A DNA stretch of 63,615 bases, the filler included, from Klebsormidium nitens (lineage: Eukaryota; Plantae; Klebsormidiophyceae): assembly GCA_000708835.1 (NCBI GenBank). It is 6 parts of 6 records of this genome, joined end to end, with 100 filler letters (N's around TTAATTAATTAA, not from the genome) between each part and the next. Parts side by side here need not be neighbours in the genome. Positions count along the whole stretch, not along the records: positions 53,293 to 56,724 come from DF238580.1; positions 56,825 to 59,125 come from DF238353.1; 4 more parts are not named here. One strand, 5' to 3'. A program made the translations under genes and the position numbers. Of this stretch, positions 1-63,615 are shown piece by piece (within the stretch, counting starts at the first letter, position 1; every line of letters starts with the position of its first letter). The notes below the pieces were generated by a model. It saw only the letters and a list, made by a program, of their open reading frames with translations, had not been told where the DNA came from and made no database searches.

Positions 1-818
1 TGCGTCAAGAGCTGCTTGCAAGCAAGAGCGCCAGTTGAGCGCCTTCCTCTCAAGAGTCCAAACTTGGGAATGTAAGGCGGAACATTCGATTGTACAGCTG
101 TTGGCGTGTACGGTGTCACGCAACCGGAAACGGACCCTGCCAGCCTGGCTGGCACATCTTCCATCCATCTGACATGTACCGGAACCTGAGTCGACCGGAA
201 CCATAGACTGCTTCGAAGCCTCGTTCCGCCCAAGTTGGGAGCGGAACGGATGACAAGGGGTGTTCTTACGCGCGCGTCGTTTTCGGATCTTATATCAGGA
301 GAACGTTGTCACCTACTCAGGCTACCGTTGTTAGTAAAAGGCGACTTAGGTAAGTACAAGCGCAGCCAAGTTCCTCAATGCAGGCAACAGGAATTGCAAA
401 ATGCACGAAGGAGGAAGGTGGATCATAGTGGGATTTCAACATGCGCCATCCTGTCATGATTGCATTTTCCTTTCACTTTTCGTCCTTCTGGAGAATGAGG
501 CGACAGACTCAGAATGAAGCGGTCAACCGGCTTACAAAGGTTTGATCAGCTGCGTAGCTTCAGGACGTGGTTTGTTGCATAACATTTCGAGCTGACTGCA
601 GAGAGGCTGCATAGGAGCTCTCTGGCTGTAATCAGCAGTCTCTGATCAGCTATAATCTAGTAATTTGTTGGTTGACAAGCATTCAAATCGCATGCAGCAT
701 AAATCTATGGCGGCTATCACTACATAGTAACGTGACTGGGCCTCTATTCAGAATCACGATGCAAGGTAAGATGAAAAGCTAGGATCTCACAGCTCTGTCG
801 ACTATCTAAGAGCTAAGC

Positions 819-3800
819 ATGAGTGCAGCCAAGCCTGCAGCGGGCGCGGCCGCCAAGCCCGCCACCCCTGCAGGTGATAAGAGGCCTGGCAGCTCTGCTG
901 GAGCTAAGGGGGCGAAGGCTGCCCCTGGGAAGGGAAAAGCTGGGGACAAGGGTGCAAATGGAGACGCGCCGGTGGCAGGAATGCTACTCAGGGAGGAGGA
1001 CAAGGTGGGGCGCTGAACACTTTAAACCATTGCAGTTTTCGTCAAGCTTTCTAGAGATCTGTTCCACTTGAACATACTAGCGAACGGTCAAGTTGAAAGG
1101 TTTCAGGGTGATAAAGATGATCAAAAGTGTAGACAGCATAGGGCAGCTCAGCGCTGCCAGTCAACCAATACAGTCTGTGACAGACATGAAGCCACTCACT
1201 CCACCTCATTGCACCATCGAATATGCTCAGAAGATAATGTGAACCGCACTTTTGGCATTGTTACCCTAGCGCAGTTTGGCGCCACCGATTTTGATTCAGG
1301 GCCGAAAGAAATGGGGCAGATTGCGCCTTTAAAGAAGCGAACCTTTTGTTTGACAATCCCTGGAACCTTTACAACTTTGGGTCGCAGCTCAGAGATTGGT
1401 TCAGTCTTCTCTTATTGTAGTCTCTAGCAATTCCACAAAAAGAATGCTGTCCAGGCAGACTTGTCTGAAAGCGACAAGGCTACATGCAATCTTTTTACAA
1501 ATCTATGAGCAACAGCAAGTACACTGGCCTAATTGCTGCACTTGGTGGTGCAAACATGAAGCTCAACTTTTACAGGTCTTTGAGTTATACTTACCATCCC
1601 ATTTTTGGCATTTGATTCGTTGGCCCCAAAGTTGAGCCATCAGATGCCCTTCCATCATTGATCTGCATTTAGAACCTAAGTGGCAAGTTTGGGGCAAAGA
1701 GCTGTGTGCGCTCAGCTTGTAAATCTTGTGTTTTCAGGCAGGATTTAGTGACCGACTGTGTTGGTTGTCTATTACTACGAACGATATCAGACACCAGTAT
1801 GATGCTCGTACAGGTCTAATCCGAAACTCACACGCCTTTGCTTCAAGTCTTCGTTCCACATAACACCTACGGAGTGCTAACGTGCACAATGAAGCACCCT
1901 CGCATTGGAGCCCGAAAGCAACTAATGCAAAGAATTCAAAGTCCTTCTGTTCCTTACAATGAAGTCGAACACATTGCACACCACTTTTGATGTAGGAGCC
2001 CGCCCCAAAGTTCCCCATCACCTGGCACGCCTACGGAGTCGTCGTGGAGGCTGCCTGGTCGGACGTCCGCCTCGACGCGGCTGCTCTGCGCGCCTCGTTG
2101 TTGGCCGAGGGCACGCCCGAATGGACCATCTGCGAAGCAGATGCCATCGCAATGGCCGAAGAGGTAAGCCGACCGTCTCAACCATGTACGTCCAGTTCAC
2201 CAATGCTTCTTGCATTACGAGTACTGAATGCTTATTGGTGCCGTGCATCTGGTCGCGGTAAGGCACGATCCGTAGGTTAAGGAGGGGCTCGAGACACAAA
2301 AAACTATGGAGATTGATGAATTTGTGTGACCACTTCAGGCCTTACCTGACATCCTTGTTATAGCCATAGAAAAAACTCCGACAGCAGTCCGAGACAGAAG
2401 TCCCTCACAGGGTCCCCGTTTCTAGCCTCACTACGCAACAGTACATACCTAAATTACGACTTGCTTGCAGATTGCTACGGATCCGGACAGTACGTTGGGA
2501 GGCCTCGTCCGAAATGCGAAGGAGTCCGAAGCAGCGTCCGACAAGCCCTGGCTCCAGCCCGACGTGGCTGCTCGATTGCTGGCAGGTGAGGTACATGTCG
2601 AAGGTCGCTTGAAGGTGTGGGATCGCTTGCTTGAAGCGCCTACAAGAGACGTTGGACATGAAGCTGGAGATTTTGGCTGGGCCACAGCTACGAGCAAACC
2701 GTGCTACAAGTTCTGAAGTGTTTCAATTTCAAGAAGATCCAACAGAATCTTTGCCTCTTCTCTTTTTCCCCTCTCTTGAATCCCCCTTTAATCTTTACCT
2801 TTTCTTTCTGTCGGCCCACCCTCGGCTTCTACTTCTTCCGATTTACAACTCTTCTGAGGAATAAAAGCGGAATCTCATGATCTATGTGCCCGGAGAGTAA
2901 AGTCGTCACGGTCCGTCCCCATAAAAAGAGTGTCTACACCAATCTGCAGCCCGAATGGAACTGGACAAGGGTCGGGCTCATCGCGCCGAGGCCAAGCGAC
3001 GGTCCGTAGCGATCGAGACCGCAAACGAGACCGTTGTTCAGGCCAAGGCGGTGGCGTCAGCCGCGAGCGAGAAGCTGACTTCAGCGAAGGCCGAGCTTAA
3101 CAGCGCGAAGGAAGCGCACGCGGCGCTCGTGGCGAGGTTTAAGGCCCAGGCCGAGCCCGCCAAGGAGCCGGAAGAGGTGAGACCCCCAGTTAGCACCGGG
3201 TTTGGACTGCAGCTGCGAGTTGGGTTAGCGACTCTTTTGGGACATCAAAATACCAGGTTAGCCCCTGGACAATTCTGTGACCATTTGGGGTGAAGTCACA
3301 CTGGGTTGATGCGAGAATTCGAGTGCGTCGTAAGTGCGGTGGTTGGACTGAACGATACTGATGCTTTCTAAATCATTGAAAGAGATTTTGAAAGTGGCGA
3401 AGTGCTAGCAAACGCTCGCATGACAAATTTTGTCAAGGCCAAGCTTCTGGAGTACGGTCTGGCCAGTTGCATCGAGGTCGCTCCGATCTGGGCCGTCGTT
3501 GGTTCCTGTCCATGAATCGGACGGCCCACACTTGAGATTGGCCCGCATCGAGCAGTCGGCGCAAGGCGGTCAGACTTGACGAAGTATGTCCAACATTTGA
3601 CCCTGTCAAACTATGACATAGCTGGGCTGGCCGGTCCCCTATTGCTGAGGTATACTAGGTTCAAGCGAGGACTAAGACTCGGAGCGGGCCCGGAGCGGAC
3701 TCGGGATTCATTATGGACATAAACACTGGCTGTGGACTATGATCAACCGATGGTCATCCGCTTTCCTCCGACTCAAGGAGATGGGTTGGCTCAAGCACGT

Positions 3801-6800
3801 GGCTTTACTTGGACATGCGCCCTGGAAGTACATACCTGGTACCCCTTTCAAGTGAAGCACAACCTATCCTGCGTGTCCGTCGATTAGAGATATGAGGCTG
3901 TTGGGAACCTGAGCGACTTTTGGTCGATATCAGATCCTTTTTGCCCTCTTTCCAGCTGCAAGAAGGTCGCGGGCGTTCCAGCACAGTCGCCACAAGCAGC
4001 CCTTCCAAAGAGGCCCTAGCAGCCGCAGGAAAAGCGGATCCGAAGGCGAAGGCGGCCGCGGCAAAACCCGCGGCGAAACCCCCAACCCCTGCCGGCAAAA
4101 CAAAGCCGGGCGCGAAGGCGGATGAGCCAGCGCTGCTGACGCAGGATGACGTGGACAGCAGCAAAGCTGCCGCAGCCGCGGCCGACGCGGCGGTAATGGC
4201 GGCCAGCAAGGAGCTGCGGGTGGGTGTCGCTCTAGTTACAGTGTCAGAGCATCCTGGAGTGGACGCAGAAATCGATGGAGAAATAGTTTGTGAAAGAAAG
4301 AGCATTTGGATTGCTTCAAGAAGCTGTAGCGTATGTACGAAAGAGTTTCGTCATAGTTCAGCGCCTATTCGAAGGAAGATTATACTTTAGCTACGTGCTC
4401 ATTTACAGAAAGTGTCTCATTTTACGTTGTAATCTTCTTACGAAGTGTAGCTTTTGCCAGATCGACTTTCGAAGACAGGCCGAAATAGGGTCGAAATAAG
4501 GTTCGACAATCTACAGCACCCTCGATGTTGACATATTCATTGGAAAGAGTAAGAGGTAAAGGAGGGAAGATGCCAAATCCAGCAGAAGGTCTCAAAAGTA
4601 GTTAAATGGAAACGCGCGTCAGTCGAGTGATACTAGCTTGTTTTGCGCAGGCGAACCAGCTGAATGGACTGGATGGTGAAGGCCGTCCAGACACGCAAAG
4701 TAGAAGGAGAAGTAGAAGTAGAATATGGAAATGAGAAGTCCAAGCAGATACCTGGACGCTGATCGACGAAAGAACCCCGTGGAGTTATGAATATTACTGA
4801 ACGCAACCAATCCCTCTGTCTTTCGCAGGCAGCTCAGCTGAAGGTAAAGGAGGCCGAAGAAAAGCTCCGGCAAGCGCAGGCGGCGCTCGAGGCGCCTTTC
4901 GCGGCGACGTGGGTCTACTGGTGCTCCAACTTCGGGGCCGACGCGCAGGGTTTAGCCGCGGCCGCGGCCGCGGGGTCGCCACTCCGCGCGCTCCTCCACC
5001 TGAAGGAGAGCATCGAACCCGATGCGTCGAAAGCGCTTGGCTCTGGGGTCGCACCAGGTGATTCGACTAGCGGGAATGCTGACGTCAGCGGTACTGCCGA
5101 GCCGGATCTTGTGAAGGGATTTAGGGGTCTGGTTGCGGCATCGACTCTCGACATGCCCGCGAGGCAGATCGCGCTGGTCGAGTGCGAGTTCAAGAGACCG
5201 AAAGTAGAATCAGGCGAAGGGGGAGCCGCGGGCGCTACAGACCTTGGTACCAATTCTAAAGAGGTGCAGAAGGGCGACGAGAAGAAGCCCAACTCACGCC
5301 CTGGAACGGCAGCCAAGGGCGGTGATAAAAAGCCTCCAAAAGGGGGGGACAAAAAGGCTGACAAAAAGGGTGGGGAGGACGAAATCGTGGAGGATCTCGG
5401 CCCGGCCGCCGCGGCGGAGGCGCTAGGGGCGGCGGCGCATAAGGTGGCAGACCAGGCCATAGCGTATGAGGAGTACCAAGCGCGTACGAAGGTCGTCAAT
5501 GTCCGGCCGGCGGCTGCTGACGTGGACATGCGTCACTACCAGCAGTTGCTCGCGGACGTTCCGAAGGCTGACGTCACGGTACCAGTGATGCTGCACTGCA
5601 TGCTGGAGCAGGTACGCAATCCGGTTCGTTCAAAGCGATGGGCCTTCTCGTTGTTTCTACTGTCAAAATATGGTGGCGACTCTGCAGTCTTAAACCTTGT
5701 TTGAACACTCTTCTGTCCTAATGAAGGTATTGCTGGGTTCTGCGCTTTGCTCCGCGCGACTTGCGAAACCGACCTGTGAGAAAAGCGGGGTATATCCTTG
5801 TATGAAGACCTGAAAGCTGCTCTGAGAAACTTTGGAAAAACAGCACTTGACGTGCTCATACTCGCGAAATCGTCTATCCAGCGGAATCCGCAAATCTCAG
5901 CTTCAACGGACCCGCTTTTCTCCTTGTAGATCGTCCGTAGGAATTGCACTCCCCTCGACCTTGCGAAGAAGAGACTTCGCGCAATCTTTCTATCCACCAA
6001 AACCTGCTTATTCAAAAAGTGAAGCGACCCGCTTTCCTCCTTGAAGATCGTCTGTTGGGATTGCACTTCCCTCGACCTACTCGCGAAAGTCTATTTTACC
6101 GAAACCCGCAAATCTAGCTTCACCTCAGCAATTTCCTTGTAGATTGTCCGTGGGCTTTGCACTCCCCTCGACCTGCGCGAAGAAGAGACCTCGCGCGCTG
6201 CGGACGAGGCGGCCGCGTATCTTGACGCTGCGTTCGGACGCCTGGGCTTGATCCAAACCCCACGGATACCGCCGGCTGACGTCACTTCTTCGTCAGCGTC
6301 TGGCATCACGTCTTCTTCAAAATCAGAAGCTGAGGCTGGGCCGCTTGAGCATTCAAACGTTCGATCCGACGCACGGGCACCGACCGAAACCGGAGCTCCT
6401 CTATGTGAAGCGCTGGATTCGTTGGAGGGCAGAAGCGGGCAATCAGGACCATTGGATGCGGCCGGAAGTTCAAACACTCAACCAGGACCGTCCGATTCCT
6501 TCCCCTTCGGAGTGAACCAGGGGCAGGCTAGAGAAGGCTCCAACGGAGAGGTCGGGAAAGGAACACAGGAGTCGGGGGTCGCTACTGGGGAGTCTCTGCA
6601 GGCGGCAGATAGGCTTTGGCCGACTGCTCTAGAATCGCCCAAAGAAGCATCGGCAGTCGTTCCGACCGAAGCCAACGGAATACCGGAACGGCCCGGCCAA
6701 GAGCCGGGTGCAAGTGTTAATGAAGAGAGTGGAACGGATACAGCGCGAACGGAGCGTAGTGGAGAGGAACGGACGGGTATTCCCAAGGGCCGGACAAGAA

Positions 6801-9800
6801 AGGGTGTGGGTAACGGGACGGGGTTAGAAAGGGGTTACGGGAAGGCTGTGGTAAGAGAGGGCGACGGTACGGCTGGGTTGCTGTCGGAACGTCCGGGACC
6901 GTTGGACGTGGTCGCCGTCGAGAAGTCAATGCGGGACTTGTTAGAGCTACCAGGTGAGAGAAGACCATCATTAGCAAACTGGTTGTCGTGAAGCATGAAA
7001 GGCAGGGTGTGAGAGGATGAAGCGAGAAGACTGTTCAACGCGAGCAGTCTGATTTAAGCGATAAGTCTGATTGACGCGAGCAATATGATCAACGCGAAAA
7101 GTCTGATTCCGCTACGCCACAGAGGACTTTCAAGAAGTACTGCATGAAGGCGCTGGTAATTTGTCCTGCAGAACAACGAACCAGATTGCTAGATCTGACA
7201 GCCCGTGTGATTTGCAGTCCAGATTGATTCGAACACTTCCAATGAGCCTCCAGGTTGTGCTTCGAAGTTTCTGCTCGCAACGAAACAACATTGTATCTTG
7301 AAAACCTACACAGCGTTCAAGAGGCGGTGGGCACTAAGCGTTGCCATGCTGCTATTCCCTTTTTCCCTCTCTTTTTCTTTTTCAGTTTCCCATCCCGAAC
7401 ATCCATCCATTGATTGTTTAATTCTGCCACTTTCTTCCGCAATTAAAACATCTGTCTTCTGCCGTTCACAGGGAGAAAGCGCTCGTGGATGCCGGCAGTT
7501 CCGCTCCTGTCCGAGGTCCGGCGGAACGTCGACGCGACGGCGCTCCGGGCGCACTGCGGCCAGGGCGCGACGATCGCCGACGTGCAGCGCTTTCAGCGGA
7601 TGGTAAGAACCCTCGTCGGCAAACGACAAGTACGAATTGTCTAAAATCAACTGCCAGCAGAAACCACTAAGCTTCGTTTAGATATCAGGTCCGTTTCAAC
7701 GTGTGCCCTGAAATATAACCGACGCAGTCGCAGAAGGGAGGCTGAAACTCTGAGGCAAACGGAAGGATCAACAAGACACGTGTTTTGTGACATTACTTGG
7801 ATGTTAACTGATGCTTGAATCCGCGCACGTCTTCATGGAGCGAACCCAATAATGAGTTTCCCTCTGAGATCATCTCTGTTCTTGCAATCAGCCGGAAATG
7901 CAGCGTGTCTTTCGTGAGCAACTCAAGACTGCCATCCATGAATTGCTTTCGACTTTGTCAGGAATTTAAATCTCCAGGAGTCCGTGGATTTAAAGGTGAC
8001 TGCAAACGAGAGGGCCAATAAAGGCGCCAGCGACCGTGACGCTGCGACCGTGGTGCTGACTGAGGGAGCGCAGCGCTGAGCCAGGTGGACAACGCTCGTC
8101 ATGGACACGTGTCAATCTCACGAAGCCCCTGATACCGTAAATTCCTGAAAACACTAGAAGTAGCGCTTGAAGTGCTCAAGCTTTGCATCTCTACTTGCAG
8201 AACGCAATCTCTGCTCTCGAAGGCGACCCCGAGACATCCCAGTCTCTCTTCGGCCGACGGCATCTGGAAACACTCTCGGCAGACAGCCTGGCACAGGAGT
8301 GGTGTAAATCGGCCCTCAGCCTTCAGTCCGTCGACGTCTCCTACTACCCTCGCGAGGATTCTCTGCTCGTCCGACTCAGCGAAGACAGCGGTAACGCTGA
8401 GTGGGCACTTCCCGTGGAACGTTACATGCCTTTCGGCGACTTTTTCGTGGCGGGAACTGCCAGCGGGCTGCAGAATGCGTATACTCTTGAGCCGCGGGAG
8501 AGCGTCATGAAAGGCTTCCGGAACTCCGTTGCTTCCGGAGCGGAAGGCGTGCTCTGTGCGAGGGTGTCGGAGGGGATATGCGATGACGGGCGGGCGGAGA
8601 TTAGCGCTTATGTAGATGGGCACGTGCTGGGCGTGCGCTCTTTGCTTAATGTCGGGGCGGAAAGTGAAAAGACAAAAACAGGTGGCTCAGTTTTGGTCCA
8701 CGCGTCAGCAAACAAGCCGGGTGTATCTGGGCCTGACGAAATCCGCGGATCGCCTCAATCTGCTGACGGAGCTGCCGAACCTGCAAATACAGCGGACTCA
8801 GGCTCTGGCGAGAAAAGTGAAAGTGCAAAAGATGAGAGCGAACAAAGTTACAGTAATCTGAACAATAAGAGCACAGAAGGCCCTGTGAAGAGCCGGTTCG
8901 TAGGGAGCATGGAAGACGGTTCAGTAGTTTGTGCGGTGAGCGAAGAGGGAGGAAGAACAAGGGTGCAGCTGACAGGGCCTTCTGGAGAAGTCGTGGAGAT
9001 GACGTCAGCGGGGGTCGTCACCATGTTTGACGCAGAGAAGATGGAGAGGGAGCGGAGAGAAGGAGCGGAGCGGAAGCGGAAAGAGGCGGAAAAGGTTGCT
9101 GAGGCGAAACGGAAGAAAGCGGAAGCGAAAGCGTCGAAGGAAGCGGAAGCAATCGCAGCGGAACCGGAAACGAAGGGGGGGAAGGGGGCGGAAAAGGAGC
9201 GGCCCGGAACCGCAAAGGGGAAGCCGGCGGCGGCTAAACCTGGAACCCCTTCTAAGGCCGACGCGACGACGAAGAAGGAGGCAAATGCGAAGGCGGGGAA
9301 GGGCGCAAAAGAAGCCGTTCCGGCGGAAAAGACCGTTCTGCCGGAGACTGCCGCCGAAGTCCCACAGGCTGAGGCGCCCCCAACAGAAGAGACAGCGGAA
9401 CGAAAACCAGCGCCGGAAAGAAAGGTTGAAATTGGGGACTCGGAAGAAGCACTGACGGAGATCGCAAGGGGTGTGACGTCATCTGGCGTCGTGGTGCGCG
9501 TTTTGAAGGGCGGCGGGATGCAGGTGCTGTACCTAGACGGAAAAATAGCGGAACGGAACGCACTGGGCGGAACGGAGAGCCACTGGGTTGTGACGAATAA
9601 CTCAGGGGAGAGGACGGCAGTGTATGACTTGGCGCCGGAACCCCAACCGGGATTTCCGGCGGCAAATGCGGAAGAGGTAAAGGCTGCGGAAGCTTCCGCA
9701 GCGGAAGCGGTTGCTGTAGCTGCGGAACCAGCGGAAAAGAAGCCGAGCGGAAAGGAAGAGAGGGCGAAGACACCGGGGGACAAGAAAGCCGGGGCGAAGG

Positions 9801-12800
9801 GAAAGGAGGGAACGGCTAAGAGTGCGAGTAAAGCGACGCCGAGAGATGCGAAGCCCCTAGCGGAATCTGCGGAAGCAGTGACTGCGCCGGAGCCGGCGCC
9901 CGCAGAAAGTGCCCCCCCCGTATCTTTCCCTGAGGAGAAAAAGCCGAGGCTTCCAAGACTGGAGAAACTGTCGAGCATCCGGGTTGTGGAGGTAACCGAC
10001 CCCGAAACCGGGGTTAGGGTGGTAACCCGGGAAGACTTGACCATGGTGATAATCTCCCCTGACGGAGAGCAACGGGTTATGCACACCGTGGACGGCACGA
10101 GAATAAGCAGCAGCGGTGAGAATTGGCAGGTTGAGAAGGAGGGCTTTGCGACGGTGCGAGGTAAAACGGGAACCGGGGTCAGCGTGGAGATGGGCCAATC
10201 GTGGCGCGCCACGTGGGCGCAATCGGACGGCGGAATCGTGCTGAGGAAGCGGGGGGTGGGGGCCGTGAGCGTGCTGGGTACGAAAGTGACGTACGCATCA
10301 GAGAGGGATAACGAGGGCTTTGCGGAGGGGGATGAGTGTGGGGAATACGTCTTCGATCTGGTGAGCCGTAGGAAGAATTCTGTACTTCGTATTTTTTCTG
10401 GATGAGGCACGCGGCACGGGAGGCTCGTGGAACTTTGCGACTCCGATCAAGACATCAATCATTCTTCAGAGAAGCAAAATCAGCACGAGTTGCAAATGAT
10501 CTCCAAGATCCAAACGCGTTGTGACGGGCGCTAAATTCGCAAGTGCTTTGACGCTCGTCTTTTGCATGTGATCGATTTTTTCCAGGCTCTGAACTTAATT
10601 TGGTTGCTTCTCTGTTGCAAGTAAAAGCATCTTCTAATCCTATGCACGTGCTGTTTGCCTGCTGCAATCATGCCCTGACATAAGATTTCCGTGGTTCCAT
10701 ACCTTGCATGAAATTTCTGAATTCTTCGTCCCTGCAGGTTTCCGGTTCCGTCGAGTCCCGCCCCTTCAACGGACCGCCAATCAAAATCGACGCCAGTGGA
10801 TTCATCGACAGAGCCGATCAAAGATCTCCCTCGTGCCACGTGGCGCATTCACGGGTGTTCTGCGTCCGGGAAGAGGGCCACGGCTACGAGCTCCTGGACT
10901 CCGGAGCGTTCGAAAAGTATCGGCGGCGAAAGCTGCGGGACGAGAGTTGTACGACGCTGACAGAGCCGGTGCTTGGCAGGTGGGCGATCGGGGAATGGAA
11001 AACGTGGCAAGGCCTTGACGATGTTTCAGCAACCAAAATTGCGCGTTCTTCATGCCTGGATAACCTCAAGCTTTCCTCATGGGGACCCTCATGTTTCTTG
11101 TTCAACGTCTGCCAGTTCTCGTCTATCCGTCGTCCTTTGTCCGTGTACAAGTCGCTCTTTCTATTCAAAAGAGAAGATCACGACTGTCTCCTAAAACTCC
11201 GGTTCTTCTGCCGGTCTGGAAAGGGCCTGCCTCGCGCTGAAACATTGTCGTGCATATTCAAGATTCTAAACAATACTGTCAGTCCGTAGAAATACTTCCA
11301 TGTCTAAGAAGTTGGAATGAGCCACACACTTTACATCTAGGTATTATTTTCAGAATAAAATAAAAGTAAAGCTTATCTCTTGTAAGCTCTGAAGGCAAAC
11401 TAAGTCTTGTTCATCGTTCCCGCAGCCAAGAGAACGCAGTCGCGCACATTTTCCTGACGCGGCCGCAGTCAAACCCACAAACCCCGAGCCCCGCGCCGCG
11501 GCCCGCTCGCGCGACGCGTCCCGCGACCGCGTGCAAAGCCCTCCCCGCCCTCGCCCTCCCTTCCAAGTCACGGATTATTCCCAGCCAAGAGCGTTTCGGC
11601 ACCGGAACGGAGAGCGCCGGAAACGGAACAGAAGTTTCGCAGAGCGGAACGGAAAGCGGTGTGAGCGTCGAGGGGCGGTGGCTGTGGGCGGACCCCGCGC
11701 CACTCCCCATCCCGCGCATCGCCGCGCGCGCGCCTAAACCCCTAAACCCCCCTGCGCCCCCGCGCGTCGTCCTTTTCCGTCAGATCGTCGAGCTGCCAGC
11801 ATTGGACGGCGCGAAACGCGCGGCCATAGAGGCGTTCCTATCAAGATACGACACGTGGCAGAAGGAGACAGCGGAGAAGGAGGCGAGCTTCCAGACGGAG
11901 GAGGATCCGCGCGCGGCGGAAGAGGTCGCGCGTGCGGACGCGCTCGTCGAGCGGGTGATGCGCGCGCGCGCGGAGGTGGAAGGTGCCCGCGCTGAAGCGG
12001 CGCGCGCGGAGGAGGAGGCGGCGCGCGCGGCGGATCTCCTGCGGAGGAGGGAGGAGTGCGCGCGCGAGGAGGAGGAGAGGCGTGTTGCGGAGGTGAGCAA
12101 CTAGTAGAGGGACAGTTTCGACTTGAAAATGCTTTCACCCCGTCGTAGGACGTGAGCAATTGGGGACTCTACGCAATCATATTGAGAACCGTGGCAATGC
12201 GAACCTTTAGAGCGCCTGATCACAGCAATCTCTTGACATTCCTGGGCAAATGATTGAACAAATCCCTTTTGAAAGTTATTAGACCCCAGAGTAAGTGTTC
12301 TTGGTGGTATGTGTTCAAAACAAAAATTTGAACACATAAAATCCTGCAATTGCATCCATGAGTAGCATAGATTAAAGAAACCCGGATGGTAGCGACGCGT
12401 CTGCTTTCCTTCCGTTTCAGGGATTAGCGCGGCGGACGGAAGCAGAAGCCGCGAAGGCCCGAGCGCTCGAGGCCAAGAGAGGGCACGGAGTGCCCTGTAT
12501 CCATGACGAGAAGCCCCTCGTCGAAGCGACGGTGAGAATACTCCCTGCAATGTACTTCAACTTGTTATACTTCAACTTGCTCCACCGTCTGACATCGGCT
12601 CTGATCAATTATTCCTATGCGACATCTTTCGTCGATTTGAGCACGCGTCTGATGTATTATTGACGATATATATGTAAATGTTCACAGCAGATATGTAGCT
12701 CAAAGAGGCACGAGTTGGTGAGCCGTCTGCGATTGCCGATGCATTCTTTATTCGAGCCCTCATGCGAATGGGTATCTTCATACCAAATCTTATCAAAGTT

Positions 12801-15800
12801 CAGTACGATCTGGACATTCATTTGCGACGACATTTTTGCCCAGTGCGTCCAACTACCTCCCTTAAATGCCATTCTGTGTCTTTTGCCCTCCCTTTTGAAG
12901 CTCCGAATGAAGGCTTCCGTATACCAACCTTCCTTTTCCTGACTCATTCAGCAGTGTCTCAGTCCGCCGGTATCAGGGAACAGGCTCCGCTACTTCCTTA
13001 GCCGTCCCTGTCCTTTCGTTCCGTTCCGCAGGGCCCCAGTGACCCGGTACCAGACGCCAAGGCTCTGCTATTTCCTTAGCCGTCTTTTAACCAACGTTCC
13101 GTTTTCGCTCCTTTTCCGCAGGGCCCCAGCCGGCCGGAACCGAGGACCACGCTCCGCTACTTTGACAGCGAGGAAGGGATCCAAGCGGCGCTTACCTACA
13201 AACTCCAGGACACACCTTCCGTAAGATCTCCGCAGACCGTTGATACACAACCGCATCTCAATGTCGTTGAGCGCGCCTACTATGTTTCTTGCTGCCACCG
13301 CGGTTGCTTAGCTGTTCAAACGCAAATTCGGCTCAATCAAATTTAGCATTTGCTGGTATAGAAGCGTTCCTTCGTGAAGATGGGTCTAGGCCAACGAAAA
13401 AGGTTGTTAAGTCAGGAAGCTGGGAGTGGGTCCCTGTGTTCCACGTGGGTCCCTGTGTTCCACGACTCATTGGCGGCTTCTGACTTGAAATAAATACCGG
13501 TACAGATCACGGAGAGGCGAGGATTGATTCCGACGGAGAACGATCACTCAAATTGTTGCGCTCACCCCACATATTTCTTGTACCAAAACCACTAGGCTAA
13601 GGAGAACTGAAAAAAGACTGCGCGAAGTGTGCCGTAGCAAGTTCCAATCACTTTCGTCAAAGTTGGAAGAGAAGTTTCACGTTCTCTGAGCAATTCCTGT
13701 GTTTTGCTATGGCTTTCAGGGCGCAAGCCATTCTCTCCCTCGGCAAACAAGCCCCACGCGCCGGACAACTCGCCAGCCTTCGCCTCTGAGGGCGACACGT
13801 GTCGCGACTCGAGAAGAGGGACACAGTTTTTCACGTGAGGTCTCGGCAATCAACAAAGGAGCGAACAGTGCGTCAGCGGAAGCGGACTCCACGAGACAGA
13901 TCGGCGCAAGCGAATCGGCGGTGAGCGTGGATGTAGCGAGATCAGTTTCCGCCGGAACGAGCAGTTCCGCCGGAATGGGCGACTTTCCGGAGAGCGTCAC
14001 CTCTCTCGGGACTCTGGAGTCTTCCCCCGTGACCGACAGTTCCGCCGGAAACCTGCGTTCGGTGAGCGGAATGGAACGCAGAGAGGGCGGAAGCCGAGGG
14101 ACGTCAACGGACGTGTATGGTGCGGACAGCTCCAGTAGGTTCGGAAAGAGCTCGATCGGCTCACCCGAGAAAACGTCGACGCTCCTTGACGTCACGGGGC
14201 GGCCGCGCAAGACGCCGGTGTCGCCTCCGAAGTCGATTCTGAGGTGATCCTGAAAACGACCTCTATTTCTGCATCGACACCTGTCAGCTACGCAGGCTTT
14301 TATCATTCCTGGCACGCGCCCACAATGTCGGACGGCCCAGAGTGATCTTGCGGATTCTGTAGAGCTGGATAGCGCACGGATCTTTCCGTGAGTAAAGGTC
14401 CGTAACCTTTTACGTAAAAATTGGCATGGAGATGGAGACACCCTGGGATCTGTATGAGATGAAGTGCGGTAGAAGGCGTAAAGCTTCGACGATGAGGATT
14501 TGCCACTTTTTAGCTTTGCGTGTGTGGGTTTCTTCTACTAATCCGCACGAAGCACGCACAGATTCCCATCACTTTCATCACTTCGAGTACCTCCGCAAAG
14601 ACACCATCCGCTAAACTCACAACGCAAATGCGGTTTCGGATGATCAAAAATGAGTCAAACGCCTCCGTCGAATTTTTACGCCCCACACGAAGATGAGCGG
14701 TTTCGATTCTGATTTTGCGATTCTAAATAGTATCTGCCACACAGAAACGAAGCATTTGCGGCCCCGAACGAGCGGTTCCTCGAGGTCGAGGCGCCCGTCA
14801 AGCGGGTAATACGGACCACGTCCACCGTGGGGGAGACCAAGAAGCTCTTGGCTTCCGGCGGCGAAAGTTTGGCCCGGTCGGGACAGCTGTCGCCCGTGAA
14901 GCAATTTACGCTCACGCCGGAGGAGGTGGACTTTGGACGAGTGAAAATTGGCGACACGGCCCGGCAGGTGCGACGTCAGCACTTCCTAGTTCCGCGCTTA
15001 CGGGTATCGTCATGCAGCGTCGCTCATTCTGCCCTTGTCAGAAAATGTTTCATAATCCTACCTTTGCGTCGAACATTGGAGCTCTTTCGAATCATGTCAG
15101 TCCGCTGTTCAGCTGTTTGCACGGACTGGCGCAGCCGCAGCCTTGCACCGGATCAGCGCAGTCCACTGGTGATAAACATCATGGCTACACAAACGTTTGA
15201 CAGTGGACTGAAGACTTCGGTTGCATTTGCGCAGGCACTCACACTGCAAAACGTCTATTCGGACGTTGGACGGTACAAAATCCGCCCGTTGGACGCGCCG
15301 TTCAGAGTAGCCCACAAACCCGGCCCGGCAAGATCACCTCCTCAAACTTTGAAAAGCTTTTGATACTAAAGCAACTATAGGCGACCTACTCTACAGTCTT
15401 TCTTCATTGTCTTATTGTTCGCTCAATTGAGTGCGCAGCAGTGGGCCTTTGGTTTTTTAGGAAATTAAACCTCAGCAAGCGCCCGGCCGCTCTCATTGAT
15501 TGAAATCTCAGACCCAAGCAGCATGAAGAACTGGAGAGATCCGACCCGCTGTTCTCTTTGAAAAGCGCCGAGCAACGATGTCTGGATTGTCGGTAGAGGC
15601 TGATGAGACGAGTTTTCAAACCTGCTCAAACAGTTAGAATGTCTTCAACTGCCATTACGTCTGCAAAGCCTCTACTCTGACGCCCATGCCTATCATGCCA
15701 CGTCTTCGAGTGGAAAGTCACACATTCAACATCGTCTCAATTTGATACGCCTGACAGCACAAGGAGAAAGTACAAAAGACTGAAAAGTCTAGAGCATTCA

Positions 15801-16166
15801 ACTTCGACGACGTATACGACATGGCAACCGAAGTCGGGTCCATCAGCCTGTTACGGACTGGAAAGTCTTCTGCAATTTCAGATTTGACATTGTGTATCTC
15901 AGAACGAGAACGAAAGGTGCTCACATGAAACGCGGCCCGGGACCGCTGGGAAGCAATTGGTGAGATAAGACCAATTTCCTAGTTGTCACTGCTCTGAACC
16001 GTGTCCCTTCTGTCCTAGGCAGGTGGCCCCGGGCATGGCTGTGAAGATCGAAATTGCATTCGCGCCCACCACGCCAGTTGCGTGTGAGACGCAGCTGGAG
16101 GTCGTGACGGAGTTCAACCGCTTTCTGGTGCGCATCTCCGGAACCGGAACCGGAACTACATCTTGA
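819..16166 (+). CDS. SPAG17: Multi-exon SPAG17/PF6-like axonemal central-pair protein gene
   Basis: First exons splice in frame with GT-AG sites (819-1004, 1996-2163, 2471-2585, 2950-3176). The large exon 8201-10360 has SPAG17-like motifs ETLSADSLAQEW..SYYPREDSLLVRL and VTDPETGVRVVTREDLTMVIISPDG..DGTRI. A TLRYFDSEEG exon lies near 13122-13220. The C-terminal PapD/Ig-like domain reads VDFGRVKIG..LTLQNVYSDVGRYKI..HKPGP|VAPGMAVKIEIAF, with stop TGA at 16164-16166. Not every internal exon boundary was resolved. Confidence 0.8.
5888..6197 (+). repeat. Tandem triplication of an intron 3' splice site plus exon start
   Basis: Three imperfect copies of ccttg(t/a)ag|at(c/t)gtc(c/t)gt.gg..ttgcact.ccctcgacct, with exon-like starts at 5930, 6047 and 6143. 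Only the last continues as the long ORF (IVRGLCTPLDLREEETSRAADEAAAYL). Confidence 0.8.
12961..13160 (+). repeat. 90-bp tandem duplication spanning a 3' splice site
   Basis: ttccgcag|ggccccag occurs with AG at 13030-31 and 13120-21. gctc(c/t)gcta(c/t)tt occurs three times. Confidence 0.75.
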
Positions 16167-17902
16167 GTGCGAAGCGGTCCTGTTGTGAGTAGGTGGCAGT
16201 ATCGAGATAGACGACACGTATCGACCGATATACCTGCCTGGGATAAGCGTCCGATGGAAACTGTATAATGTGCGGGCTTAGATATAGACAACTCTGAGCG
16301 ACAGGGCGGCTTGTAGGAATCGGTTGCTCGGTACTTAACAGACCGGTTCGTGACCCAGTTAAGATGGAGAGGTCTTACCTTTAAGAAGTGAATCAACTGA
16401 GATTCTCCTGATCCCGTCCTAATGCGTTGAAGAACAACAGAGTGGGTAAAGGTTTGATGCTAGCTGATGGCATGACGGTCAACCGCACATGGCTCATGAC
16501 CAATCCGGTTTAACGTTTGGCTGAGAGGACAGCTAGCTATCATCAGTTTGCATGACTCAAGGCATGCCTATCGCATATGCATGATTCTCATGTATCCATG
16601 CATGCCATGATGAGTAACGGCTCATGCAAAAGGGTCTACTATCTTTGGTGGCGCGTCTACGTCCTTCGGTTTACTCAGCGATTCTCCTTTATTTTTCACG
16701 CCAATTACGTGAAGTCCACAATAGTACTTAGCCAAGGCGGTTCTCTTGCTTGGGAGACGGCCTGAATGCACATACAGAGAGGCAGTTCCGTGATCAAATT
16801 ACACCTACGTCTGCATGGGACACGTACGTTCTTCCAGCTTGATTGAGAAGTGCAAGGAGTTATGGTGCTAAGTACGTAACTTTGCATACAGAGCTTTGAT
16901 TTTCACTCACAGTTACGTCAAGTGGGAGAAGCTGCACTGCCAACATAAGTCGAGCAAGACAAGACCGCCTCACGCTAGGTTCTTAAGTCAGTGAGTAATG
17001 AATTGGTGAACCACGCGAACGTTTGATGTCCGGCCCATGGGGATCCAGGTTCTTAGTGATAATCCAGTTTCATGATCCAAATACAGCTGAAATCCTAGGC
17101 CGAACCGTCCGATTCGATCGAATAGAAGGCCCGAGTCGTCGATCGTGAATTTCAGCGTGCCATTTTTAAATCTTTATAAGAGGACTGTGCAAGGAAGCTG
17201 GTGGCCTTCTGACGTCAGTGATCCGCGCGCAGGAACGGCAGACTCAAACTTGCAGTGCAGGCTCAGTCTTGAGCTCAGAGAAGCTCAAACACACATTTTT
17301 CAAGAAACAGATCTTAGAGCATCTGTGCTCGAACCGCGGGTCGATCGAATCTCAACCAAGTCGATTCATGCAGACCCGCAGAACAATATCTGCGCACCTA
17401 GCTATATCCATGCCTCATCCATGCTGATCCAACCGGCGGCAAGTTTGAGTCGAGACAAACTTAGGCAACGTGTATAGAAACGGGCAATTTTATGACATGT
17501 GGTCTCTTTTAGATCGACGCGCTGTCATAGCTGATCACTTTGAGGCCAGAGGCTTCCGATCGTGGCACACACATATTAATTGACTTTGTGGAACTGTCCG
17601 ACAGCTTTGACAATGTTCTTTTATCCTACCCTAGGCTACGGAACCCTATGCAGGTAACTACTGTCCAAAACTCAACGTGTCAACGGTCGCTTTTGGTGGA
17701 ATAAAGATCTCGAAAGCTGGCTGCGTCAACTGATAAACTGTAAGACCAGCATGGCCCATGACCCATTGTATCTAATCATTAGACTTTACGCAGATTCCAG
17801 CGGACAACTGGTTGGAAGTCGCTCGGAAGCCGTTTTTGCAAACAAAGTCGAACTCAATCTGTTGTCATCTTTTGTCTCGAGACTCAAAGTTCGAATGGTA
17901 CC

Positions 17903-20900
17903 CTATACAAACGGCTGCTGGTTATCGCACGACAGGTTACTCCCCGTGCTCACGCCCAGAAGCTTCGCGTACCGGGTGTAATACCCGATACGATCCGGGC
18001 CCCCCAATTTGTTCGAACGTCCGGGCCCGCACTCCAGCCCCCCGTTGATAATGTTTGTCACGACACCAAACCCGGGGAGGCGGTTCGCGGCCGCGTCCGC
18101 GGCGCTCGGGGACCATCCCCCGGTCATGACAGCGTGGCACGAGGGCTTATTCCCTGCGGGGGTCATCCAGAAGTAGATGGCGGTCTTCCACGCGGTGACC
18201 GGGTTGGTGAGAACGGCCCCCGGGTTGTTGAGGCCGTCGAAGCCGATGGCGTTGCCGGCTGGGATGTAGTTGTAGTTCCTGATGAAAGGGGTCGGAGGTG
18301 CTTAAGCAATCACTGGCTTGCTGGTTATATTCGTGGCGACGAAAGCTTTGTTATTCGTGTGCTTTTAAAACGAGGGAAAGCTCCGGATGAGCGCAGTCCG
18401 CTCTGAACCGAAGACGGGGATGCCGGTCTTGTCTGGGAAGAGAAGAGCTCTCCCTAGCTAGAAGAATGACGGGTTCGGCGCCGAATCGTGCAGTCAAAGA
18501 AATGGATCATTGGTTCCGATCTAGAAGAGGCAGATCGACAGCAGACCAGCGTACAAGAAAATCGAAGGAAGTTATCCGACTTGGACTCTCGGGTTGCCTG
18601 AGCCATCATTGAGCGGTGCTTACTCGCGCCAGGTCCTCGCAAAATACTGCTTGTTTTTGATTGCCTGCTGCTATGAAACGGAACCGTACTGAGCGATTAC
18701 CTCAAGCTTCAGCGCACCGCCATGTGAGCGCCCGCACGGGCAGATGTCTTAGTAACGGCTCCTTAGATTCTTTGTGGGAACAAACCTTGTGGTGTGCTCT
18801 TTTCTTGTTCATGCAGCTTTGAGGGTGAACGTACCAACTGTCCCCCTTCTTCTGAAACGTCACTAGAACGGCTTACCAGAACACGTACGTCAGGGGAGAT
18901 ATGATGGGGGATCGTTTATAGTGGTCGGCTTCAGCTCATTGCGAGCAGACTGCCAATATAAGTCAAAGAAGGAAGCTTAAAAAGTTGCTGACCGTAGCTA
19001 GTTTAGTCTGCGACCTTATAGCGTCAACCAACCTGACTGACTTTTTAAAGTCCCCCCCCTTTCTACCGTTGGCAGGTAGCTTCAAGTTTGAGAGAAAAGA
19101 ATTTGTCTGAACCCCGTCTAATACGTGTCTGAAATGAATTGGCCGTGTACTGTCTAGCATGTCTAACGGACGGACGGACGGACCGACGATGCGCAGGAAC
19201 TTCGACGGAGTTCAGACATGTCTGAAAGGTGTCCGAAAGGTGTCCGAAGGCTGTCTGATCCGTTTGGCACATCATCATTGACGACCACAGCTACGGTATT
19301 GACTTTGTTGACAAATTGACGTGCTCCCCAAGTCCGGCGGCGATTTATTGACAATATTGAAGAATGCTTACAGTGTGACTCAAGAGAGCTGCATCTCACC
19401 AGGACAGCTGGATCGGGCCCCGGCCGTGATAGGTCTGCCCTGGGGCGCACGGGTAGCTGGCGCTCGCTTGGCAGTAGAGGTCGGGGTTCGATTCCTCGTC
19501 GAAGCAGAGGCCCCACGCGTAGGGGCCGTCGGGGGCCGTGGCCCACCCGCCTGCACGAGGGAGCGACACGTGGCTTTGCCCTGTTCTCCATGACGTCACA
19601 GCAAATTTTGGCTTTTAACTAGGCGGATAGCAGACCGAGTCTTAGGTTATCGGACAAATAACCCAGCTTTGACCTTGTTCCGGGGCTGGTTAGAGCCCAA
19701 GTCTGGTTGCTGGACATTGAACCATTCTCTGATCTGCCATAAACGGCCTCTACCCATCCTTTGTTCAGAGCCAAAAAGTCCCATATCATAGTTGCGTCAG
19801 TGGTCGAATCTGAGGGCCTACATGCGGAAGGCCTGTCCAAAGCGATTCGTGAGCTGGAACACCGCGTGTCGCATCAAATGCCCAGAGTCTCCAATCTGTA
19901 CGTTCGTGTCTAATGGAGCTAGCAACATCCTACACTTAGAGCGGAGCAGACTTTCAAGGTGATATACGTCCTTAAGGGTACGTATATTTTGCAGAGATTT
20001 GTCATCCGAATATGAAAACGTTTCACGGTCGACTTGCGCTGAGTTCGACAGCCCAGCACAGCAAATCGTGGCATCGAAGTAGTGAACCTGCTGTGAAGCA
20101 GCGAGTCCTTCCTGCTCGAACACAACTCCAGAGAATCAGGTTCCAATGTTGCCAGTAGAATCCAGCTTTTCGAGTGACGGCCGCCAAACGGAGGACGGTC
20201 GGTTAAAAGAAGGACCCAGGACTTGGGACTGCACAGCATGCTTCTGCCTCCAGTCCCCCTTTCCAGCCTGCACTATAACCACCCGCCTGTTACAGTAACT
20301 TCCTCCATGGAAACCGGAAGATGCTATCGTACGTTCTAGTTTCCTTCTATGCAAGTTCCATCTAGAACCCTACTTATAGAACGTCCGCTTTCTGAGCAAT
20401 TTCCTGTTATCAGAGCGGATCACTGGAAATAGGGGGCTGGGTGTTTGGATTAGTATGGCGCGACTCACCGGTCGTCTCATGAGAGATCTGGCCCATGAAT
20501 GCGGCTATCTCCTGCTTGTTCACGGCGGCCGAAGCGGAGCTCGTGCCAAAGCCGGGGAACGCGCTCGCTGCCGTCACGAACGCGTTGTATGTGTAGAAGT
20601 TGGGGTGCTGGCAGCCGCCGTCATTCGTGTGCAGGAAGAACTGTGAGAAGTCCGTTGGAGTGAAGTAGGCACCGATGGGACTACCTGCGGAACGACGCAT
20701 GACTCAAGCCACATGACTGTTTCCCGTCTTTTCTAGTCAATAAACAGCAGATGAAGCCGTAGGGATCAGCGAAGGGCACACGTTTTGGCACTCCAATCAG
20801 GCATGAAGCTTCGGCAGCTATAAGCGTGCGCCGGTTTTCTCGAGCTCGAGTAAGGTCCCACTGCTCTCCAAGGCAAACGACCAATGCCACAGAGTTTTGC

Positions 20901-21621
20901 ATGACTTTGACTGGTAGGGAAATTCGTGCGTGAGGGTCGAATGTCTTTCAGTCCGGCAGACAAAAATGGTTTGAAGGTCCGCCAACCAAAAGATCGCTTC
21001 CATTTCTGGGGACGAAAGTTCCGTGATGCTCTGCGCAAGAGAAGCAAAAGGGACGAACCACAGCTACTCGCTGGTTCCTCGTAGCCAACCTCCACTGAAG
21101 TCATCAGACGGCGGCCATTCGGTCCAAGTGATGAAGGCGGGTAGTTCAAAGGCGTGATCAGATGGAGTTCGCTTTATGTAAGCCGCCTGAGTCTTGTCTC
21201 AAAAACCCTGACCGTTGACCTATGCAGGCTCATCTAATAGATCCCTGATGAGAAGTTCAAACTCTGATTACAGTAAAATTGTTGTTTCGGTGAGCAAGCT
21301 GAATGGCAAATAATCTGGAAACACAAAATAACCTCGGCTCCTCTTCAATGTATCCATGACCTCCGCTTTCTGTAGGACTACAGGCACAATGATCGGAAGA
21401 AGAAAAAACTATGCGTGCCACCACGTTTCTGATTGAGCAACGAGAGTTTCATCTTCAAGACCATAGTCCGTCCAAACCAGACCTGTGTTAAGTTAACGTA
21501 ACTGTTTGGCTGAAGCGCAGGGCTGCAGCAAAAATGGCGGCCCCCTTTCAATTTCACGCTTTCCTAGGCTTGCCTGAGGAAGTTGGGGCCGGGGTGGGCG
21601 CCTTGGTGGTCGGAGCAGGAG
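17903..21621 (-). CDS. Glycoside hydrolase family 19 chitinase (5' end lost in gap)
   Basis: Exons 21621-21574 ([15 protein letters not shown] hinge), 20684-20469 ([35 protein letters not shown]), 19550-19400 ([30 protein letters not shown]) and 18278-17903 ([44 protein letters not shown]). All splice in frame and the catalytic HET glutamate is present. Confidence 0.93.
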
Positions 21622-22916
21622 NNNNNNNNNNNNNNNNNNNNNNNNNNNNNNNNNNNNNNNNNNNNTTAATTAATTAANNNNNNNNNNNNNNNNNNNNNNN
21701 NNNNNNNNNNNNNNNNNNNNNACTCGATAGTTGCGAGCACCTGTCGCAGCTCCCCCGGTGCTATCCGAACGTCGTTCGGGTCCAGGCAAGACAATTCCCG
21801 AATTCGGTGAAGCTCCCACCCCACTTGGTGTAGCAGGGTTGCGCGTTGAAGACGCAGCTCCGTGTGCTCGTACACACTCAGCTCTTGTCCCCTCCTCTCC
21901 GGATGCCCTGGGTTCCCCGTCTTGACGCCTTAAGGAAACGCGTCGAAATTGAACGGAAAGATCTTGAAGAAGATCACTCAGGACTGAGAGATCAGGAGAA
22001 TCGAACATGGGAAAGATCGAAAAAGACCTCTAAGACCACTGTGACGGCGGGGCTAGTTAGCACGCCGTTGGACTGAATACACTTACGGCTGTCAGTCTGT
22101 TTACACATGTGCGGAAACCATGGGCAAGCTTTGCAGCCAATAGACAAGGAAGCCACGTGAGAGCGCCTCTCTGTAAAAGTGTTGCTTGATGCTTCCAAGT
22201 TCTGTCTGCTGTGTTCCCATTCACGAAGAGGCTGGTCGCAGAAACTTGACTCTTTGCATACGCCTTGCGGTTGCCCAACAAGACTTGCTAATTCTGTAGC
22301 AGAAGNNNNNNNNNNNNNNNNNNNNNNNNNNNNNNNNNNNNNNNNNNNNNNNNNNNNNNNNNNNNNNNNNNNNNNNNNNNNNNNNNNNNNNNNNNNNNNN
22401 NNNNNNNNNNNNNNNNNNNNNNNNNNNNNNNNNNNNNNNNNNNNNNNNNNNNNNNNNNNNNNNNNNNNNNNNNNNNNNNNNNNNNNNNNNNNNNNNNNNN
22501 NNNNNNNNNNNNNNNNNNNNNNNNNNNNNNNNNNNNNNNNNNNNNNNNNNNNNNNNNNNNNNNNNNNNNNNNNNNNNNNNNNNNNNNNNNNNNNNNNNNN
22601 NNNNNNNNNNNNNNNNNNNNNNNNNNNNNNNNNNNNNNNNNNNNNNNNNNNNNNNNNNNNNNNNNNNNNNNNNNNNNNNNNNNNNNNNNNNNNNNNNNNN
22701 NNNNNNNNNNNNNNNNNNNNNNNNNNNNNNNNNNNNNNNNNNNNNNNNNNNNNNNNNNNNNNNNNNNNNNNNNNNNNNNNNNNNNNNNNNNNNNNNNNNN
22801 NNNNNNNNNNNNNNNNNNNNNNNNNNNNNNNNNNNNNNNNNNNNNNNNNNNNNNNNNNNNNNNNNNNNNNNNNNNNNNNNNNNNNNNNNNNNNNNNNNNN
22901 NNNNNNNNNNNNNNCA

Positions 22917-24117
22917 GGGGTTCAACAGAGGTTACCGGTGCACAGCAGATCGAGGTCCGTTCTCTCGTCTTCGGAAGCGGAACCCTTCCGGTGCAAGCTC
23001 GAGAAGTTGTCGCCCGGGACGCTTACATCAGCGGAGCTTCTCTCTTGCTGACGCAAGCTTCTGCTGACGAGGGCAGCTCCGCGCTGTTCTTCAAACCCGA
23101 GACTGGATCCATAACCTTCGCGGTTAGCGATCAGCCGCCGCAAGGTTACGTCTTTGCGGTGGAAGCATTCCAACCCGTTGGATGCTCCCCTGAGGACGCG
23201 TGGCAGGCATCCGCTAACAACACCCTAGGCACGTGCACCTGGCTTCACGCGTCAGCGGGACGTTACGCGCGCTACGACCCGCTGACGTCAGCTGCTTCCG
23301 CCGCCTACCGTTCCTCGTCAGAGTGGGGCAGTCTGTTCGTTCTGCACCTTTCCCGGGTGCAAGACTGGGTGGTGCCTTTCAGCGTGACAGTTGCTGATCC
23401 AACGAACGCGACCGAGATCGAGGGTTCCGCTGGCGGGCCGGAAGTTGGGGGGGTCTTTCACTATTCCGCATCCGTCACCGGAACGGAACGTGTTTTTGCT
23501 ACGGCAGCTTACTACCCAGGGGAAGCGCACCCCATGAACGCGCGAGTGAGCGCTTCGAGCGGACGGACGCTCGTGGCGACCACTGAGTCGGAAGAAATGA
23601 CCATAACGGTCGCCTCTGCGATGCTTCATCTGAGCCAGGGAGGAGACGTATACGATCCCATCAACGGCTCGTTTGTATTCAGCGACGTGCGCAGCCAAAG
23701 CGGCGACCGCTTCTTCGTGCGCGCGTTCATATACGCCATTTGCGCCCCCGATGACATCAGCAAGTTGTCAACCTTCGTCAACTGCACGTGGCTGGAGGTG
23801 GCTGATCAAAGCGTGACGCTCCGCTCGATGCCACCAATCAGACCGTGACGCTTGGCAACCTGGGGGGCACCTGGAACACTCTGCACGTGTTGTCCAGGGT
23901 TTCGGTGGTGACGCGGCCGCCCGCGCCGCCTGCCAAAGACGCGTCCGCGGCCGCGGCGGGGGTTAGCGTGCAGGCGGCGTTGATTGTGTCGGCGGTCGTT
24001 GCCGGTCTGTGTCTCGTTATTGGACTGCCATTGGTGGCGATGAACCGGGGGGCATTGATGGGGGCAATCGCTCGGCGGAGAGGGCGACCGGCGCCAGGGG
24101 ACGGACACTCGGCCTAA
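22917..24117 (+). CDS. C-terminal part of a probable single-pass type I membrane/cell-surface glycoprotein, with one frameshift at ~23821
   Basis: Frame is open from the gap edge for ~300 codons, with several N-x-S/T sequons. Adding one C to ctccgctc joins it to TVTLGNLGG.., then the hydrophobic segment AALIVSAVVAGLCLVIGLPLVAM and a short basic tail ending at 24117. Confidence 0.6.
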
Positions 24118-25269
24118 GAGTATCCGTTTCGCGAGCAGCGAGCGATTGCAGGGACAGTTGTTGTCGCCAAGTTACGACACTGGCTAGAGTTCAAGGAGAG
24201 ATTTCGGAAGCGGGTGTTTCGTACTCGGAGGGCGGCCCTTTCAGACGAGGCCTGAAGGTTATAATGATCGAATCAATTTCCGGTGAATTTTTGATCAGAC
24301 AATTAGCAACAGGGTCAGCTCGCTGGAATTCGTTGATTGGCTAATAGCTGTGTTGTCAACTTTGCGCTTGGTCCTTATAGTATAGGTTAAAGTGGCAAAC
24401 GTAGATGGCCTGGCTGGTTGCTTAAGATGCTCGGTGCAGGCAGTGAATAGGTGCATACGAAGGTGCAAGTCCATGTCGCTTCCCCCAACATTTGTACCAC
24501 AGACTTTCAAGTTTAGGGTGTGTCATCCGCCAAGGACCAGCGCGGCATGAAGTGAGAGCAAATCAGGACCGCGGGTGTCCTAACCGATGGTTGAGTCAAC
24601 GTCACCAGATCCAGATCATCGTCATTGCACGATTCTGTGGCTGATTAGCGGTACTCTTGCACATATATATCTGCGTGCTCGCATTATTATCCGTTTTATT
24701 TGATAGGATGTAACGATGTTTGCGTACTCAGGTCACTGAATGTCGCGAAGTGGACATGCTGTAGCAGATGTACCTGTACTGTAGACTTCGTGCGTATCTC
24801 ATGCTTATCTGCAAGTTGGAGCACATGGGGAGCACATTGCAACTACGGTATTAGTGCAGGTGAGCAGGCGACTCGACTACTTGATTTTGAAACTCTGGCG
24901 ATCCTTCTTGGATTGACAAGCGATTCGTTGATGTGAGTGAACCGTTGCGTGTGTATGCATTATTTGCATCGTACCTCTAAGTTCCAAGATTTGTTTGCCA
25001 CGTGATTCACATGCTACTGGGCTGTTCCGACCTTTCGGTTTAGCTCGGTTCGGAAAATATTAGGGGCACGGTCAGGCTGTTGCAGGCTAAAACCCCCACG
25101 GCGCAACCGGCCAAGTCCCCCGGCAGAGCCTCCCGGGCTCGACAAAGACAGTAAATCCTGTCACACCGGACCGGATCGAAAGCTGGAACATGCTGGTGCT
25201 GCTGTCCGCCACGTGTCCTTTTTGGGAGGGCGAATGCACAAACAAAAGTTGGGGGACCGCCGAACTCAA

Positions 25270-28200
25270 AGTTCTGCTACAAATTCAATGCGGCTATTGC
25301 GGGGGGATTGCGGTGGAGCCAGGTGGAGCTGCCAGAATTCCAAGAAGCGCCTGAGGCTGTAGCAGCGCCTTTCATCCGCAAAGGCTTCCTGGCCAACAAA
25401 GAGCCGTTTCGTGTTGTGCTTGGTCAATATTGTGAACCTTGAAACGCACCAGAGCTGCGCATTTGCCTCGCAAACCTTTCCTCCAGATCAGGTTGTTCTT
25501 GGAGCCAAGCAGATGATTTGGACGAGTTCTGCAAGCGGGGGATCTCTGCTGCTGAGCTGCAGCCTTCGGTTGTGCTAGCCTACCACTCTTCAAATGGAGT
25601 TGCAACGAAGGCCGTGACGGGGACAACATTGTCAGAGTGAGCATGTTGACCTTTCAATGCTGTTGATTTTGGTGTATTTCAGGTCACATCACTGCTCTTG
25701 CTGTGAAGGGAAGGAGAAGAATCACAGGGGAGTACTGATGTGTGTTGGCTTATCTCAGACGTAATGATTGTCTTACTTGTAAGGGCCCATTCAGTTGTCG
25801 GGAAAAGTCCCAAGGAACATAATTGAAGCACAAATGGCATGGAGGAAAGGTGTCACTTTGCATTGTCCCTGTCTTGCAAATCTATCAGAAAAGTAACTGG
25901 CCCGTCTGAGCTACATTGCTAGTTTGATGATTGTCTGTTGGCTTGCATTTTGAAGCTCTTGAGCACAGCGCAATGCCCTTTTGGAGATGCCAGCTAGTCC
26001 CTCACAAGTGCATTCATAGTGGTACATGGCAGGAGATCCCTTATCTAATCATGGACCTGTTGCTGATGTTGTCGATCCTGTCAGCATCAGCTACAGTAGC
26101 AGCCATCACACATCAAGGCCTTTTATCAGAGAGAGCAGAAGTGAAGTCTTTGTTTCCTTCCAGACCGCCTGGCCGGTTTTGCTCAACAGCCGCTGCACCT
26201 TGCAATGCAGGTTAAAGTAAGCCAAGCGCTCTTCTCATGAGTGTTTGAGGGGCAGTCAAGTGGCTGGCAGCCCCTAGGCGCATCCAGAAACATCTGTCAA
26301 AATGGAGGCTTGGCTTCAAACGGAGTTTAACACGATTCTGGAAGACAATCAAGAGAGACTTGAAGAGTGGACTGAGGGCAAGGTTCACGTTCTAATGACC
26401 CTTCAGGACGGGAAGTGCGCCAACGTCACCATATGCGCACCGCAGTATGAGTGGCCCCTGATAGAGACCATTGGAGCGGCAGGAAAAAAGTGAGTACCGT
26501 ACCAGATTCCCATCATGCATTGGGAGGCTAACAGAAGATAGTGGTTCCAAGTACAGCATTAAATGACACCTTATGACGACTCTCTTTCCGTTAACTTGCA
26601 ACATGCTATTCATGTCTCTCTTGTCAGAAGCGTCTTGCCTGGTAGCATCACTCCATGTTAGACGTAAAAATGGAATCTGCCTGAAGAATGTCTGCACAAG
26701 ATGGTGGGATTCAAAGTCAGTAGTAAATTGGGGCCTGTTTCTGGCCACCATATCTTCTAATACTAAGCCCTTGTCCCTACTTCTTGATTACTGAAGGCAA
26801 GCACTCTAATCCTTTGCAGCACCTTCTTTGTTGTCAGGAAGTCAGGGGTTGGTTTATTTGTCGCTTTCATGACAACCTGAATCCTAGAACTGGACTTAGG
26901 GCCTGGACTATTCTCTGAGCTTTGCTCAACCTTGAGGCTTCCAATAAACCTTGGATTTAAGAAGTGGAGCCAAACAAGTTATTTGTGTGCAGGGATTTGG
27001 AGGTCATTGACAATGACACCCGGGGCCTGCGCACGGCCGAGTGTTTCGAGGAAGTGAAGGCCAAGCACGTGGAACTTAATTCCATTGTGGCTGCCATCAT
27101 CAAGGTTATGAATGACATGATTGGGAACAAACTTCCTCGATCGAAGGCTATCAAGAATCCTGACACCGTAAGTCCCTTTCCTAACCTTCTGATGAATGTA
27201 AGGAGAGCATCTGGTGCAAGAATCGGTGCACCACTAGCTTGGTGCCTGTTCTGCATCTTAGCCTTTGCAAGAGCTTACTAGTTCTACAGGGAGCTCTTGT
27301 TGAACGCTGCCTACTCTTGGGAATTTGCTGTTACTTCTGAGTTAAGCGAGATACATGCAAAGCGTTCATGATTGTTTGGACCAAGTTCTTGCTATGGACG
27401 GGGAAGGTGGTTTAACACCATTTTTACAAATAACATCCTGCCGCTTGCCTGTCAGTCCCAGAACACATTTTCTAAACACGTCAGCACCCTGATAGTTTGT
27501 AAGTTGTCATTCATGGACCTGTAAGATGATCTTTGAGTAGGCAGGGAGAGCTCCCAACCCGAGAACCCTTTAGTGTCAGGTTGCCTTAAATAAGTAATTG
27601 ATTTGCATCCTGATGACAGAAAACTGCGTGCATGCAGTAAATGAGCCGATTCTGGCAGCTATCATCTGTACCTTTGACCTTGAATGTCCCAAAGCACTTC
27701 AAACGCAGTGGAGTGCCACGCAGGGCCAGAAGCCCCCTGATGATTCCATGCCGTTTCAAGAAAAGACGTGGTTTCTTCGAAGACATCACCTCAGAGTCTT
27801 TCCAGGTCACCCACCCAGTATCTCAAAAGATAATCTACCTCGTTTTAAACTGCTCTCCCTCAACGCAGGTTCCACCCTTCTACCCTGGACCCCCAAAAGC
27901 CTACGCCAAACGCGCTCAGGACATGAAGCGGTGCCAGCTGATGAACGTCATCCACTCCATCTTCGACTTCATCCAGCAATACCAGTGGGGGCCGCAAGAC
28001 ATCAGAGATCTACGCGATGCGCTCGTCAAGGCGGCGTGGCACCCGTTGGCCAGCAGCGTTGGCACGTGGGCCGCCCTAAACTGCTGCTTCCAGGCCCTGG
28101 AGGACAAGGCCCGTGCAGCAGCGTACAAAGACCGGAGGAACTTGGAAGACGGGTTGAAACTGGCGCAGCCTTACGTGGGGTGGAGGGCAGTGGGTCCGGA

Positions 28201-31200
28201 CAAGATCTGGAAAGAAGTTCCGAAGAAGCACAAGAGGAAGAAGTCTGGGAAGGGATCAGACGAGGAGGAAGAGGAGGAGCAAGCCGNNNNNNNNNNNNNN
28301 NNNNNNNNNNNNNNNNNNNNNNNNNNNNNNNNNNNNNNNNNNNNNNNNNNNNNNNNNNNNNNNNNNNNNNNNNNNNNNNNNNNNNNNNNNNNNNNNNNNN
28401 NNNNNNNNNNNNNNNNNNNNNNNNNNNNNNNNNNNNNNNNNNNNNNNNNNNNNNNNNNNNNNNNNNNNNNNNNNNNNNNNNNNNNNNNNNNNNNNNNNNN
28501 NNNNNNNNNNNNNNNNNNNNNNNNNNNNNNNNNNNNNNNNNNNNNNNNNNNNNNNNNNNNNNNNNNNNNNNNNNNNNNNNNNNNNNNNNNNNNNNNNNNN
28601 NNNNNNNNNNNNNNNNNNNNNNNNNNNNNNNNNNNNNNNNNNNNNNNNNNNNNNNNNNNNNNNNNNNNNNNNNNNNNNNNNNNNNNNNNNNNNNNNNNNN
28701 NNNNNNNNNNNNNNNNNNNNNNNNNNNNNNNNNNNNNNNNNNNNNNNNNNNNNNNNNNNNNNNNNNNNNNNNNNNNNNNNNNNNNNNNNNNNNNNNNNNN
28801 NNNNNNNNNNNNNNNNNNNNNNNNNNNNNNNNNNNNNNNNNNNNNNNNNNNNNNNNNNNNNNNNNNNNNNNNNNNNNNNNNNNNNNNNNNNNNNNNNNNN
28901 NNNNNNNNNNNNNNNNNNNNNNNNNNNNNNNNNNNNNNNNNNNNNNNNNNNNNNNNNNNNNNNNNNNNNNNNNNNNNNNNNNNNNNNNNNNNNNNNNNNN
29001 NNNNNNNNNNNNNNNNNNNNNNNNNNNNNNNNNNNNNNNNNNNNNNNNNNNNNNNNNNNNNNNNNNNNNNNNNNNNNNNNNNNNNNNNNNNNNNNNNNNN
29101 NNNNNNNNNNNNGGGTCCGGACAAGATCTGGAAAGAAGTTCCGAAGAAGCACAAGAGGAAGAAGTCTGGGAAGGGATCAGACGAGGAGGAAGAGGAGGAG
29201 CAAGCCGAAGACGAGCAAGAGGACGAGGGGGGTAGCGAGAGCAAGAGGAGGGTTGCCTCGCCAGCGGAGGTAGAAGAATCTCGCCGGGCGGGGCTCAAGG
29301 ACGGGCGTCAGCAGGGGGGAGGGTCGCCGATGCCGCTGCTTCCGGCGCCAAACTTAAGCGGGGGGGGGGGTGAGAACATCCCAACCTCACCGGAGAGCGT
29401 GGCCCTCTCCGGCAGCGTCGGTGCGCGTTCTTCTCTCGCGCCAAGGGGGAACCGTTTGGACGGCCGGCAACGCCGAGGGACTCCCTGGGAGGCTCGCCCG
29501 CCTGCGGAAGCCAGCCCACTCTTGAACTCTGTCATTCCTTGGCTGGAGCCTATGGAGATGGGCAACGACGGGGACTGGACTTTCGGCGGCGGCAGCGGGC
29601 GCTTCGTTCCGGACCCCAGCAGCAGCAGTCCCCGCGGCACGGAGTCGGATACGAGCACTTTGATCCACCTCGGCGGCGGGAGTGGAGTGCGCGGCAGCTC
29701 GGGGGGGATCTCTGACCAGCCCTCCAGTGCAGTGCTTGTCGGACGGTCCGGCGGTTCTTCTCCGCTCCACTTCGGCAGCGAAGACACCCCCTCTGAGTAC
29801 CGGAATGGGGCCTCTTGGGGCACGTCCCCGTTGCCAAGTTTCGACAGCAGCACAGAGTGGGAGGAGATGCTGCCGGAGCTACCCGAGCTAGCGACCGCAG
29901 AGGCTGGGAGCATGCTGGGAGCAAACGGCGCGTCGCACAGCCAGCAGGTGGACTCCCGGGGATCCCTCTCCCCGGCCCAGGCCGTCTTTACCGGGCACGA
30001 GGGAGACTTGTACGATCCGTTGCCTCCGGCCACCCCCCAGAGCAACACCGCCTTCCACGAGCTGCCGCGTGGGGCTCCTGTGCGCGAGGGCCATGGGGCG
30101 CCTGCTCGTGTCCTCGGGCAGTCCCCTCCGTTCCGGGGAACTGCGCTCCAATACCAGGGCGGTCTGGACCAGGGGACTCTCCAGCCAGGCGGTTTGTACC
30201 CAGGACCAGTCCACCAGGGTGGTGCCGATCATGGAGCGGTTCACCAAGTTGGTCCGTACCAGGTGGCTTCGGTCCAAAGGGGTCCGTACCAGACAGCAGT
30301 TCACCAGGGCGGTGCCAACCATGGAGCGGTCCACCCAGGTGGTACGTACCAGGAGGCGGTTCATCCAGGCGGTGCGTACCAGACGGGGGTTCACCAGGGC
30401 GGTGCGTACCAGGAAGCGGGCCACCAAGGAGGTGCGTACCAGGGAGCGGTTCAACACGGCGGTGCGTACCAGGGGGCGGGCCACCAAGGAGGAGGACACC
30501 AGGCAGCAGTTTACCAGGGCGGTGCTCATCGAACAGCGGCCCCCCAAGGTGTTGCGTACCAGGTAACGCTTCCCCAAGGCGGTACGTACCAGGCAGCAGC
30601 CCCCCAAGGCGGTCCGTACCACCACGGCGGTGCGAACCATGCGGCATTGCACCAAGGGCTCCTCCCCCACGCCCACACTGCGCCGCTGTTGGAACCCACC
30701 CCCCAGCTGTATTACGACCAGTACCCGCTGTCGCGCCCCCAGCCACAACATCGACATGCCCGGTCGTTGCCTCCCGCGGAGCCGGGACACATCCGGGCGC
30801 CTCTTTCCCCCGGCCAAGGTCACCGCCAGGCGGAGCCCATGATTCAGTACCCCGGGCACAGCAACGTGTTTCCCGGGGGGCAGCCGTGGGATGAGAGGGG
30901 CGGCCCGGGGGCAGCGGTGCCTCCGGAAAGGATGCAAAGATTCTCCGTGCCGAACCCTGTGAAGCTTATGTCCGATTTTGGCCGTAAGTTCAAAAAGTCC
31001 GCCTCTTCACCGCGGGGTGCCGTCGCAGAACGCGGCATTCCGCAAGGTGGCCCCACTTTCCAGGGTGAGCAGCCCCCCCAACTGCGTCATTACTACTCAG
31101 ACCCCCCAAGGTCCGCCCACGTGGATCCCCGAGCGGTCCATTACGCCCAGGACCGCCATCCAGGTCCGTCGCCCACGTACGCCGGCCAGTTCCGGCCCCC

Positions 31201-33771
31201 CGTTCCGGTCATGGCAGCCCACACAAATCCGGCAGACGAAGCGAAGCCTGGCTCCCCCATGGAACCGTTCCCCAGAGCCAGAGGGATCCCTCCGGGAAGA
31301 GAACGGGGCGCGGGCGCGGCTGCAAGTGCGGAGAGCTTGGTGCGCGACATGCAGGCACTCAGCCTTCGGCCGGAGCCTGTTCACACCCTGCCACACGGGA
31401 CGGCGGGGGCTGGTGTGAAGCCGGGAGTGCGCGCAGCGCCGATTGCGTCGGACGACGGAAAGGCGCACCGGGTGACGGCGCCAGTCCAGACCGACGCTGG
31501 CGGTCTGGCAGGCGCAAAGGCGCCCGCCAAAGCGGACGCTGTTGGGGCTGCGGACAGATCGGACGGTCCAGAGAGCGTCGCCAGCGCTTTGGCCGGTGCG
31601 GACGCTGCGGACGGCGCCACGGAGACGGAGGAATCGGACGGTGAGTACGAGTCCGACGAATCTTCGGACGGCGCTGAGAGCGACGAGGAGTCGGACGACG
31701 GTGACGTCACCACGGACGCTTCGGGCGACCAGTCGGACGGTGCGGACGTGGCGGAGCGGACGGTGCCCGGCCCTGTCGTCACAGGTGAGATTCCGCTCTC
31801 ACGCTTTTATCTGCTTTCCAGAGGACGGGCTTCGAGCGGACTGTTTGAAAGAGAGTGGGAGCAGAGTGCTTAGGAATGTTCAGCAGGATGCTGTTTGCTG
31901 AGGCTGCGTAGAAGCTTGTTGGCTCCTCTAATGTCTTGGAGGAGCTTGATCGCGGTATCCTCCAGTCACGCTTTGAAACTTCTCAGAGAGCTGACGTGTC
32001 GGACGTTGTCCGCCACTCCTACACGCGCCCCGTGTCAATCTCCCGTCAGAGCGTCCAAAAACGAGTAGCTGTCTTTACATCCATCTCTGTCCCCACTGCT
32101 AGCAATCTCAGTAGGCTTGAACCGATTGCTCTCCACTGTGGCACTTCAGAGACGTCTCCTACCGTGCTGGCGGCTCCGGACGTTGCCAACGGTCCGAATG
32201 CCCACTCGTACGCGCACGGAGAGCGGCCCGCCGGCGTTTATCGCAACGCGCCTGAAGCCGCGCATTGCTGTGGGGCACATCATGTGGTGACCGGTGAGTG
32301 GACCTTTCTGTGTCGGTGCCGCGAAATGGCTCCTGGGTTTTGAGGCCCAAGGGCGACCTTTCACGAAAATCTAACATCGGTCAATCTCGTAAGTAGACAG
32401 GCTTCTCAAGATGAGCTTGCGATTGTCCGTTCCGTCTGCTTGCGCAGCTCAATGACTCCTATTGTTGTCGTAAGTAGTCTCTAGCAGCTACGAAGGAGAT
32501 TACTTCTCAGGTAAAGTTTTCAGCCTATCATCCCGACGTTATGCGAGCCTTAGGAATCTGCTGTACAAGTGAAAAACTGACACGAAGACCCATCTCGATA
32601 CCGCCCTGTAATCCGTGTCAGAGTATTCTGGATTCATCTTCGAGTTAAGCCCTTTCTGCCCGCTGCATGCGACTCGTCTACGCACGCCCCATCCAATGAC
32701 CGCTCAATGTAGGTTCGCCGTGAAGCCTCAGAGCAGTGCGCTATCCTTTGACATCGAAATTCAAAAGTAAACTGAAACTTGAACCGTCTCTGAACATCAA
32801 AAGCAGACATGTTGTTTCCTTATCTTCAGGTGCTACACCCGCTGCCAGGAACATCAGCAACTCGGACAACCCCGCCGTCGCGGAAGGCTTCCAGCAGTGC
32901 CACGTGGCCAACCCCCACCCGGGGAACGGAAAATGTTCCGGGGACCGCGGCGCAAAGCTGCCGCCCGGTCGAGCTTACAGGCCCCCGATGGGCGTATCGA
33001 TCGGAACCGGCGATTTGGGAGGTAAGGCTTATGACATCTATCATCTTGCTTCTTGCTTTCAGTTGGTCAGCAATTGAGCTGTCAAGTTCCAGATCACTCC
33101 GTTTTTCGACTCCTCTAGTTTTGCGGCTTGGGTTATGTGTCTGAAAAGAGCCGCTGTAGATTAATCTGCAACGCAAGAGGCTTCAGGTGAACGTCGGTTT
33201 GACTTGATTAGTTTTGAGGGCAGATTCGCGATTGTGGGACCTCGAATGCCAGGTCCTTTCTCTGAGATGCAGGATCCGGCCTCTGGTTACTGTAGGCAAC
33301 TCTCATGTTCCTTGAGCGGACAATTCTCCCCTTACGCAAACGCCCCGCAGGCCAACTCTGCTTCATACCAAGACAACCTGATCAATTACTGCTCCGACAA
33401 TTCTGAACACTTAGAGAAGATAGAAAGGGTCGGAAGTCCGGAATGTCCATAGCTGCTTTCCGTGTTATTCCAGCTTACGAACCCCTCCCGGCCCCGCAGG
33501 TTTGTCAGCAATTGCGGCAGCAGGCCTTCCGGCGGGCGGCTCCGGTAACGGAACGACGGCGAACGGATGCGGACCATGGGTAGGCGTCCCGGGCCCGCAC
33601 TCCGGGCAGCGGGGGTCCGCTTCAGGAGGGGCGTCGAAGAGAGTCTGCGACGAGAATCTGAGCGAGCGCGCGCGCGCGCAGGGGAGCGCGTATGAGGACG
33701 GACGCACGGAGAGTCCGGCGAGCGTGCTCTTCCAGCCAGGGGTCATGCAAACAATAAAATTTGACTCTTGA
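25270..33771 (+). CDS. Uncharacterised multi-exon gene A (left arm of inverted paralog pair); 5' exons look partly degenerate
   Basis: Exons near 26300-26491 (GKCANVTICAPQYEW), 26990-27167 (AKHVELNSIVAA..PRSKA), 27869-31785 (IFDFIQ..WGPQDIRDLRDALVKAAWHPLASSVGTWAALNCCF, then low complexity), ~32150-32294, 32831-33020 and ~33500-33771. Each has a counterpart in gene B. Confidence 0.65.
30149..30660 (+). repeat. Coding 30-bp tandem repeat, ~16 units of consensus VHQGGAYQxA
   Basis: In-frame translation QYQGGLDQGT/LQPGGLYPGP/VHQGGADHGA/.../VHQGGAYQEA/GHQGGAYQGA/.../LPQGGTYQAA/APQGGPYHHG. Confidence 0.92.
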
Positions 33772-36679
33772 ATTGAGGTGATTGGTCCTCGGGGGAAGAA
33801 GAGGGGTGATTGAGGGTGATTTATTGGTGTCATAAAGTACGGAGCCATTTGAAACTGACGGGAGCGGTGCATAGCGGGGACCGTTGCTGCAACAGGGAGG
33901 GGTTGAGAGGAGCGGTTCATTGAGTTGTCTTGCGACGTTGACTTGAGTGAGTGAATAGGGTCAGGGCACTCGTCGACCAGATGATGGGACGCTTGTCGAG
34001 CAATGACGTCATTGCGGCCCACTTTCGAGCTCGTAGGTCCGAAATATAGAAGGTTGATACATGGTTGCAGCAATGCAATCTCGTTCAATAACGGTCAGCT
34101 TTTGGGTTGCTTAACATAGGTGCCATCAAAACCGTCTCGTGTAGATTATGTCAGTTGTTAGTTTCCGTGTATGGTTTGCCAAAAAGGATGATTGGTTCGG
34201 TTCGGAATGAACAAGGCCTTTCAATGCACCTAGGGTACCCCTGCAAGGTGTAAGTTGGCAGCTGGTCAGCGTCTAGCTAGGACCCACATGTACGCCTAGG
34301 GACCGTACAGTGAAAAAAAACGCGGATTGACATTTAGTATATCAAAAGCATAATGAGGCTTCAGCGGTGAGGTACTAGAATCATGGGGCATCCGAGCCTA
34401 GGGACATCAGATAGTCTAGAGTGTGGGTTGAAAGAACTCGTCCAGCGTGAGCCTTTGCAGAAGAATAAGTTAGACAGCTTGCCGACAAGAGTGGAGGCGG
34501 TCGTATGTATTTGAGTACTGCTGTCATGATCTAGTGCCGGACATGAGTGGTACGGTCGTTCTATTCAATTTCAGGCCGCCCTGCATGCCCCACATTGACT
34601 GGTAGCAGCCATCAATTATGACGGTATCATTGAGCCCCAACCGTTTGGCAGGTAAGTTTCTCAGTGCTGTGAGCCCGGGCCCAGCCGGAGTTGGTTTGTT
34701 AGTGCAACTCCGCCACTCTTTGCTGATCGGATGAACTTACAAACGGTCGCGTTGCATGAACCCGGGAACTGCATCCGGCGCTCGCCCGCCATTTTGGACG
34801 GTCTGACCTCGCTGCAGCGCATCTTCAGCTATGAGAGGCCGCGGCCGCCGCGGGGCGCGATCACGTCCACGACGACACTTGCGTGGCCCGCCCTGTGCAA
34901 TTGTCAGTGTGCGACCACTCTCCCGAGAGTAATACGAGTCAAGAAATCCCTTTGCAGAGTCAACTTCCGAATGGTGGCGCAAGCCTATCATATAGTATCA
35001 GCATAATTAGCACCGGCATAACTAATACGTCAACCATTCCCACTCACTAGTTAGCCGCCGTTTATGACAGACTGCAACATGTGCATGTGGCGGCGGCAGC
35101 TCTAGCCTGGCCGCGCTGCTATAGTGACCGTCAGCCATGGCGCCGCGGTAGTGCTGTCAATCTGCGTGGCTATACGGCTAGTAAGTATGTTCAACAACAC
35201 GGTGGCCTCACAACAGCCTAGCGGATACAGTAGCTCGGTAGCGCAGCAAGAACGCCAAGCCGGTATACCACTTGGTAGGGCCGCCCAAGACTGAAGGGAA
35301 CTTTTGAGCATGTGATTCATATCAGTTATGATGATTTCATGATTCTACGATGATAACGTGCGCGCGTGCCAGAAATTTGTCGATTGATATCATATATATA
35401 TATATGGTGATTGCACAACTCTGATGTTATTGCCATTGAGTAATTAAGTCTCTTGGCCGGTGAGTTGTGTACCATATGATTTTGCCTAAAATGTGAGCTT
35501 TGGTTCAGGCCAGGCGTGTTGGCATGCGCAGACCAGGGAATCTTTTAGATATTCCGGTTTCCATGTATGCGTATGTACTATATACTAATTCAGTTTTGCA
35601 GAATTTTACAAAGCGTCTGGCCCAAGTAGGTAGATTGATACAGGTCACGATTCGAACATGGGCCCGTTGTCATTCGTTCATGCACCCGACCATTATAGCT
35701 CCCGGCCAAACCCCAGCTAGTTGACGTCACCGGAGCTACGACCGAAGAACGCACAATCGTTTCTATCAGGCCCGTCGAGCTCGTGAGTCGCGGCAACCGA
35801 AACAAAGATTGAATGTGCTTTTAGGAAGGAGTCCTGGACCCGGCAAACGATATTGTGGATAATGCTGCATCCGTCATGTGCATGATTTGTACCAGCATAC
35901 ACGATCGACTGAATCCAATCAATAACCACATGCAGGTATAGTGCATCAACCGCACATGATCACCGCGTCCAATATTTTTATGTTCAGCTTCCGTCCGACC
36001 AGACCATCCTATACTGCAGTATTCCACGACATACGCTACAGATGCCGGTAATGTGCAAGTTTATGGAATTGTTCCTGTTCGGCGCTCTACTCTACGCTTT
36101 CTTCCGTCCCTGTCCTCGATTAAACGAGCCCTGCTCAACCCGGGCGTCCTAGCTAGTTATAGACGCTGACCGGCTGCCAACTAATAACTTACAAAAACAC
36201 TGGCTCGTAAGATTGTTGTCCATTGTAACCAGCCTATCAAACCACGTGACGTTGTTTACGCCTATTTCGAGGCTAATTGCTATTAGGTATACAGATACAT
36301 ACCGTACGTCACAAGGGACAATCTCAAGCCATACTACGCGCCTACGGTGGTATGTATTTGGGGCCACTCAAATCATAGTTAATAAACCCCAAACTGACAA
36401 TGCTACGAGCTACGGACCCCAAATGGGGCGGCAACCTAACGTCATGGCTCTACTGCCAGGTATTCTTTTGAGCACAGCAGCCTTGAGCAATTTCGCCCTC
36501 CGTCTAGTCAGCTATGAAACCCTTCAAAGGCACTCGTTGCAGCCTGCCCCTCCAACGAAACGGCCGCTGCGCATCGGTGCTTGGACGTCTGTGCGTTTTG
36601 TGACGACGACCAAACACGCCAACAACCTGACCACACACCCTATTTACCCCTATAACCAACCCGTATGACCATCTCGCTT

Positions 36680-39600
36680 CTAGCCCGTTGCTTGCATCAC
36701 AATTTCCTTCCCTGGCTGGAAGAGCTCTGCAGCCACGGGGGGAAGCACGCTGGACGGGCTATCCGTCCGCTTATGTCCGTACGCGCGCTTTTGCCCGCGC
36801 TCGGCGTAAACTCTCTTCGGCGCCCCTCCTGGTGCGGGAGCCCACCGCCCGTGGTGCGTCCCCGAGAGGTCCGCCGATGCCGTCGTTCCGTTCATGGTTC
36901 CGTCAGCCGGAAAGTCGGCTGCCGCTGCTGCTGACAAACCTGCGAGCCCCAGAAAGCTTTGATCTCTTCAGTACAGAGCAATGGAACACCGGACGGGCCT
37001 CTTGCGTCTTCTGATCCTTGGAGTTTTTGGAACGTTCGACTCTAAAGATCGTAGAAGTACGGGGAGAAGAACTGCCTCGCGTCTGAGTAAACCAACAAGA
37101 GAAGCAACAGCAGAATGCCCGGGATTCGATGGTTTGTTTTGTAAGTAGACGACGAAAAGAAGGTGAACGTGGGCGACTCATTTCATGGGTCTCAAGAGGC
37201 TCTACTAGAGCGGGTATCCGACGGGCGTTTACTTACACTGCAGATTTGTCAGGCTCAAAACAAGAGCAGCTTCGTAGGTTGAGAGTTTTGGAGGTGCGGA
37301 CAAACCGGGGACCGAGTAAACCAGCCAGGCTGTTGGACCGTCCGCATCCAACAGGGTGGCGTTCGAAAACGGCTTACGGCTTTCGCTGTGCAGAAGAGCG
37401 GCACACGAAACGCAGGCCGGACCAGACTTGCAGAGGATTCCGTAGCGTGAAGGCTCTGAGCGCTTGCGCCCGCTCGGAGAAGTGGAGTCTCTATAACCCG
37501 AATCGTACCCCAGCACTGAAAGAGCCTCCAACATTCAAACAACACGAGCTTTCAAAGTCTCGGATTCTGGATCATTCCCAGACTGCCAGCCGGAAATAAA
37601 AGCTCACCGTTCGCTGCCCCTGGCATTTCGCCCACTCCGGTTGGTCTGCAGCTTGTAAACTGAAGCGGTCGGGTGATCTCCGTTGCGGTCGAACGAGCCT
37701 GGAACGCTCAACGAGACGAGCTTTCAAAGTCTTGAAATTCTGAGTCATGCTCAGACTGCTAGGGGAAAATGAAAGCTCACTCTTCCTTGCCTCTGGCACT
37801 TCGCCCACGTCGCTGGTTTGCACCTTGTAGAGTGAAGCGGCCGGGTGGTCCCGGTTGCGGTCCCCCGGGGAAGACAAGCGGACTCCGGGTTTGGGCTCCG
37901 CCTGGCAGCTCCGCAGGAGCTCGGGAGCGGAGGTGCTCGGGGGGCTGTCCCAGTTGGGCGCGGTTGTCGCACCTGGAAGGAAGGAAAAGTATGCTTCAAT
38001 AAAGTAGAGATCTTTCGATTCTCTGAGATTGTAGCACCTGGAGAGAAGGGAATTTATGCTTCAATAAAAGTGAGATCTTTCGGTTCTCTGAGATCGTCGC
38101 ACCTGGAAGAAAGGGAAAGTATGCTACAATTAACGTGAGCAATTCCGGTTTTTGGAGAGTCCTAGAAAACGTCGAAGTTGAAGGCCTAAGTCGAACAGAT
38201 TGGACAGGGAGGAGGATTGCGACGCCCAAACGGGTGATCGTGTTTCGTGTTGTACGCGGGTTCCTTTAGCAAAGCCGTTCTTGCGCCTCAAAGATACCTG
38301 GAACCAACATTTGACGAGAGTGTGCCTAAGACGGGAGTCACGCCTTGCGTCAGCATAAAAGCTGCGCATGCTTCGCGGAGCTAAAAACGGCACAGCTGCG
38401 CAAAGGAACCCGACATATTGAACGACTACGTGACCAACCGGCATAAAGTCTCGTATCACAACTTGACCCAGATCAAAGTTTTGGAGTCCGCTTCCGCTCT
38501 CATAAAGCGGACCACAGAATCCCAGCTCCAACGCAAACGAGCCACTCACCGGTTCCAATCTTCCATGCCCCGGTCCCAGGCGCAGCTTGAGGCGCCTGGC
38601 GATGGGTGACCGGGGGCCGTTCCCCGGGGACGTGCGCACTGCCGTAAGCACCGGCGTGCGTCCCGTCCGGGGATCTGGAAGACTTATCTGAATGCAAAGT
38701 ACAACGCTACTGGTCGCGGAACAGAAGTTGGCCAGCTGTAAGAATCTCGTCGGATACGGCTGCAATGATTGTGCTTTGAAAGTGTCGACGCGAGAAGGAC
38801 AGATGGCTTGAGGCAGGGGTGGCGAGTGTTTGTGCGACACGTCAGCAGACTGTGCAGGGAACTTCACGACGAGAGAGAATGTTTACGTTGCCTCTTTCAG
38901 GGGGTGATCAGGAAACGACAAGCGCCGTACGACACACTTTCGAGCGCTCCCGCCTGACTTTGATAGAGCCGGTCAAAAGCGGTGAGCTTCTTCCGTCTCA
39001 AAACAACCCACAACCAGAACAAAACATGAAAAGAGAAAACTCTCTTCACCTTCGCTTGTGACGACAGCGCTGCCTGCCGTCGGCCCGGTGCCGCAGGGCC
39101 CGTCCGACTCGTCGCCTGAAGCGTCCGATTCCCACTCGGACTCGTCAGTGTCCGAATCGTCCGACCTTTCGTTACCCTCTGCGCCGTCCGATGCCTCGTC
39201 GTTGTCGCCGTCCGCACCTGCCGCGTGGCGTCCGCGTCCCAGAGGGATTCCTCTGGCTCTGGGACAAGGATGCTCGGTCGCGTAGTCTTCCAGCTTCAAA
39301 ATCTTGACGAGGGCGGCAAGTTCCGCCTCCAACTCTTCCTCCCCCTCTAGTTCTCGTCCTCGGGGCGGGTTCGAGGCCCTCTTCATCGACGCATTCCGGC
39401 GGAAGCGGGCGGAGAGCGACCTCACAACGGAAACTTGCCGGCGGAACTGGGCGGAATGCACGTCGCTGGGCTCGATCTGCCGCTCTGGCCGCAAGAGCGC
39501 CGTCTTCGCGGGCACCGGGTGCAGATGGGGGGGCTGCGGAGCCCAGTAAGTGCCCCCCACTCCCGGCGACCGAGCAGAGGGGTCCCTCCCGAACGAGTTT

Positions 39601-42600
39601 CTCCGGCGGAACTGGGCGGAATGGACCCCTCGCGGATCCACCTGCTGCTCCAGGCGCACGAGCGCCGACCCCGAGTGCCCGGTATGAATGGGGGGGTGCT
39701 GCGCAGCATGGAAATTGGCCCCCCCTGTGGCGAAGTGGCGGTCTGAGACGACACCCGGGTTCGGGATGACCGGCTTCGGGTTGCTGCGAAGGAGCGTGTT
39801 GATCAGGCTCGTAAGCTTCGAGGGAGTTGACGCGGCAACTGGCGCGGCAGCTCGTGGCGGCACCTTCCCGCGATGAACCACCATAGGCTGGGCACCAGAT
39901 CCCTCCGGTTGTTGCCACGTGGAGGAATGCGACGCTCCCCAGTGAGAGTGCACGGTGGCGGCCGGACTGGCGTAACCTGACCCGGGGGAGTGAACCGGGG
40001 GTTCCGCCCACCCGGTTTGCGAGGGGTGAACGGAATTCCAGTCGTTGCCAGGCCCCGCAGAATGCAAAAACTGGTGCCCTGGGGGTGTCGGTTGATGCTG
40101 GTGGTACCACTGAGGGGACCCCCCCGCTGGCGGCATTGCTGAGGGGGGGTAAAGGTCGCCTCGAGGAGGAACCCCTTGGTTGGGGTGCCAAAGGTGGGTC
40201 GCCTGAGAGGGATGCACTTGGCTGCGCACGGAGTTTGGAGCACCTGGGAAGGGAACGGCGTGGGGGGGATCCCTCGAATATAGACCGCCCGGTGAAGGAG
40301 GGGTCTGGCCCGGGGCATAGGGAGCCACGCCATGGTACTGGCCCACATAACTCGTAGCCCCCGGCGAGACTAAGTTGTCGGTAAACAGGGTCTGGCTTCC
40401 CGCGGCAACGAGGTGGGTGGGGGAGAAGTTCTGTTGCGCGGCCTCGTCGCGTGCGCGCCCCAAGAAAACATCGGCTGCGGGAACTGCCGGACCCGAATAA
40501 ACACTGTGGTACAAAGGACGGCCCTCCAACCCTGGGGCGGGGAACCCGCCGTTGCCCGGGGACTCTGCTCGCCAGAACTCCTCCCACTGATTTGGCAACA
40601 GGCGCGCCCCGTCACGCCCGACGCCGACGGCCGCCGGACCGGACAATTCCCCGTACATCTCCATGCTGCGAGGGTCCGGCACGGGAGTCGTGCGGACCAA
40701 ATCTCCGGGCAGGTAGACAGGAAGGGCGTCGATGCCTCCGAAACGACCGGGGGAGAGGTTATCGGGCTCGGGGAATTGCAAACCGCCGGAACCCCGTGAG
40801 GGAAACTCTCCTGAGCTGGCCGGTGCGCCATTCGCTGAGTCCCCATGGAGCAAATTGCTCGCCTCCGAGCCCGCGCCTGGACGGTTGGGCGACCCGCGCG
40901 CCGGCTGCGACCCCCATCCCTGACCTCCATTCTCGTCTCCGTCCAAATCAAGCCGCGTCCGCTCGCCGTCCATTGGGAGGCCGTCAAACGCCCCTTTCTC
41001 CAGGTCCGAGGACACGCTGCCCAGAAACTCGTCCAAATCGTCCAACTCCTTCAAGTCGGCCGGCTGCAGGCCCCCGGGATCGTCCCCGATAGCGACAGTC
41101 GAGTGCGTACCGGCACCGCCGTAAGCCGGGACGGCAACTAGAGAGGGCAGCCCGCCGCGCGCTGCTCGCCCGCTCGATTGTCGCGCCAAGTGCACCATTG
41201 CCCGCTTCCGACCGCCCGGTGTCCGCCCGTTCTTGCGCCCTGCCCCGCCGGACGGGGTCGCCTTCGCTCGCGGCACGCCCCTCGCACGCTTCGTCCCACT
41301 CCCCCCTTCTCGCCCCTCTTCGTCACGCGCCTCTTCCTCTCGCAACACCTCCCCCGCGGGCAGGACCTCGTCCTTCGACCCCTGTTCGGATTTCTTCTTC
41401 TTCTTCCAAAGCTCGTGCGGACCGTCCGGACCGACGGCCCTCCAGTCCCGGTTAGGGCCCGCTTTCTTGAGCCCCGCTTTCCCCCGGTCTCCGTACCCAG
41501 CGTCCCGGGCCCTTTTCGCCAGCGCCTCGAAGCAGCAGTTGAGCCCGGCCCACGTGCCCACGCTGCTGGCCAACGGGTGCCACGCCGCCGCGACGAGCGC
41601 GTCGCGGAGGTCTTTGATGTCCTGCCGCCCCCAGTGCGTCGCTTGGATGAAGTCGAAGATCGACTGGAGGACGTGGACCAGCTGGTCTAGCGTCATGCTC
41701 TGGGTGCGGCCAGCGTACGCATCGGCGGGTCCCGGGAAGTAGGCGGGGACCTGCAAGTGAGCAATGATGAGCTTTGGCTAATAGTAAACTAACATAAAAA
41801 TTCTCTAATAGTAAACTAACCAGCCTGTGACGGACCGTGGGGTTTGTTTGGGGGGTTTAGGGTGGGTAAGCGTGTGGAGCAGGTGGTACCGCGGGTTTTG
41901 AGTTCTTAGTGGCAGCGTAGGAGCTTGCTACTGCTAGAGCTTATTGCTGCTGATTTCAGGAGACACATAGTGGGGCGGGAGCTGCAATGACGTCAAGAGG
42001 ACCAGCGATTGGAGCAGAGGCTACGTCAGCCTGGCTGGGGCGAAACACCGTTGGAGATCCTCAAGCAGATCACTCCATTGACTCACCATTTGTCAGCAAG
42101 AGCAAAATCAGGAAGGGGGTCTTCTGAGAGGCCATGCTGACCCCTGCATACTGTAGCGTTGGCTTACCGTGGGGTTGAACACCAAAAATCGCAAACAAGA
42201 AACTACTTCTTCCTCGAATATTAAAAGCAGGAAAAGGCAAGTCAGAGGAACCAGTACGTGGAGGAAGTGTGCTTGAGTGGCAATGGGTCTCCTAGGTCTG
42301 ATAAAAGCCTGTCAAGAATAACTATTACAAGCAAGTCAGCTCATTCAAGGGGGATATCCTGCCAAATGGCGCCCCTTGCTTCACCCTTCTTTATTCTTTC
42401 CAGAGTCTTTTGATGGCAGGCCCAAGAGAAGCACGTACATCAGACTTGTTCACAACACAAATTGCAAAATCTGATAAAGAACATGGCAGGTGAGGTCCCC
42501 CTCACAAACAGCTAGAACTAGCTGTCCTTAAAAGGAAGCTTCATTTTGGGATTAGGACTTGGCAACCAAGGTATTTACGAAATTGCTGGGGAATTGGGCT

Positions 42601-44630
42601 TTTTGGTTGGACATTTCCACTATCAGTGATGTGTTGCTTAGTGACAAACCCTTTGACAAGTGTCAAGTTTCTGCCATTGCGTCGGCTCCTCTTTGCACCG
42701 CACCATCTTCTTGATCACAGGACAGGTTAAGAGAAACCTACTTACAGTGCTAGGGTCCGTCTTGGCCTTGGACCTGGGGAAACTGTGCCCAATGGTGTCA
42801 TTAAGGATCCCGATGAAAGCCGCCACAATCGGGTTGAGCTCCACGTGCTTTGCCGTCATCTGAGCGAGCCAATCCGCTGTTTGCAGGTCTGGGTTGGACT
42901 CATCGATGACCTTCTCTCCCCTGCACAAAATGGTCGAAGGTCTCAACACGTGTGGGGCTCACATTCCTGGGGCTGCGGCTACTGTTTTCAAGGTCTACAT
43001 CTTCAGGTTTTGTCGTCGCATTTGCAAGAGCAACCGGATGCCTGAATCTGGACGTCACTGCTGTCGACTCCGTTATAGGTCAAGCCCCCAAGGGATTGAA
43101 AAAACCGGAAGCCGATGCTTGATCAGTTTCAGTTGCTTGCTTCATCAACTATCGCCTGAGCACGTAATCGCTAAGCTAACAGCCAGAAAAGATGGCATTC
43201 TGTGGCATGTCTTGGCGCTATCGGGCCAAGCAAATCTTGACAAGTAAGATCTGGAAAAAGCCCGGCAGAACTGGTGACCTAAAATGGGGAAGCCATTGTA
43301 AAATTGATCTAGTATGATTGCTGAAGTTTTTCGCTCTTCTGCTCAACAAAATGGGAAGACAGAGAATATCCTTTGTTTCACACAATATTTGGGACCTCTC
43401 GTTACACTTGCAGCATTCTGGTGCAAGAGGGGCAGACGACACCATCAAGTGAACAGTTACCCCTGGGCTTTACATGAAACCTAAACGGAGGGTTTACCCA
43501 CTTGGCACCGGCACTGCATCCGTACCATTCTAGACTCCCAACCATCCCCAACTGTCCAGCACTATGTCCTTATTGTTCAGCGCTTATGTGCGTTGAGTAT
43601 TGGGATACTCAGGACTTACCATGCTTTGGCCGCCTCAATAATTGCTTTCAGCCACCACTCAAAAGGTTGCGCGCAGATCCTGAGACTGCACCGCCCGCGC
43701 TCAACAGACACCCAGGCTTGACCCCCGCCCGCCGGGCCCCCAAGCTCGTGTGTCAGAACGTCGCCCAGCTGCGACAGAGGCACAGCCTCCATCCTGGCAA
43801 GCTCCCCAGCTTCAGCTTGTAAGGGCTGCCAGTGGGGATGAATGTGCCTCAGAAACCCATGACTGTGCCTGCGCCCTTGGGTCAAAGAAACCTGCATCAC
43901 ACAATGCAAGGTCTTGTTGACAGAAAGGGGGAGAGAATCTGGCACAACTGGGGTTACCACTCTTGCATTCTGGATTCGAAGGGCTTGCTTTTTCAGTGTC
44001 AATCAACACTGCTTTGCGGCCTTTGCCCTCGTCCAGAAATCCGACGTTTTCAAAGGCTGCCTTGTTGACTAATGGTTGTTCTTGAAAGCTGGAAAGCTTA
44101 AATCTTCTTGTCCTGCATCGATACCACCACAAATAATGCCTGCATTGTGCTTCAAAAGTTGCAACAAAAGCGAGAAGTTTATGATGACACTGGCAAATTT
44201 GCATTCCAGGGCTTTAGAGCTACTTATAATGAGAACAATGTTTGCACACAGATTGGCAGACTTTTGGAATACAAGCCATAATGTGACCAAACTTAGAGAA
44301 CAGAATGACAGCAGCATTGAATGACGTTCAAAATGCTTACCCTGATAGCAGTCTCCCTATCTCAACTTGATTGGGCACCTCTCAAACCCTCAACGAAGAG
44401 CAGGCTGACGTGAGACCGAAGGCTGCAGCTCAGCAATGTGGATTCATGCGGCAAAACTGGCTTAGATTACCTCTTTCGAAAAGAAGCAACATTTTAAAGA
44501 AAGGCTCGTGAAGCAATCGAGAAAATCTGCTGCTAGACCTGGCAACTTGTGCAATGTGCTCCCCTTCTTTAGAGCAAGAGAACAGCTCGCCCGCCAAAAC
44601 CGCGTTGGAACATATGGTGTGCCGCACTGT
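36680..44630 (-). CDS. Uncharacterised multi-exon gene B (right arm of inverted paralog pair); 5' exons look partly degenerate
   Basis: Exons near 43830-43620 (GRCSLRICAQPFEW), 42920-42745 (AKHVELNPIVAA..PRSKA), 41752-39053 (IFDFIQATHWGRQDIKDLRDALVAAAWHPLASSVGTWAGLNCCF), 38690-38530, 37974-37775 and 36940-36680, all homologous to gene A exons. Confidence 0.65.
37544..37862 (-). repeat. 172-bp tandem duplication of an exon 3' half plus donor site in gene B
   Basis: Units start with acgagctttcaaagtct at 37544 and 37716 and end with ttgcggtc. On the minus strand they encode GDRNRDHPAASLYKVQT and DRNGDHPTASVYKLQT, each followed by gtgagctt. Confidence 0.8.
37966..38134 (-). repeat. 65-bp tandem repeat (2.5 copies), each carrying a polypyrimidine-CAG acceptor
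   Basis: gt(c/a)gcacctgga..a(a/g)gg.aa..tatgct at 37966, 38031 and 38096. The minus strand reads pyrimidine tract-ccag|gtgc(g/t)ac. Confidence 0.85.
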
Positions 44631-45239
44631 CAGGGGCCCTCAGCCCGTGCTTGCCCGCCATCTGTCAGCGCAAGGCGGTGAGCGATCCCCCTCTGAAAAG
44701 TTTTGGGCGATCCCCCCAGTGAATGCACACGTGTCAGGCACCGATTCGTCAGAATTGAATGGCGCTCATATATTTGAATTTCAGTTCCGAAGTTCACGAA
44801 TCACCAATATCAAACTGGGTATGCATATTGGCTTGCCTCTTCCCGTAGGGAAGTAGGGCAACCATACATATTGGGTTTTTTGCCGCTGTACGGCGCCGCT
44901 GCGCGGGCCCGCAAATCGACCTGCTCGGCTTGGCCCTGTTCGACGATAAAACTCGGCGTACGGCATAGAAAAATGGCCGGATAGCGGTGCGAAAGGTTTT
45001 TCGACTGGGCCCGCATGCGGCGCAGTTGCCAGTTTACGAATCGAACATTCTGGTACGGCCGGTGAATGGTGCAACTCTTCGTGTCGTACTTCGTGCATGT
45101 TCGCAGACTTCGACGCCGAAGTTTCGTGCGTACTTGGTCGTTGGTGTCACGATTAATAAATCCGGACCGTACAAACGAGCTTTCGACGAACGATACCAAA
45201 TCAGATTGTCCACCGTTGATCGGATAGATAGTCAACGAA

Positions 45240-45422
45240 AAGAGGCAAGCCCTCGCCGTCATACAGACGGCGGCCCATGTATGATATAGGTACCTACATA
45301 TGATTTATACCGTATGCACGAGTACCAGCTACCTACGGTAGTATAGGTAATATTGGTGACTCTGTTCATACATGATCGGGCCGTCTGGCGACGCCGACGT
45401 CGGGGCCGAGGGCTTGCCTCTT
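45240..45422. repeat. 183-bp imperfect inverted repeat (MITE-like or hairpin)
   Basis: Perfect 16-bp arms aagaggcaagccctcg (45240-55) and cgagggcttgcctctt (45407-22). Inner matches are cagacgg/ccgtctg and catgtatga/tcatacatg. Confidence 0.7.
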
Positions 45423-45695
45423 CCGAATTATCGAACGGCTGGAAATTAGCACACAGGGACGACCGGGGCCCCTGCAATTGAAGCCGGACGGCGGAGTTGG
45501 CCGCCAGGGCGGAGATTCCGGTATGCTTATTCCGGGCCCATCCGGGGCCCGGGACGTATACCGGTACCCAGGTCTCAGGCTCCTCCCGACCAGTTNNNNN
45601 NNNNNNNNNNNNNNNNNNNNNNNNNNNNNNNNNNNNNNNTTAATTAATTAANNNNNNNNNNNNNNNNNNNNNNNNNNNNNNNNNNNNNNNNNNNN

Positions 45696-48290
45696 TGCTC
45701 CGAAACGTGTCAGAACATCTCGGAAAGCTGCTGCGACGTGCTTGGCCTCCTTGGCCGGAATAGCACGGAGCTCAATCCATTTGGTGAAGTGCTCGACCAT
45801 GACGACGACGTAGCGGTTGCCGTCATCAGATATCTGTGGCATCTTGCAAAGATCCACGCCCCATCTGTAGAACATGCCCATGATAGGCAGGGGCTTCAGC
45901 TCAGGGTCCTTGACGTCGAACGTCGCCTTGACCCGATCGCACACGGTGCAGGCCGCGACCTCGCGCTGGACCTGACCATACATCCCAACCCACCAGTATG
46001 TGGGGCTCAGTAGCGAATACGTCTTCAGGACGCCGTAGTGGCCGACATCCTGGTGCACACGGCGAATCAGGTTCGCGCGCAGTTCTGGACGGGGGACAAT
46101 CTTTGTCGTGCCGTCTGCGAAGCGTTTTCTGAGGACGCCATCCTTCAGCTGATAGCTCCGGGCTCGGTGCCAGATGCGATCCTTCTGCTTCGGTGTCACG
46201 CTGTTTGCGTACACGCCAGCCTCGAGGTACGCCATCACGGGGGCGTCCTCCCAAATCTCGCGGTCGAACCTGACCGGCAAGTCCACATCATCGTCGGCGG
46301 CCTCACGCAGGGGCGCCACGATCGCAAGTGCCTGCGACTCTGCAGGGCTTCGTGCCTGTGTCTGTACAGGGCTTTCTTCTGGCGTGTCGGCCAGGCTTCC
46401 TCCGGGTGCCGGCATGTCGGCCGCACCGTAAATCAGCTCCGTCAGGGCTGGATCCTCTGGCTCGTTCAAGGTGCCGGCCAAGATGGCAAGGCAAGCCGAG
46501 ACGGCCGACGGCAGCTCAGAACTCACGTGGTCCATCCTCGCGTCCGTCCAATCATCGGTTTCGGGGAGCGGGTTCCGCGAGAGACCGTCCGCATCCAAGT
46601 TCTTCACTCCACTGCGGTGCACGATTTTGACATCGTACTCCTGCAGGATGTTCGCCCAACGGGCGTGCATGCCCGTGAGCCTCGTGTTCGTCATCAGCCA
46701 CTGCAACGGCTCGTGGTCTGTGATCAGTGTGAACGGCCTCCCGTAGAGGTACACGCGGAAGTAGCACACACCCCAGACGGCAGCTAAGCACTCTCCGTGG
46801 TAGCTGGAGTAGTTTCGCTCCGTGCGGTTGTTGCTCCGTGACGCGTATGCGATCACGTATTCCTTCATCTCATCGTCACGCTGTGCGAGAACAGCGCCGA
46901 GCCCAGTAGCGCTCCAGTCGGTGTGCAGCTCAAAGGGTCGGGTAAAGTCAGGCCGCCTCAAGATGGGCGCCTCAGTCAGCTTGAGCTTCAGTTGCTCGAG
47001 AGCCTCCTGTTCCTCAGTGTTCCACTGCCAGGCAACGCCGTTCTGAAGCAGTCGGTTCAGGGAAAAGGCGATGCGGGCGTAGTTCTGGACGTATCTCCGG
47101 TAGTAATTCGTCGTGCCTAGAAAGGCGCGCAACTCCGAGGTGTCCCTCGGCGGAATCATCCGCACGATGGCCTCTACCTTCACGTCCTGCGGGGCGGTTC
47201 CGCCAGGCACGATGTAGTGGCCCAGGTAAGACACGGTGCGAACGGCCAACCTCATCTTCTTCGGGTGGCACTTGATCCGCTTCGCGCGCAGCCGCTCGAA
47301 CACGGCGCGCAGATGTGTCAGGTGCTCCTCGAACGACTTGCTGTGAATGATCACGTCGTCGATGTAACAGCGGCAGAACGCGCGCTGCGCACTCAGTGTG
47401 GTGTCCATCAGCCTCTGAAAGAAGGCAGGGGCGTTTTTCAGCCCAAACGGCATGACAACCCACTCGTACAGGCCGTCGTGGCCCCAGAACGCCGTCTTGC
47501 AGACGTCCTCTTCTGCGATGGCCACCTGGTGGTAGCCCCAACGCAGGTCAAGCGTGGTAAACCAGGTCGAGGTCTCCAGCTCATCAAAGATTTCCTCAGG
47601 GGTCGGCAGCTGGTAGTGATCAGGGGTGCTGACCTTGTTCAGCGCGCGATAGTCCCCGCATGGTCGCTTCAACGTCCAATTGCCGTGCTCGTCTTTCTTC
47701 GGCGGCATGGTTGTAGGCGAGGCCCATGGAGACGTGGAGCGTCGGATAAAGCCGCACTTCAGGCGCTCTTCGACCTGCTCCTTCAAAGTATCTACCTCGG
47801 CGTAGGCTAGCCGGTACTGCCGTTTGAAGATCGGCGTATCATCCGTCACGGGAATTGTGAACTTCTCCCCAATGACCGTGGACATCTCGGACATGTCAAA
47901 TGCTTGCACGTCACGAAACTCGTCCAGCAAGTCCTCCAGAGCCTGTTTTTGCTCAGGCGTAAGATCATCTCGCCCCCCCAAGCCCCAATCTGTCTTCTCA
48001 TCATCCTCATCGTCCGCGGACATCAAGTCCGGGAGATCGGGCGGGTCCGGTTCTGGTTCCTTCTCTGGTGTGCCAACCTGGCCTCTCCCCCCCCCAGCCG
48101 CGGCCGGCGGTCGTCCCGACGCTGTGCCAGGCGGCTGTGTCTGAGGCAGGGGTCCAACTCTCCGAAATTTGCGCTGCTGGAGTAAACCAGCTCGCACGAA
48201 TGCTGCCGCGTGATGCGGCGCCACCAAAGTGGGCTCACCCGATGCATCGGAGGCCATCAGGCCCGACCACCCGCTGGTGGTAGGCCGCAT
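45696..48290 (-). CDS. Gypsy pol: reverse transcriptase, RNase H, integrase (truncated by gap)
   Basis: RPCGDYRALN, FTTLDLRWGYHQV, YEWVVMPFGLKNAP, CRCYIDDVII, LHTDWSATGLGAVL, TDHEPL, ADGLSR, HQDVGHYG..CTVC and RWGVDL. Confidence 0.95.
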
Positions 48291-48296
48291 GAATTG

Positions 48297-50838
48297 TCAA
48301 TCCGAGAAGAACGCGAACTGGAAGCACTTAATGCTGCTGACCAGGAAGGTCAAGGCATGCATGTCCATCGTGCTACCCAGCAAGCGCCGGCGGTCCGCCT
48401 CTGAGACGGCGGGACCAACCTGTGTGCTGTTCTCCAGAAAACCCATAGCGCGCTCGCGCTCTAGGGCCGTCGGTTCCTCCTGGGCGCCGTTGGCGGCCCA
48501 GATCATGCTGTGCTCACCGACGCGGTACGCGTGGGAGCCTCTCATCGTAACGAAAGTGGACAAAGCCCGGAGCGGCTGTCCTGTCTGGTTCACGCGGTGA
48601 CGGCCCGGCGCACCAGAGTGGCGGGCGGCCTGTGCGGTCCGGCCAGGCTCAAGAATGTCCTGGACGCGGCGGAAGTCGGGGCGCTGCTTGAAGCGCTTTT
48701 CGACCATCTCTAACATCAGTGGGCTGGGGATCATGTTGGTCCACCAGCGCCGGTTGCGGTGGGCGAGAGAGCCCGCGGCAACTGCGTCGAACGCGAATCC
48801 TGGGCCTAGAATGCCCTTGACGACGTCGTTGAACTCGTCGCGCACGTCCGCCTGCGGATGATCGCTGGCGTCGACGTTCTCGAACAGGTAGGCGCACGGT
48901 CCGTGGACACTGGTCACAGTGTGCACGACGCGGATGGCCTCCGTAAATAGCTTCGTGCGCGGGTCGCGCAAACCCTTGGGGTTGCTGCCCGCCTTCGAGA
49001 AACCCTGGCATGGGAATCCCGCCACGATCAAGTCGGGTCTCTCTAGATGCTCGATATGGGCGCGCGTCACATCCTGAATGTTATCAGGCAGGGCGCCGTG
49101 GACGTTCAAAAACGCCTCTGTGCTCAGCAGCTCGGGGAACATCTCGTGAAGTTTCCCGAGGCGAAATTCGGCCACCTTCTGTGCCGATTTATCTAGCTCG
49201 CAAGCGTAGACCTTCCGAACCTTCAGGCCACTGCGCACTAGCGCCTCTGTGGTGGCCATCAGGCCGCTGAATAGCTCAATAACTACCAGGCCCGGCCCAG
49301 AAACGTCCAAGACGGCCCGTCGGTCGATCAGACTCTGGTCCAGGGGTCGCAGGCACTGGAACGCGGGGTTCCTGATAGGCCGCGGCGGAGCAGCCGGCAT
49401 CGCAAGCGCGCGCACGCTGCGGTCGAAGATATCTGTCGTGGCTGTCATTAGCTCAGTATTGTACTGATCCAGCCGGCGTCGAGCGGTCTGCGCTTCCAGA
49501 TGCGAGATAGGTGTCTTGATGTGCAACGGCATAACTGCTGCAACGTATCCGCGGATTCCTGCCGCGTAGGCATGCAGCGGCGAGCGACCGTACTCAATCG
49601 GGAATGTACACCGAAGGTACGCACTCCGCTCACTGGCTGTATCCGGGTTCACATAGTACTTCACCCGCTGCTTGCGGGGGTTCGGAATGATGCTAGCCGG
49701 CCCCATGACGCTCATCCCGATCAGGGTGTCAGGTAGCTCGTGGGTGGCAATCACAACGTGCGCCATCACGGTGACGGCGTCTGGTGTCCCCGGGTTCAGC
49801 TCGAAGCTGACCGGCTCAGATGTACGGTCGAGACGGTCGGACAGCTGTCCCGTCGCGCCGCGGATCACCACCGCTCTGCGGCGAATCATGTCAGGGGTAA
49901 TCCCCATTGCCTTGGCACCGGAGGGGCCAGTGATGACGGCCTCCGCACCAGAATCCAGAATCATGTTTGACACCGTGCGCCCATTCACCAGAAGGGCCGG
50001 CTGCGGTCCAGAGTTGTCAATCCGCGGGGAACGGTGGAACCCGGCGGTCGGATCACTGTGGTACGCCCCTGGGAGCTTCCCTAGGAGCGCGCCGATACGG
50101 GGGTTATCCGCATCATAGATGTCGTCTGCAGCCGGCTCGTTGGGCGGATCCAAGGCGGCAGGCGCCTGGTCGGCCTCGGTCAGAGCGGGCGCAGTGTCCA
50201 CTGGGGCAGTCGGCCCGTAAATGACTCCCTGCCGGCGTGGATCGTCCGGCGGAAGTTCCTCAAAGCCCTGGGGCAGAAGCCGAGTCCTGGCTGTCCCCGT
50301 GGCTGCGCTCTTAGCAACATCTCCTGTAATCTCCTTCTCCTTTCCCTTAGCCTGCGCGGTTTCCTCCGGCGCGGCTGTCTGTAAGAGATCCGGCCCAGCG
50401 CTCTGCTCAACCTCGGATGGCTCGGCAGGCTCGGGCATAGGCGGACTAGATGTCCTGATGAAGTCCTTGGGCAAAAAGCCCAGCGGCATGTCGGCAAGGC
50501 GACCACGAAGCCGTTCGTTCTTAGGGGCCTGTCGTGTAAGGCCCGTGTGCACCTTGGGGGCCGCCTCGCGTGGGGCGGCAACCCGGCTACTGCTAATCTG
50601 CTGGTTAGTGGTTCGCGTGGCGGCATGCGCGGACACTATGCACGCGCCGTATCCGGCGACGCGTCCATAGTGGGCGTCCCAAAGCTCCTGAAGCTCTTCC
50701 ATGGTTGGTGCGCCAGGGTCCCGCGGCTCGGTCTTCGGAGCGGCCGGGGCCTGCGCAGCGCGCGCGTTCGTTACGGGCGGCGCTGATGGCGCTGATGACG
50801 CCCCATTCTGTAGGGCCTTGCACTCGGCCGTGTCATGT
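48297..50838 (-). CDS. Gypsy aspartic protease followed by C5 cytosine DNA methyltransferase domain (~49290-48297)
   Basis: Protease MILDSGAEAVI near 49955. DNMT motifs in canonical order: IELFSG (I), ACELD (II), NIQDV (III), AGFPCQGFS (IV, catalytic Cys), LFENV (VI), HRNRRWWTN (VIII), ERERAMGF (IX) and LLGSTMD (X). Confidence 0.92.
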
Positions 50839-51431
50839 GNNNNNNNNNNNNNNNNNNNNNNNNNNNNNNNNNNNNNNNNNNNNNNNNNNNNNNNNNNNNN
50901 NNNNNNNNNNNNNNNNNNNNNNNNNNNNNNNNNNNNNNNNNNNNNNNNNNNNNNNNNNNNNNNNNNNNNNNNNNNNNNNNNNNNNNNNNNNNNNNNNNNN
51001 NNNNNNNNNNNNNNNNNNNNNNNNNNNNNNNNNNNNNNNNNNNNNNNNNNNNNNNNNNNNNNNNNNNNNNNNNNNNNNNNNNNNNNNNNNNNNNNNNNNN
51101 NNNNNNNNNNNNNNNNNNNNNNNNNNNNNNNNNNNNNNNNNNNNNNNNNNNNNNNNNNNNNNNNNNNNNNNNNNNNNNNNNNNNNNNNNNNNNNNNNNNN
51201 NNNNNNNNNNNNNNNNNNNNNNNNNNNNNNNNNNNNNNNNNNNNNNNNNNNNNNNNNNNNNNNNNNNNNNNNNNNNNNNNNNNNNNNNNNNNNNNNNNNN
51301 NNNNNNNNNNNNNNNNNNNNNNNNNNNNNNNNNNNNNNNNNNNNNNNNNNNNNNNNNNNNNNNNNNNNNNNNNNNNNNNNNNNNNNNNNNNNNNNNNNNN
51401 NNNNNNNNNNNNNNNNNNNNNNNNNNNNNNN

Positions 51432-52639
51432 TGGGCACATTGAGCGGCATAGTGGCCCGGCTCTCCGCACTCGTAACATACCTTCTCGTTCTTTCCTGAG
51501 CCGCCGCGCTGCGGCGCTGCGGCCGCGTTGGCCTGAACCATGGGCGCTATATGGCCCTTCTGCGGTGGCGACCGGCAGTTCCTGGCGATATGACCTGTCT
51601 TGCCGCAATTGTGGCATACGCGGTTGTCTACGGGCCTGTCGACGGCCGTCGACCTAGCGGGTGCACCACGTGCTGCATCATGGGTGCTCGGCTGCGACGC
51701 TGAGCTCCAGAGCGCTTCGGTGCATCGCTTCTTCTCAAGGCGGATTGCCACTCGGCTGATCTGATCGACTGATAAGTCATCGTCGCCTGTATCCTCGGCC
51801 CAAACGACCCGTCGAACCTCTGCGCGGAACGGCTTCGGCTCGATCGCATCTAGCAGCTTCTGGGCGGCCATGCCCTCGGGCCTCTGTAGGACCGTCATGA
51901 GCGTCTTCATCCTCTGCGTGAGGCTCGACATGCTCTCATTCGGCTGCATCTTGAAGGTGTTGAATTCGTTGATCCGGGCAGTGGACTTCTCTGGAAAGAG
52001 GTCCTTGATCATGGCCCAGAACTGCTCGACTGGGCTATCGTATACCAGGAGGGCCTTCGGCCGCTCTGGTTTGACCGGCTCGGGCAGGGCCGCGCTCTCG
52101 GTCGCTTCCATCGCATCATATCGCTCATGCTCCCGTTCATATTCGGCGAGCTCGCGCTCGTATGCACGACGGCGCGCTTCATTCCGCTTATCGAGATCGT
52201 CGGCCATGCGAGTCTCTAGCTCGCCGGCGCGATCGCGAGCCTGACCGGCGGTCAGCTCGACGAGGAAGTAGAAGTAGTCATTCTCATCCAAATTCTCTAG
52301 ATTATTGCGCAGCTTAAGCTTTGACATCATCGTTTTATAGCTTTGTCGCAGATGTGATACGCTCATCCCGTCTGGTCCGCCGGTAAAGCGGCCAGCGCCA
52401 TGCGGCACATGTGTGCTATCCATGATGTCGTCGGTTTCCACAACCCAACTCACAGGATTTTCGTTATTGCGCAATACACTCAAATGCGACGGCGACGCAA
52501 CAGTGGAGCTCTCAACAATATAATCACTGCCCGTGGCCACAATATATGCCTGGGACGAACTCCCGGCGTCACTCTCAACGGTACTCTCAACTCTATCCAC
52601 CTGCCGATGAGGTAGGTTTCTAAAGTTGTACCTGTGCAT
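51432..52639 (-). CDS. Gypsy gag with CCHC zinc knuckles
   Basis: CHNCGKTGHIARNC and CYECGEPGHYAAQC. HDTAEC after the gap suggests a third knuckle. The capsid-like region includes EFNTFKMQPNESMSSL. Confidence 0.88.
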
Positions 52640-52705
52640 CCGCCTAGCTACTCCTAGCGCCCCAAGCGCTTAAGCTAGCTAGCAGTCGCGGCACACTACT
52701 CTCAC

Positions 52706-52920
52706 TCCCCCCTGCCGCGACCTCCGTTCTGGTCACGGTTACGGCGCTCTCCGTCGTCGTTGCGGTCACGCCCGCGGCCACGGCCACGGCCACGTCCACG
52801 CCACCCGCCTCCACGTCCGCGCTGGTACTCCTCGCGATCGTCCCAACGGCGGTCTCTGCGGCGGTCGTCTCTGTCACGACGGTCGTCCCTGTCGCGGCGC
52901 TCGTCCTGGCGGCCGTCACC
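52706..52920 (-). other. Putative RD/RG-rich exon upstream of gag
   Basis: GDGRQDERRDRDDRRDRDDRRRDRRWDDREEYQRGRGGGWRGRGRGRGRGRDR.. is preceded by ctgat..tttcccctctgtgtggatccag and followed by gtgaga. A 74-nt GT-AG intron (52705-52632) would join it in frame to gag. Confidence 0.5.
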
Positions 52921-53293
52921 TGGATCCACACAGAGGGGAAACGGATCAGTCTTACTGGCGAACTCACTTCAAAAAGGGTTCAGCGCACAGACTCTCACGG
53001 GCGGACTCACTTTGCAGAGGTCCAGCACCAAGAATGTAACCAAGGGTTTCGGCTAACCCCAAACCTAACGGGCGCACAATTCCAAAAAGGACGTGCTGCA
53101 CACTCGGGCGAACTCCCTTCGAAAAGGTTTCTGCCTCAGGACCGCGAACTCCCTTAGGGCAAAGGTTTCAGCGGGTCCTAGTAGTCGTTGTCNNNNNNNN
53201 NNNNNNNNNNNNNNNNNNNNNNNNNNNNNNNNNNNNTTAATTAATTAANNNNNNNNNNNNNNNNNNNNNNNNNNNNNNNNNNNNNNNNNNNNG

Positions 53294-55969
53294 GCAGAAG
53301 CAACAGGTTCGAGGACCTACGGGTTTCATCAAAATCAGGCCTTCAGTAAAGCAGTCATCCCCTGAGCCTACGCTTGCTTTCAAAAAGTATCCAAGGTGCC
53401 ATCACCAATTCAACTGCTATACCGTTTCAAGCGGCCTTAACTTAAGCTCTTCTCCAATCAAGATGCTCACCTCCGGGTGGGGGCCGCATATGCTGCAGCA
53501 CTCCAGGATCTGCCGCCCCACCAGCCGGAAGAAATCGAGGCTGGCCTTCCGCCACGTCTCCTCTGAGAGGACGGCGCACTCTGGTGCCCTCCGAAAGGCC
53601 TCCTGCTGTCCCTCCAGCAGGGCCCCGAACCCCGACTGGCCCCGCTGCATCTGCTTGAGCAGCAGCTGGAGGCTCTCCTGTACAACAATCGTCTGACGGC
53701 TCCAAGCGTACAGCCCCAAGTGCTCCCCGTCGAAGTGGATGGTGTGCTTCCTCGCGCATTTGCAGGAGTAGATCCTGGTGCGCACTGCTTGGCTCCAGGT
53801 CGAGGCATGCACCACCGCGTCCTGCCAGAGCTCCATCCACTTCCCACCGCACGGAGGCGGTTCGAGAGGACACGGCGCGCTCAGCATCCCGAGCTCTCCC
53901 AGCTCCTGAAAGTCCCTTCCTACCAGCTTGCTCACTCGGATCGGTCCGCATCTGAGCCGAGTCACCCACGGATCGTGAAAGTCCGGGGCGTCGCTCAGCT
54001 GGCTCAGCTTCGGCTGCGTCACCTGGACGGCCTGCGTCTCCTGAAGCATAACCGGGGCCCTCCCCTTGCCCCCATGCTGGCATCCCCGTTGGGCACCCTC
54101 CAGCGTGCAGCTGCCACAGGAGGAGACCCAGCATCGGATTGCTTCCTTGCCTAGCGCCTCCGCGGGCGGCTCCTGAACACTCTTGGGTGCCATCGCCCGG
54201 GGAGCCCCGCCCGCATGACTCCTATACCACTGCTTGCTCCTGCGCGCCCCCCTCCATGGCTCGCTCACGCCCGGCCCCTGGGTTTGTGATGATGCGGACG
54301 GCTCAGCTACTCCAAACAATTGCTGGTGCTCTTGACAGAAGCAGTCCGCACCAGCGCATCCGGCCGGCTCGTGGCGCTGTCCTGATATGAGGCCCATCAG
54401 GTGCGCCTCCGCCTCGCCGGCCCCTTCGGAGTCCACACGCGACTCGCTCCCCCCCGCCCTCCTGCCGATCAATGGCAGCGCTCCGTCCCATTGCTCCAAC
54501 CACTGCCTCGCTGTACTTAGGGCATCCTGCCTAAGAAGCAACCCCTGTGCAAAATGGACCTGCCCCGCTCGGACGGCCAGGTTCGCAGCGATGACGTGGC
54601 TGCAGTCGTGCTGCGACGGACAGCCGTCCCTCTTCCCCTGGCAGTACCAGGCGCCCTCGACGCTCCGATGCAGCATCTTGTGAGCCGGGCTGACCCCCTT
54701 AGGGCTGCTCCTCACGGCAAAGAAGCGCCCCGTAGAGTCCGTACCCACCTGCTCGACCAGCCCCGCTCCCCGTCCCAACTGTCTGGCAGTGGGGAGGCCC
54801 CCTTGCTGCAACCCCGGAGCGCCGAGGGTCGCGAGCACCAGCTTGTGAACGCAAGCAGCGTCCTTGGCTAGCCTGCTGCGATTGCACGAGCAGTTCGAGG
54901 ATCCCTGGCTATCCCACCAGCACTCCTCCAGCAACGCCTTCTCCTTGGTGGGCTTGCCGAGAGCTTTCGGCCTCGCTCGATTGTGATCCCAATGCGTCAT
55001 GTAGAGCCGCAGGGGGCTGGCCTCACACTCGTCCACTCCAGCAGGAACAACTATGCGGCACGTGCCCTCCAGGACGCCGCTCAGGAAGAGGCCAGCTTGG
55101 GCCGGGATGCCGAGGCGCTCCTCAGGCTGCAGGTGCCAACTAGATCTTTCAGGCAAACTTCCTGACCGCTCTCGGAAAACAACCTCACGCCTTGCTCACA
55201 GTCGGAGCTGAACGAGCAGCTCAGAATCGCATCCGGGATTTTGCGCATTATCCCGCCTTTCAAGTGGCGGGCCATGAGAAATTCCATGAACAGCATGTAG
55301 TCGGTCCGTGTGCTCCCCCTCTTAGCGTGGGCACAGGCAAGACAGTGTGTCCATTGAAATCTCAGGGGACGGGCGCAATCGCTTGCAGACGCTCGTTGCA
55401 TTGCAAATCATCATAGGTTCTATCAAGAAATTATCTGCACTCACCAGCATCTCGCGCGCGCGGCTGCCGGCTTGCATGCCCCTGTTCAATGCGCTCTCAG
55501 CTGCCGCCTTTTTCGGCTTCTTCCTGCTCACGGTGCTCTCGTTTGAGATCACAACCCCCTCCAGCAGCTCGTTCGTCAGCTCCAGCGTTTGCTTCCAGCT
55601 CCCCGAGGCCTGGCGCTCGAACAACAGCGCATCTTGCTCGCGCAGGCTCACGCTCTGAGCATCGGCGCTGACCTTCAATTCCCCCATCAGCTTGCCCACG
55701 CATCCTAGGCAAAGGATCTGCCTCCTCTGCTTGTTCTTGGGCACGCCGCAGCTGACCAAGTAGCCCTTCATCGCACACCTGCGGAAGCTCAGCCTCAAGC
55801 TCCCATCCGTACCGCCTGTGCCCTTCCAAACCTGCTGCCTGCAAGTGATGCACCTGCCAGAAATCTGCCCTATCTCCGCCGGTCGGACGCTCTCCTCGCC
55901 TATGTAGTAAAGGCCGCGTCCGATCTGAGCTAGATCCGAAGCCTGATACTGCTCGGTAGGGGCTGCCAT
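53294..55969 (-). mobile_element. KDZ (Kyakuja-Dileera-Zisupton)-type DNA transposase, N-terminal part with Zn fingers and CxC cluster; catalytic part missing or degenerate
   Basis: ATG at 55969. SWIM-like NCSCNRSRLAKDAACVH and YCQGKRDGCPSQHDCSH. CxC4-like YSCKCARKHTIHFDGEHLGLY..QESL..WRKASLDFFRL..CCSICGPHPEV. An out-of-frame IGDGT remnant with stops lies near 53410. Confidence 0.72.
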
Positions 55970-56831
55970 GCTCGAAAACCCCCCTACATGCATCAGCATG
56001 CACGAAGGCTGCCCCTTGTGAACCAACTGGGAGCTCGACTGACACTGCCTACCTCCGACCATCTTTGCTCATCCTTCCGGCCTCTCTCTCTCCCTAAGTA
56101 TGTCTTGCCTCTAGACTGGACTGCTGCCCGGGACGCGGAAGGCTCGAAATTCGATGATAACCGCTTCGAAGAGCTCCGGCGGGCCGCCGAGTTCGCTGCA
56201 GGGGGGCTGCTGGCAAATTCCTCTTCGGTACCGTTATCAGTCAGGTGACGCTAAGCCAAAACTCGAGTTTTCAGGACCGTCCGATCGATCGCGAGAACTT
56301 AGGGATTGGTAGGACGCATTCCGGCCGTCCGATAAGGCCGACCTTCATTTGGTTGCCCCACTTGCCCTAAAGTTCGCCAGCGACAACTTCGGCAGATCTA
56401 GCCGATCGAGTCGCGGCGCCGCCTTCGCCAAGTTCTGCAATGACACTACTACTTCTTTCTAGGGAGAGTACCAATCCAGGCCCAAATAATCCAGGCCCGA
56501 GTTTCAAGGCCGAATCCAGGCCGTTGATACTTCGTCCTGTCCGACACTCCGACACCCTTTCTAAACTGTTTTGCGGCTCAGCCCGTACCGGTGCCTACGG
56601 TAGCCATGTACCCCAGCCTAGCCAACCCCGCGGGGGTCTGTCCCACCTGGAAGATATGTACCGGGCCCGCGCGGCCGGAGCCGCGAACCNGACGCTACCA
56701 TTTTGGTTGTGCTTAAAGTGGGCGNNNNNNNNNNNNNNNNNNNNNNNNNNNNNNNNNNNNNNNNNNNNTTAATTAATTAANNNNNNNNNNNNNNNNNNNN
56801 NNNNNNNNNNNNNNNNNNNNNNNNCACCCGC

Positions 56832-57230
56832 ATGGACATAGCCTCCAGGGTCAAGAAGATGAAGGAGGTGGTGGACGGCTTCGACAAGTTCTCCTCGGAA
56901 CGTCTCAAGGGCCTGGAGGAGAGGGACAAGAAGAGGAAAGACAAGGAGACCGCCACGAAGAGCAAGACCAAGAGCAAGCCCCACGCCGCCAAGCGGAGCC
57001 CGCGGGCGAAGCACGGCACATCTCCTGCCCCGGAGCCCCCCGGGACCCCTCCGGCCCGTCCGCAAGCACCCGTGCTCGTGCCGCAGATCGCCCCCACGCC
57101 GATCCATCATCAGCAGGCCAGAGCACCGCCCCGACCGTCTCAGCTCATCCTGTCCCGAGACCTGGCCCCTCCTCCCCAGCAACAATCCCCCGGAACCGCC
57201 AGCAAGATCGTGTCGTTCCTCCCCGCATGA
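56832..57230 (+). CDS. Hypothetical basic, P/Q-rich 132-aa protein (virus-like contig)
   Basis: Intronless ORF with strong G/C-ending codon bias, 77 bp upstream of the primase on the same strand. Confidence 0.6.
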   Translation: MDIASRVKKMKEVVDGFDKFSSERLKGLEERDKKRKDKETATKSKTKSKPHAAKRSPRAKHGTSPAPEPPGTPPARPQAPVLVPQIAPTPIHHQQARAPPRPSQLILSRDLAPPPQQQSPGTASKIVSFLPA

Positions 57231-57307
57231 GGGGCAGGGGCTTAAGGAAGCGCGCGGGGGAGGGAGGGGACCATCTTTAAAATCTCCCCATCCAAGGAGG
57301 GTTCGAG

Positions 57308-59125
57308 ATGGAGGCCGAAGCAAGGAGGGCGCGCGACTTCGAGGGGCTCTACCATCTCGGGCTGGTGCCCGTCTCCGTGAACATCACGAGCGAGGCGCAG
57401 GGCGAGAAGACGGCCAAGTTCGTGACTTCCTGGCGCGACCTGGACCGAGACAACTGCCTCAGATTCTTCTCGCCGGAATGCAACTCGATCGCCGTCCGGA
57501 CCGGCGCCATCTCCGGGATCCTCGTGGTGGACTTCGACAACACGTCGGAACGGGGCACCGAGAATGCCGAGGGGAGCAAGGCGAACGGGATGGAGGCGCT
57601 CGAGACCTGGTCGCTGCGGCACGGCCAGGACCTGAACACATGGACCGCCAAGACGGGCAAAGACGGCGTCCACCTCTACTATCGGTACCCCGGGGCGAGC
57701 TGCTCGTACGGCCTCGGCAACAGGGCCGGGCTCTCCATCGACGGGCGCGACTTCGCGGTGGACATCAGGGGCGACGGAGGGGTCATCTTCGCACCCGGCT
57801 CATCGTACCAGTCCTGCGACGGTCGCACGCTCACGTACGAATGGACCAAACACCCGCGGGACACGCCCATCCTGGACGTGCCCGCGTGGCTCGAGGAGGT
57901 CCTCGTGGAGAACGACAGGGCGGGGTGCGCGCAGGGGCGCCAGAGAGGGCCTCGAGGCGCCCCGCCCAGGGGCACGTCGACCCCCAGCCGGCTACCGGGG
58001 GCGCCCAACGCCCCCTTCAGGCTGTATCGCATGCAAGATGTACCCTTCTGTGCCGGCCAACAGGTGTCCGGGACTCGAGCCTTCGGCCCGGTCCTAGACG
58101 AGACGGACGCCGCCACAGAGGGCCTGGACGAGGCGGCCATAGACCGGCTCATCAATGCGTCCGACTACGAGGACCCGCACGCCAAGCGCAGCAGGGCGCA
58201 AGATCGCGTCCGTTTCAGGCAGACGATCGGCGAGCTGGAGGAGATGCTCGCCAACCACCCGAGCCACCCGGACACCACGTCCGTCTTCGACGCCGTGTAC
58301 CGCGGCAACATCTTCACGTTCCGAGTCAAGGGCCCCCGCGTGTGCACGTACGGCGTCCGGCACTCCGGCTCCAACAACTTCTCCATCAAGATCATCGAGC
58401 GCAACTGTTTCGTCTACTGCCACGGCACCATCTGCTCCGGACTCTCCAAGCAGCACCTAGGGCGCCTCTCCATCGGGGCCTACCTCGAACGCTCCCCGAA
58501 CAACCCCGTCTCCATCCACGACAGCTCCGTCGTCGACGTGCTGCAGACGGCCGAACATCTGCTGAAGAACTACGTGCACACGGAGAGCGCTAAGGCCGCC
58601 GCCCACATCTACGCCGCCGCGGTCAGGGGCGGGCGCATCGTGGTGGACCCAGACGACCAATTCTGGCTCTGGGCCGGCACCCTCTACAGGCAGATGGGCC
58701 TCAGCGACGTCAAGTACCTCGCCTCCGAGCAGCTCGAGTTCGTCCTCCGCGCCTACAACGAACGGGTCCGCCACGAGTGCCGCATCGCCGCGGCCGAAGG
58801 GGGCGAGGCTCCCGACGAGGAAGCTCCTCCGAGCAAGCGCAGGGCCACCGGCCCACCCGAGAAGAAGGCCAAGGGGCTCGCCGACCTCCGCAAGTGCGGC
58901 AACTCGAGCTTCATGGACAACACCCTCAAGTTCCTCAGGCCCATCCTCAAGCAGGTGGACTTCCTGGAGTCCCTGGACCAGACGCCCGACCTGCTGCCCT
59001 GCAAGAACGGCATCGTGGACCTCCGCACGGGAGAGCTCCGCCCCCACCACCCCCGCTACCTCAACACCAAGCTGGTCGACGTCCCCTACAAGCAGAACCC
59101 GACGAGCACCACCTGGCGCGACTTC
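57308..59125 (+). CDS. Viral-type primase-helicase: bifunctional Prim-Pol + UL52-like Zn finger + D5_N (C-terminus in gap)
   Basis: NSIAVRTGAISGILVVDFD, TAKTGKDGVHLYY and DIRGDGGVIFAPGS (Prim-Pol). CTYGVRHSGSNN..VYCHGTIC (Zn finger). QFWLWAGTLY and LDQTPDLLPCKNGIVDLRTGELRPHHP (D5_N). Intronless over 1.8 kb. Confidence 0.88.
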
Positions 59126-59225
59126 NNNNNNNNNNNNNNNNNNNNNNNNNNNNNNNNNNNNNNNNNNNNTTAATTAATTAANNNNNNNNNNNNNNNNNNN
59201 NNNNNNNNNNNNNNNNNNNNNNNNN

Positions 59226-59335
59226 CGGATACCTCAATTACACTACGACTCCCTACCATGAATTTCAACACTCCATATGTATTGTGTGAACTTGATCATT
59301 CAATCATTCATTCCAAACACAACGTGTTTCAAAAG
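59226..59335. repeat. Fragment of the copia-family LTR in opposite orientation
   Basis: 59267-59301 is the exact reverse complement of 60610-60644 (gaatgatcaagttcacacaatacatatggagtgtt), with weaker similarity out to ~59335. Confidence 0.8.
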
Positions 59336-60575
59336 TCCGTTTTGGAGATCATCTTGCCGGCGCAACGGTATGGCTGATGGCCGTTGATAGTCCGGACCAG
59401 TCAGAGATATTGAAGCTGGATCTGACCTCATTGCTTGAGTTGATCTGCTGCAAAAGATGCCCGCATACTAGCGGATGCTTGGCCGGCTGCGTGTACACCT
59501 GAAATTGAAAGCGAAACCGTTGCAAAAGCTGCATGCAAATCTTCAAGCCATAGTTGAACTTGATCTAATGTGGTCGGATTTTGAAATGGACATCAAAGAG
59601 GGGCGGCAATCTCAGTAAGGGTTGAAAGAGACCTTTTCGACTACAATAGGCGGAGCATGCATGTTATCAATACACAGATGAAACAGATTTGAGTGTACGT
59701 TCGATTGTCAACATTCGCTTCCGTCCCTTTTTCTCATGATGTCGCGATCCCGATCGCACTCCAAGGATCCGTCTTTTATCCCGCTCAGATTCCACGGGCC
59801 CGTCTTCGATGATATTTCTTTGTTGGCACCATGCTTAGTTGTGCCATCGTTATCACCTTAAGTTCTTAAGCCGCTTGATGCCCAGCTATGCTACCATCAA
59901 AACTAACATGACCTTCAGTGTCATTAGGTGATCGTGGTTGGCTTTTGCAAGCTTCCAAAATTCTCCTTTTTTTAGAAATGTGTGCGTCATTCGTTCTGTG
60001 TCCTCAACTACACAACGACCCCCTTCCATGTCTTTCAACAGTGTTGAGACGCAATTTTCGATAAATGAGGTGAACAGACACGTGTAAGACGGTGGGCGCA
60101 AGGGCGTGAAGATGTTGGCGCGAGCATTTGATGATGGGTTTGAAAGTGTGAATATCGTAAGTGAAGCGCCAAAAGGCTAAGAAGCCCGTGAAGAAGCCGA
60201 AGTGTCGAGATTCTCTACTAGAATGAGGCGTGAGCCCGCAAAGTGGTACCAGGCAGTGGTGGGAGCTATGTACAGCGGAAGCCGTGGGAGCCAAAGAGCC
60301 GGAGCACGGAGTGGAAAAGACGTTGCCGGAAAAGGGCTTTGCATTGTGCTATCAAGAAAGCGAGGGTAACGAAAGTGGAAGCGCGTGGGGACGCCAAAAT
60401 AAAAAGAAGGCGGCACGCAAGGAGAACAAGAAGACATGTCACAAAACTAGAGTTGAACTCGTTTAAATAGGAGAGTTAGAATATGGTGATTATGGCCAGC
60501 CGAATTATTGTGATCCAACAAGGTCCCATCCGAGTTAGGGTTTGGACTAGTGAACGCCGACGTGCTTACACGGCA

Positions 60576-60949
60576 TGTTGAAATTCGGCGTTGTTGAGAA
60601 TGAATTATCGAATGATCAAGTTCACACAATACATATGGAGTGTTCGGAGTCTTAGGCGGCGCTACCCTAGAGTCACACTACCTAGAGTCACACTCCTAGT
60701 CTAGGTCTAACACTGATAGCCTAGTAGGCTCAGTTGACCGCATATAAGCAAGTCCGGAAATCTCGCGCAAATCTGAATATCTACGGCTGTTGTCGAACCT
60801 ACTCATTACGGCGGTACTCATTAAGTCATTCGGGTGTAACGCTGTAACCCGCGCGCATTTAACCGCCAACCGCTAACTACCGGTTATCGTCGAACTCCCG
60901 TCGACGTCATCCAGGAAATCGCGCACCACTAAATGCCCGAGTCTCAACA
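60576..60949 (-). repeat. Copia 3' LTR (374 bp)
   Basis: Bounded by TGTTGA...TCAACA and immediately follows the purine-rich tract gtgtgtggggag (60961-60950, minus strand) just downstream of the RNase H stop. Confidence 0.85.
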
Positions 60950-63521
60950 CTCCCCACACACTAATGACTTATGCAATCCCTATCTCGCTCTTGCACCTCT
61001 TGAACGTCCCCGGTGCCAGCGCCTTGGTCATGATGTCCGCCTTCATGTCCTCCGTCCCGCAGTACGCGAACGCGACCACCTTGCGTGCCACACGCTCTCG
61101 TGCAAAGTGATGAATCACGTCAATTTGTGCTTCGATCGCTGTGAAGCGATTGGGTACTTGAGAAGCCGTATTGCCCCTTGGTTGTCGCACAAGATACGGA
61201 CCGTCCCTAGGTCCAACTCAAGATCTCCCCCGAGCTTGCGGAACCACAGCGCCTCCTTCACCGCTTGCGCTGCGCTCATATACTCCGCCTCCACTGTCGA
61301 GGCCGCCACCGTTGGCTGCTGCCTACTCGACCAGCTCACCCGCCCCCCGTTTGTGGACCGCTTTGTGTCCACGTTACCCGCATAATCCGCGTCGCCATAA
61401 GCGATGAGAGTCTCTCTGTTCCCCCCAAAGGTTACCCCGTCCTCTGCCGTACCCGCTAGGTAGCGCACAACTCCAAGCGCCGCCCGCCACTTGCTCCTCC
61501 CTCGGCCCCGCCATAAAGCGCGCAAGCGAGCCAACTGCTTGTGCAATGTCCGGCCGAGTGCACACACTCAAGTACAACAAGCTCCCCACGCACTCATTGT
61601 AGGGAAACCCGCTTTGTGTCGAGGGGTTCACGTTCTTTGGTTGATTTGTCCCCCGTTCCGAGAGGGACCGAGCGCGCCCGAGCGCTCGCTAGCCCGTACC
61701 GTCCGACAAGCTCCCCCGTCAGCTTCTTATGGATTAGCTTCAGGGTGCGCGCCTCCCATCGCGCGTCAGCTCCATGCCGAGGAAGTATTTCGCCTCCCCC
61801 TGGTCGCGCACGTCGAACTTCTCCCCCAAATGCGCCTTTACTTTGGCAATGCGGTCCGCTCCCCGAGCCGCCACTAGGATGTCGTCCACCCACACCACTA
61901 GGTAGACCCGCTCCCCGGCTACTACTTCCGTGAAGAGCGCCGCGTCCGCCTCACAAACTCAAAGTTCTTGAGCTCCTCCTTCAGGCGCATGTGCCATGCA
62001 CGCGGCGCCTGGCGCAACCCGTATAAGGTGCGCTTGAGGTGGCAAACCATGTTGGGCCCACCTTGCTCGTATCCCCGCGGCTGCTGCATGTAGATCTCCT
62101 CCTCCAGCTCCCCATTGAGGAACGCCGTCTTGACATCTAGCTGGTGCAGCTCCAAGTCGCGCTCCGCGACCACCACCAATAGCGCACGCAAAGTCGTGTG
62201 CTTGCTCACTGGGGCGTAGACTTCCTCAAAGTCAATTCCCTGCTTTTGCAGGTACCCTTTCGCCACTAGTCGGGACTTGTTCCGCTCCACATTTCCGAGA
62301 GCGTCCCGCTTTATGGGAACCGGCTTCACCCCTTCCGGTTTTTTGACAAGCTCCCAGGTCCCGTTTTTCCAACAAAGACCGCATCTCCTCGTCCATTGAC
62401 TTCCCCCATAGTTCACTCTCTTCTCCCCCTACGGCTTCCTGATAAGTCTGCGGTTCTGGGTGCTCCCCCGTCCCTTTGAGGTGCTCCCCCGCTTTCAGTT
62501 CCGCCGCTAAGGTAGCGCGGTACCACTCCCCCGGTGCGCGTCTCTCATGCGCAAAGTACCTCTGGGCAGCCGGTGTTTGCATCCCGATATCCTCCTCAAT
62601 CTCTTCCGGCTCTGCCCGAGTCTCGCGCACAGTTTCAAACTTGCCCTCATTTCGGCCCGTCTGCGAAAGCGCGCGCGGCGGCCGCGGGTCGTCGGGCGCG
62701 CGCGCGGCCGCGTCGCCCTCGCGCAGAGATTCAACTTTTGGCCCCTCATGGGCCTCCGTGTGAACCTGTGCGCCGTGACCTTCCGCCGTCTGGGAACCTT
62801 CCATGGGGTCGGAGCCAAGCTCGAAAACCCCATCCCCGCTGATCCCCTCGTCAAAGATGACGTCCCGGGAGATGATCAACTTCCCGTCACGATCCCGGAG
62901 CAACCTATACGCCTTCGAGTCCGGCTCGTACCCCACGAACACACATCGCTCGCTCACCGGATCTAGCTTACGCCTTCGCAGCTTAGGGACGTGGCGGAAC
63001 GCTCGGGCCCCAAAACCCTCATATGCCCGACATTCGGTTTTTCACAGACGAAAACTTCCGAGGGAGTCCTCCCGTGGGCGCTCACGGGCGTCCGGTTCCG
63101 GGTGTAGTTGGCCGTCACCACGGCTTCCGCCCACAATTCTCTGGCCAACCCCGAGTCCTCAAGCATTGCCCGGGTCTTCTCCTCCAAATCCCGGTTAAGC
63201 CGCTCCGCCGACCCATCCTGCTCGGCGCTATAGGGGGCGGTTTTCTCGTGTACCGTCCCCTTGCCCCCGAAAACGTTTTCAACGGCCTTGTTGACGTACT
63301 CCTTGCTCCGGTCCGTCCGTACCGACTTGAGCTTCTTCTCCGATTGCAGCTCCAACCAGTTCACCACACGCTCAGTGACCTTGGCCACCTCGCTCTTCTG
63401 CTTCATGGGGACTACAAACGAGAGCTTGCTGTAGTCCAAGAACGTGGCAAAGTACCGGCTTTCCCCTACCGAGGCTACTGGCATTGGCCCGCAGACGTCC
63501 ATGTGGACTAGCTCGAGGGGC
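60576..63521 (-). mobile_element. Degenerate Ty1/copia LTR retrotransposon (IN-RT-RH-PPT-3' LTR)
   Basis: Integrase PLELVHMDVCGPM..VRTDRSKEY..PYSAEQDGSAERLNR. CVFVGYEPDSKAYRL and EPQTYQEAV. RT KSRLVAKGYLQKQGIDFEEVYAPV, LHQLDVKTAFLNG, LYGLRQAPRAW and VWVDDIL. RNase H GDADYAG..CDNQGAI..ADIMTKAL. Split over several frames. Confidence 0.93.
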
Positions 63522-63615
63522 TGTTGAAACACAGCGTTGTTGGAAGTGATATTCAATCAATCAAGTTCACACAATGTATATGGAGTGTTCCGAGTCACGG
63601 CGTATCTTTAGGTCT
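63522..63615 (-). repeat. Related copia LTR end inserted at the start of the integrase core; runs off the window
   Basis: On the plus strand tgttgaaacacagcgttgttgg..atcaagttcacacaatgtatatggagtgttccgagtc aligns to the LTR end at 60576. On the minus strand it abuts the PLELVH codons. Confidence 0.8.

Follow-up and report, generated by a model that had tools for sequence, protein, structure and literature searches.

The 63,615-nucleotide window (the whole stretch of Klebsormidium nitens DNA analyzed here) contains, on the minus strand at 45696-53192, a Ty3/Gypsy-type retrotransposon that bears a cytosine-5 DNA methyltransferase (DNMT). These positions represent one entire 7,497-bp scaffold within a multi-contig window, whose contigs are separated by N44-TTAATTAATTAA-N44 linkers, those at 45695 and 53193 bounding the scaffold. 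The scaffold consists entirely of repeat sequence and includes one N gap. Both ends of the element are scaffold ends, so that no long terminal repeats (LTRs) are visible, and the termini, with LTRs, primer binding site, polypurine tract and target-site duplication, lie beyond the scaffold. Direct repeats of at least 60 nt were not found between 40000 and 60000 of the window. Position 45696, which the original prediction took as the start of the element, turned out to be a contig end at which the integrase is cut. Following the direction of the coding strand, the features are as follows.

52640..53192, minus strand: 5' leader upstream of ORF1, reaching the scaffold end, with no recognizable LTR boundary (sequence and linker at 53193)
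51432..52639, minus strand: start of ORF1 (ATG at 52639-52637), comprising gag and its pair of CCHC zinc knuckles at about 51572-51622 and 51434-51478 (translation, Pfam)
50840..51431, no strand: 592-N assembly gap within ORF1, true length 68 nt (N-run listing and run X1 contig)
about 49707..49988, minus strand: retroviral-type aspartyl protease (Pfam, DSGAE motif in the translation)
48300..49298, minus strand: DNMT3-like C5 cytosine DNA methyltransferase, C terminus of ORF1, motifs I to X in canonical order (Pfam, PDB, AF2, Foldseek)
48297..48299, minus strand: in-frame TGA at the DNMT/RT boundary, context TGA CAA TTC (translation, relatives)
47703..48296, minus strand: start of ORF2, a poorly conserved open linker (about 105 residues) and then the part leading into the reverse transcriptase, conserved with locus L001 (comparison with L001)
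47214..47702, minus strand: reverse transcriptase (Pfam RVT_1, E 1.1e-30)
46635..47024, minus strand: RNase H of the Ty3/Gypsy type (Pfam RT_RNaseH, E 4.1e-35; RT_RNaseH_2, E 2.9e-34)
45696..46088, minus strand: integrase, H2C2 zinc domain and first part of the catalytic core, cut by the scaffold end (Pfam)

ORF1 runs from the ATG at 52639 to 48300, behind a leader with short tandem repeats (units of 6 and 18 nt) at 52763-52906. Its opening MHRYNFRNLPHRQ is identical in the relative P0003, and gag holds two zf-CCHC stretches (Pfam E 8.7e-12). A contig from run X1 links 50839 to 51432 through 68 letters, which brings gag into the frame of protease-DNMT (1208+68+2540 nt, or 1,272 codons), and this joined length equals that of P0003. 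By analogy only, from the comparison with P0003, the 68 nt would contain no internal stop. The real size of the 592-N gap, and hence the single gag-protease-DNMT ORF, had been overlooked in the original prediction. Except for this gap and one conserved TGA, the ORFs are uninterrupted. The protease was recognized by Asp_protease_2 (PF13650, E 3.8e-5, 24.7 bits against a cut-off of 24.3) and gag-asp_proteas (E 3.4e-4), and the integrase by Integrase_H2C2 (E 1.9e-14) and rve (E 0.0031, profile positions 6 to 63 of 102 only). The Pfam order along the element is CCHC, protease (PR), PF00145, RVT_1, RT_RNaseH, Integrase_H2C2 and rve, so the three profiles proposed beforehand as a check (DNA methylase, RVT_1 and the cut-off rve) were all recovered. 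The succession PR-RT-RNase H-integrase (IN), together with the Ty3-type RNase H and the H2C2 integrase, assigns the element to Ty3/Gypsy (Metaviridae).

The DNMT matches PF00145 with an E value of 5.4e-16 (59.3 bits against a cut-off of 22), and translation and alignment revealed ELFSGLMA (I), ACELD (II), GFPCQGFS (IV), LFENVDA (VI), AHRNRRWWTN (VIII), ALERERAMGF (IX) and LLGSTMDMH (X). The SAM-binding motifs I and II, the motif IV Cys, ENV (VI), RxR (VIII), IX and X are thus all present, and motifs I to X are colinear, i.e., not rearranged, unlike those of plant DRM. The expectation of intact catalytic motifs in a DNMT fused in frame downstream of a Gypsy protease was confirmed by the ORF1 translation and the Pfam order. 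The proposed location between protease and reverse transcriptase (RT) was right as to order, but the in-frame TGA at 48297-48299 that separates DNMT from RT had gone unnoticed. In a phmmer search of PDB sequences, DNMT3C, DNMT3A and DNMT3B came out on top (E 8.9e-10 and weaker, both halves aligned), while DNMT2 and DRM2 reached only E 0.0078 and about 0.006, respectively. An AlphaFold2 model of the whole methyltransferase fold (mean pLDDT 81.6, pTM 0.85) likewise gave DNMT3B, DNMT3A and DNMT3C as the best Foldseek matches (E about 7e-15, target TM-score 0.75 to 0.78); the query TM-score is only 0.55 to 0.59 because of an extra segment between motifs VIII and IX compared with animal DNMT3. Motifs IV, VI, VIII, IX and X align with those of the animal enzymes (PDB 6u8p, 4u7t, 8tci and others), although identity to them is only 20 to 23%, the Klebsormidium domain lacks PWWP and ADD, and it sits inside a retrotransposon polyprotein. 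Pfam found no PHD, chromo, PWWP, ADD or other reader domain anywhere in the window element. While our evidence consists of sequence and fold matches, the placement in the Dnmt3 clade is taken from the published phylogeny (PMC5890265).

At 100% query coverage, the DNMT region aligns with 100% identity to KFL_013780020, annotated as "hypothetical protein, partial [Klebsormidium nitens]". Intronless DNMTs that are related to Dnmt3 and whose motifs are not rearranged were described within a K. nitens Gypsy polyprotein, KnitGypsy-Dnmt3, by de Mendoza et al. (2018, Nat Commun 9:1341; PMC5890265). The window element shares the species, the Gypsy domain set and this type of DNMT with that family, and no published feature covered by this truncated scaffold sets the two apart. 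We consider it very probable that the element is a copy of KnitGypsy-Dnmt3, cut at both scaffold ends and laid out as Gag-PR-DNMT, TGA, RT-RNase H-IN. The DNMT-bearing retrotransposon of Klebsormidium is therefore already known, and the kind of element is not new. The original prediction had cited the right paper, which does describe a DNMT-bearing Gypsy element, and was correct that the class is known, but it missed that the element belongs to the paper's own family in its own species. According to the same source, the DNMTs of KnitGypsy-Dnmt3 retain their key residues and bear the marks of purifying selection, with Ka/Ks below 0.2, and the terminal repeats, a part of the element beyond this scaffold, are arranged in a DIRS-like manner (Fig. 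4c legend). Within its main text we found neither the DNMT as C terminus of a Gag-protease ORF nor a conserved TGA ahead of RT-RNase H-IN, and that text uses none of the terms "readthrough," "frameshift" and "protease."

A short, gapped and wholly repetitive scaffold could also have produced the arrangement by misassembly, by chance fusion in one dead copy or by a gene-model error, and the gene-model N terminus of KFL_013780020 (P0002) does mismatch a simple ORF. Such an artefact is highly improbable, as contigs from runs X1 and X5 tile the stretch from protease through DNMT and stop to RT (X1 may be the source sample and hence not independent), many independent records contain an equivalent gag-PR-DNMT ORF at 45 to 91% identity, named Closterium proteins share the domain order, and the family is already in print (PMC5890265).

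The TGA itself lies within a run X1 contig that spans 48060-48467 with 0 differences. Six protein relatives (P0003, P0004, P0006, P0007, P0008 and P0010; 51 to 91% identity) terminate at the same residue as the window ORF1, and two metagenome loci, L001 and L002 (about 45% identity), have TGA CGG TTA at the equivalent site, followed by an ORF in frame 0. Decay has left L002 with two premature stops, and the reading frame of L001 is broken inside the RT. Judged by these sequence comparisons, the TGA after the DNMT is a conserved feature and not a lesion. ORF2 is in frame 0 relative to ORF1 in all three DNA sequences (window, L001 and L002), two of which are close to each other, and in each of the three the TGA is followed by C. 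TGA-C is a leaky stop context, and we take TGA CAA TTC and TGA CGG TTA to resemble known leaky contexts. Gammaretroviruses such as MLV have an in-frame stop between Gag and Pol. Among Ty3-type elements, programmed read-through of an in-frame stop is an accepted Gag-Pol strategy, and Tj1, Tosmo1-3 and Tcry1 of fission yeasts are similar to the window element in having such a stop with the downstream frame at 0 (PMC10085805). As described there, however, their stop follows Gag, whereas that of Klebsormidium follows protease and DNMT, which makes these two domains part of the upstream product. A further difference from Tj1, Tosmo and Tcry1 is that in Klebsormidium read-through is a prediction from sequence, and no significant stimulatory RNA structure was found: hairpins 3' of the stop had z scores of -1.1 to -1.9, and 11 to 28 of 200 shuffles folded equally well.

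By analogy with these systems, we lean toward ORF2 being made through occasional read-through of the TGA. The alternative is that RT-RNase H-integrase arises by termination and reinitiation at an ATG past the TGA, or from a separate or subgenomic transcript, so that the DNMT would never be fused to the RT. The lack of significant downstream structure fits such a mechanism, as does an ATG shortly after the stop in all three DNA sequences (2 codons downstream in the window, 9 in L001 and 17 in L002). It would also agree with the start of ORF2, where the first ~105 residues have no similarity to L001, after which identity rises to 59%. Nevertheless, the ATG varies in position from one sequence to another, and this linker is open and in frame in both the window and L001. 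Reinitiation has no need of the invariant frame 0, and the TGA-C context also speaks against it. In addition, the distant relatives P0035, P0037 and P0062, with equal domain order, have a sense codon at this site and a single fused ORF. Taken together, we regard reinitiation or a second transcript as unlikely, at about half the weight that we give to read-through.

The DNMT clade extends well beyond this scaffold, with 135 representatives in public data at E <= 1e-30. Protein matches included 31 of near length and 8 longer ones, and further matches from K. nitens were KFL_000540020 (89%), KFL_003910030 and a model named "DNA/RNA polymerase superfamily protein." Within the polyproteins of the relatives, the DNMT occupies at least two positions, PR-DNMT-RT in Closterium members and RNase H-DNMT-integrase-PHD in Scenedesmus, and some related elements pair it with chromatin readers (PHD, once Tudor) next to the integrase. 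Among 207 domain matches from 200 relatives, 183 of 188 retain the catalytic Cys, 191 of 193 the Glu of ENV and 184 of 188 each RxR arginine, a deep conservation that, at the sequence level, supports selection on the DNMT. Comparison with four runs yielded 171 differences from the element, 40 of which were listed, and 30 of these have support from run X5 (a copy 95 to 99% similar). Along the whole element, 23 of these 30 listed differences are synonymous and 22 fall at third codon positions; only 5 lie in the DNMT domain, 4 synonymous and 1 not. Absence of the DNMT from other copies, or catalytic motifs free of purifying selection, had been named in advance as grounds for abandoning the original prediction. 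The DNMT is present in other copies as well as in relatives, and neither the conserved residues nor the mostly synonymous differences among those listed count against the claim.

Other retrotransposons with a C5 DNMT belong to different lineages. SymbioDIRS-Dnmt3 and SymbioLINE-Dnmt come from a dinoflagellate host, Symbiodinium, and from other retrotransposon classes, the former being a DIRS element with a tyrosine recombinase and the latter a LINE; the Dnmt3-type domain of SymbioDIRS lies in Pol and performed de novo CG methylation in yeast, and the authors treat them as an independent capture (PMC5890265). EpiLTRs and DAM-LTRs (Fernandez-Moreno et al. 2026, bioRxiv 10.64898/2026.05.21.726589) are likewise LTR retrotransposons with DNA methyltransferase domains, but according to the preprint their DNMTs group beside DNMT4, are accompanied by a Dam-like adenine methyltransferase and a chromodomain, and were acquired separately from the streptophyte Gypsy-DNMT3.

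As to the role of the enzyme, occasional read-through of the TGA would yield a Gag-PR-DNMT-RT-RNase H-IN fusion, as in Tj1/Tosmo and gammaretroviruses, with DNMT output at Gag-like levels and a small output of RT-IN. On this prediction, the DNMT would accompany the particle proteins, be freed by the protease and carry out de novo 5mC methylation of the double-stranded cDNA, either ahead of integration or in the course of it; candidate benefits are host-like camouflage, a shield against editing or restraint of the element's own copy number. Packaging and premethylation of the cDNA is essentially the hypothesis put forward in the discussion of PMC5890265. We hold self-methylation of the cDNA as a tentative assignment, somewhat short of an even chance. 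The published KnitGypsy-Dnmt3 copies are silent and bear CHG and CHH methylation (PMC5890265), so the copy in the window may not be expressed.

The abundance that a stop downstream of the DNMT would give it, far above that of RT-IN if read-through is rare, might instead serve an action on host chromatin: present in Gag-like amounts, the enzyme would move into the nucleus, where it would methylate either the insertion site or host DNA elsewhere, altering local chromatin or limiting the element's own transcription as a copy-number control. The PHD- and Tudor-paired DNMTs mentioned above point to chromatin-directed action in the wider clade, and effects on insertion sites and retrotransposition rate are raised in the discussion of PMC5890265. 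Yet the window element has none of the reader domains sought with Pfam, and the K. nitens methylome is reported in that paper as plant-like and undisturbed, which leaves this option with a rather low probability.

Less probable still is that the domain does not in practice methylate DNA, acting instead on RNA (the genomic RNA or tRNA primer, in a DNMT2-like manner) or as a noncatalytic nucleic acid-binding module. The isolated KnitGypsy DNMT domain produced no detectable methylation in yeast, a result that its authors judged inconclusive, as human DNMT3B failed too, and RNA methylation has been proposed for the LINE-borne DNMT (both in PMC5890265). On the other hand, the catalytic and SAM-binding motifs (motif IV Cys, ENV and RxR among them) are intact, DNMT3 DNA methyltransferases head both the sequence and the fold comparisons, with DNMT2 far behind, and the retention of catalytic residues in nearly all relatives argues against a noncatalytic role.

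Putting read-through and the wider clade together, one could tentatively propose, with even more reserve than for cDNA self-methylation, that the DNMT is more than a Pol domain: in the Klebsormidium subclade a conserved leaky TGA would make protease and DNMT part of the abundant Gag product and confine RT-integrase to a rare product of read-through, giving capsid-level amounts of a de novo DNMT per particle. The family would also represent a single branch within a far larger and mostly undescribed green-algal DNMT-Gypsy group, in which a single captured DNMT3-like module has shifted position within the polyprotein with its catalytic residues kept.

Retrotransposons that carry a class of enzyme used by the host for silencing represent a striking twist in the contest between genomes and transposons, one already in print since 2018 for KnitGypsy-Dnmt3 of this same species (PMC5890265). 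What is added here is modest, namely, the coding layout (Gag-protease-DNMT, TGA, RT-RNase H-integrase) and the breadth of the DNMT clade, with the domain in at least two polyprotein positions and its catalytic residues almost always kept. The layout bears on the ratio of DNMT to RT-IN and, given that the isolated domain gave no methylation in yeast, the natural Gag-PR-DNMT precursor or the product released from it by the protease may be the form relevant for activity.

The segment of the window that carries the DNA methyltransferase (DNMT) retrotransposon is 7,497 bases long (45696-53192), and nearly all of it is spanned by three long ORFs on its minus strand. The 63.6-kb window is not a single chromosomal stretch: five identical linkers divide it into separate contigs, so that features cannot be read across the linkers and neighbouring sequences are not real context. 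The original prediction had the element begin at 45696, a coordinate that merely corresponds to the first base of the contig. The annotated features are the following, with domains assigned by Pfam:

ATG at 52639, minus strand: gag-like protein with two CCHC knuckles (zf-CCHC, E 8.7e-12)
50840-51431: assembly gap of 592 N, between the gag frame and the main frame
Main frame, minus strand: protease (PR) with DSGAE (Asp_protease_2, E 3.8e-5)
Main frame, minus strand: C5 DNA methyltransferase (DNA_methylase PF00145, E 5.4e-16, 59.3 bits, cut-off 22)
48297-48299, minus strand: TGA stop directly after the DNMT, with ORF2 (RT-RH-IN) continuing in the same frame
Main frame, minus strand: reverse transcriptase (RT; RVT_1, E 1.1e-30)
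Main frame, minus strand: RNase H (RH; RT_RNaseH, E 4.1e-35)
Main frame, minus strand: integrase (IN) running to the contig end (Integrase_H2C2, E 1.9e-14; truncated rve, E 0.0031)
21622-21721, 45596-45695, 53193-53292, 56725-56824 and 59126-59225: linkers (44 N, TTAATTAATTAA, 44 N) joining separate contigs

The domain order along the main frame (protease, DNMT, one stop codon, RT, RNase H and integrase) bears out the predicted Gypsy-type element with a DNMT between protease and RT, and the profiles proposed for checking it (PF00145, RVT_1 and rve, the last as a truncated match) all matched. The catalytic motifs are intact as predicted, with seven strings present in the translation (ELFSGLMA, ACELD, GFPCQGFS, LFENVDA, AHRNRRWWTN, ALERERAMGF and LLGSTMDMH). 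The DNMT-bearing retrotransposon is a real feature, far beyond chance. Although the PF00145 match covers only the N-terminal half of the DNMT, the C-terminal half is also present: in a phmmer search against PDB sequences, DNMT3C and DNMT3A aligned with the two halves alike, at a best E of 8.9e-10. The domain as modelled by AlphaFold2 from alignment A2 had a mean pLDDT of 81.6 and a pTM of 0.85, and its best Foldseek matches were DNMT3B, 3A and 3C (E ~7e-15, target TM-score of 0.75 to 0.78). Similarity ranks in PDB, together with the published account (PMC5890265), place the domain with Dnmt3 as judged from sequence.

A tblastn search of the window with the proteins of the element found no further copy of them, and the other searches found no direct repeats of at least 60 nt within 40000-60000, and no Rfam family at the gathering threshold over 45696-53192. 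Five of the six other large ORFs in the window had no Pfam match. The sixth (592 residues, 53420-55195, minus strand, on the next contig) gave a weak match to the CxC4 cysteine cluster known from KDZ transposases, below threshold at 21.7 bits (cut-off 26.9, E 1.9e-4), and may be another transposon fragment. Within the 5' leader, the stretches 52763-52906 and 52950-53192 contain short tandem repeats, a 6-nt CGGCCA repeated 7 times and an 18-nt unit repeated 2.5 times, as well as several imperfect copies, recognized by eye, of a unit of about 60 nt containing GAAACCTTT...GAGTTCGCC. Two contigs from a run that we guess to be RNA overlap 47892-48040 and 52506-52919.

This element is already known in K. 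nitens. The DNMT protein is identical (100% identity, 100% coverage) to [quoted passage not shown], and the segment is the K. nitens scaffold that encodes it. In this species de Mendoza et al. (2018, PMC5890265) described DNMTs related to Dnmt3 that lack introns, do not show the rearrangement of DRM and lie within an LTR Gypsy polyprotein, and named the family KnitGypsy-Dnmt3, with key residues conserved and Ka/Ks below 0.2. The original prediction classified the element correctly and cited the right paper, but overlooked that this is the very element the paper describes. Our search of the literature from 2018 on for Klebsormidium Gypsy DNMT elements found only that paper; a 2025 article (PMC12344493) and a 2026 preprint (10.64898/2026.05.21.726589), which speaks of streptophyte "Gypsy-DNMT3", both cite back to it. 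The public gene model KFL_013780020 begins in the GC-rich leader (compared with 52639-52900) and splices into gag, thereby leaving out both the natural ATG and ~130 N-terminal residues common to the window and its relative P0003; it looks like an annotation artefact.

The assembly gap size of 592 is an overestimate. A contig from sequencing run X1, possibly the source sample and hence not independent evidence on the gap, spans the gap from 50839 to 51432 with only 68 letters, versus 592 N in the assembly. With a 68-nt gap the frames of gag and of protease-DNMT unite into one ORF1 (1208+68+2540 nt, or 1,272 codons). P0003, 91% identical, is likewise a single ORF, from MHRYNFRNLPHRQ to FAFFSD, of exactly 1,272 codons.

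The TGA at the end of ORF1 recurs across the family. Six proteins with 51 to 91% identity in the DNMT region (P0003, P0004, P0006, P0007, P0008 and P0010) all terminate at the homologous residue, and in two metagenome loci of ~45% identity, L001 and L002, a TGA occupies this position, with an RT-leading ORF behind it in frame 0. Damage in one copy is ruled out by this shared end or stop. Among the matches listed in the exhaustive search, relatives of more than 45% identity that reach the DNMT C-terminus stop with the DNMT, whereas the distant P0035, P0037 and P0062 (34 to 37%) encode gag-PR-DNMT-RT-RH-IN in one ORF without a stop. In the window the stop context is TGA CAA TTC, whereas the two loci share TGA CGG TTA. 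The ~105 codons after the stop are open and in frame, yet unconserved between the window and L001, and similarity resumes just before the RT (59% identity). These loci come from a metagenome scan with alignment A1, in which 446 of 599 matched stretches encoded a relative at a tblastn E of 1e-3 or below, and of these the top 80 were retained; L001 and L002 were the only family members among them (44 to 45% identity), the other 78 being left out at 21 to 37% identity over part of the domain. Both are short and decayed, and neither yields a full element.

From the coding layout observed, with its intact motifs, DNMT3-like fold and conserved in-frame stop, we propose that ORF1 would give an abundant Gag-PR-DNMT polyprotein and that ORF2 is somewhat more probably than otherwise made by read-through of the TGA, occasional events giving Gag-PR-DNMT-RT-RH-IN. 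Ty3-type elements such as Tj1 and Tosmo offer an accepted precedent for programmed read-through of an in-frame stop (PMC10085805). The in-frame stop is common to them and to this element, in which it unusually follows the protease and DNMT rather than Gag. RT-RH-IN might be produced instead by reinitiation or from a separate message, which we consider rather unlikely, even though an ATG follows the stop after 2 codons in the window, 9 in L001 and 17 in L002, and RNA folds predicted 3' of the stop do not outperform shuffled sequences (z of -1.1 to -1.9), a result that counts against read-through. With read-through, the protease would free the parts and leave the DNMT at the site of cDNA synthesis, where it would methylate the cDNA de novo. 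Such self-methylation is a proposal that repeats the hypothesis published in 2018, where the purposes put forward are host-like camouflage, deaminase protection, insertion-site effects and self-limitation (PMC5890265).

The DNMT is not missing from other copies, a possibility the original prediction had raised, since it is found in relatives and in a copy 95 to 99% alike in run X5 (organism B). It had also raised a lack of selection on the catalytic motifs. In an alignment of 207 domain matches from 200 relatives, 183 of 188 have the motif IV Cys, 191 of 193 the Glu of ENV and 184 of 188 each of the two Arg in RxR, while the residues of motifs IX and X are conserved in 161-173 of 166-174; this near-universal retention argues that catalysis matters. 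Four runs gave 171 differences over the whole element, 40 of them printed and 30 of these with X5 support, of which 23 were synonymous, 22 lay at third codon positions and only 5 fell in the DNMT domain. Many relatives, including P0035 and P0037, have ECQ instead of PCQ in motif IV (Glu 76/188, Pro 101/188) with the catalytic Cys kept. The isolated KnitGypsy domain produced no methylation in yeast, a result called inconclusive as human DNMT3B failed too (PMC5890265); activity may depend on the precursor in its natural form, or on a cofactor from the host. Contigs of run X9 (6,408 records matched at >=90% identity) differed from 45696-53192 by C>T or G>A at 35 of 40 changed places, as in a bisulfite library. 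If X9 is bisulfite data, many cytosines would be unconverted, which would agree with published accounts of heavy methylation on these copies.

An exhaustive HMMER search with the 387-residue domain gave 2,416 cluster representatives (E <= 1e-3), of which 511 reached <= 1e-10 and 135 reached <= 1e-30. Among the listed representatives with at least 1,000 residues, the 28 with the best scores were scanned with Pfam. In 23 of them the DNMT follows RNase H and/or precedes integrase, and in most of these a PHD finger, in one case a Tudor domain, accompanies the integrase; three had the window's order (CCHC-PR-DNMT, CCHC-DNMT-RT-RH-IN and DNMT-RT-RH-IN) and two showed the DNMT alone. P0056, P0059, P0063, P0068, P0075 and others make up a large set of Gypsy polyproteins, most of them ending in a PHD finger, with a related DNMT (30 to 39% identity) between RNase H and integrase. 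Named members include "pol" of Scenedesmus sp. PABB004 (RT-RH-DNMT-IN-PHD), Closterium sp. NIES-68 (CCHC-PR-DNMT) and Closterium sp. NIES-54 (DNMT-RT-RH-IN), the latter two forming the pair P0053/P0087. Our literature search found no publication on a DNMT3 retrotransposon of Closterium. The conserved stop, the true gap size and how broad the clade is amount to useful annotation rather than a discovery, and the stop and ORF layout may already appear in figures or supplements of PMC5890265. As the Closterium architecture is that of the window, the Klebsormidium-type element is also present in zygnematophycean algae, and the architectures of the wider family may reflect either one capture with later relocation or several captures.

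What the first reader, a model, noticed from the sequence alone, without database searches (positions are those of the whole stretch)
56824..59125. Endogenous DNA-virus-like segment encoding a Prim-Pol/Zn-finger/D5 primase-helicase
Seen: two tightly spaced, intronless, visibly more GC-rich ORFs in an otherwise intron-rich genome. Established: D5-like primase-helicases are replication genes of NCLDVs, Polinton-like viruses, virophages and some phage or plasmid elements. A Prim-Pol domain plus a C-x5-H-x2-SNN..CH-x3-C finger plus D5_N points to such an origin. Inference: this is a piece of an integrated virus or self-replicating element infecting a streptophyte alga, a host group with few characterised large DNA viruses.
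Basis: partly seen in the sequence, partly recalled or inferred. Interest (0 to 1): 0.7.

Follow-up and report, generated by a model that had tools for sequence, protein, structure and literature searches.

The report
Virus-type primase-helicase gene in alga
A 2.3-kb piece of an algal genome holds the front two-thirds of a virus-type DNA-replication gene present in several related copies, likely from a small integrated DNA virus; viral inserts are already reported in this algal genus, but the enzyme pairs a plasmid-type primase with a giant-virus-like zinc finger.

Summary
A 2,301-bp contig between two artificial linkers carries a low-complexity ORF and a 606-codon ORF with Prim-Pol, a Cys/His finger and D5_N. 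It is cut off by the contig end before the helicase ATPase, which full-length relatives of 921-950 aa have. The source sample holds about 2-3 collapsed copies plus a variant; 26 of 36 changed codons are synonymous, and GC3 is 0.91 against 0.62-0.66 in host exons. Relatives at 43-97% identity include a Klebsormidium nitens protein. No close prokaryotic relative was found. The finger folds like the zinc domain of giant-virus primases. The helicase falls in an unnamed 44-member clade that shares this finger, lies nearest giant-virus D5 helicases and is apart from sampled phages. No capsid, ATPase, integrase or element end could be tested, and the neighbouring KDZ transposon is a separate element. 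Best reading: replication gene of an integrated Polinton-like virus (about 0.5). Rivals: giant-virus insert (0.22), capsid-less replicon (0.2). Both virus kinds are already reported in K. nitens, so the novelty is the enzyme clade rather than the insertion.

The parts
56825..59125 (.). Whole contig: collapsed repeat of about 2-3 near-identical copies of the element's replication region
   Evidence: Gaps on both sides. Summed contig depth mostly 18-27 in X1 against 5.5-8.7 for the variant copy. Assembly pieces start 65 nt before the left edge in 4 of 4 runs, and two different continuations leave the right edge in X1.
56826..57230 (+). ORF1, 5'-truncated, Lys-rich then Pro-rich, no known domain
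   Evidence: no family hit; 49% identical to aa 46-179 of P0011
57308..59125 (+). ORF2, 606 codons, 3'-truncated primase-helicase (Prim-Pol, zinc domain, D5_N); SF3 ATPase and winged helix lie beyond the gap by homology
57440..57889 (+). Prim-Pol (pRN1-type primase-polymerase) domain with the expected motif residues D75-x-D77, H122, D152
   Evidence: Pfam; motifs; the model of relative P0003 matches pRN1 ORF904, 3m1m Z 13.7, rmsd 3.2, 174 aligned
58193..58477 (+). Zinc-binding domain, finger motif at 58343-58435, resembling the zinc domain of giant-virus and herpesvirus primases
   Evidence: Three Cys invariant in 19 of 19 aligned proteins; pLDDT 85-96; Foldseek hits to giant-virus primases, rmsd 1.9-2.5 over 83-86 columns
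58628..59125 (+). D5_N domain, N-terminal part of the SF3 helicase module
56725..56824 (.). Artificial scaffold spacer of unknown true size (left)
59126..59225 (.). Artificial scaffold spacer of unknown true size (right)
56462..56598 (+). Terminus of a separate multi-copy repeat pointing toward ORF1; candidate left end of the element, link unproven
   Evidence: Differing loose flanks before 56462 in 3 listed runs; depth 60-96 falling to about 8 after 56598 in X1-X3

Best explanation
The contig holds the front two-thirds of a primase-helicase gene present in several related copies in the alga's DNA, and it is likely the single replication gene of a small integrated DNA virus of the Polinton-like kind. 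Predicted mechanism, inferred from domain homology: the C-terminal winged helix binds the element's origin; the SF3 domain forms a hexamer and unwinds the DNA; the Prim-Pol domain starts primers without help and may extend them; and the giant-virus-type zinc domain stands where many relatives have a PriCT domain, likely assisting priming. Shown: domains, motif residues, copy number above one, mostly synonymous divergence and foreign codon use. Inferred: enzyme activity, integration, and membership of a capsid-bearing element.
For: Architecture: Prim-Pol + D5_N + SF3 in full-length relatives of 921-950 aa with intact Walker A, Walker B, motif C and Arg finger. The model of P0003 matches vaccinia D5 (Z 27.1), SaPI5 primase-helicase (26.1), ASFV C962R (25.8), pRN1 prim-pol (13.7) and an RFX-like winged helix (8.2). 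Copies: a window type at depth about 18 and a second variant at about 6 in the same sample. Of 36 changed codons 26 are synonymous against 24% expected, p 1.5e-9; this uses 39 of the 133 listed differences. Differences are 51% C<>G (37 of 72) against 19% (126 of 673) in the neighbouring transposon, with fewer C>T/G>A changes (19% against 37%), as expected if the variants diverged under selection rather than by decay. Origin: GC3 0.91. The helicase clade lies next to giant-virus D5 loci L001-L004 and apart from 14 phage-like rows, SH-aLRT 99 in an unrooted tree. The finger matches giant-virus primase zinc domains. Class: K. nitens carries 7 Polinton-like capsid genes, four of them 71-86% identical to the reference copy (PMC10120064 Tables S1, S4, S5), a spread like that of the close primase variants (80-97%). 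Such elements often use a primase-helicase and assemble as separate short-read contigs, swap replication genes readily, and place the primase-helicase beside the terminal repeat.
Against: No capsid, packaging ATPase, integrase or terminal repeat is linked to it; the whole genome was not held. No member of the clade was recovered from IMG/VR: 7 scans found no relative, and 0 of 80 loci from the eighth carry the finger. The nearest labelled relatives are giant viruses, not Polinton-like viruses. In the passages seen, Tetraselmis Polinton-like viruses use TVpol-S3H, pDNAP or S1H, not Prim-Pol. Only about 3-4 copies were seen against 7 capsid loci, though the read lay only sees DNA at least 85% alike. 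Runs X1-X4 are one sample and may be the source of the window.
Confidence: 0.5

Rival explanations
1. The gene is the D5 primase-helicase of the giant-virus-like inserts already known in K. nitens, missed earlier because its best hits look phage-like.
For: The published table lists DNA polymerase, capsid, ATPase and VLTF3 for this species with the D5 column blank, and describes 5-6 copies of each at 40-92% DNA-polymerase similarity (PMC5294986). Phycodnavirus D5 is reported to be displaced by a phage-type homologue (PMC3493329). The nearest labelled helicases are on giant-virus contigs, and the finger is giant-virus-like. Inserts of 66% GC or more occur in Tetraselmis.
Against: The four nearest giant-virus proteins have PriCT-2 (4 of 4), no Prim-Pol hit and no finger. 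Only 1 of the 17 members listed in the six close clusters is a public K. nitens protein, fewer than five inserts would suggest. Near-identical collapsed copies suit a small mobile element better.
Confidence: 0.22
2. It belongs to a capsid-less self-replicating element (a transposon- or plasmid-like replicon) of algae that took its helicase and zinc domain from giant viruses.
For: A 44-member clade at the 50% level with no recovered member in IMG/VR or GTDB scans, although several members lie on 14-128-kb contigs. A Prim-Pol-D5 'selfish element' is noted in Ostreococcus (PMC2579912). It sits among transposons, with a multi-copy terminus pointing toward ORF1.
Against: No transposase or recombinase is linked. 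Capsid-bearing elements of suitable copy number exist in the genus.
Confidence: 0.2
3. The primase-helicase is cargo of the adjacent KDZ-type DNA transposon, or is a domesticated host gene with one intron.
For: Divergent arrangement next to a SWIM/CxC4 gene. The public model P0011 joins ORF1 and ORF2.
Against: The KDZ element ends at 56359-56360 and has depth 30-200 against about 18. None of 34 KDZ homologues shares a contig length with the 14 lengths of primase homologues (compared by eye, a weak test). GC3 of 0.91 and multiple variants argue against a host gene.
Confidence: 0.05
4. A phage or bacterial contaminant contig placed in the scaffold by error.
For: Artificial linkers on both sides, high GC, and phage families as best PHROG and atlas hits.
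Against: No close relative in GTDB. Phage and plasmid hits are partial at 28-41%. The tree places it outside the phage rows. A paralogue lies on an 89-kb K. nitens record, and depth is a small multiple of nearby single-copy-like DNA.
Confidence: 0.03

Closest known systems
Polinton-like virus and virophage primase-SF3 helicase fusions (AEP-S3H, TVpol-S3H; YSLV5 primase-helicase)
   Same: One-protein replication module, low-copy integration in algae, swappable primase domain; YSLV5 among the structural hits, rank 19
   Different: Here the primase is pRN1-type Prim-Pol followed by a UL52-like finger; no capsid module shown
Nucleocytoviricota D5-like primase-helicases (vaccinia D5, ASFV C962R, Bodo saltans virus A0A2H4UVF4, giant-virus contigs L001-L004)
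   Same: D5_N-SF3-winged-helix module; nearest labelled helicases; zinc domain like that of giant-virus primases
   Different: About 30% identity or less; L001-L004 carry PriCT-2 and lack both the Prim-Pol hit and the finger
pRN1 ORF904, SaPI5 and P4-family phage or plasmid primase-helicases
   Same: Prim-Pol fold and motifs; TIGR01613 above cut-off in P0003
   Different: The finger was not found in 143 of 148 proteins outside the clade; the helicase branches apart from sampled phages
Ostreococcus lucimarinus Prim-Pol-D5 selfish element (PMC2579912)
   Same: Prim-Pol fused to a D5-like helicase in a green-algal nuclear genome (one passage seen)
   Different: Sequence not compared here; whether it has the finger is unknown
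Mriyaviruses (10.1101/2024.02.29.582850)
   Same: Small Nucleocytoviricota relatives with SF3 helicases of phage or plasmid affinity
   Different: Their SF3-linked primase is mostly inactivated or replaced and an HUH nuclease is universal; here the primase motifs are intact and no HUH gene was seen

Membership tests
D5-like primase-helicase | N-terminal AEP-superfamily primase with DxD, His and third Asp motifs | tested here: met
   Prim-Pol E 9e-16; D75, D77, H122, D152
D5-like primase-helicase | D5_N domain | tested here: met
   E 2e-18
D5-like primase-helicase | SF3 ATPase (Walker A, Walker B, motif C, Arg finger) and C-terminal winged helix | tested here: inconclusive
   Beyond the contig end in the window; present in relatives at 84-88% identity
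Polinton-like virus | Double-jelly-roll major capsid protein, minor capsid protein and A32-like ATPase in cis | not testable with these tools
   No genome held and no locus of the clade retrieved; capsid genes exist elsewhere in K. nitens
Polinton-like virus | Integrase (tyrosine recombinase or rve) and terminal inverted repeats, 15-30 kb | tested here: inconclusive
   None in the contig; a candidate terminus at 56462 lies across an artificial gap
Polinton-like virus | Replication gene of a type used by the group (pPolB or primase-helicase) | tested here: met
   Primase-SF3 fusion; not specific to the group
Giant endogenous viral element (Nucleocytoviricota) | Cluster of core genes (PolB, MCP, A32, VLTF3) around the gene | not testable with these tools
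   Only 2.3 kb is contiguous; the flanking contigs are transposons
Giant endogenous viral element (Nucleocytoviricota) | D5 nested within a giant-virus D5 clade | tested here: inconclusive
   Adjacent to, not inside, the group holding L001-L004; unrooted, few labelled references
Mriyaviricetes | HUH endonuclease, VLTF2/VLTF3 and NCLDV-like capsid in cis | not testable with these tools
   Not in the window (features)
Phage or plasmid P4-family replicon | Helicase nested among phage or plasmid homologues | tested here: not met
   Separated from 14 phage-like rows at SH-aLRT 99; 4 of the 10 loci among them have terminase, portal or head genes
KDZ transposon cargo | Gene lies between the transposon's ends and shares its copy number | tested here: not met
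   The KDZ end is at 56359-56360, before the gene, and its depth is several times higher

The most novel reading that the evidence does not exclude
A widespread, undescribed family of capsid-less self-replicating DNA elements in algae. They replicate with one chimeric enzyme (plasmid-type Prim-Pol, herpes/giant-virus-type zinc finger, giant-virus-related D5 helicase) and exchange primase domains with giant viruses: a primase-based counterpart of Polintons that virus databases miss.
Probability: 0.2. Interest if true: 0.75.

Novelty: new variant of a known kind. Interest (0 to 1): 0.42.

Why it matters
If it is a Polinton-like virus gene, it gives the replication enzyme for endogenous viruses of a streptophyte alga close to land plants, so far listed by capsid gene. 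If it belongs to the giant-virus inserts, it fills their missing D5. In either case it marks a clade of at least 44 sequence clusters that shares a UL52-like zinc finger and carries two different primase types, a clean case of domain swapping between plasmid-type and giant-virus-type primases that can be tested biochemically. The insertion itself is not surprising for this genus.

Tried and rejected
Context could not be obtained. No whole genome is held. Scans for related loci found no relative in viral contigs with P0003, A1, P0008, P0006, P0115, P0114 and P0215, in metagenome contigs or in GTDB contigs; these scans need close matches. KDZ-primase fusion was rejected. The first helicase tree did not resolve a sister group (support 60). 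Pfam and PDB sequence searches did not recognise the finger. The atlas hit to a Herpes_UL52 cluster scored only 0.79, and the PDB fold matches to HSV UL52 (Z 4.7) and mpox E5 (Z 4.2) are tied with unrelated folds. The finger region was poorly modelled in the full-length fold (pLDDT under 50). Expression: no RNA holder listed. An organellar origin was considered: a D5_N ORF occurs in the Staurastrum plastid, but I rejected it on the 66% GC. No paper names GAQ87940, KFL_003890110 or kfl00389. Searches listed no description of this clade; only the open-access library was searched, and bioRxiv supplements and figures were not seen. Earlier-findings look-ups by place and by sequence were empty.

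Full report
Observation. Window 56825-59125 is a single 2,301-bp contig between two identical 100-base spacers (N44-TTAATTAATTAA-N44) that occur five times in the window. I read these as artificial joins of unknown size, because the core gives stop codons in all frames (inference). The contig carries ORF1 (56826-57230, open at the left edge) and ORF2 (57308-59125, open at the right edge). ORF2 has Prim-Pol at aa 45-194 and D5_N at aa 441-606, both above Pfam cut-offs, and ORF1 has no family hit. GC is 0.664 against 0.534 for the first 21.6 kb. ORF2 GC3 is 0.91, against 0.62-0.66 in two host exons and 0.64-0.77 in four transposon ORFs.

The whole protein. A word search gave 6 clusters among 7,992 scored candidates, at 44-98% identity. 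They hold 17 listed members (15 in the six clusters plus repeats of role are not counted twice by the tool), one of them named: GAQ87940.1 of Klebsormidium nitens, on an 89,163-bp record. I take the host to be a Klebsormidium from this and from the 15 of 34 homologues of the neighbouring ORF that are named K. nitens. Full-length members are 921-950 aa and carry Walker A, Walker B, motif C and the Arg finger; the window copy ends about 40 residues before Walker A. A model of P0003 (mean pLDDT 75) matches pRN1 prim-pol at the N-terminus (Z 13.7, rmsd 3.2, 174 aligned), vaccinia D5, SaPI5 and ASFV C962R in the helicase (Z 25.8-27.1), and an RFX-like winged helix at the end (Z 8.2).

Copies. Laying four runs of one sample, which may be the window's source, shows the window type at summed depth mostly 18-27 in X1 and a second variant at 5.5-8.7. 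A loose end of the variant translates to residues found in P0011. Assembly pieces begin 65 nt before the left edge in 4 of 4 runs, and two different continuations leave the right edge in X1, so the truncation is likely an assembly break at a repeat, not a broken gene. DNA at 56599-56689 has depth about 8 in X1 and X3, 5 in X4 and 0 in X2. This suggests 2-3 copies of the window type, with the tool's caveat that depth is not a copy number. Among 39 of the 133 listed differences, 26 of 36 changed codons are synonymous against 24% expected (p 1.5e-9). C<>G changes make up 37 of 72 differences here against 126 of 673 in the adjacent transposon (p 5e-9), and C>T/G>A 14 of 72 against 246 of 673. I infer that the variants diverged under selection in a high-GC replicon rather than by decay in the host.

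Surroundings. The left contig holds a SWIM/CxC4 (KDZ-type) transposon gene on the minus strand. It is a separate, higher-copy element: depth 30-200 and an end at 56359-56360 with differing flanks. A second multi-copy terminus starts at 56462 and points toward ORF1. It could be the element's left end, as in the end modules described for Polinton-like viruses (PMC11296320, passages), but the spacer lies between them. Further left is a Gypsy element with a DNA methyltransferase, like KnitGypsy-Dnmt3 (PMC5890265, passages). To the right is a Copia-like element (by eye). No other viral gene was recognised in the window; only the six ORFs were scanned against Pfam.

The wider family. A profile search of 1.84 billion representatives returned 150 best hits. 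In a FastTree of 156 of 161 helicase segments, the Klebsormidium-type proteins lie in a 44-row group (support 92), joined to a 21-row group of AT-rich proteins (support 98) and apart from a 71-row group. A finger profile hits 36 of the 44; 7 of the 8 misses are fragments under 520 aa. It hits 5 of 148 proteins outside, 3 of them fragments dropped from the tree. The profiles were built from group members, so the first count is partly circular. Within the group the N-terminus is Prim-Pol in most scanned members, but three scanned members lack it and show a different AEP-like motif by eye. An IMG/VR scan gave 80 loci, none with the finger. Four of them (three giant-virus MAG contigs and a 394-kb contig, with DUF5832, ERCC4 or BTB neighbours) fall in the AT-rich group and have PriCT-2. 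A mixture-model tree of 35 chosen rows recovers the finger group (87), the giant-virus group (92) and the phage-like group (99) as three sides. It is unrooted, so it shows 'not nested in the sampled phages', not a donor. Four of the ten phage-side loci have terminase, portal or head genes.

The finger. Modelled alone with 20 sequences it reaches pLDDT 85-96 over its first 90 residues. Its Foldseek hits are mostly giant-virus primases: Moumouvirus (E 1e-3, rmsd 2.1 over 83), Pithovirus sibericum (rmsd 1.9 over 83), cedratvirus and ASFV F1055L, with only 2 hits at E 0.001 or below. HSV UL52 is the top but tied PDB match (Z 4.7), and an atlas cluster with Herpes_UL52 is a lead at 0.79 with 176 of 256 shared features. 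Together these support, without proving, a UL52/giant-virus-type zinc domain. Its likeness to the human PrimPol finger is recalled, not tested.

Mechanism. By homology the protein is a one-piece replication initiator: origin binding by the winged helix, unwinding by an SF3 hexamer, primer synthesis and perhaps extension by Prim-Pol, with the finger in the place that PriCT holds in many relatives. All activities are inferred.

What is known. PMC5294986 (passages and section 3.3) reports 5-6 copies each of giant-virus DNA polymerase, ATPase, capsid and VLTF3 in this species, with the D5 column blank; its supplement held almost no text. PMC10120064 (passages and supplement rows) lists 7 capsid genes of a PgVV-group cluster in K. 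nitens. PMC3493329 (passages) reports phage-type displacement of D5 in phycodnaviruses. PMC2579912 (passages) mentions a Prim-Pol-D5 selfish element in Ostreococcus. PMC4642659, PMC9356565, PMC12220804, 10.64898/2026.06.19.733378 and 10.1101/2024.02.29.582850 were seen as passages. PMC4083422, PMC11244446, PMC4877394 and 10.1101/2022.07.28.501842 were seen as passages and added little. None of the passages seen describes this clade.

Verdict. A real, likely integrated, virus-type replication gene. That it belongs to a mobile virus-type or self-replicating element is about 0.9 likely. The class is open: Polinton-like 0.5, giant-virus insert 0.22, capsid-less replicon 0.2. Novelty: new variant of a known kind. 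Interest 0.42.

Noticed in passing
window 45696-53192 (-): Gypsy retrotransposon with gag zinc knuckles, aspartyl protease, a C5 DNA methyltransferase (E 5e-16) and a separate pol frame; resembles the published KnitGypsy-Dnmt3.
   Followed up: partly
window 53293-56359 (-): High-copy KDZ-type DNA transposon (SWIM/CxC4 gene, apparently with introns) with a sharp end at 56359-56360; 34 homologues, many named K. nitens.
   Followed up: partly
window 56462-56598 (+): Terminus of another multi-copy element with short internal repeats and differing upstream flanks; family unknown.
   Followed up: partly
window 59226-63615: Degenerate Copia-like element on the minus strand; a 53-nt inverted pair (59267-59319 and 60592-60644, 92%) and a direct pair (60576-60651 and 63522-63596, 81%).
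   Followed up: no
window 27641-31873 (+) and 38973-41777 (-): Two long GC-rich single-frame ORFs that share an N-terminal block (74.6% over 338 nt) in opposite orientation, followed by low-complexity and repeated sequence.
   Followed up: no
protein P0139: A 1,132-aa member of the finger clade with RNA-polymerase Rpb2- and Rpb1-like pieces fused in front of Prim-Pol, finger and D5.
   Followed up: partly
proteins P0141, P0150, P0154, P0157, P0163: Clade members whose N-terminus differs from Prim-Pol and looks like a giant-virus-type AEP by eye; three were scanned and lack the Prim-Pol hit.
   Followed up: partly
proteins P0123, P0127, P0262: Clade members with an extra N-terminal domain of about 100 aa; weak BRCT hit in P0127 (E 0.16).
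   Followed up: no
proteins P0007 and P0113: Both have a longest contig of 13,547 bp and cover complementary halves, so probably one split gene copy.
   Followed up: no
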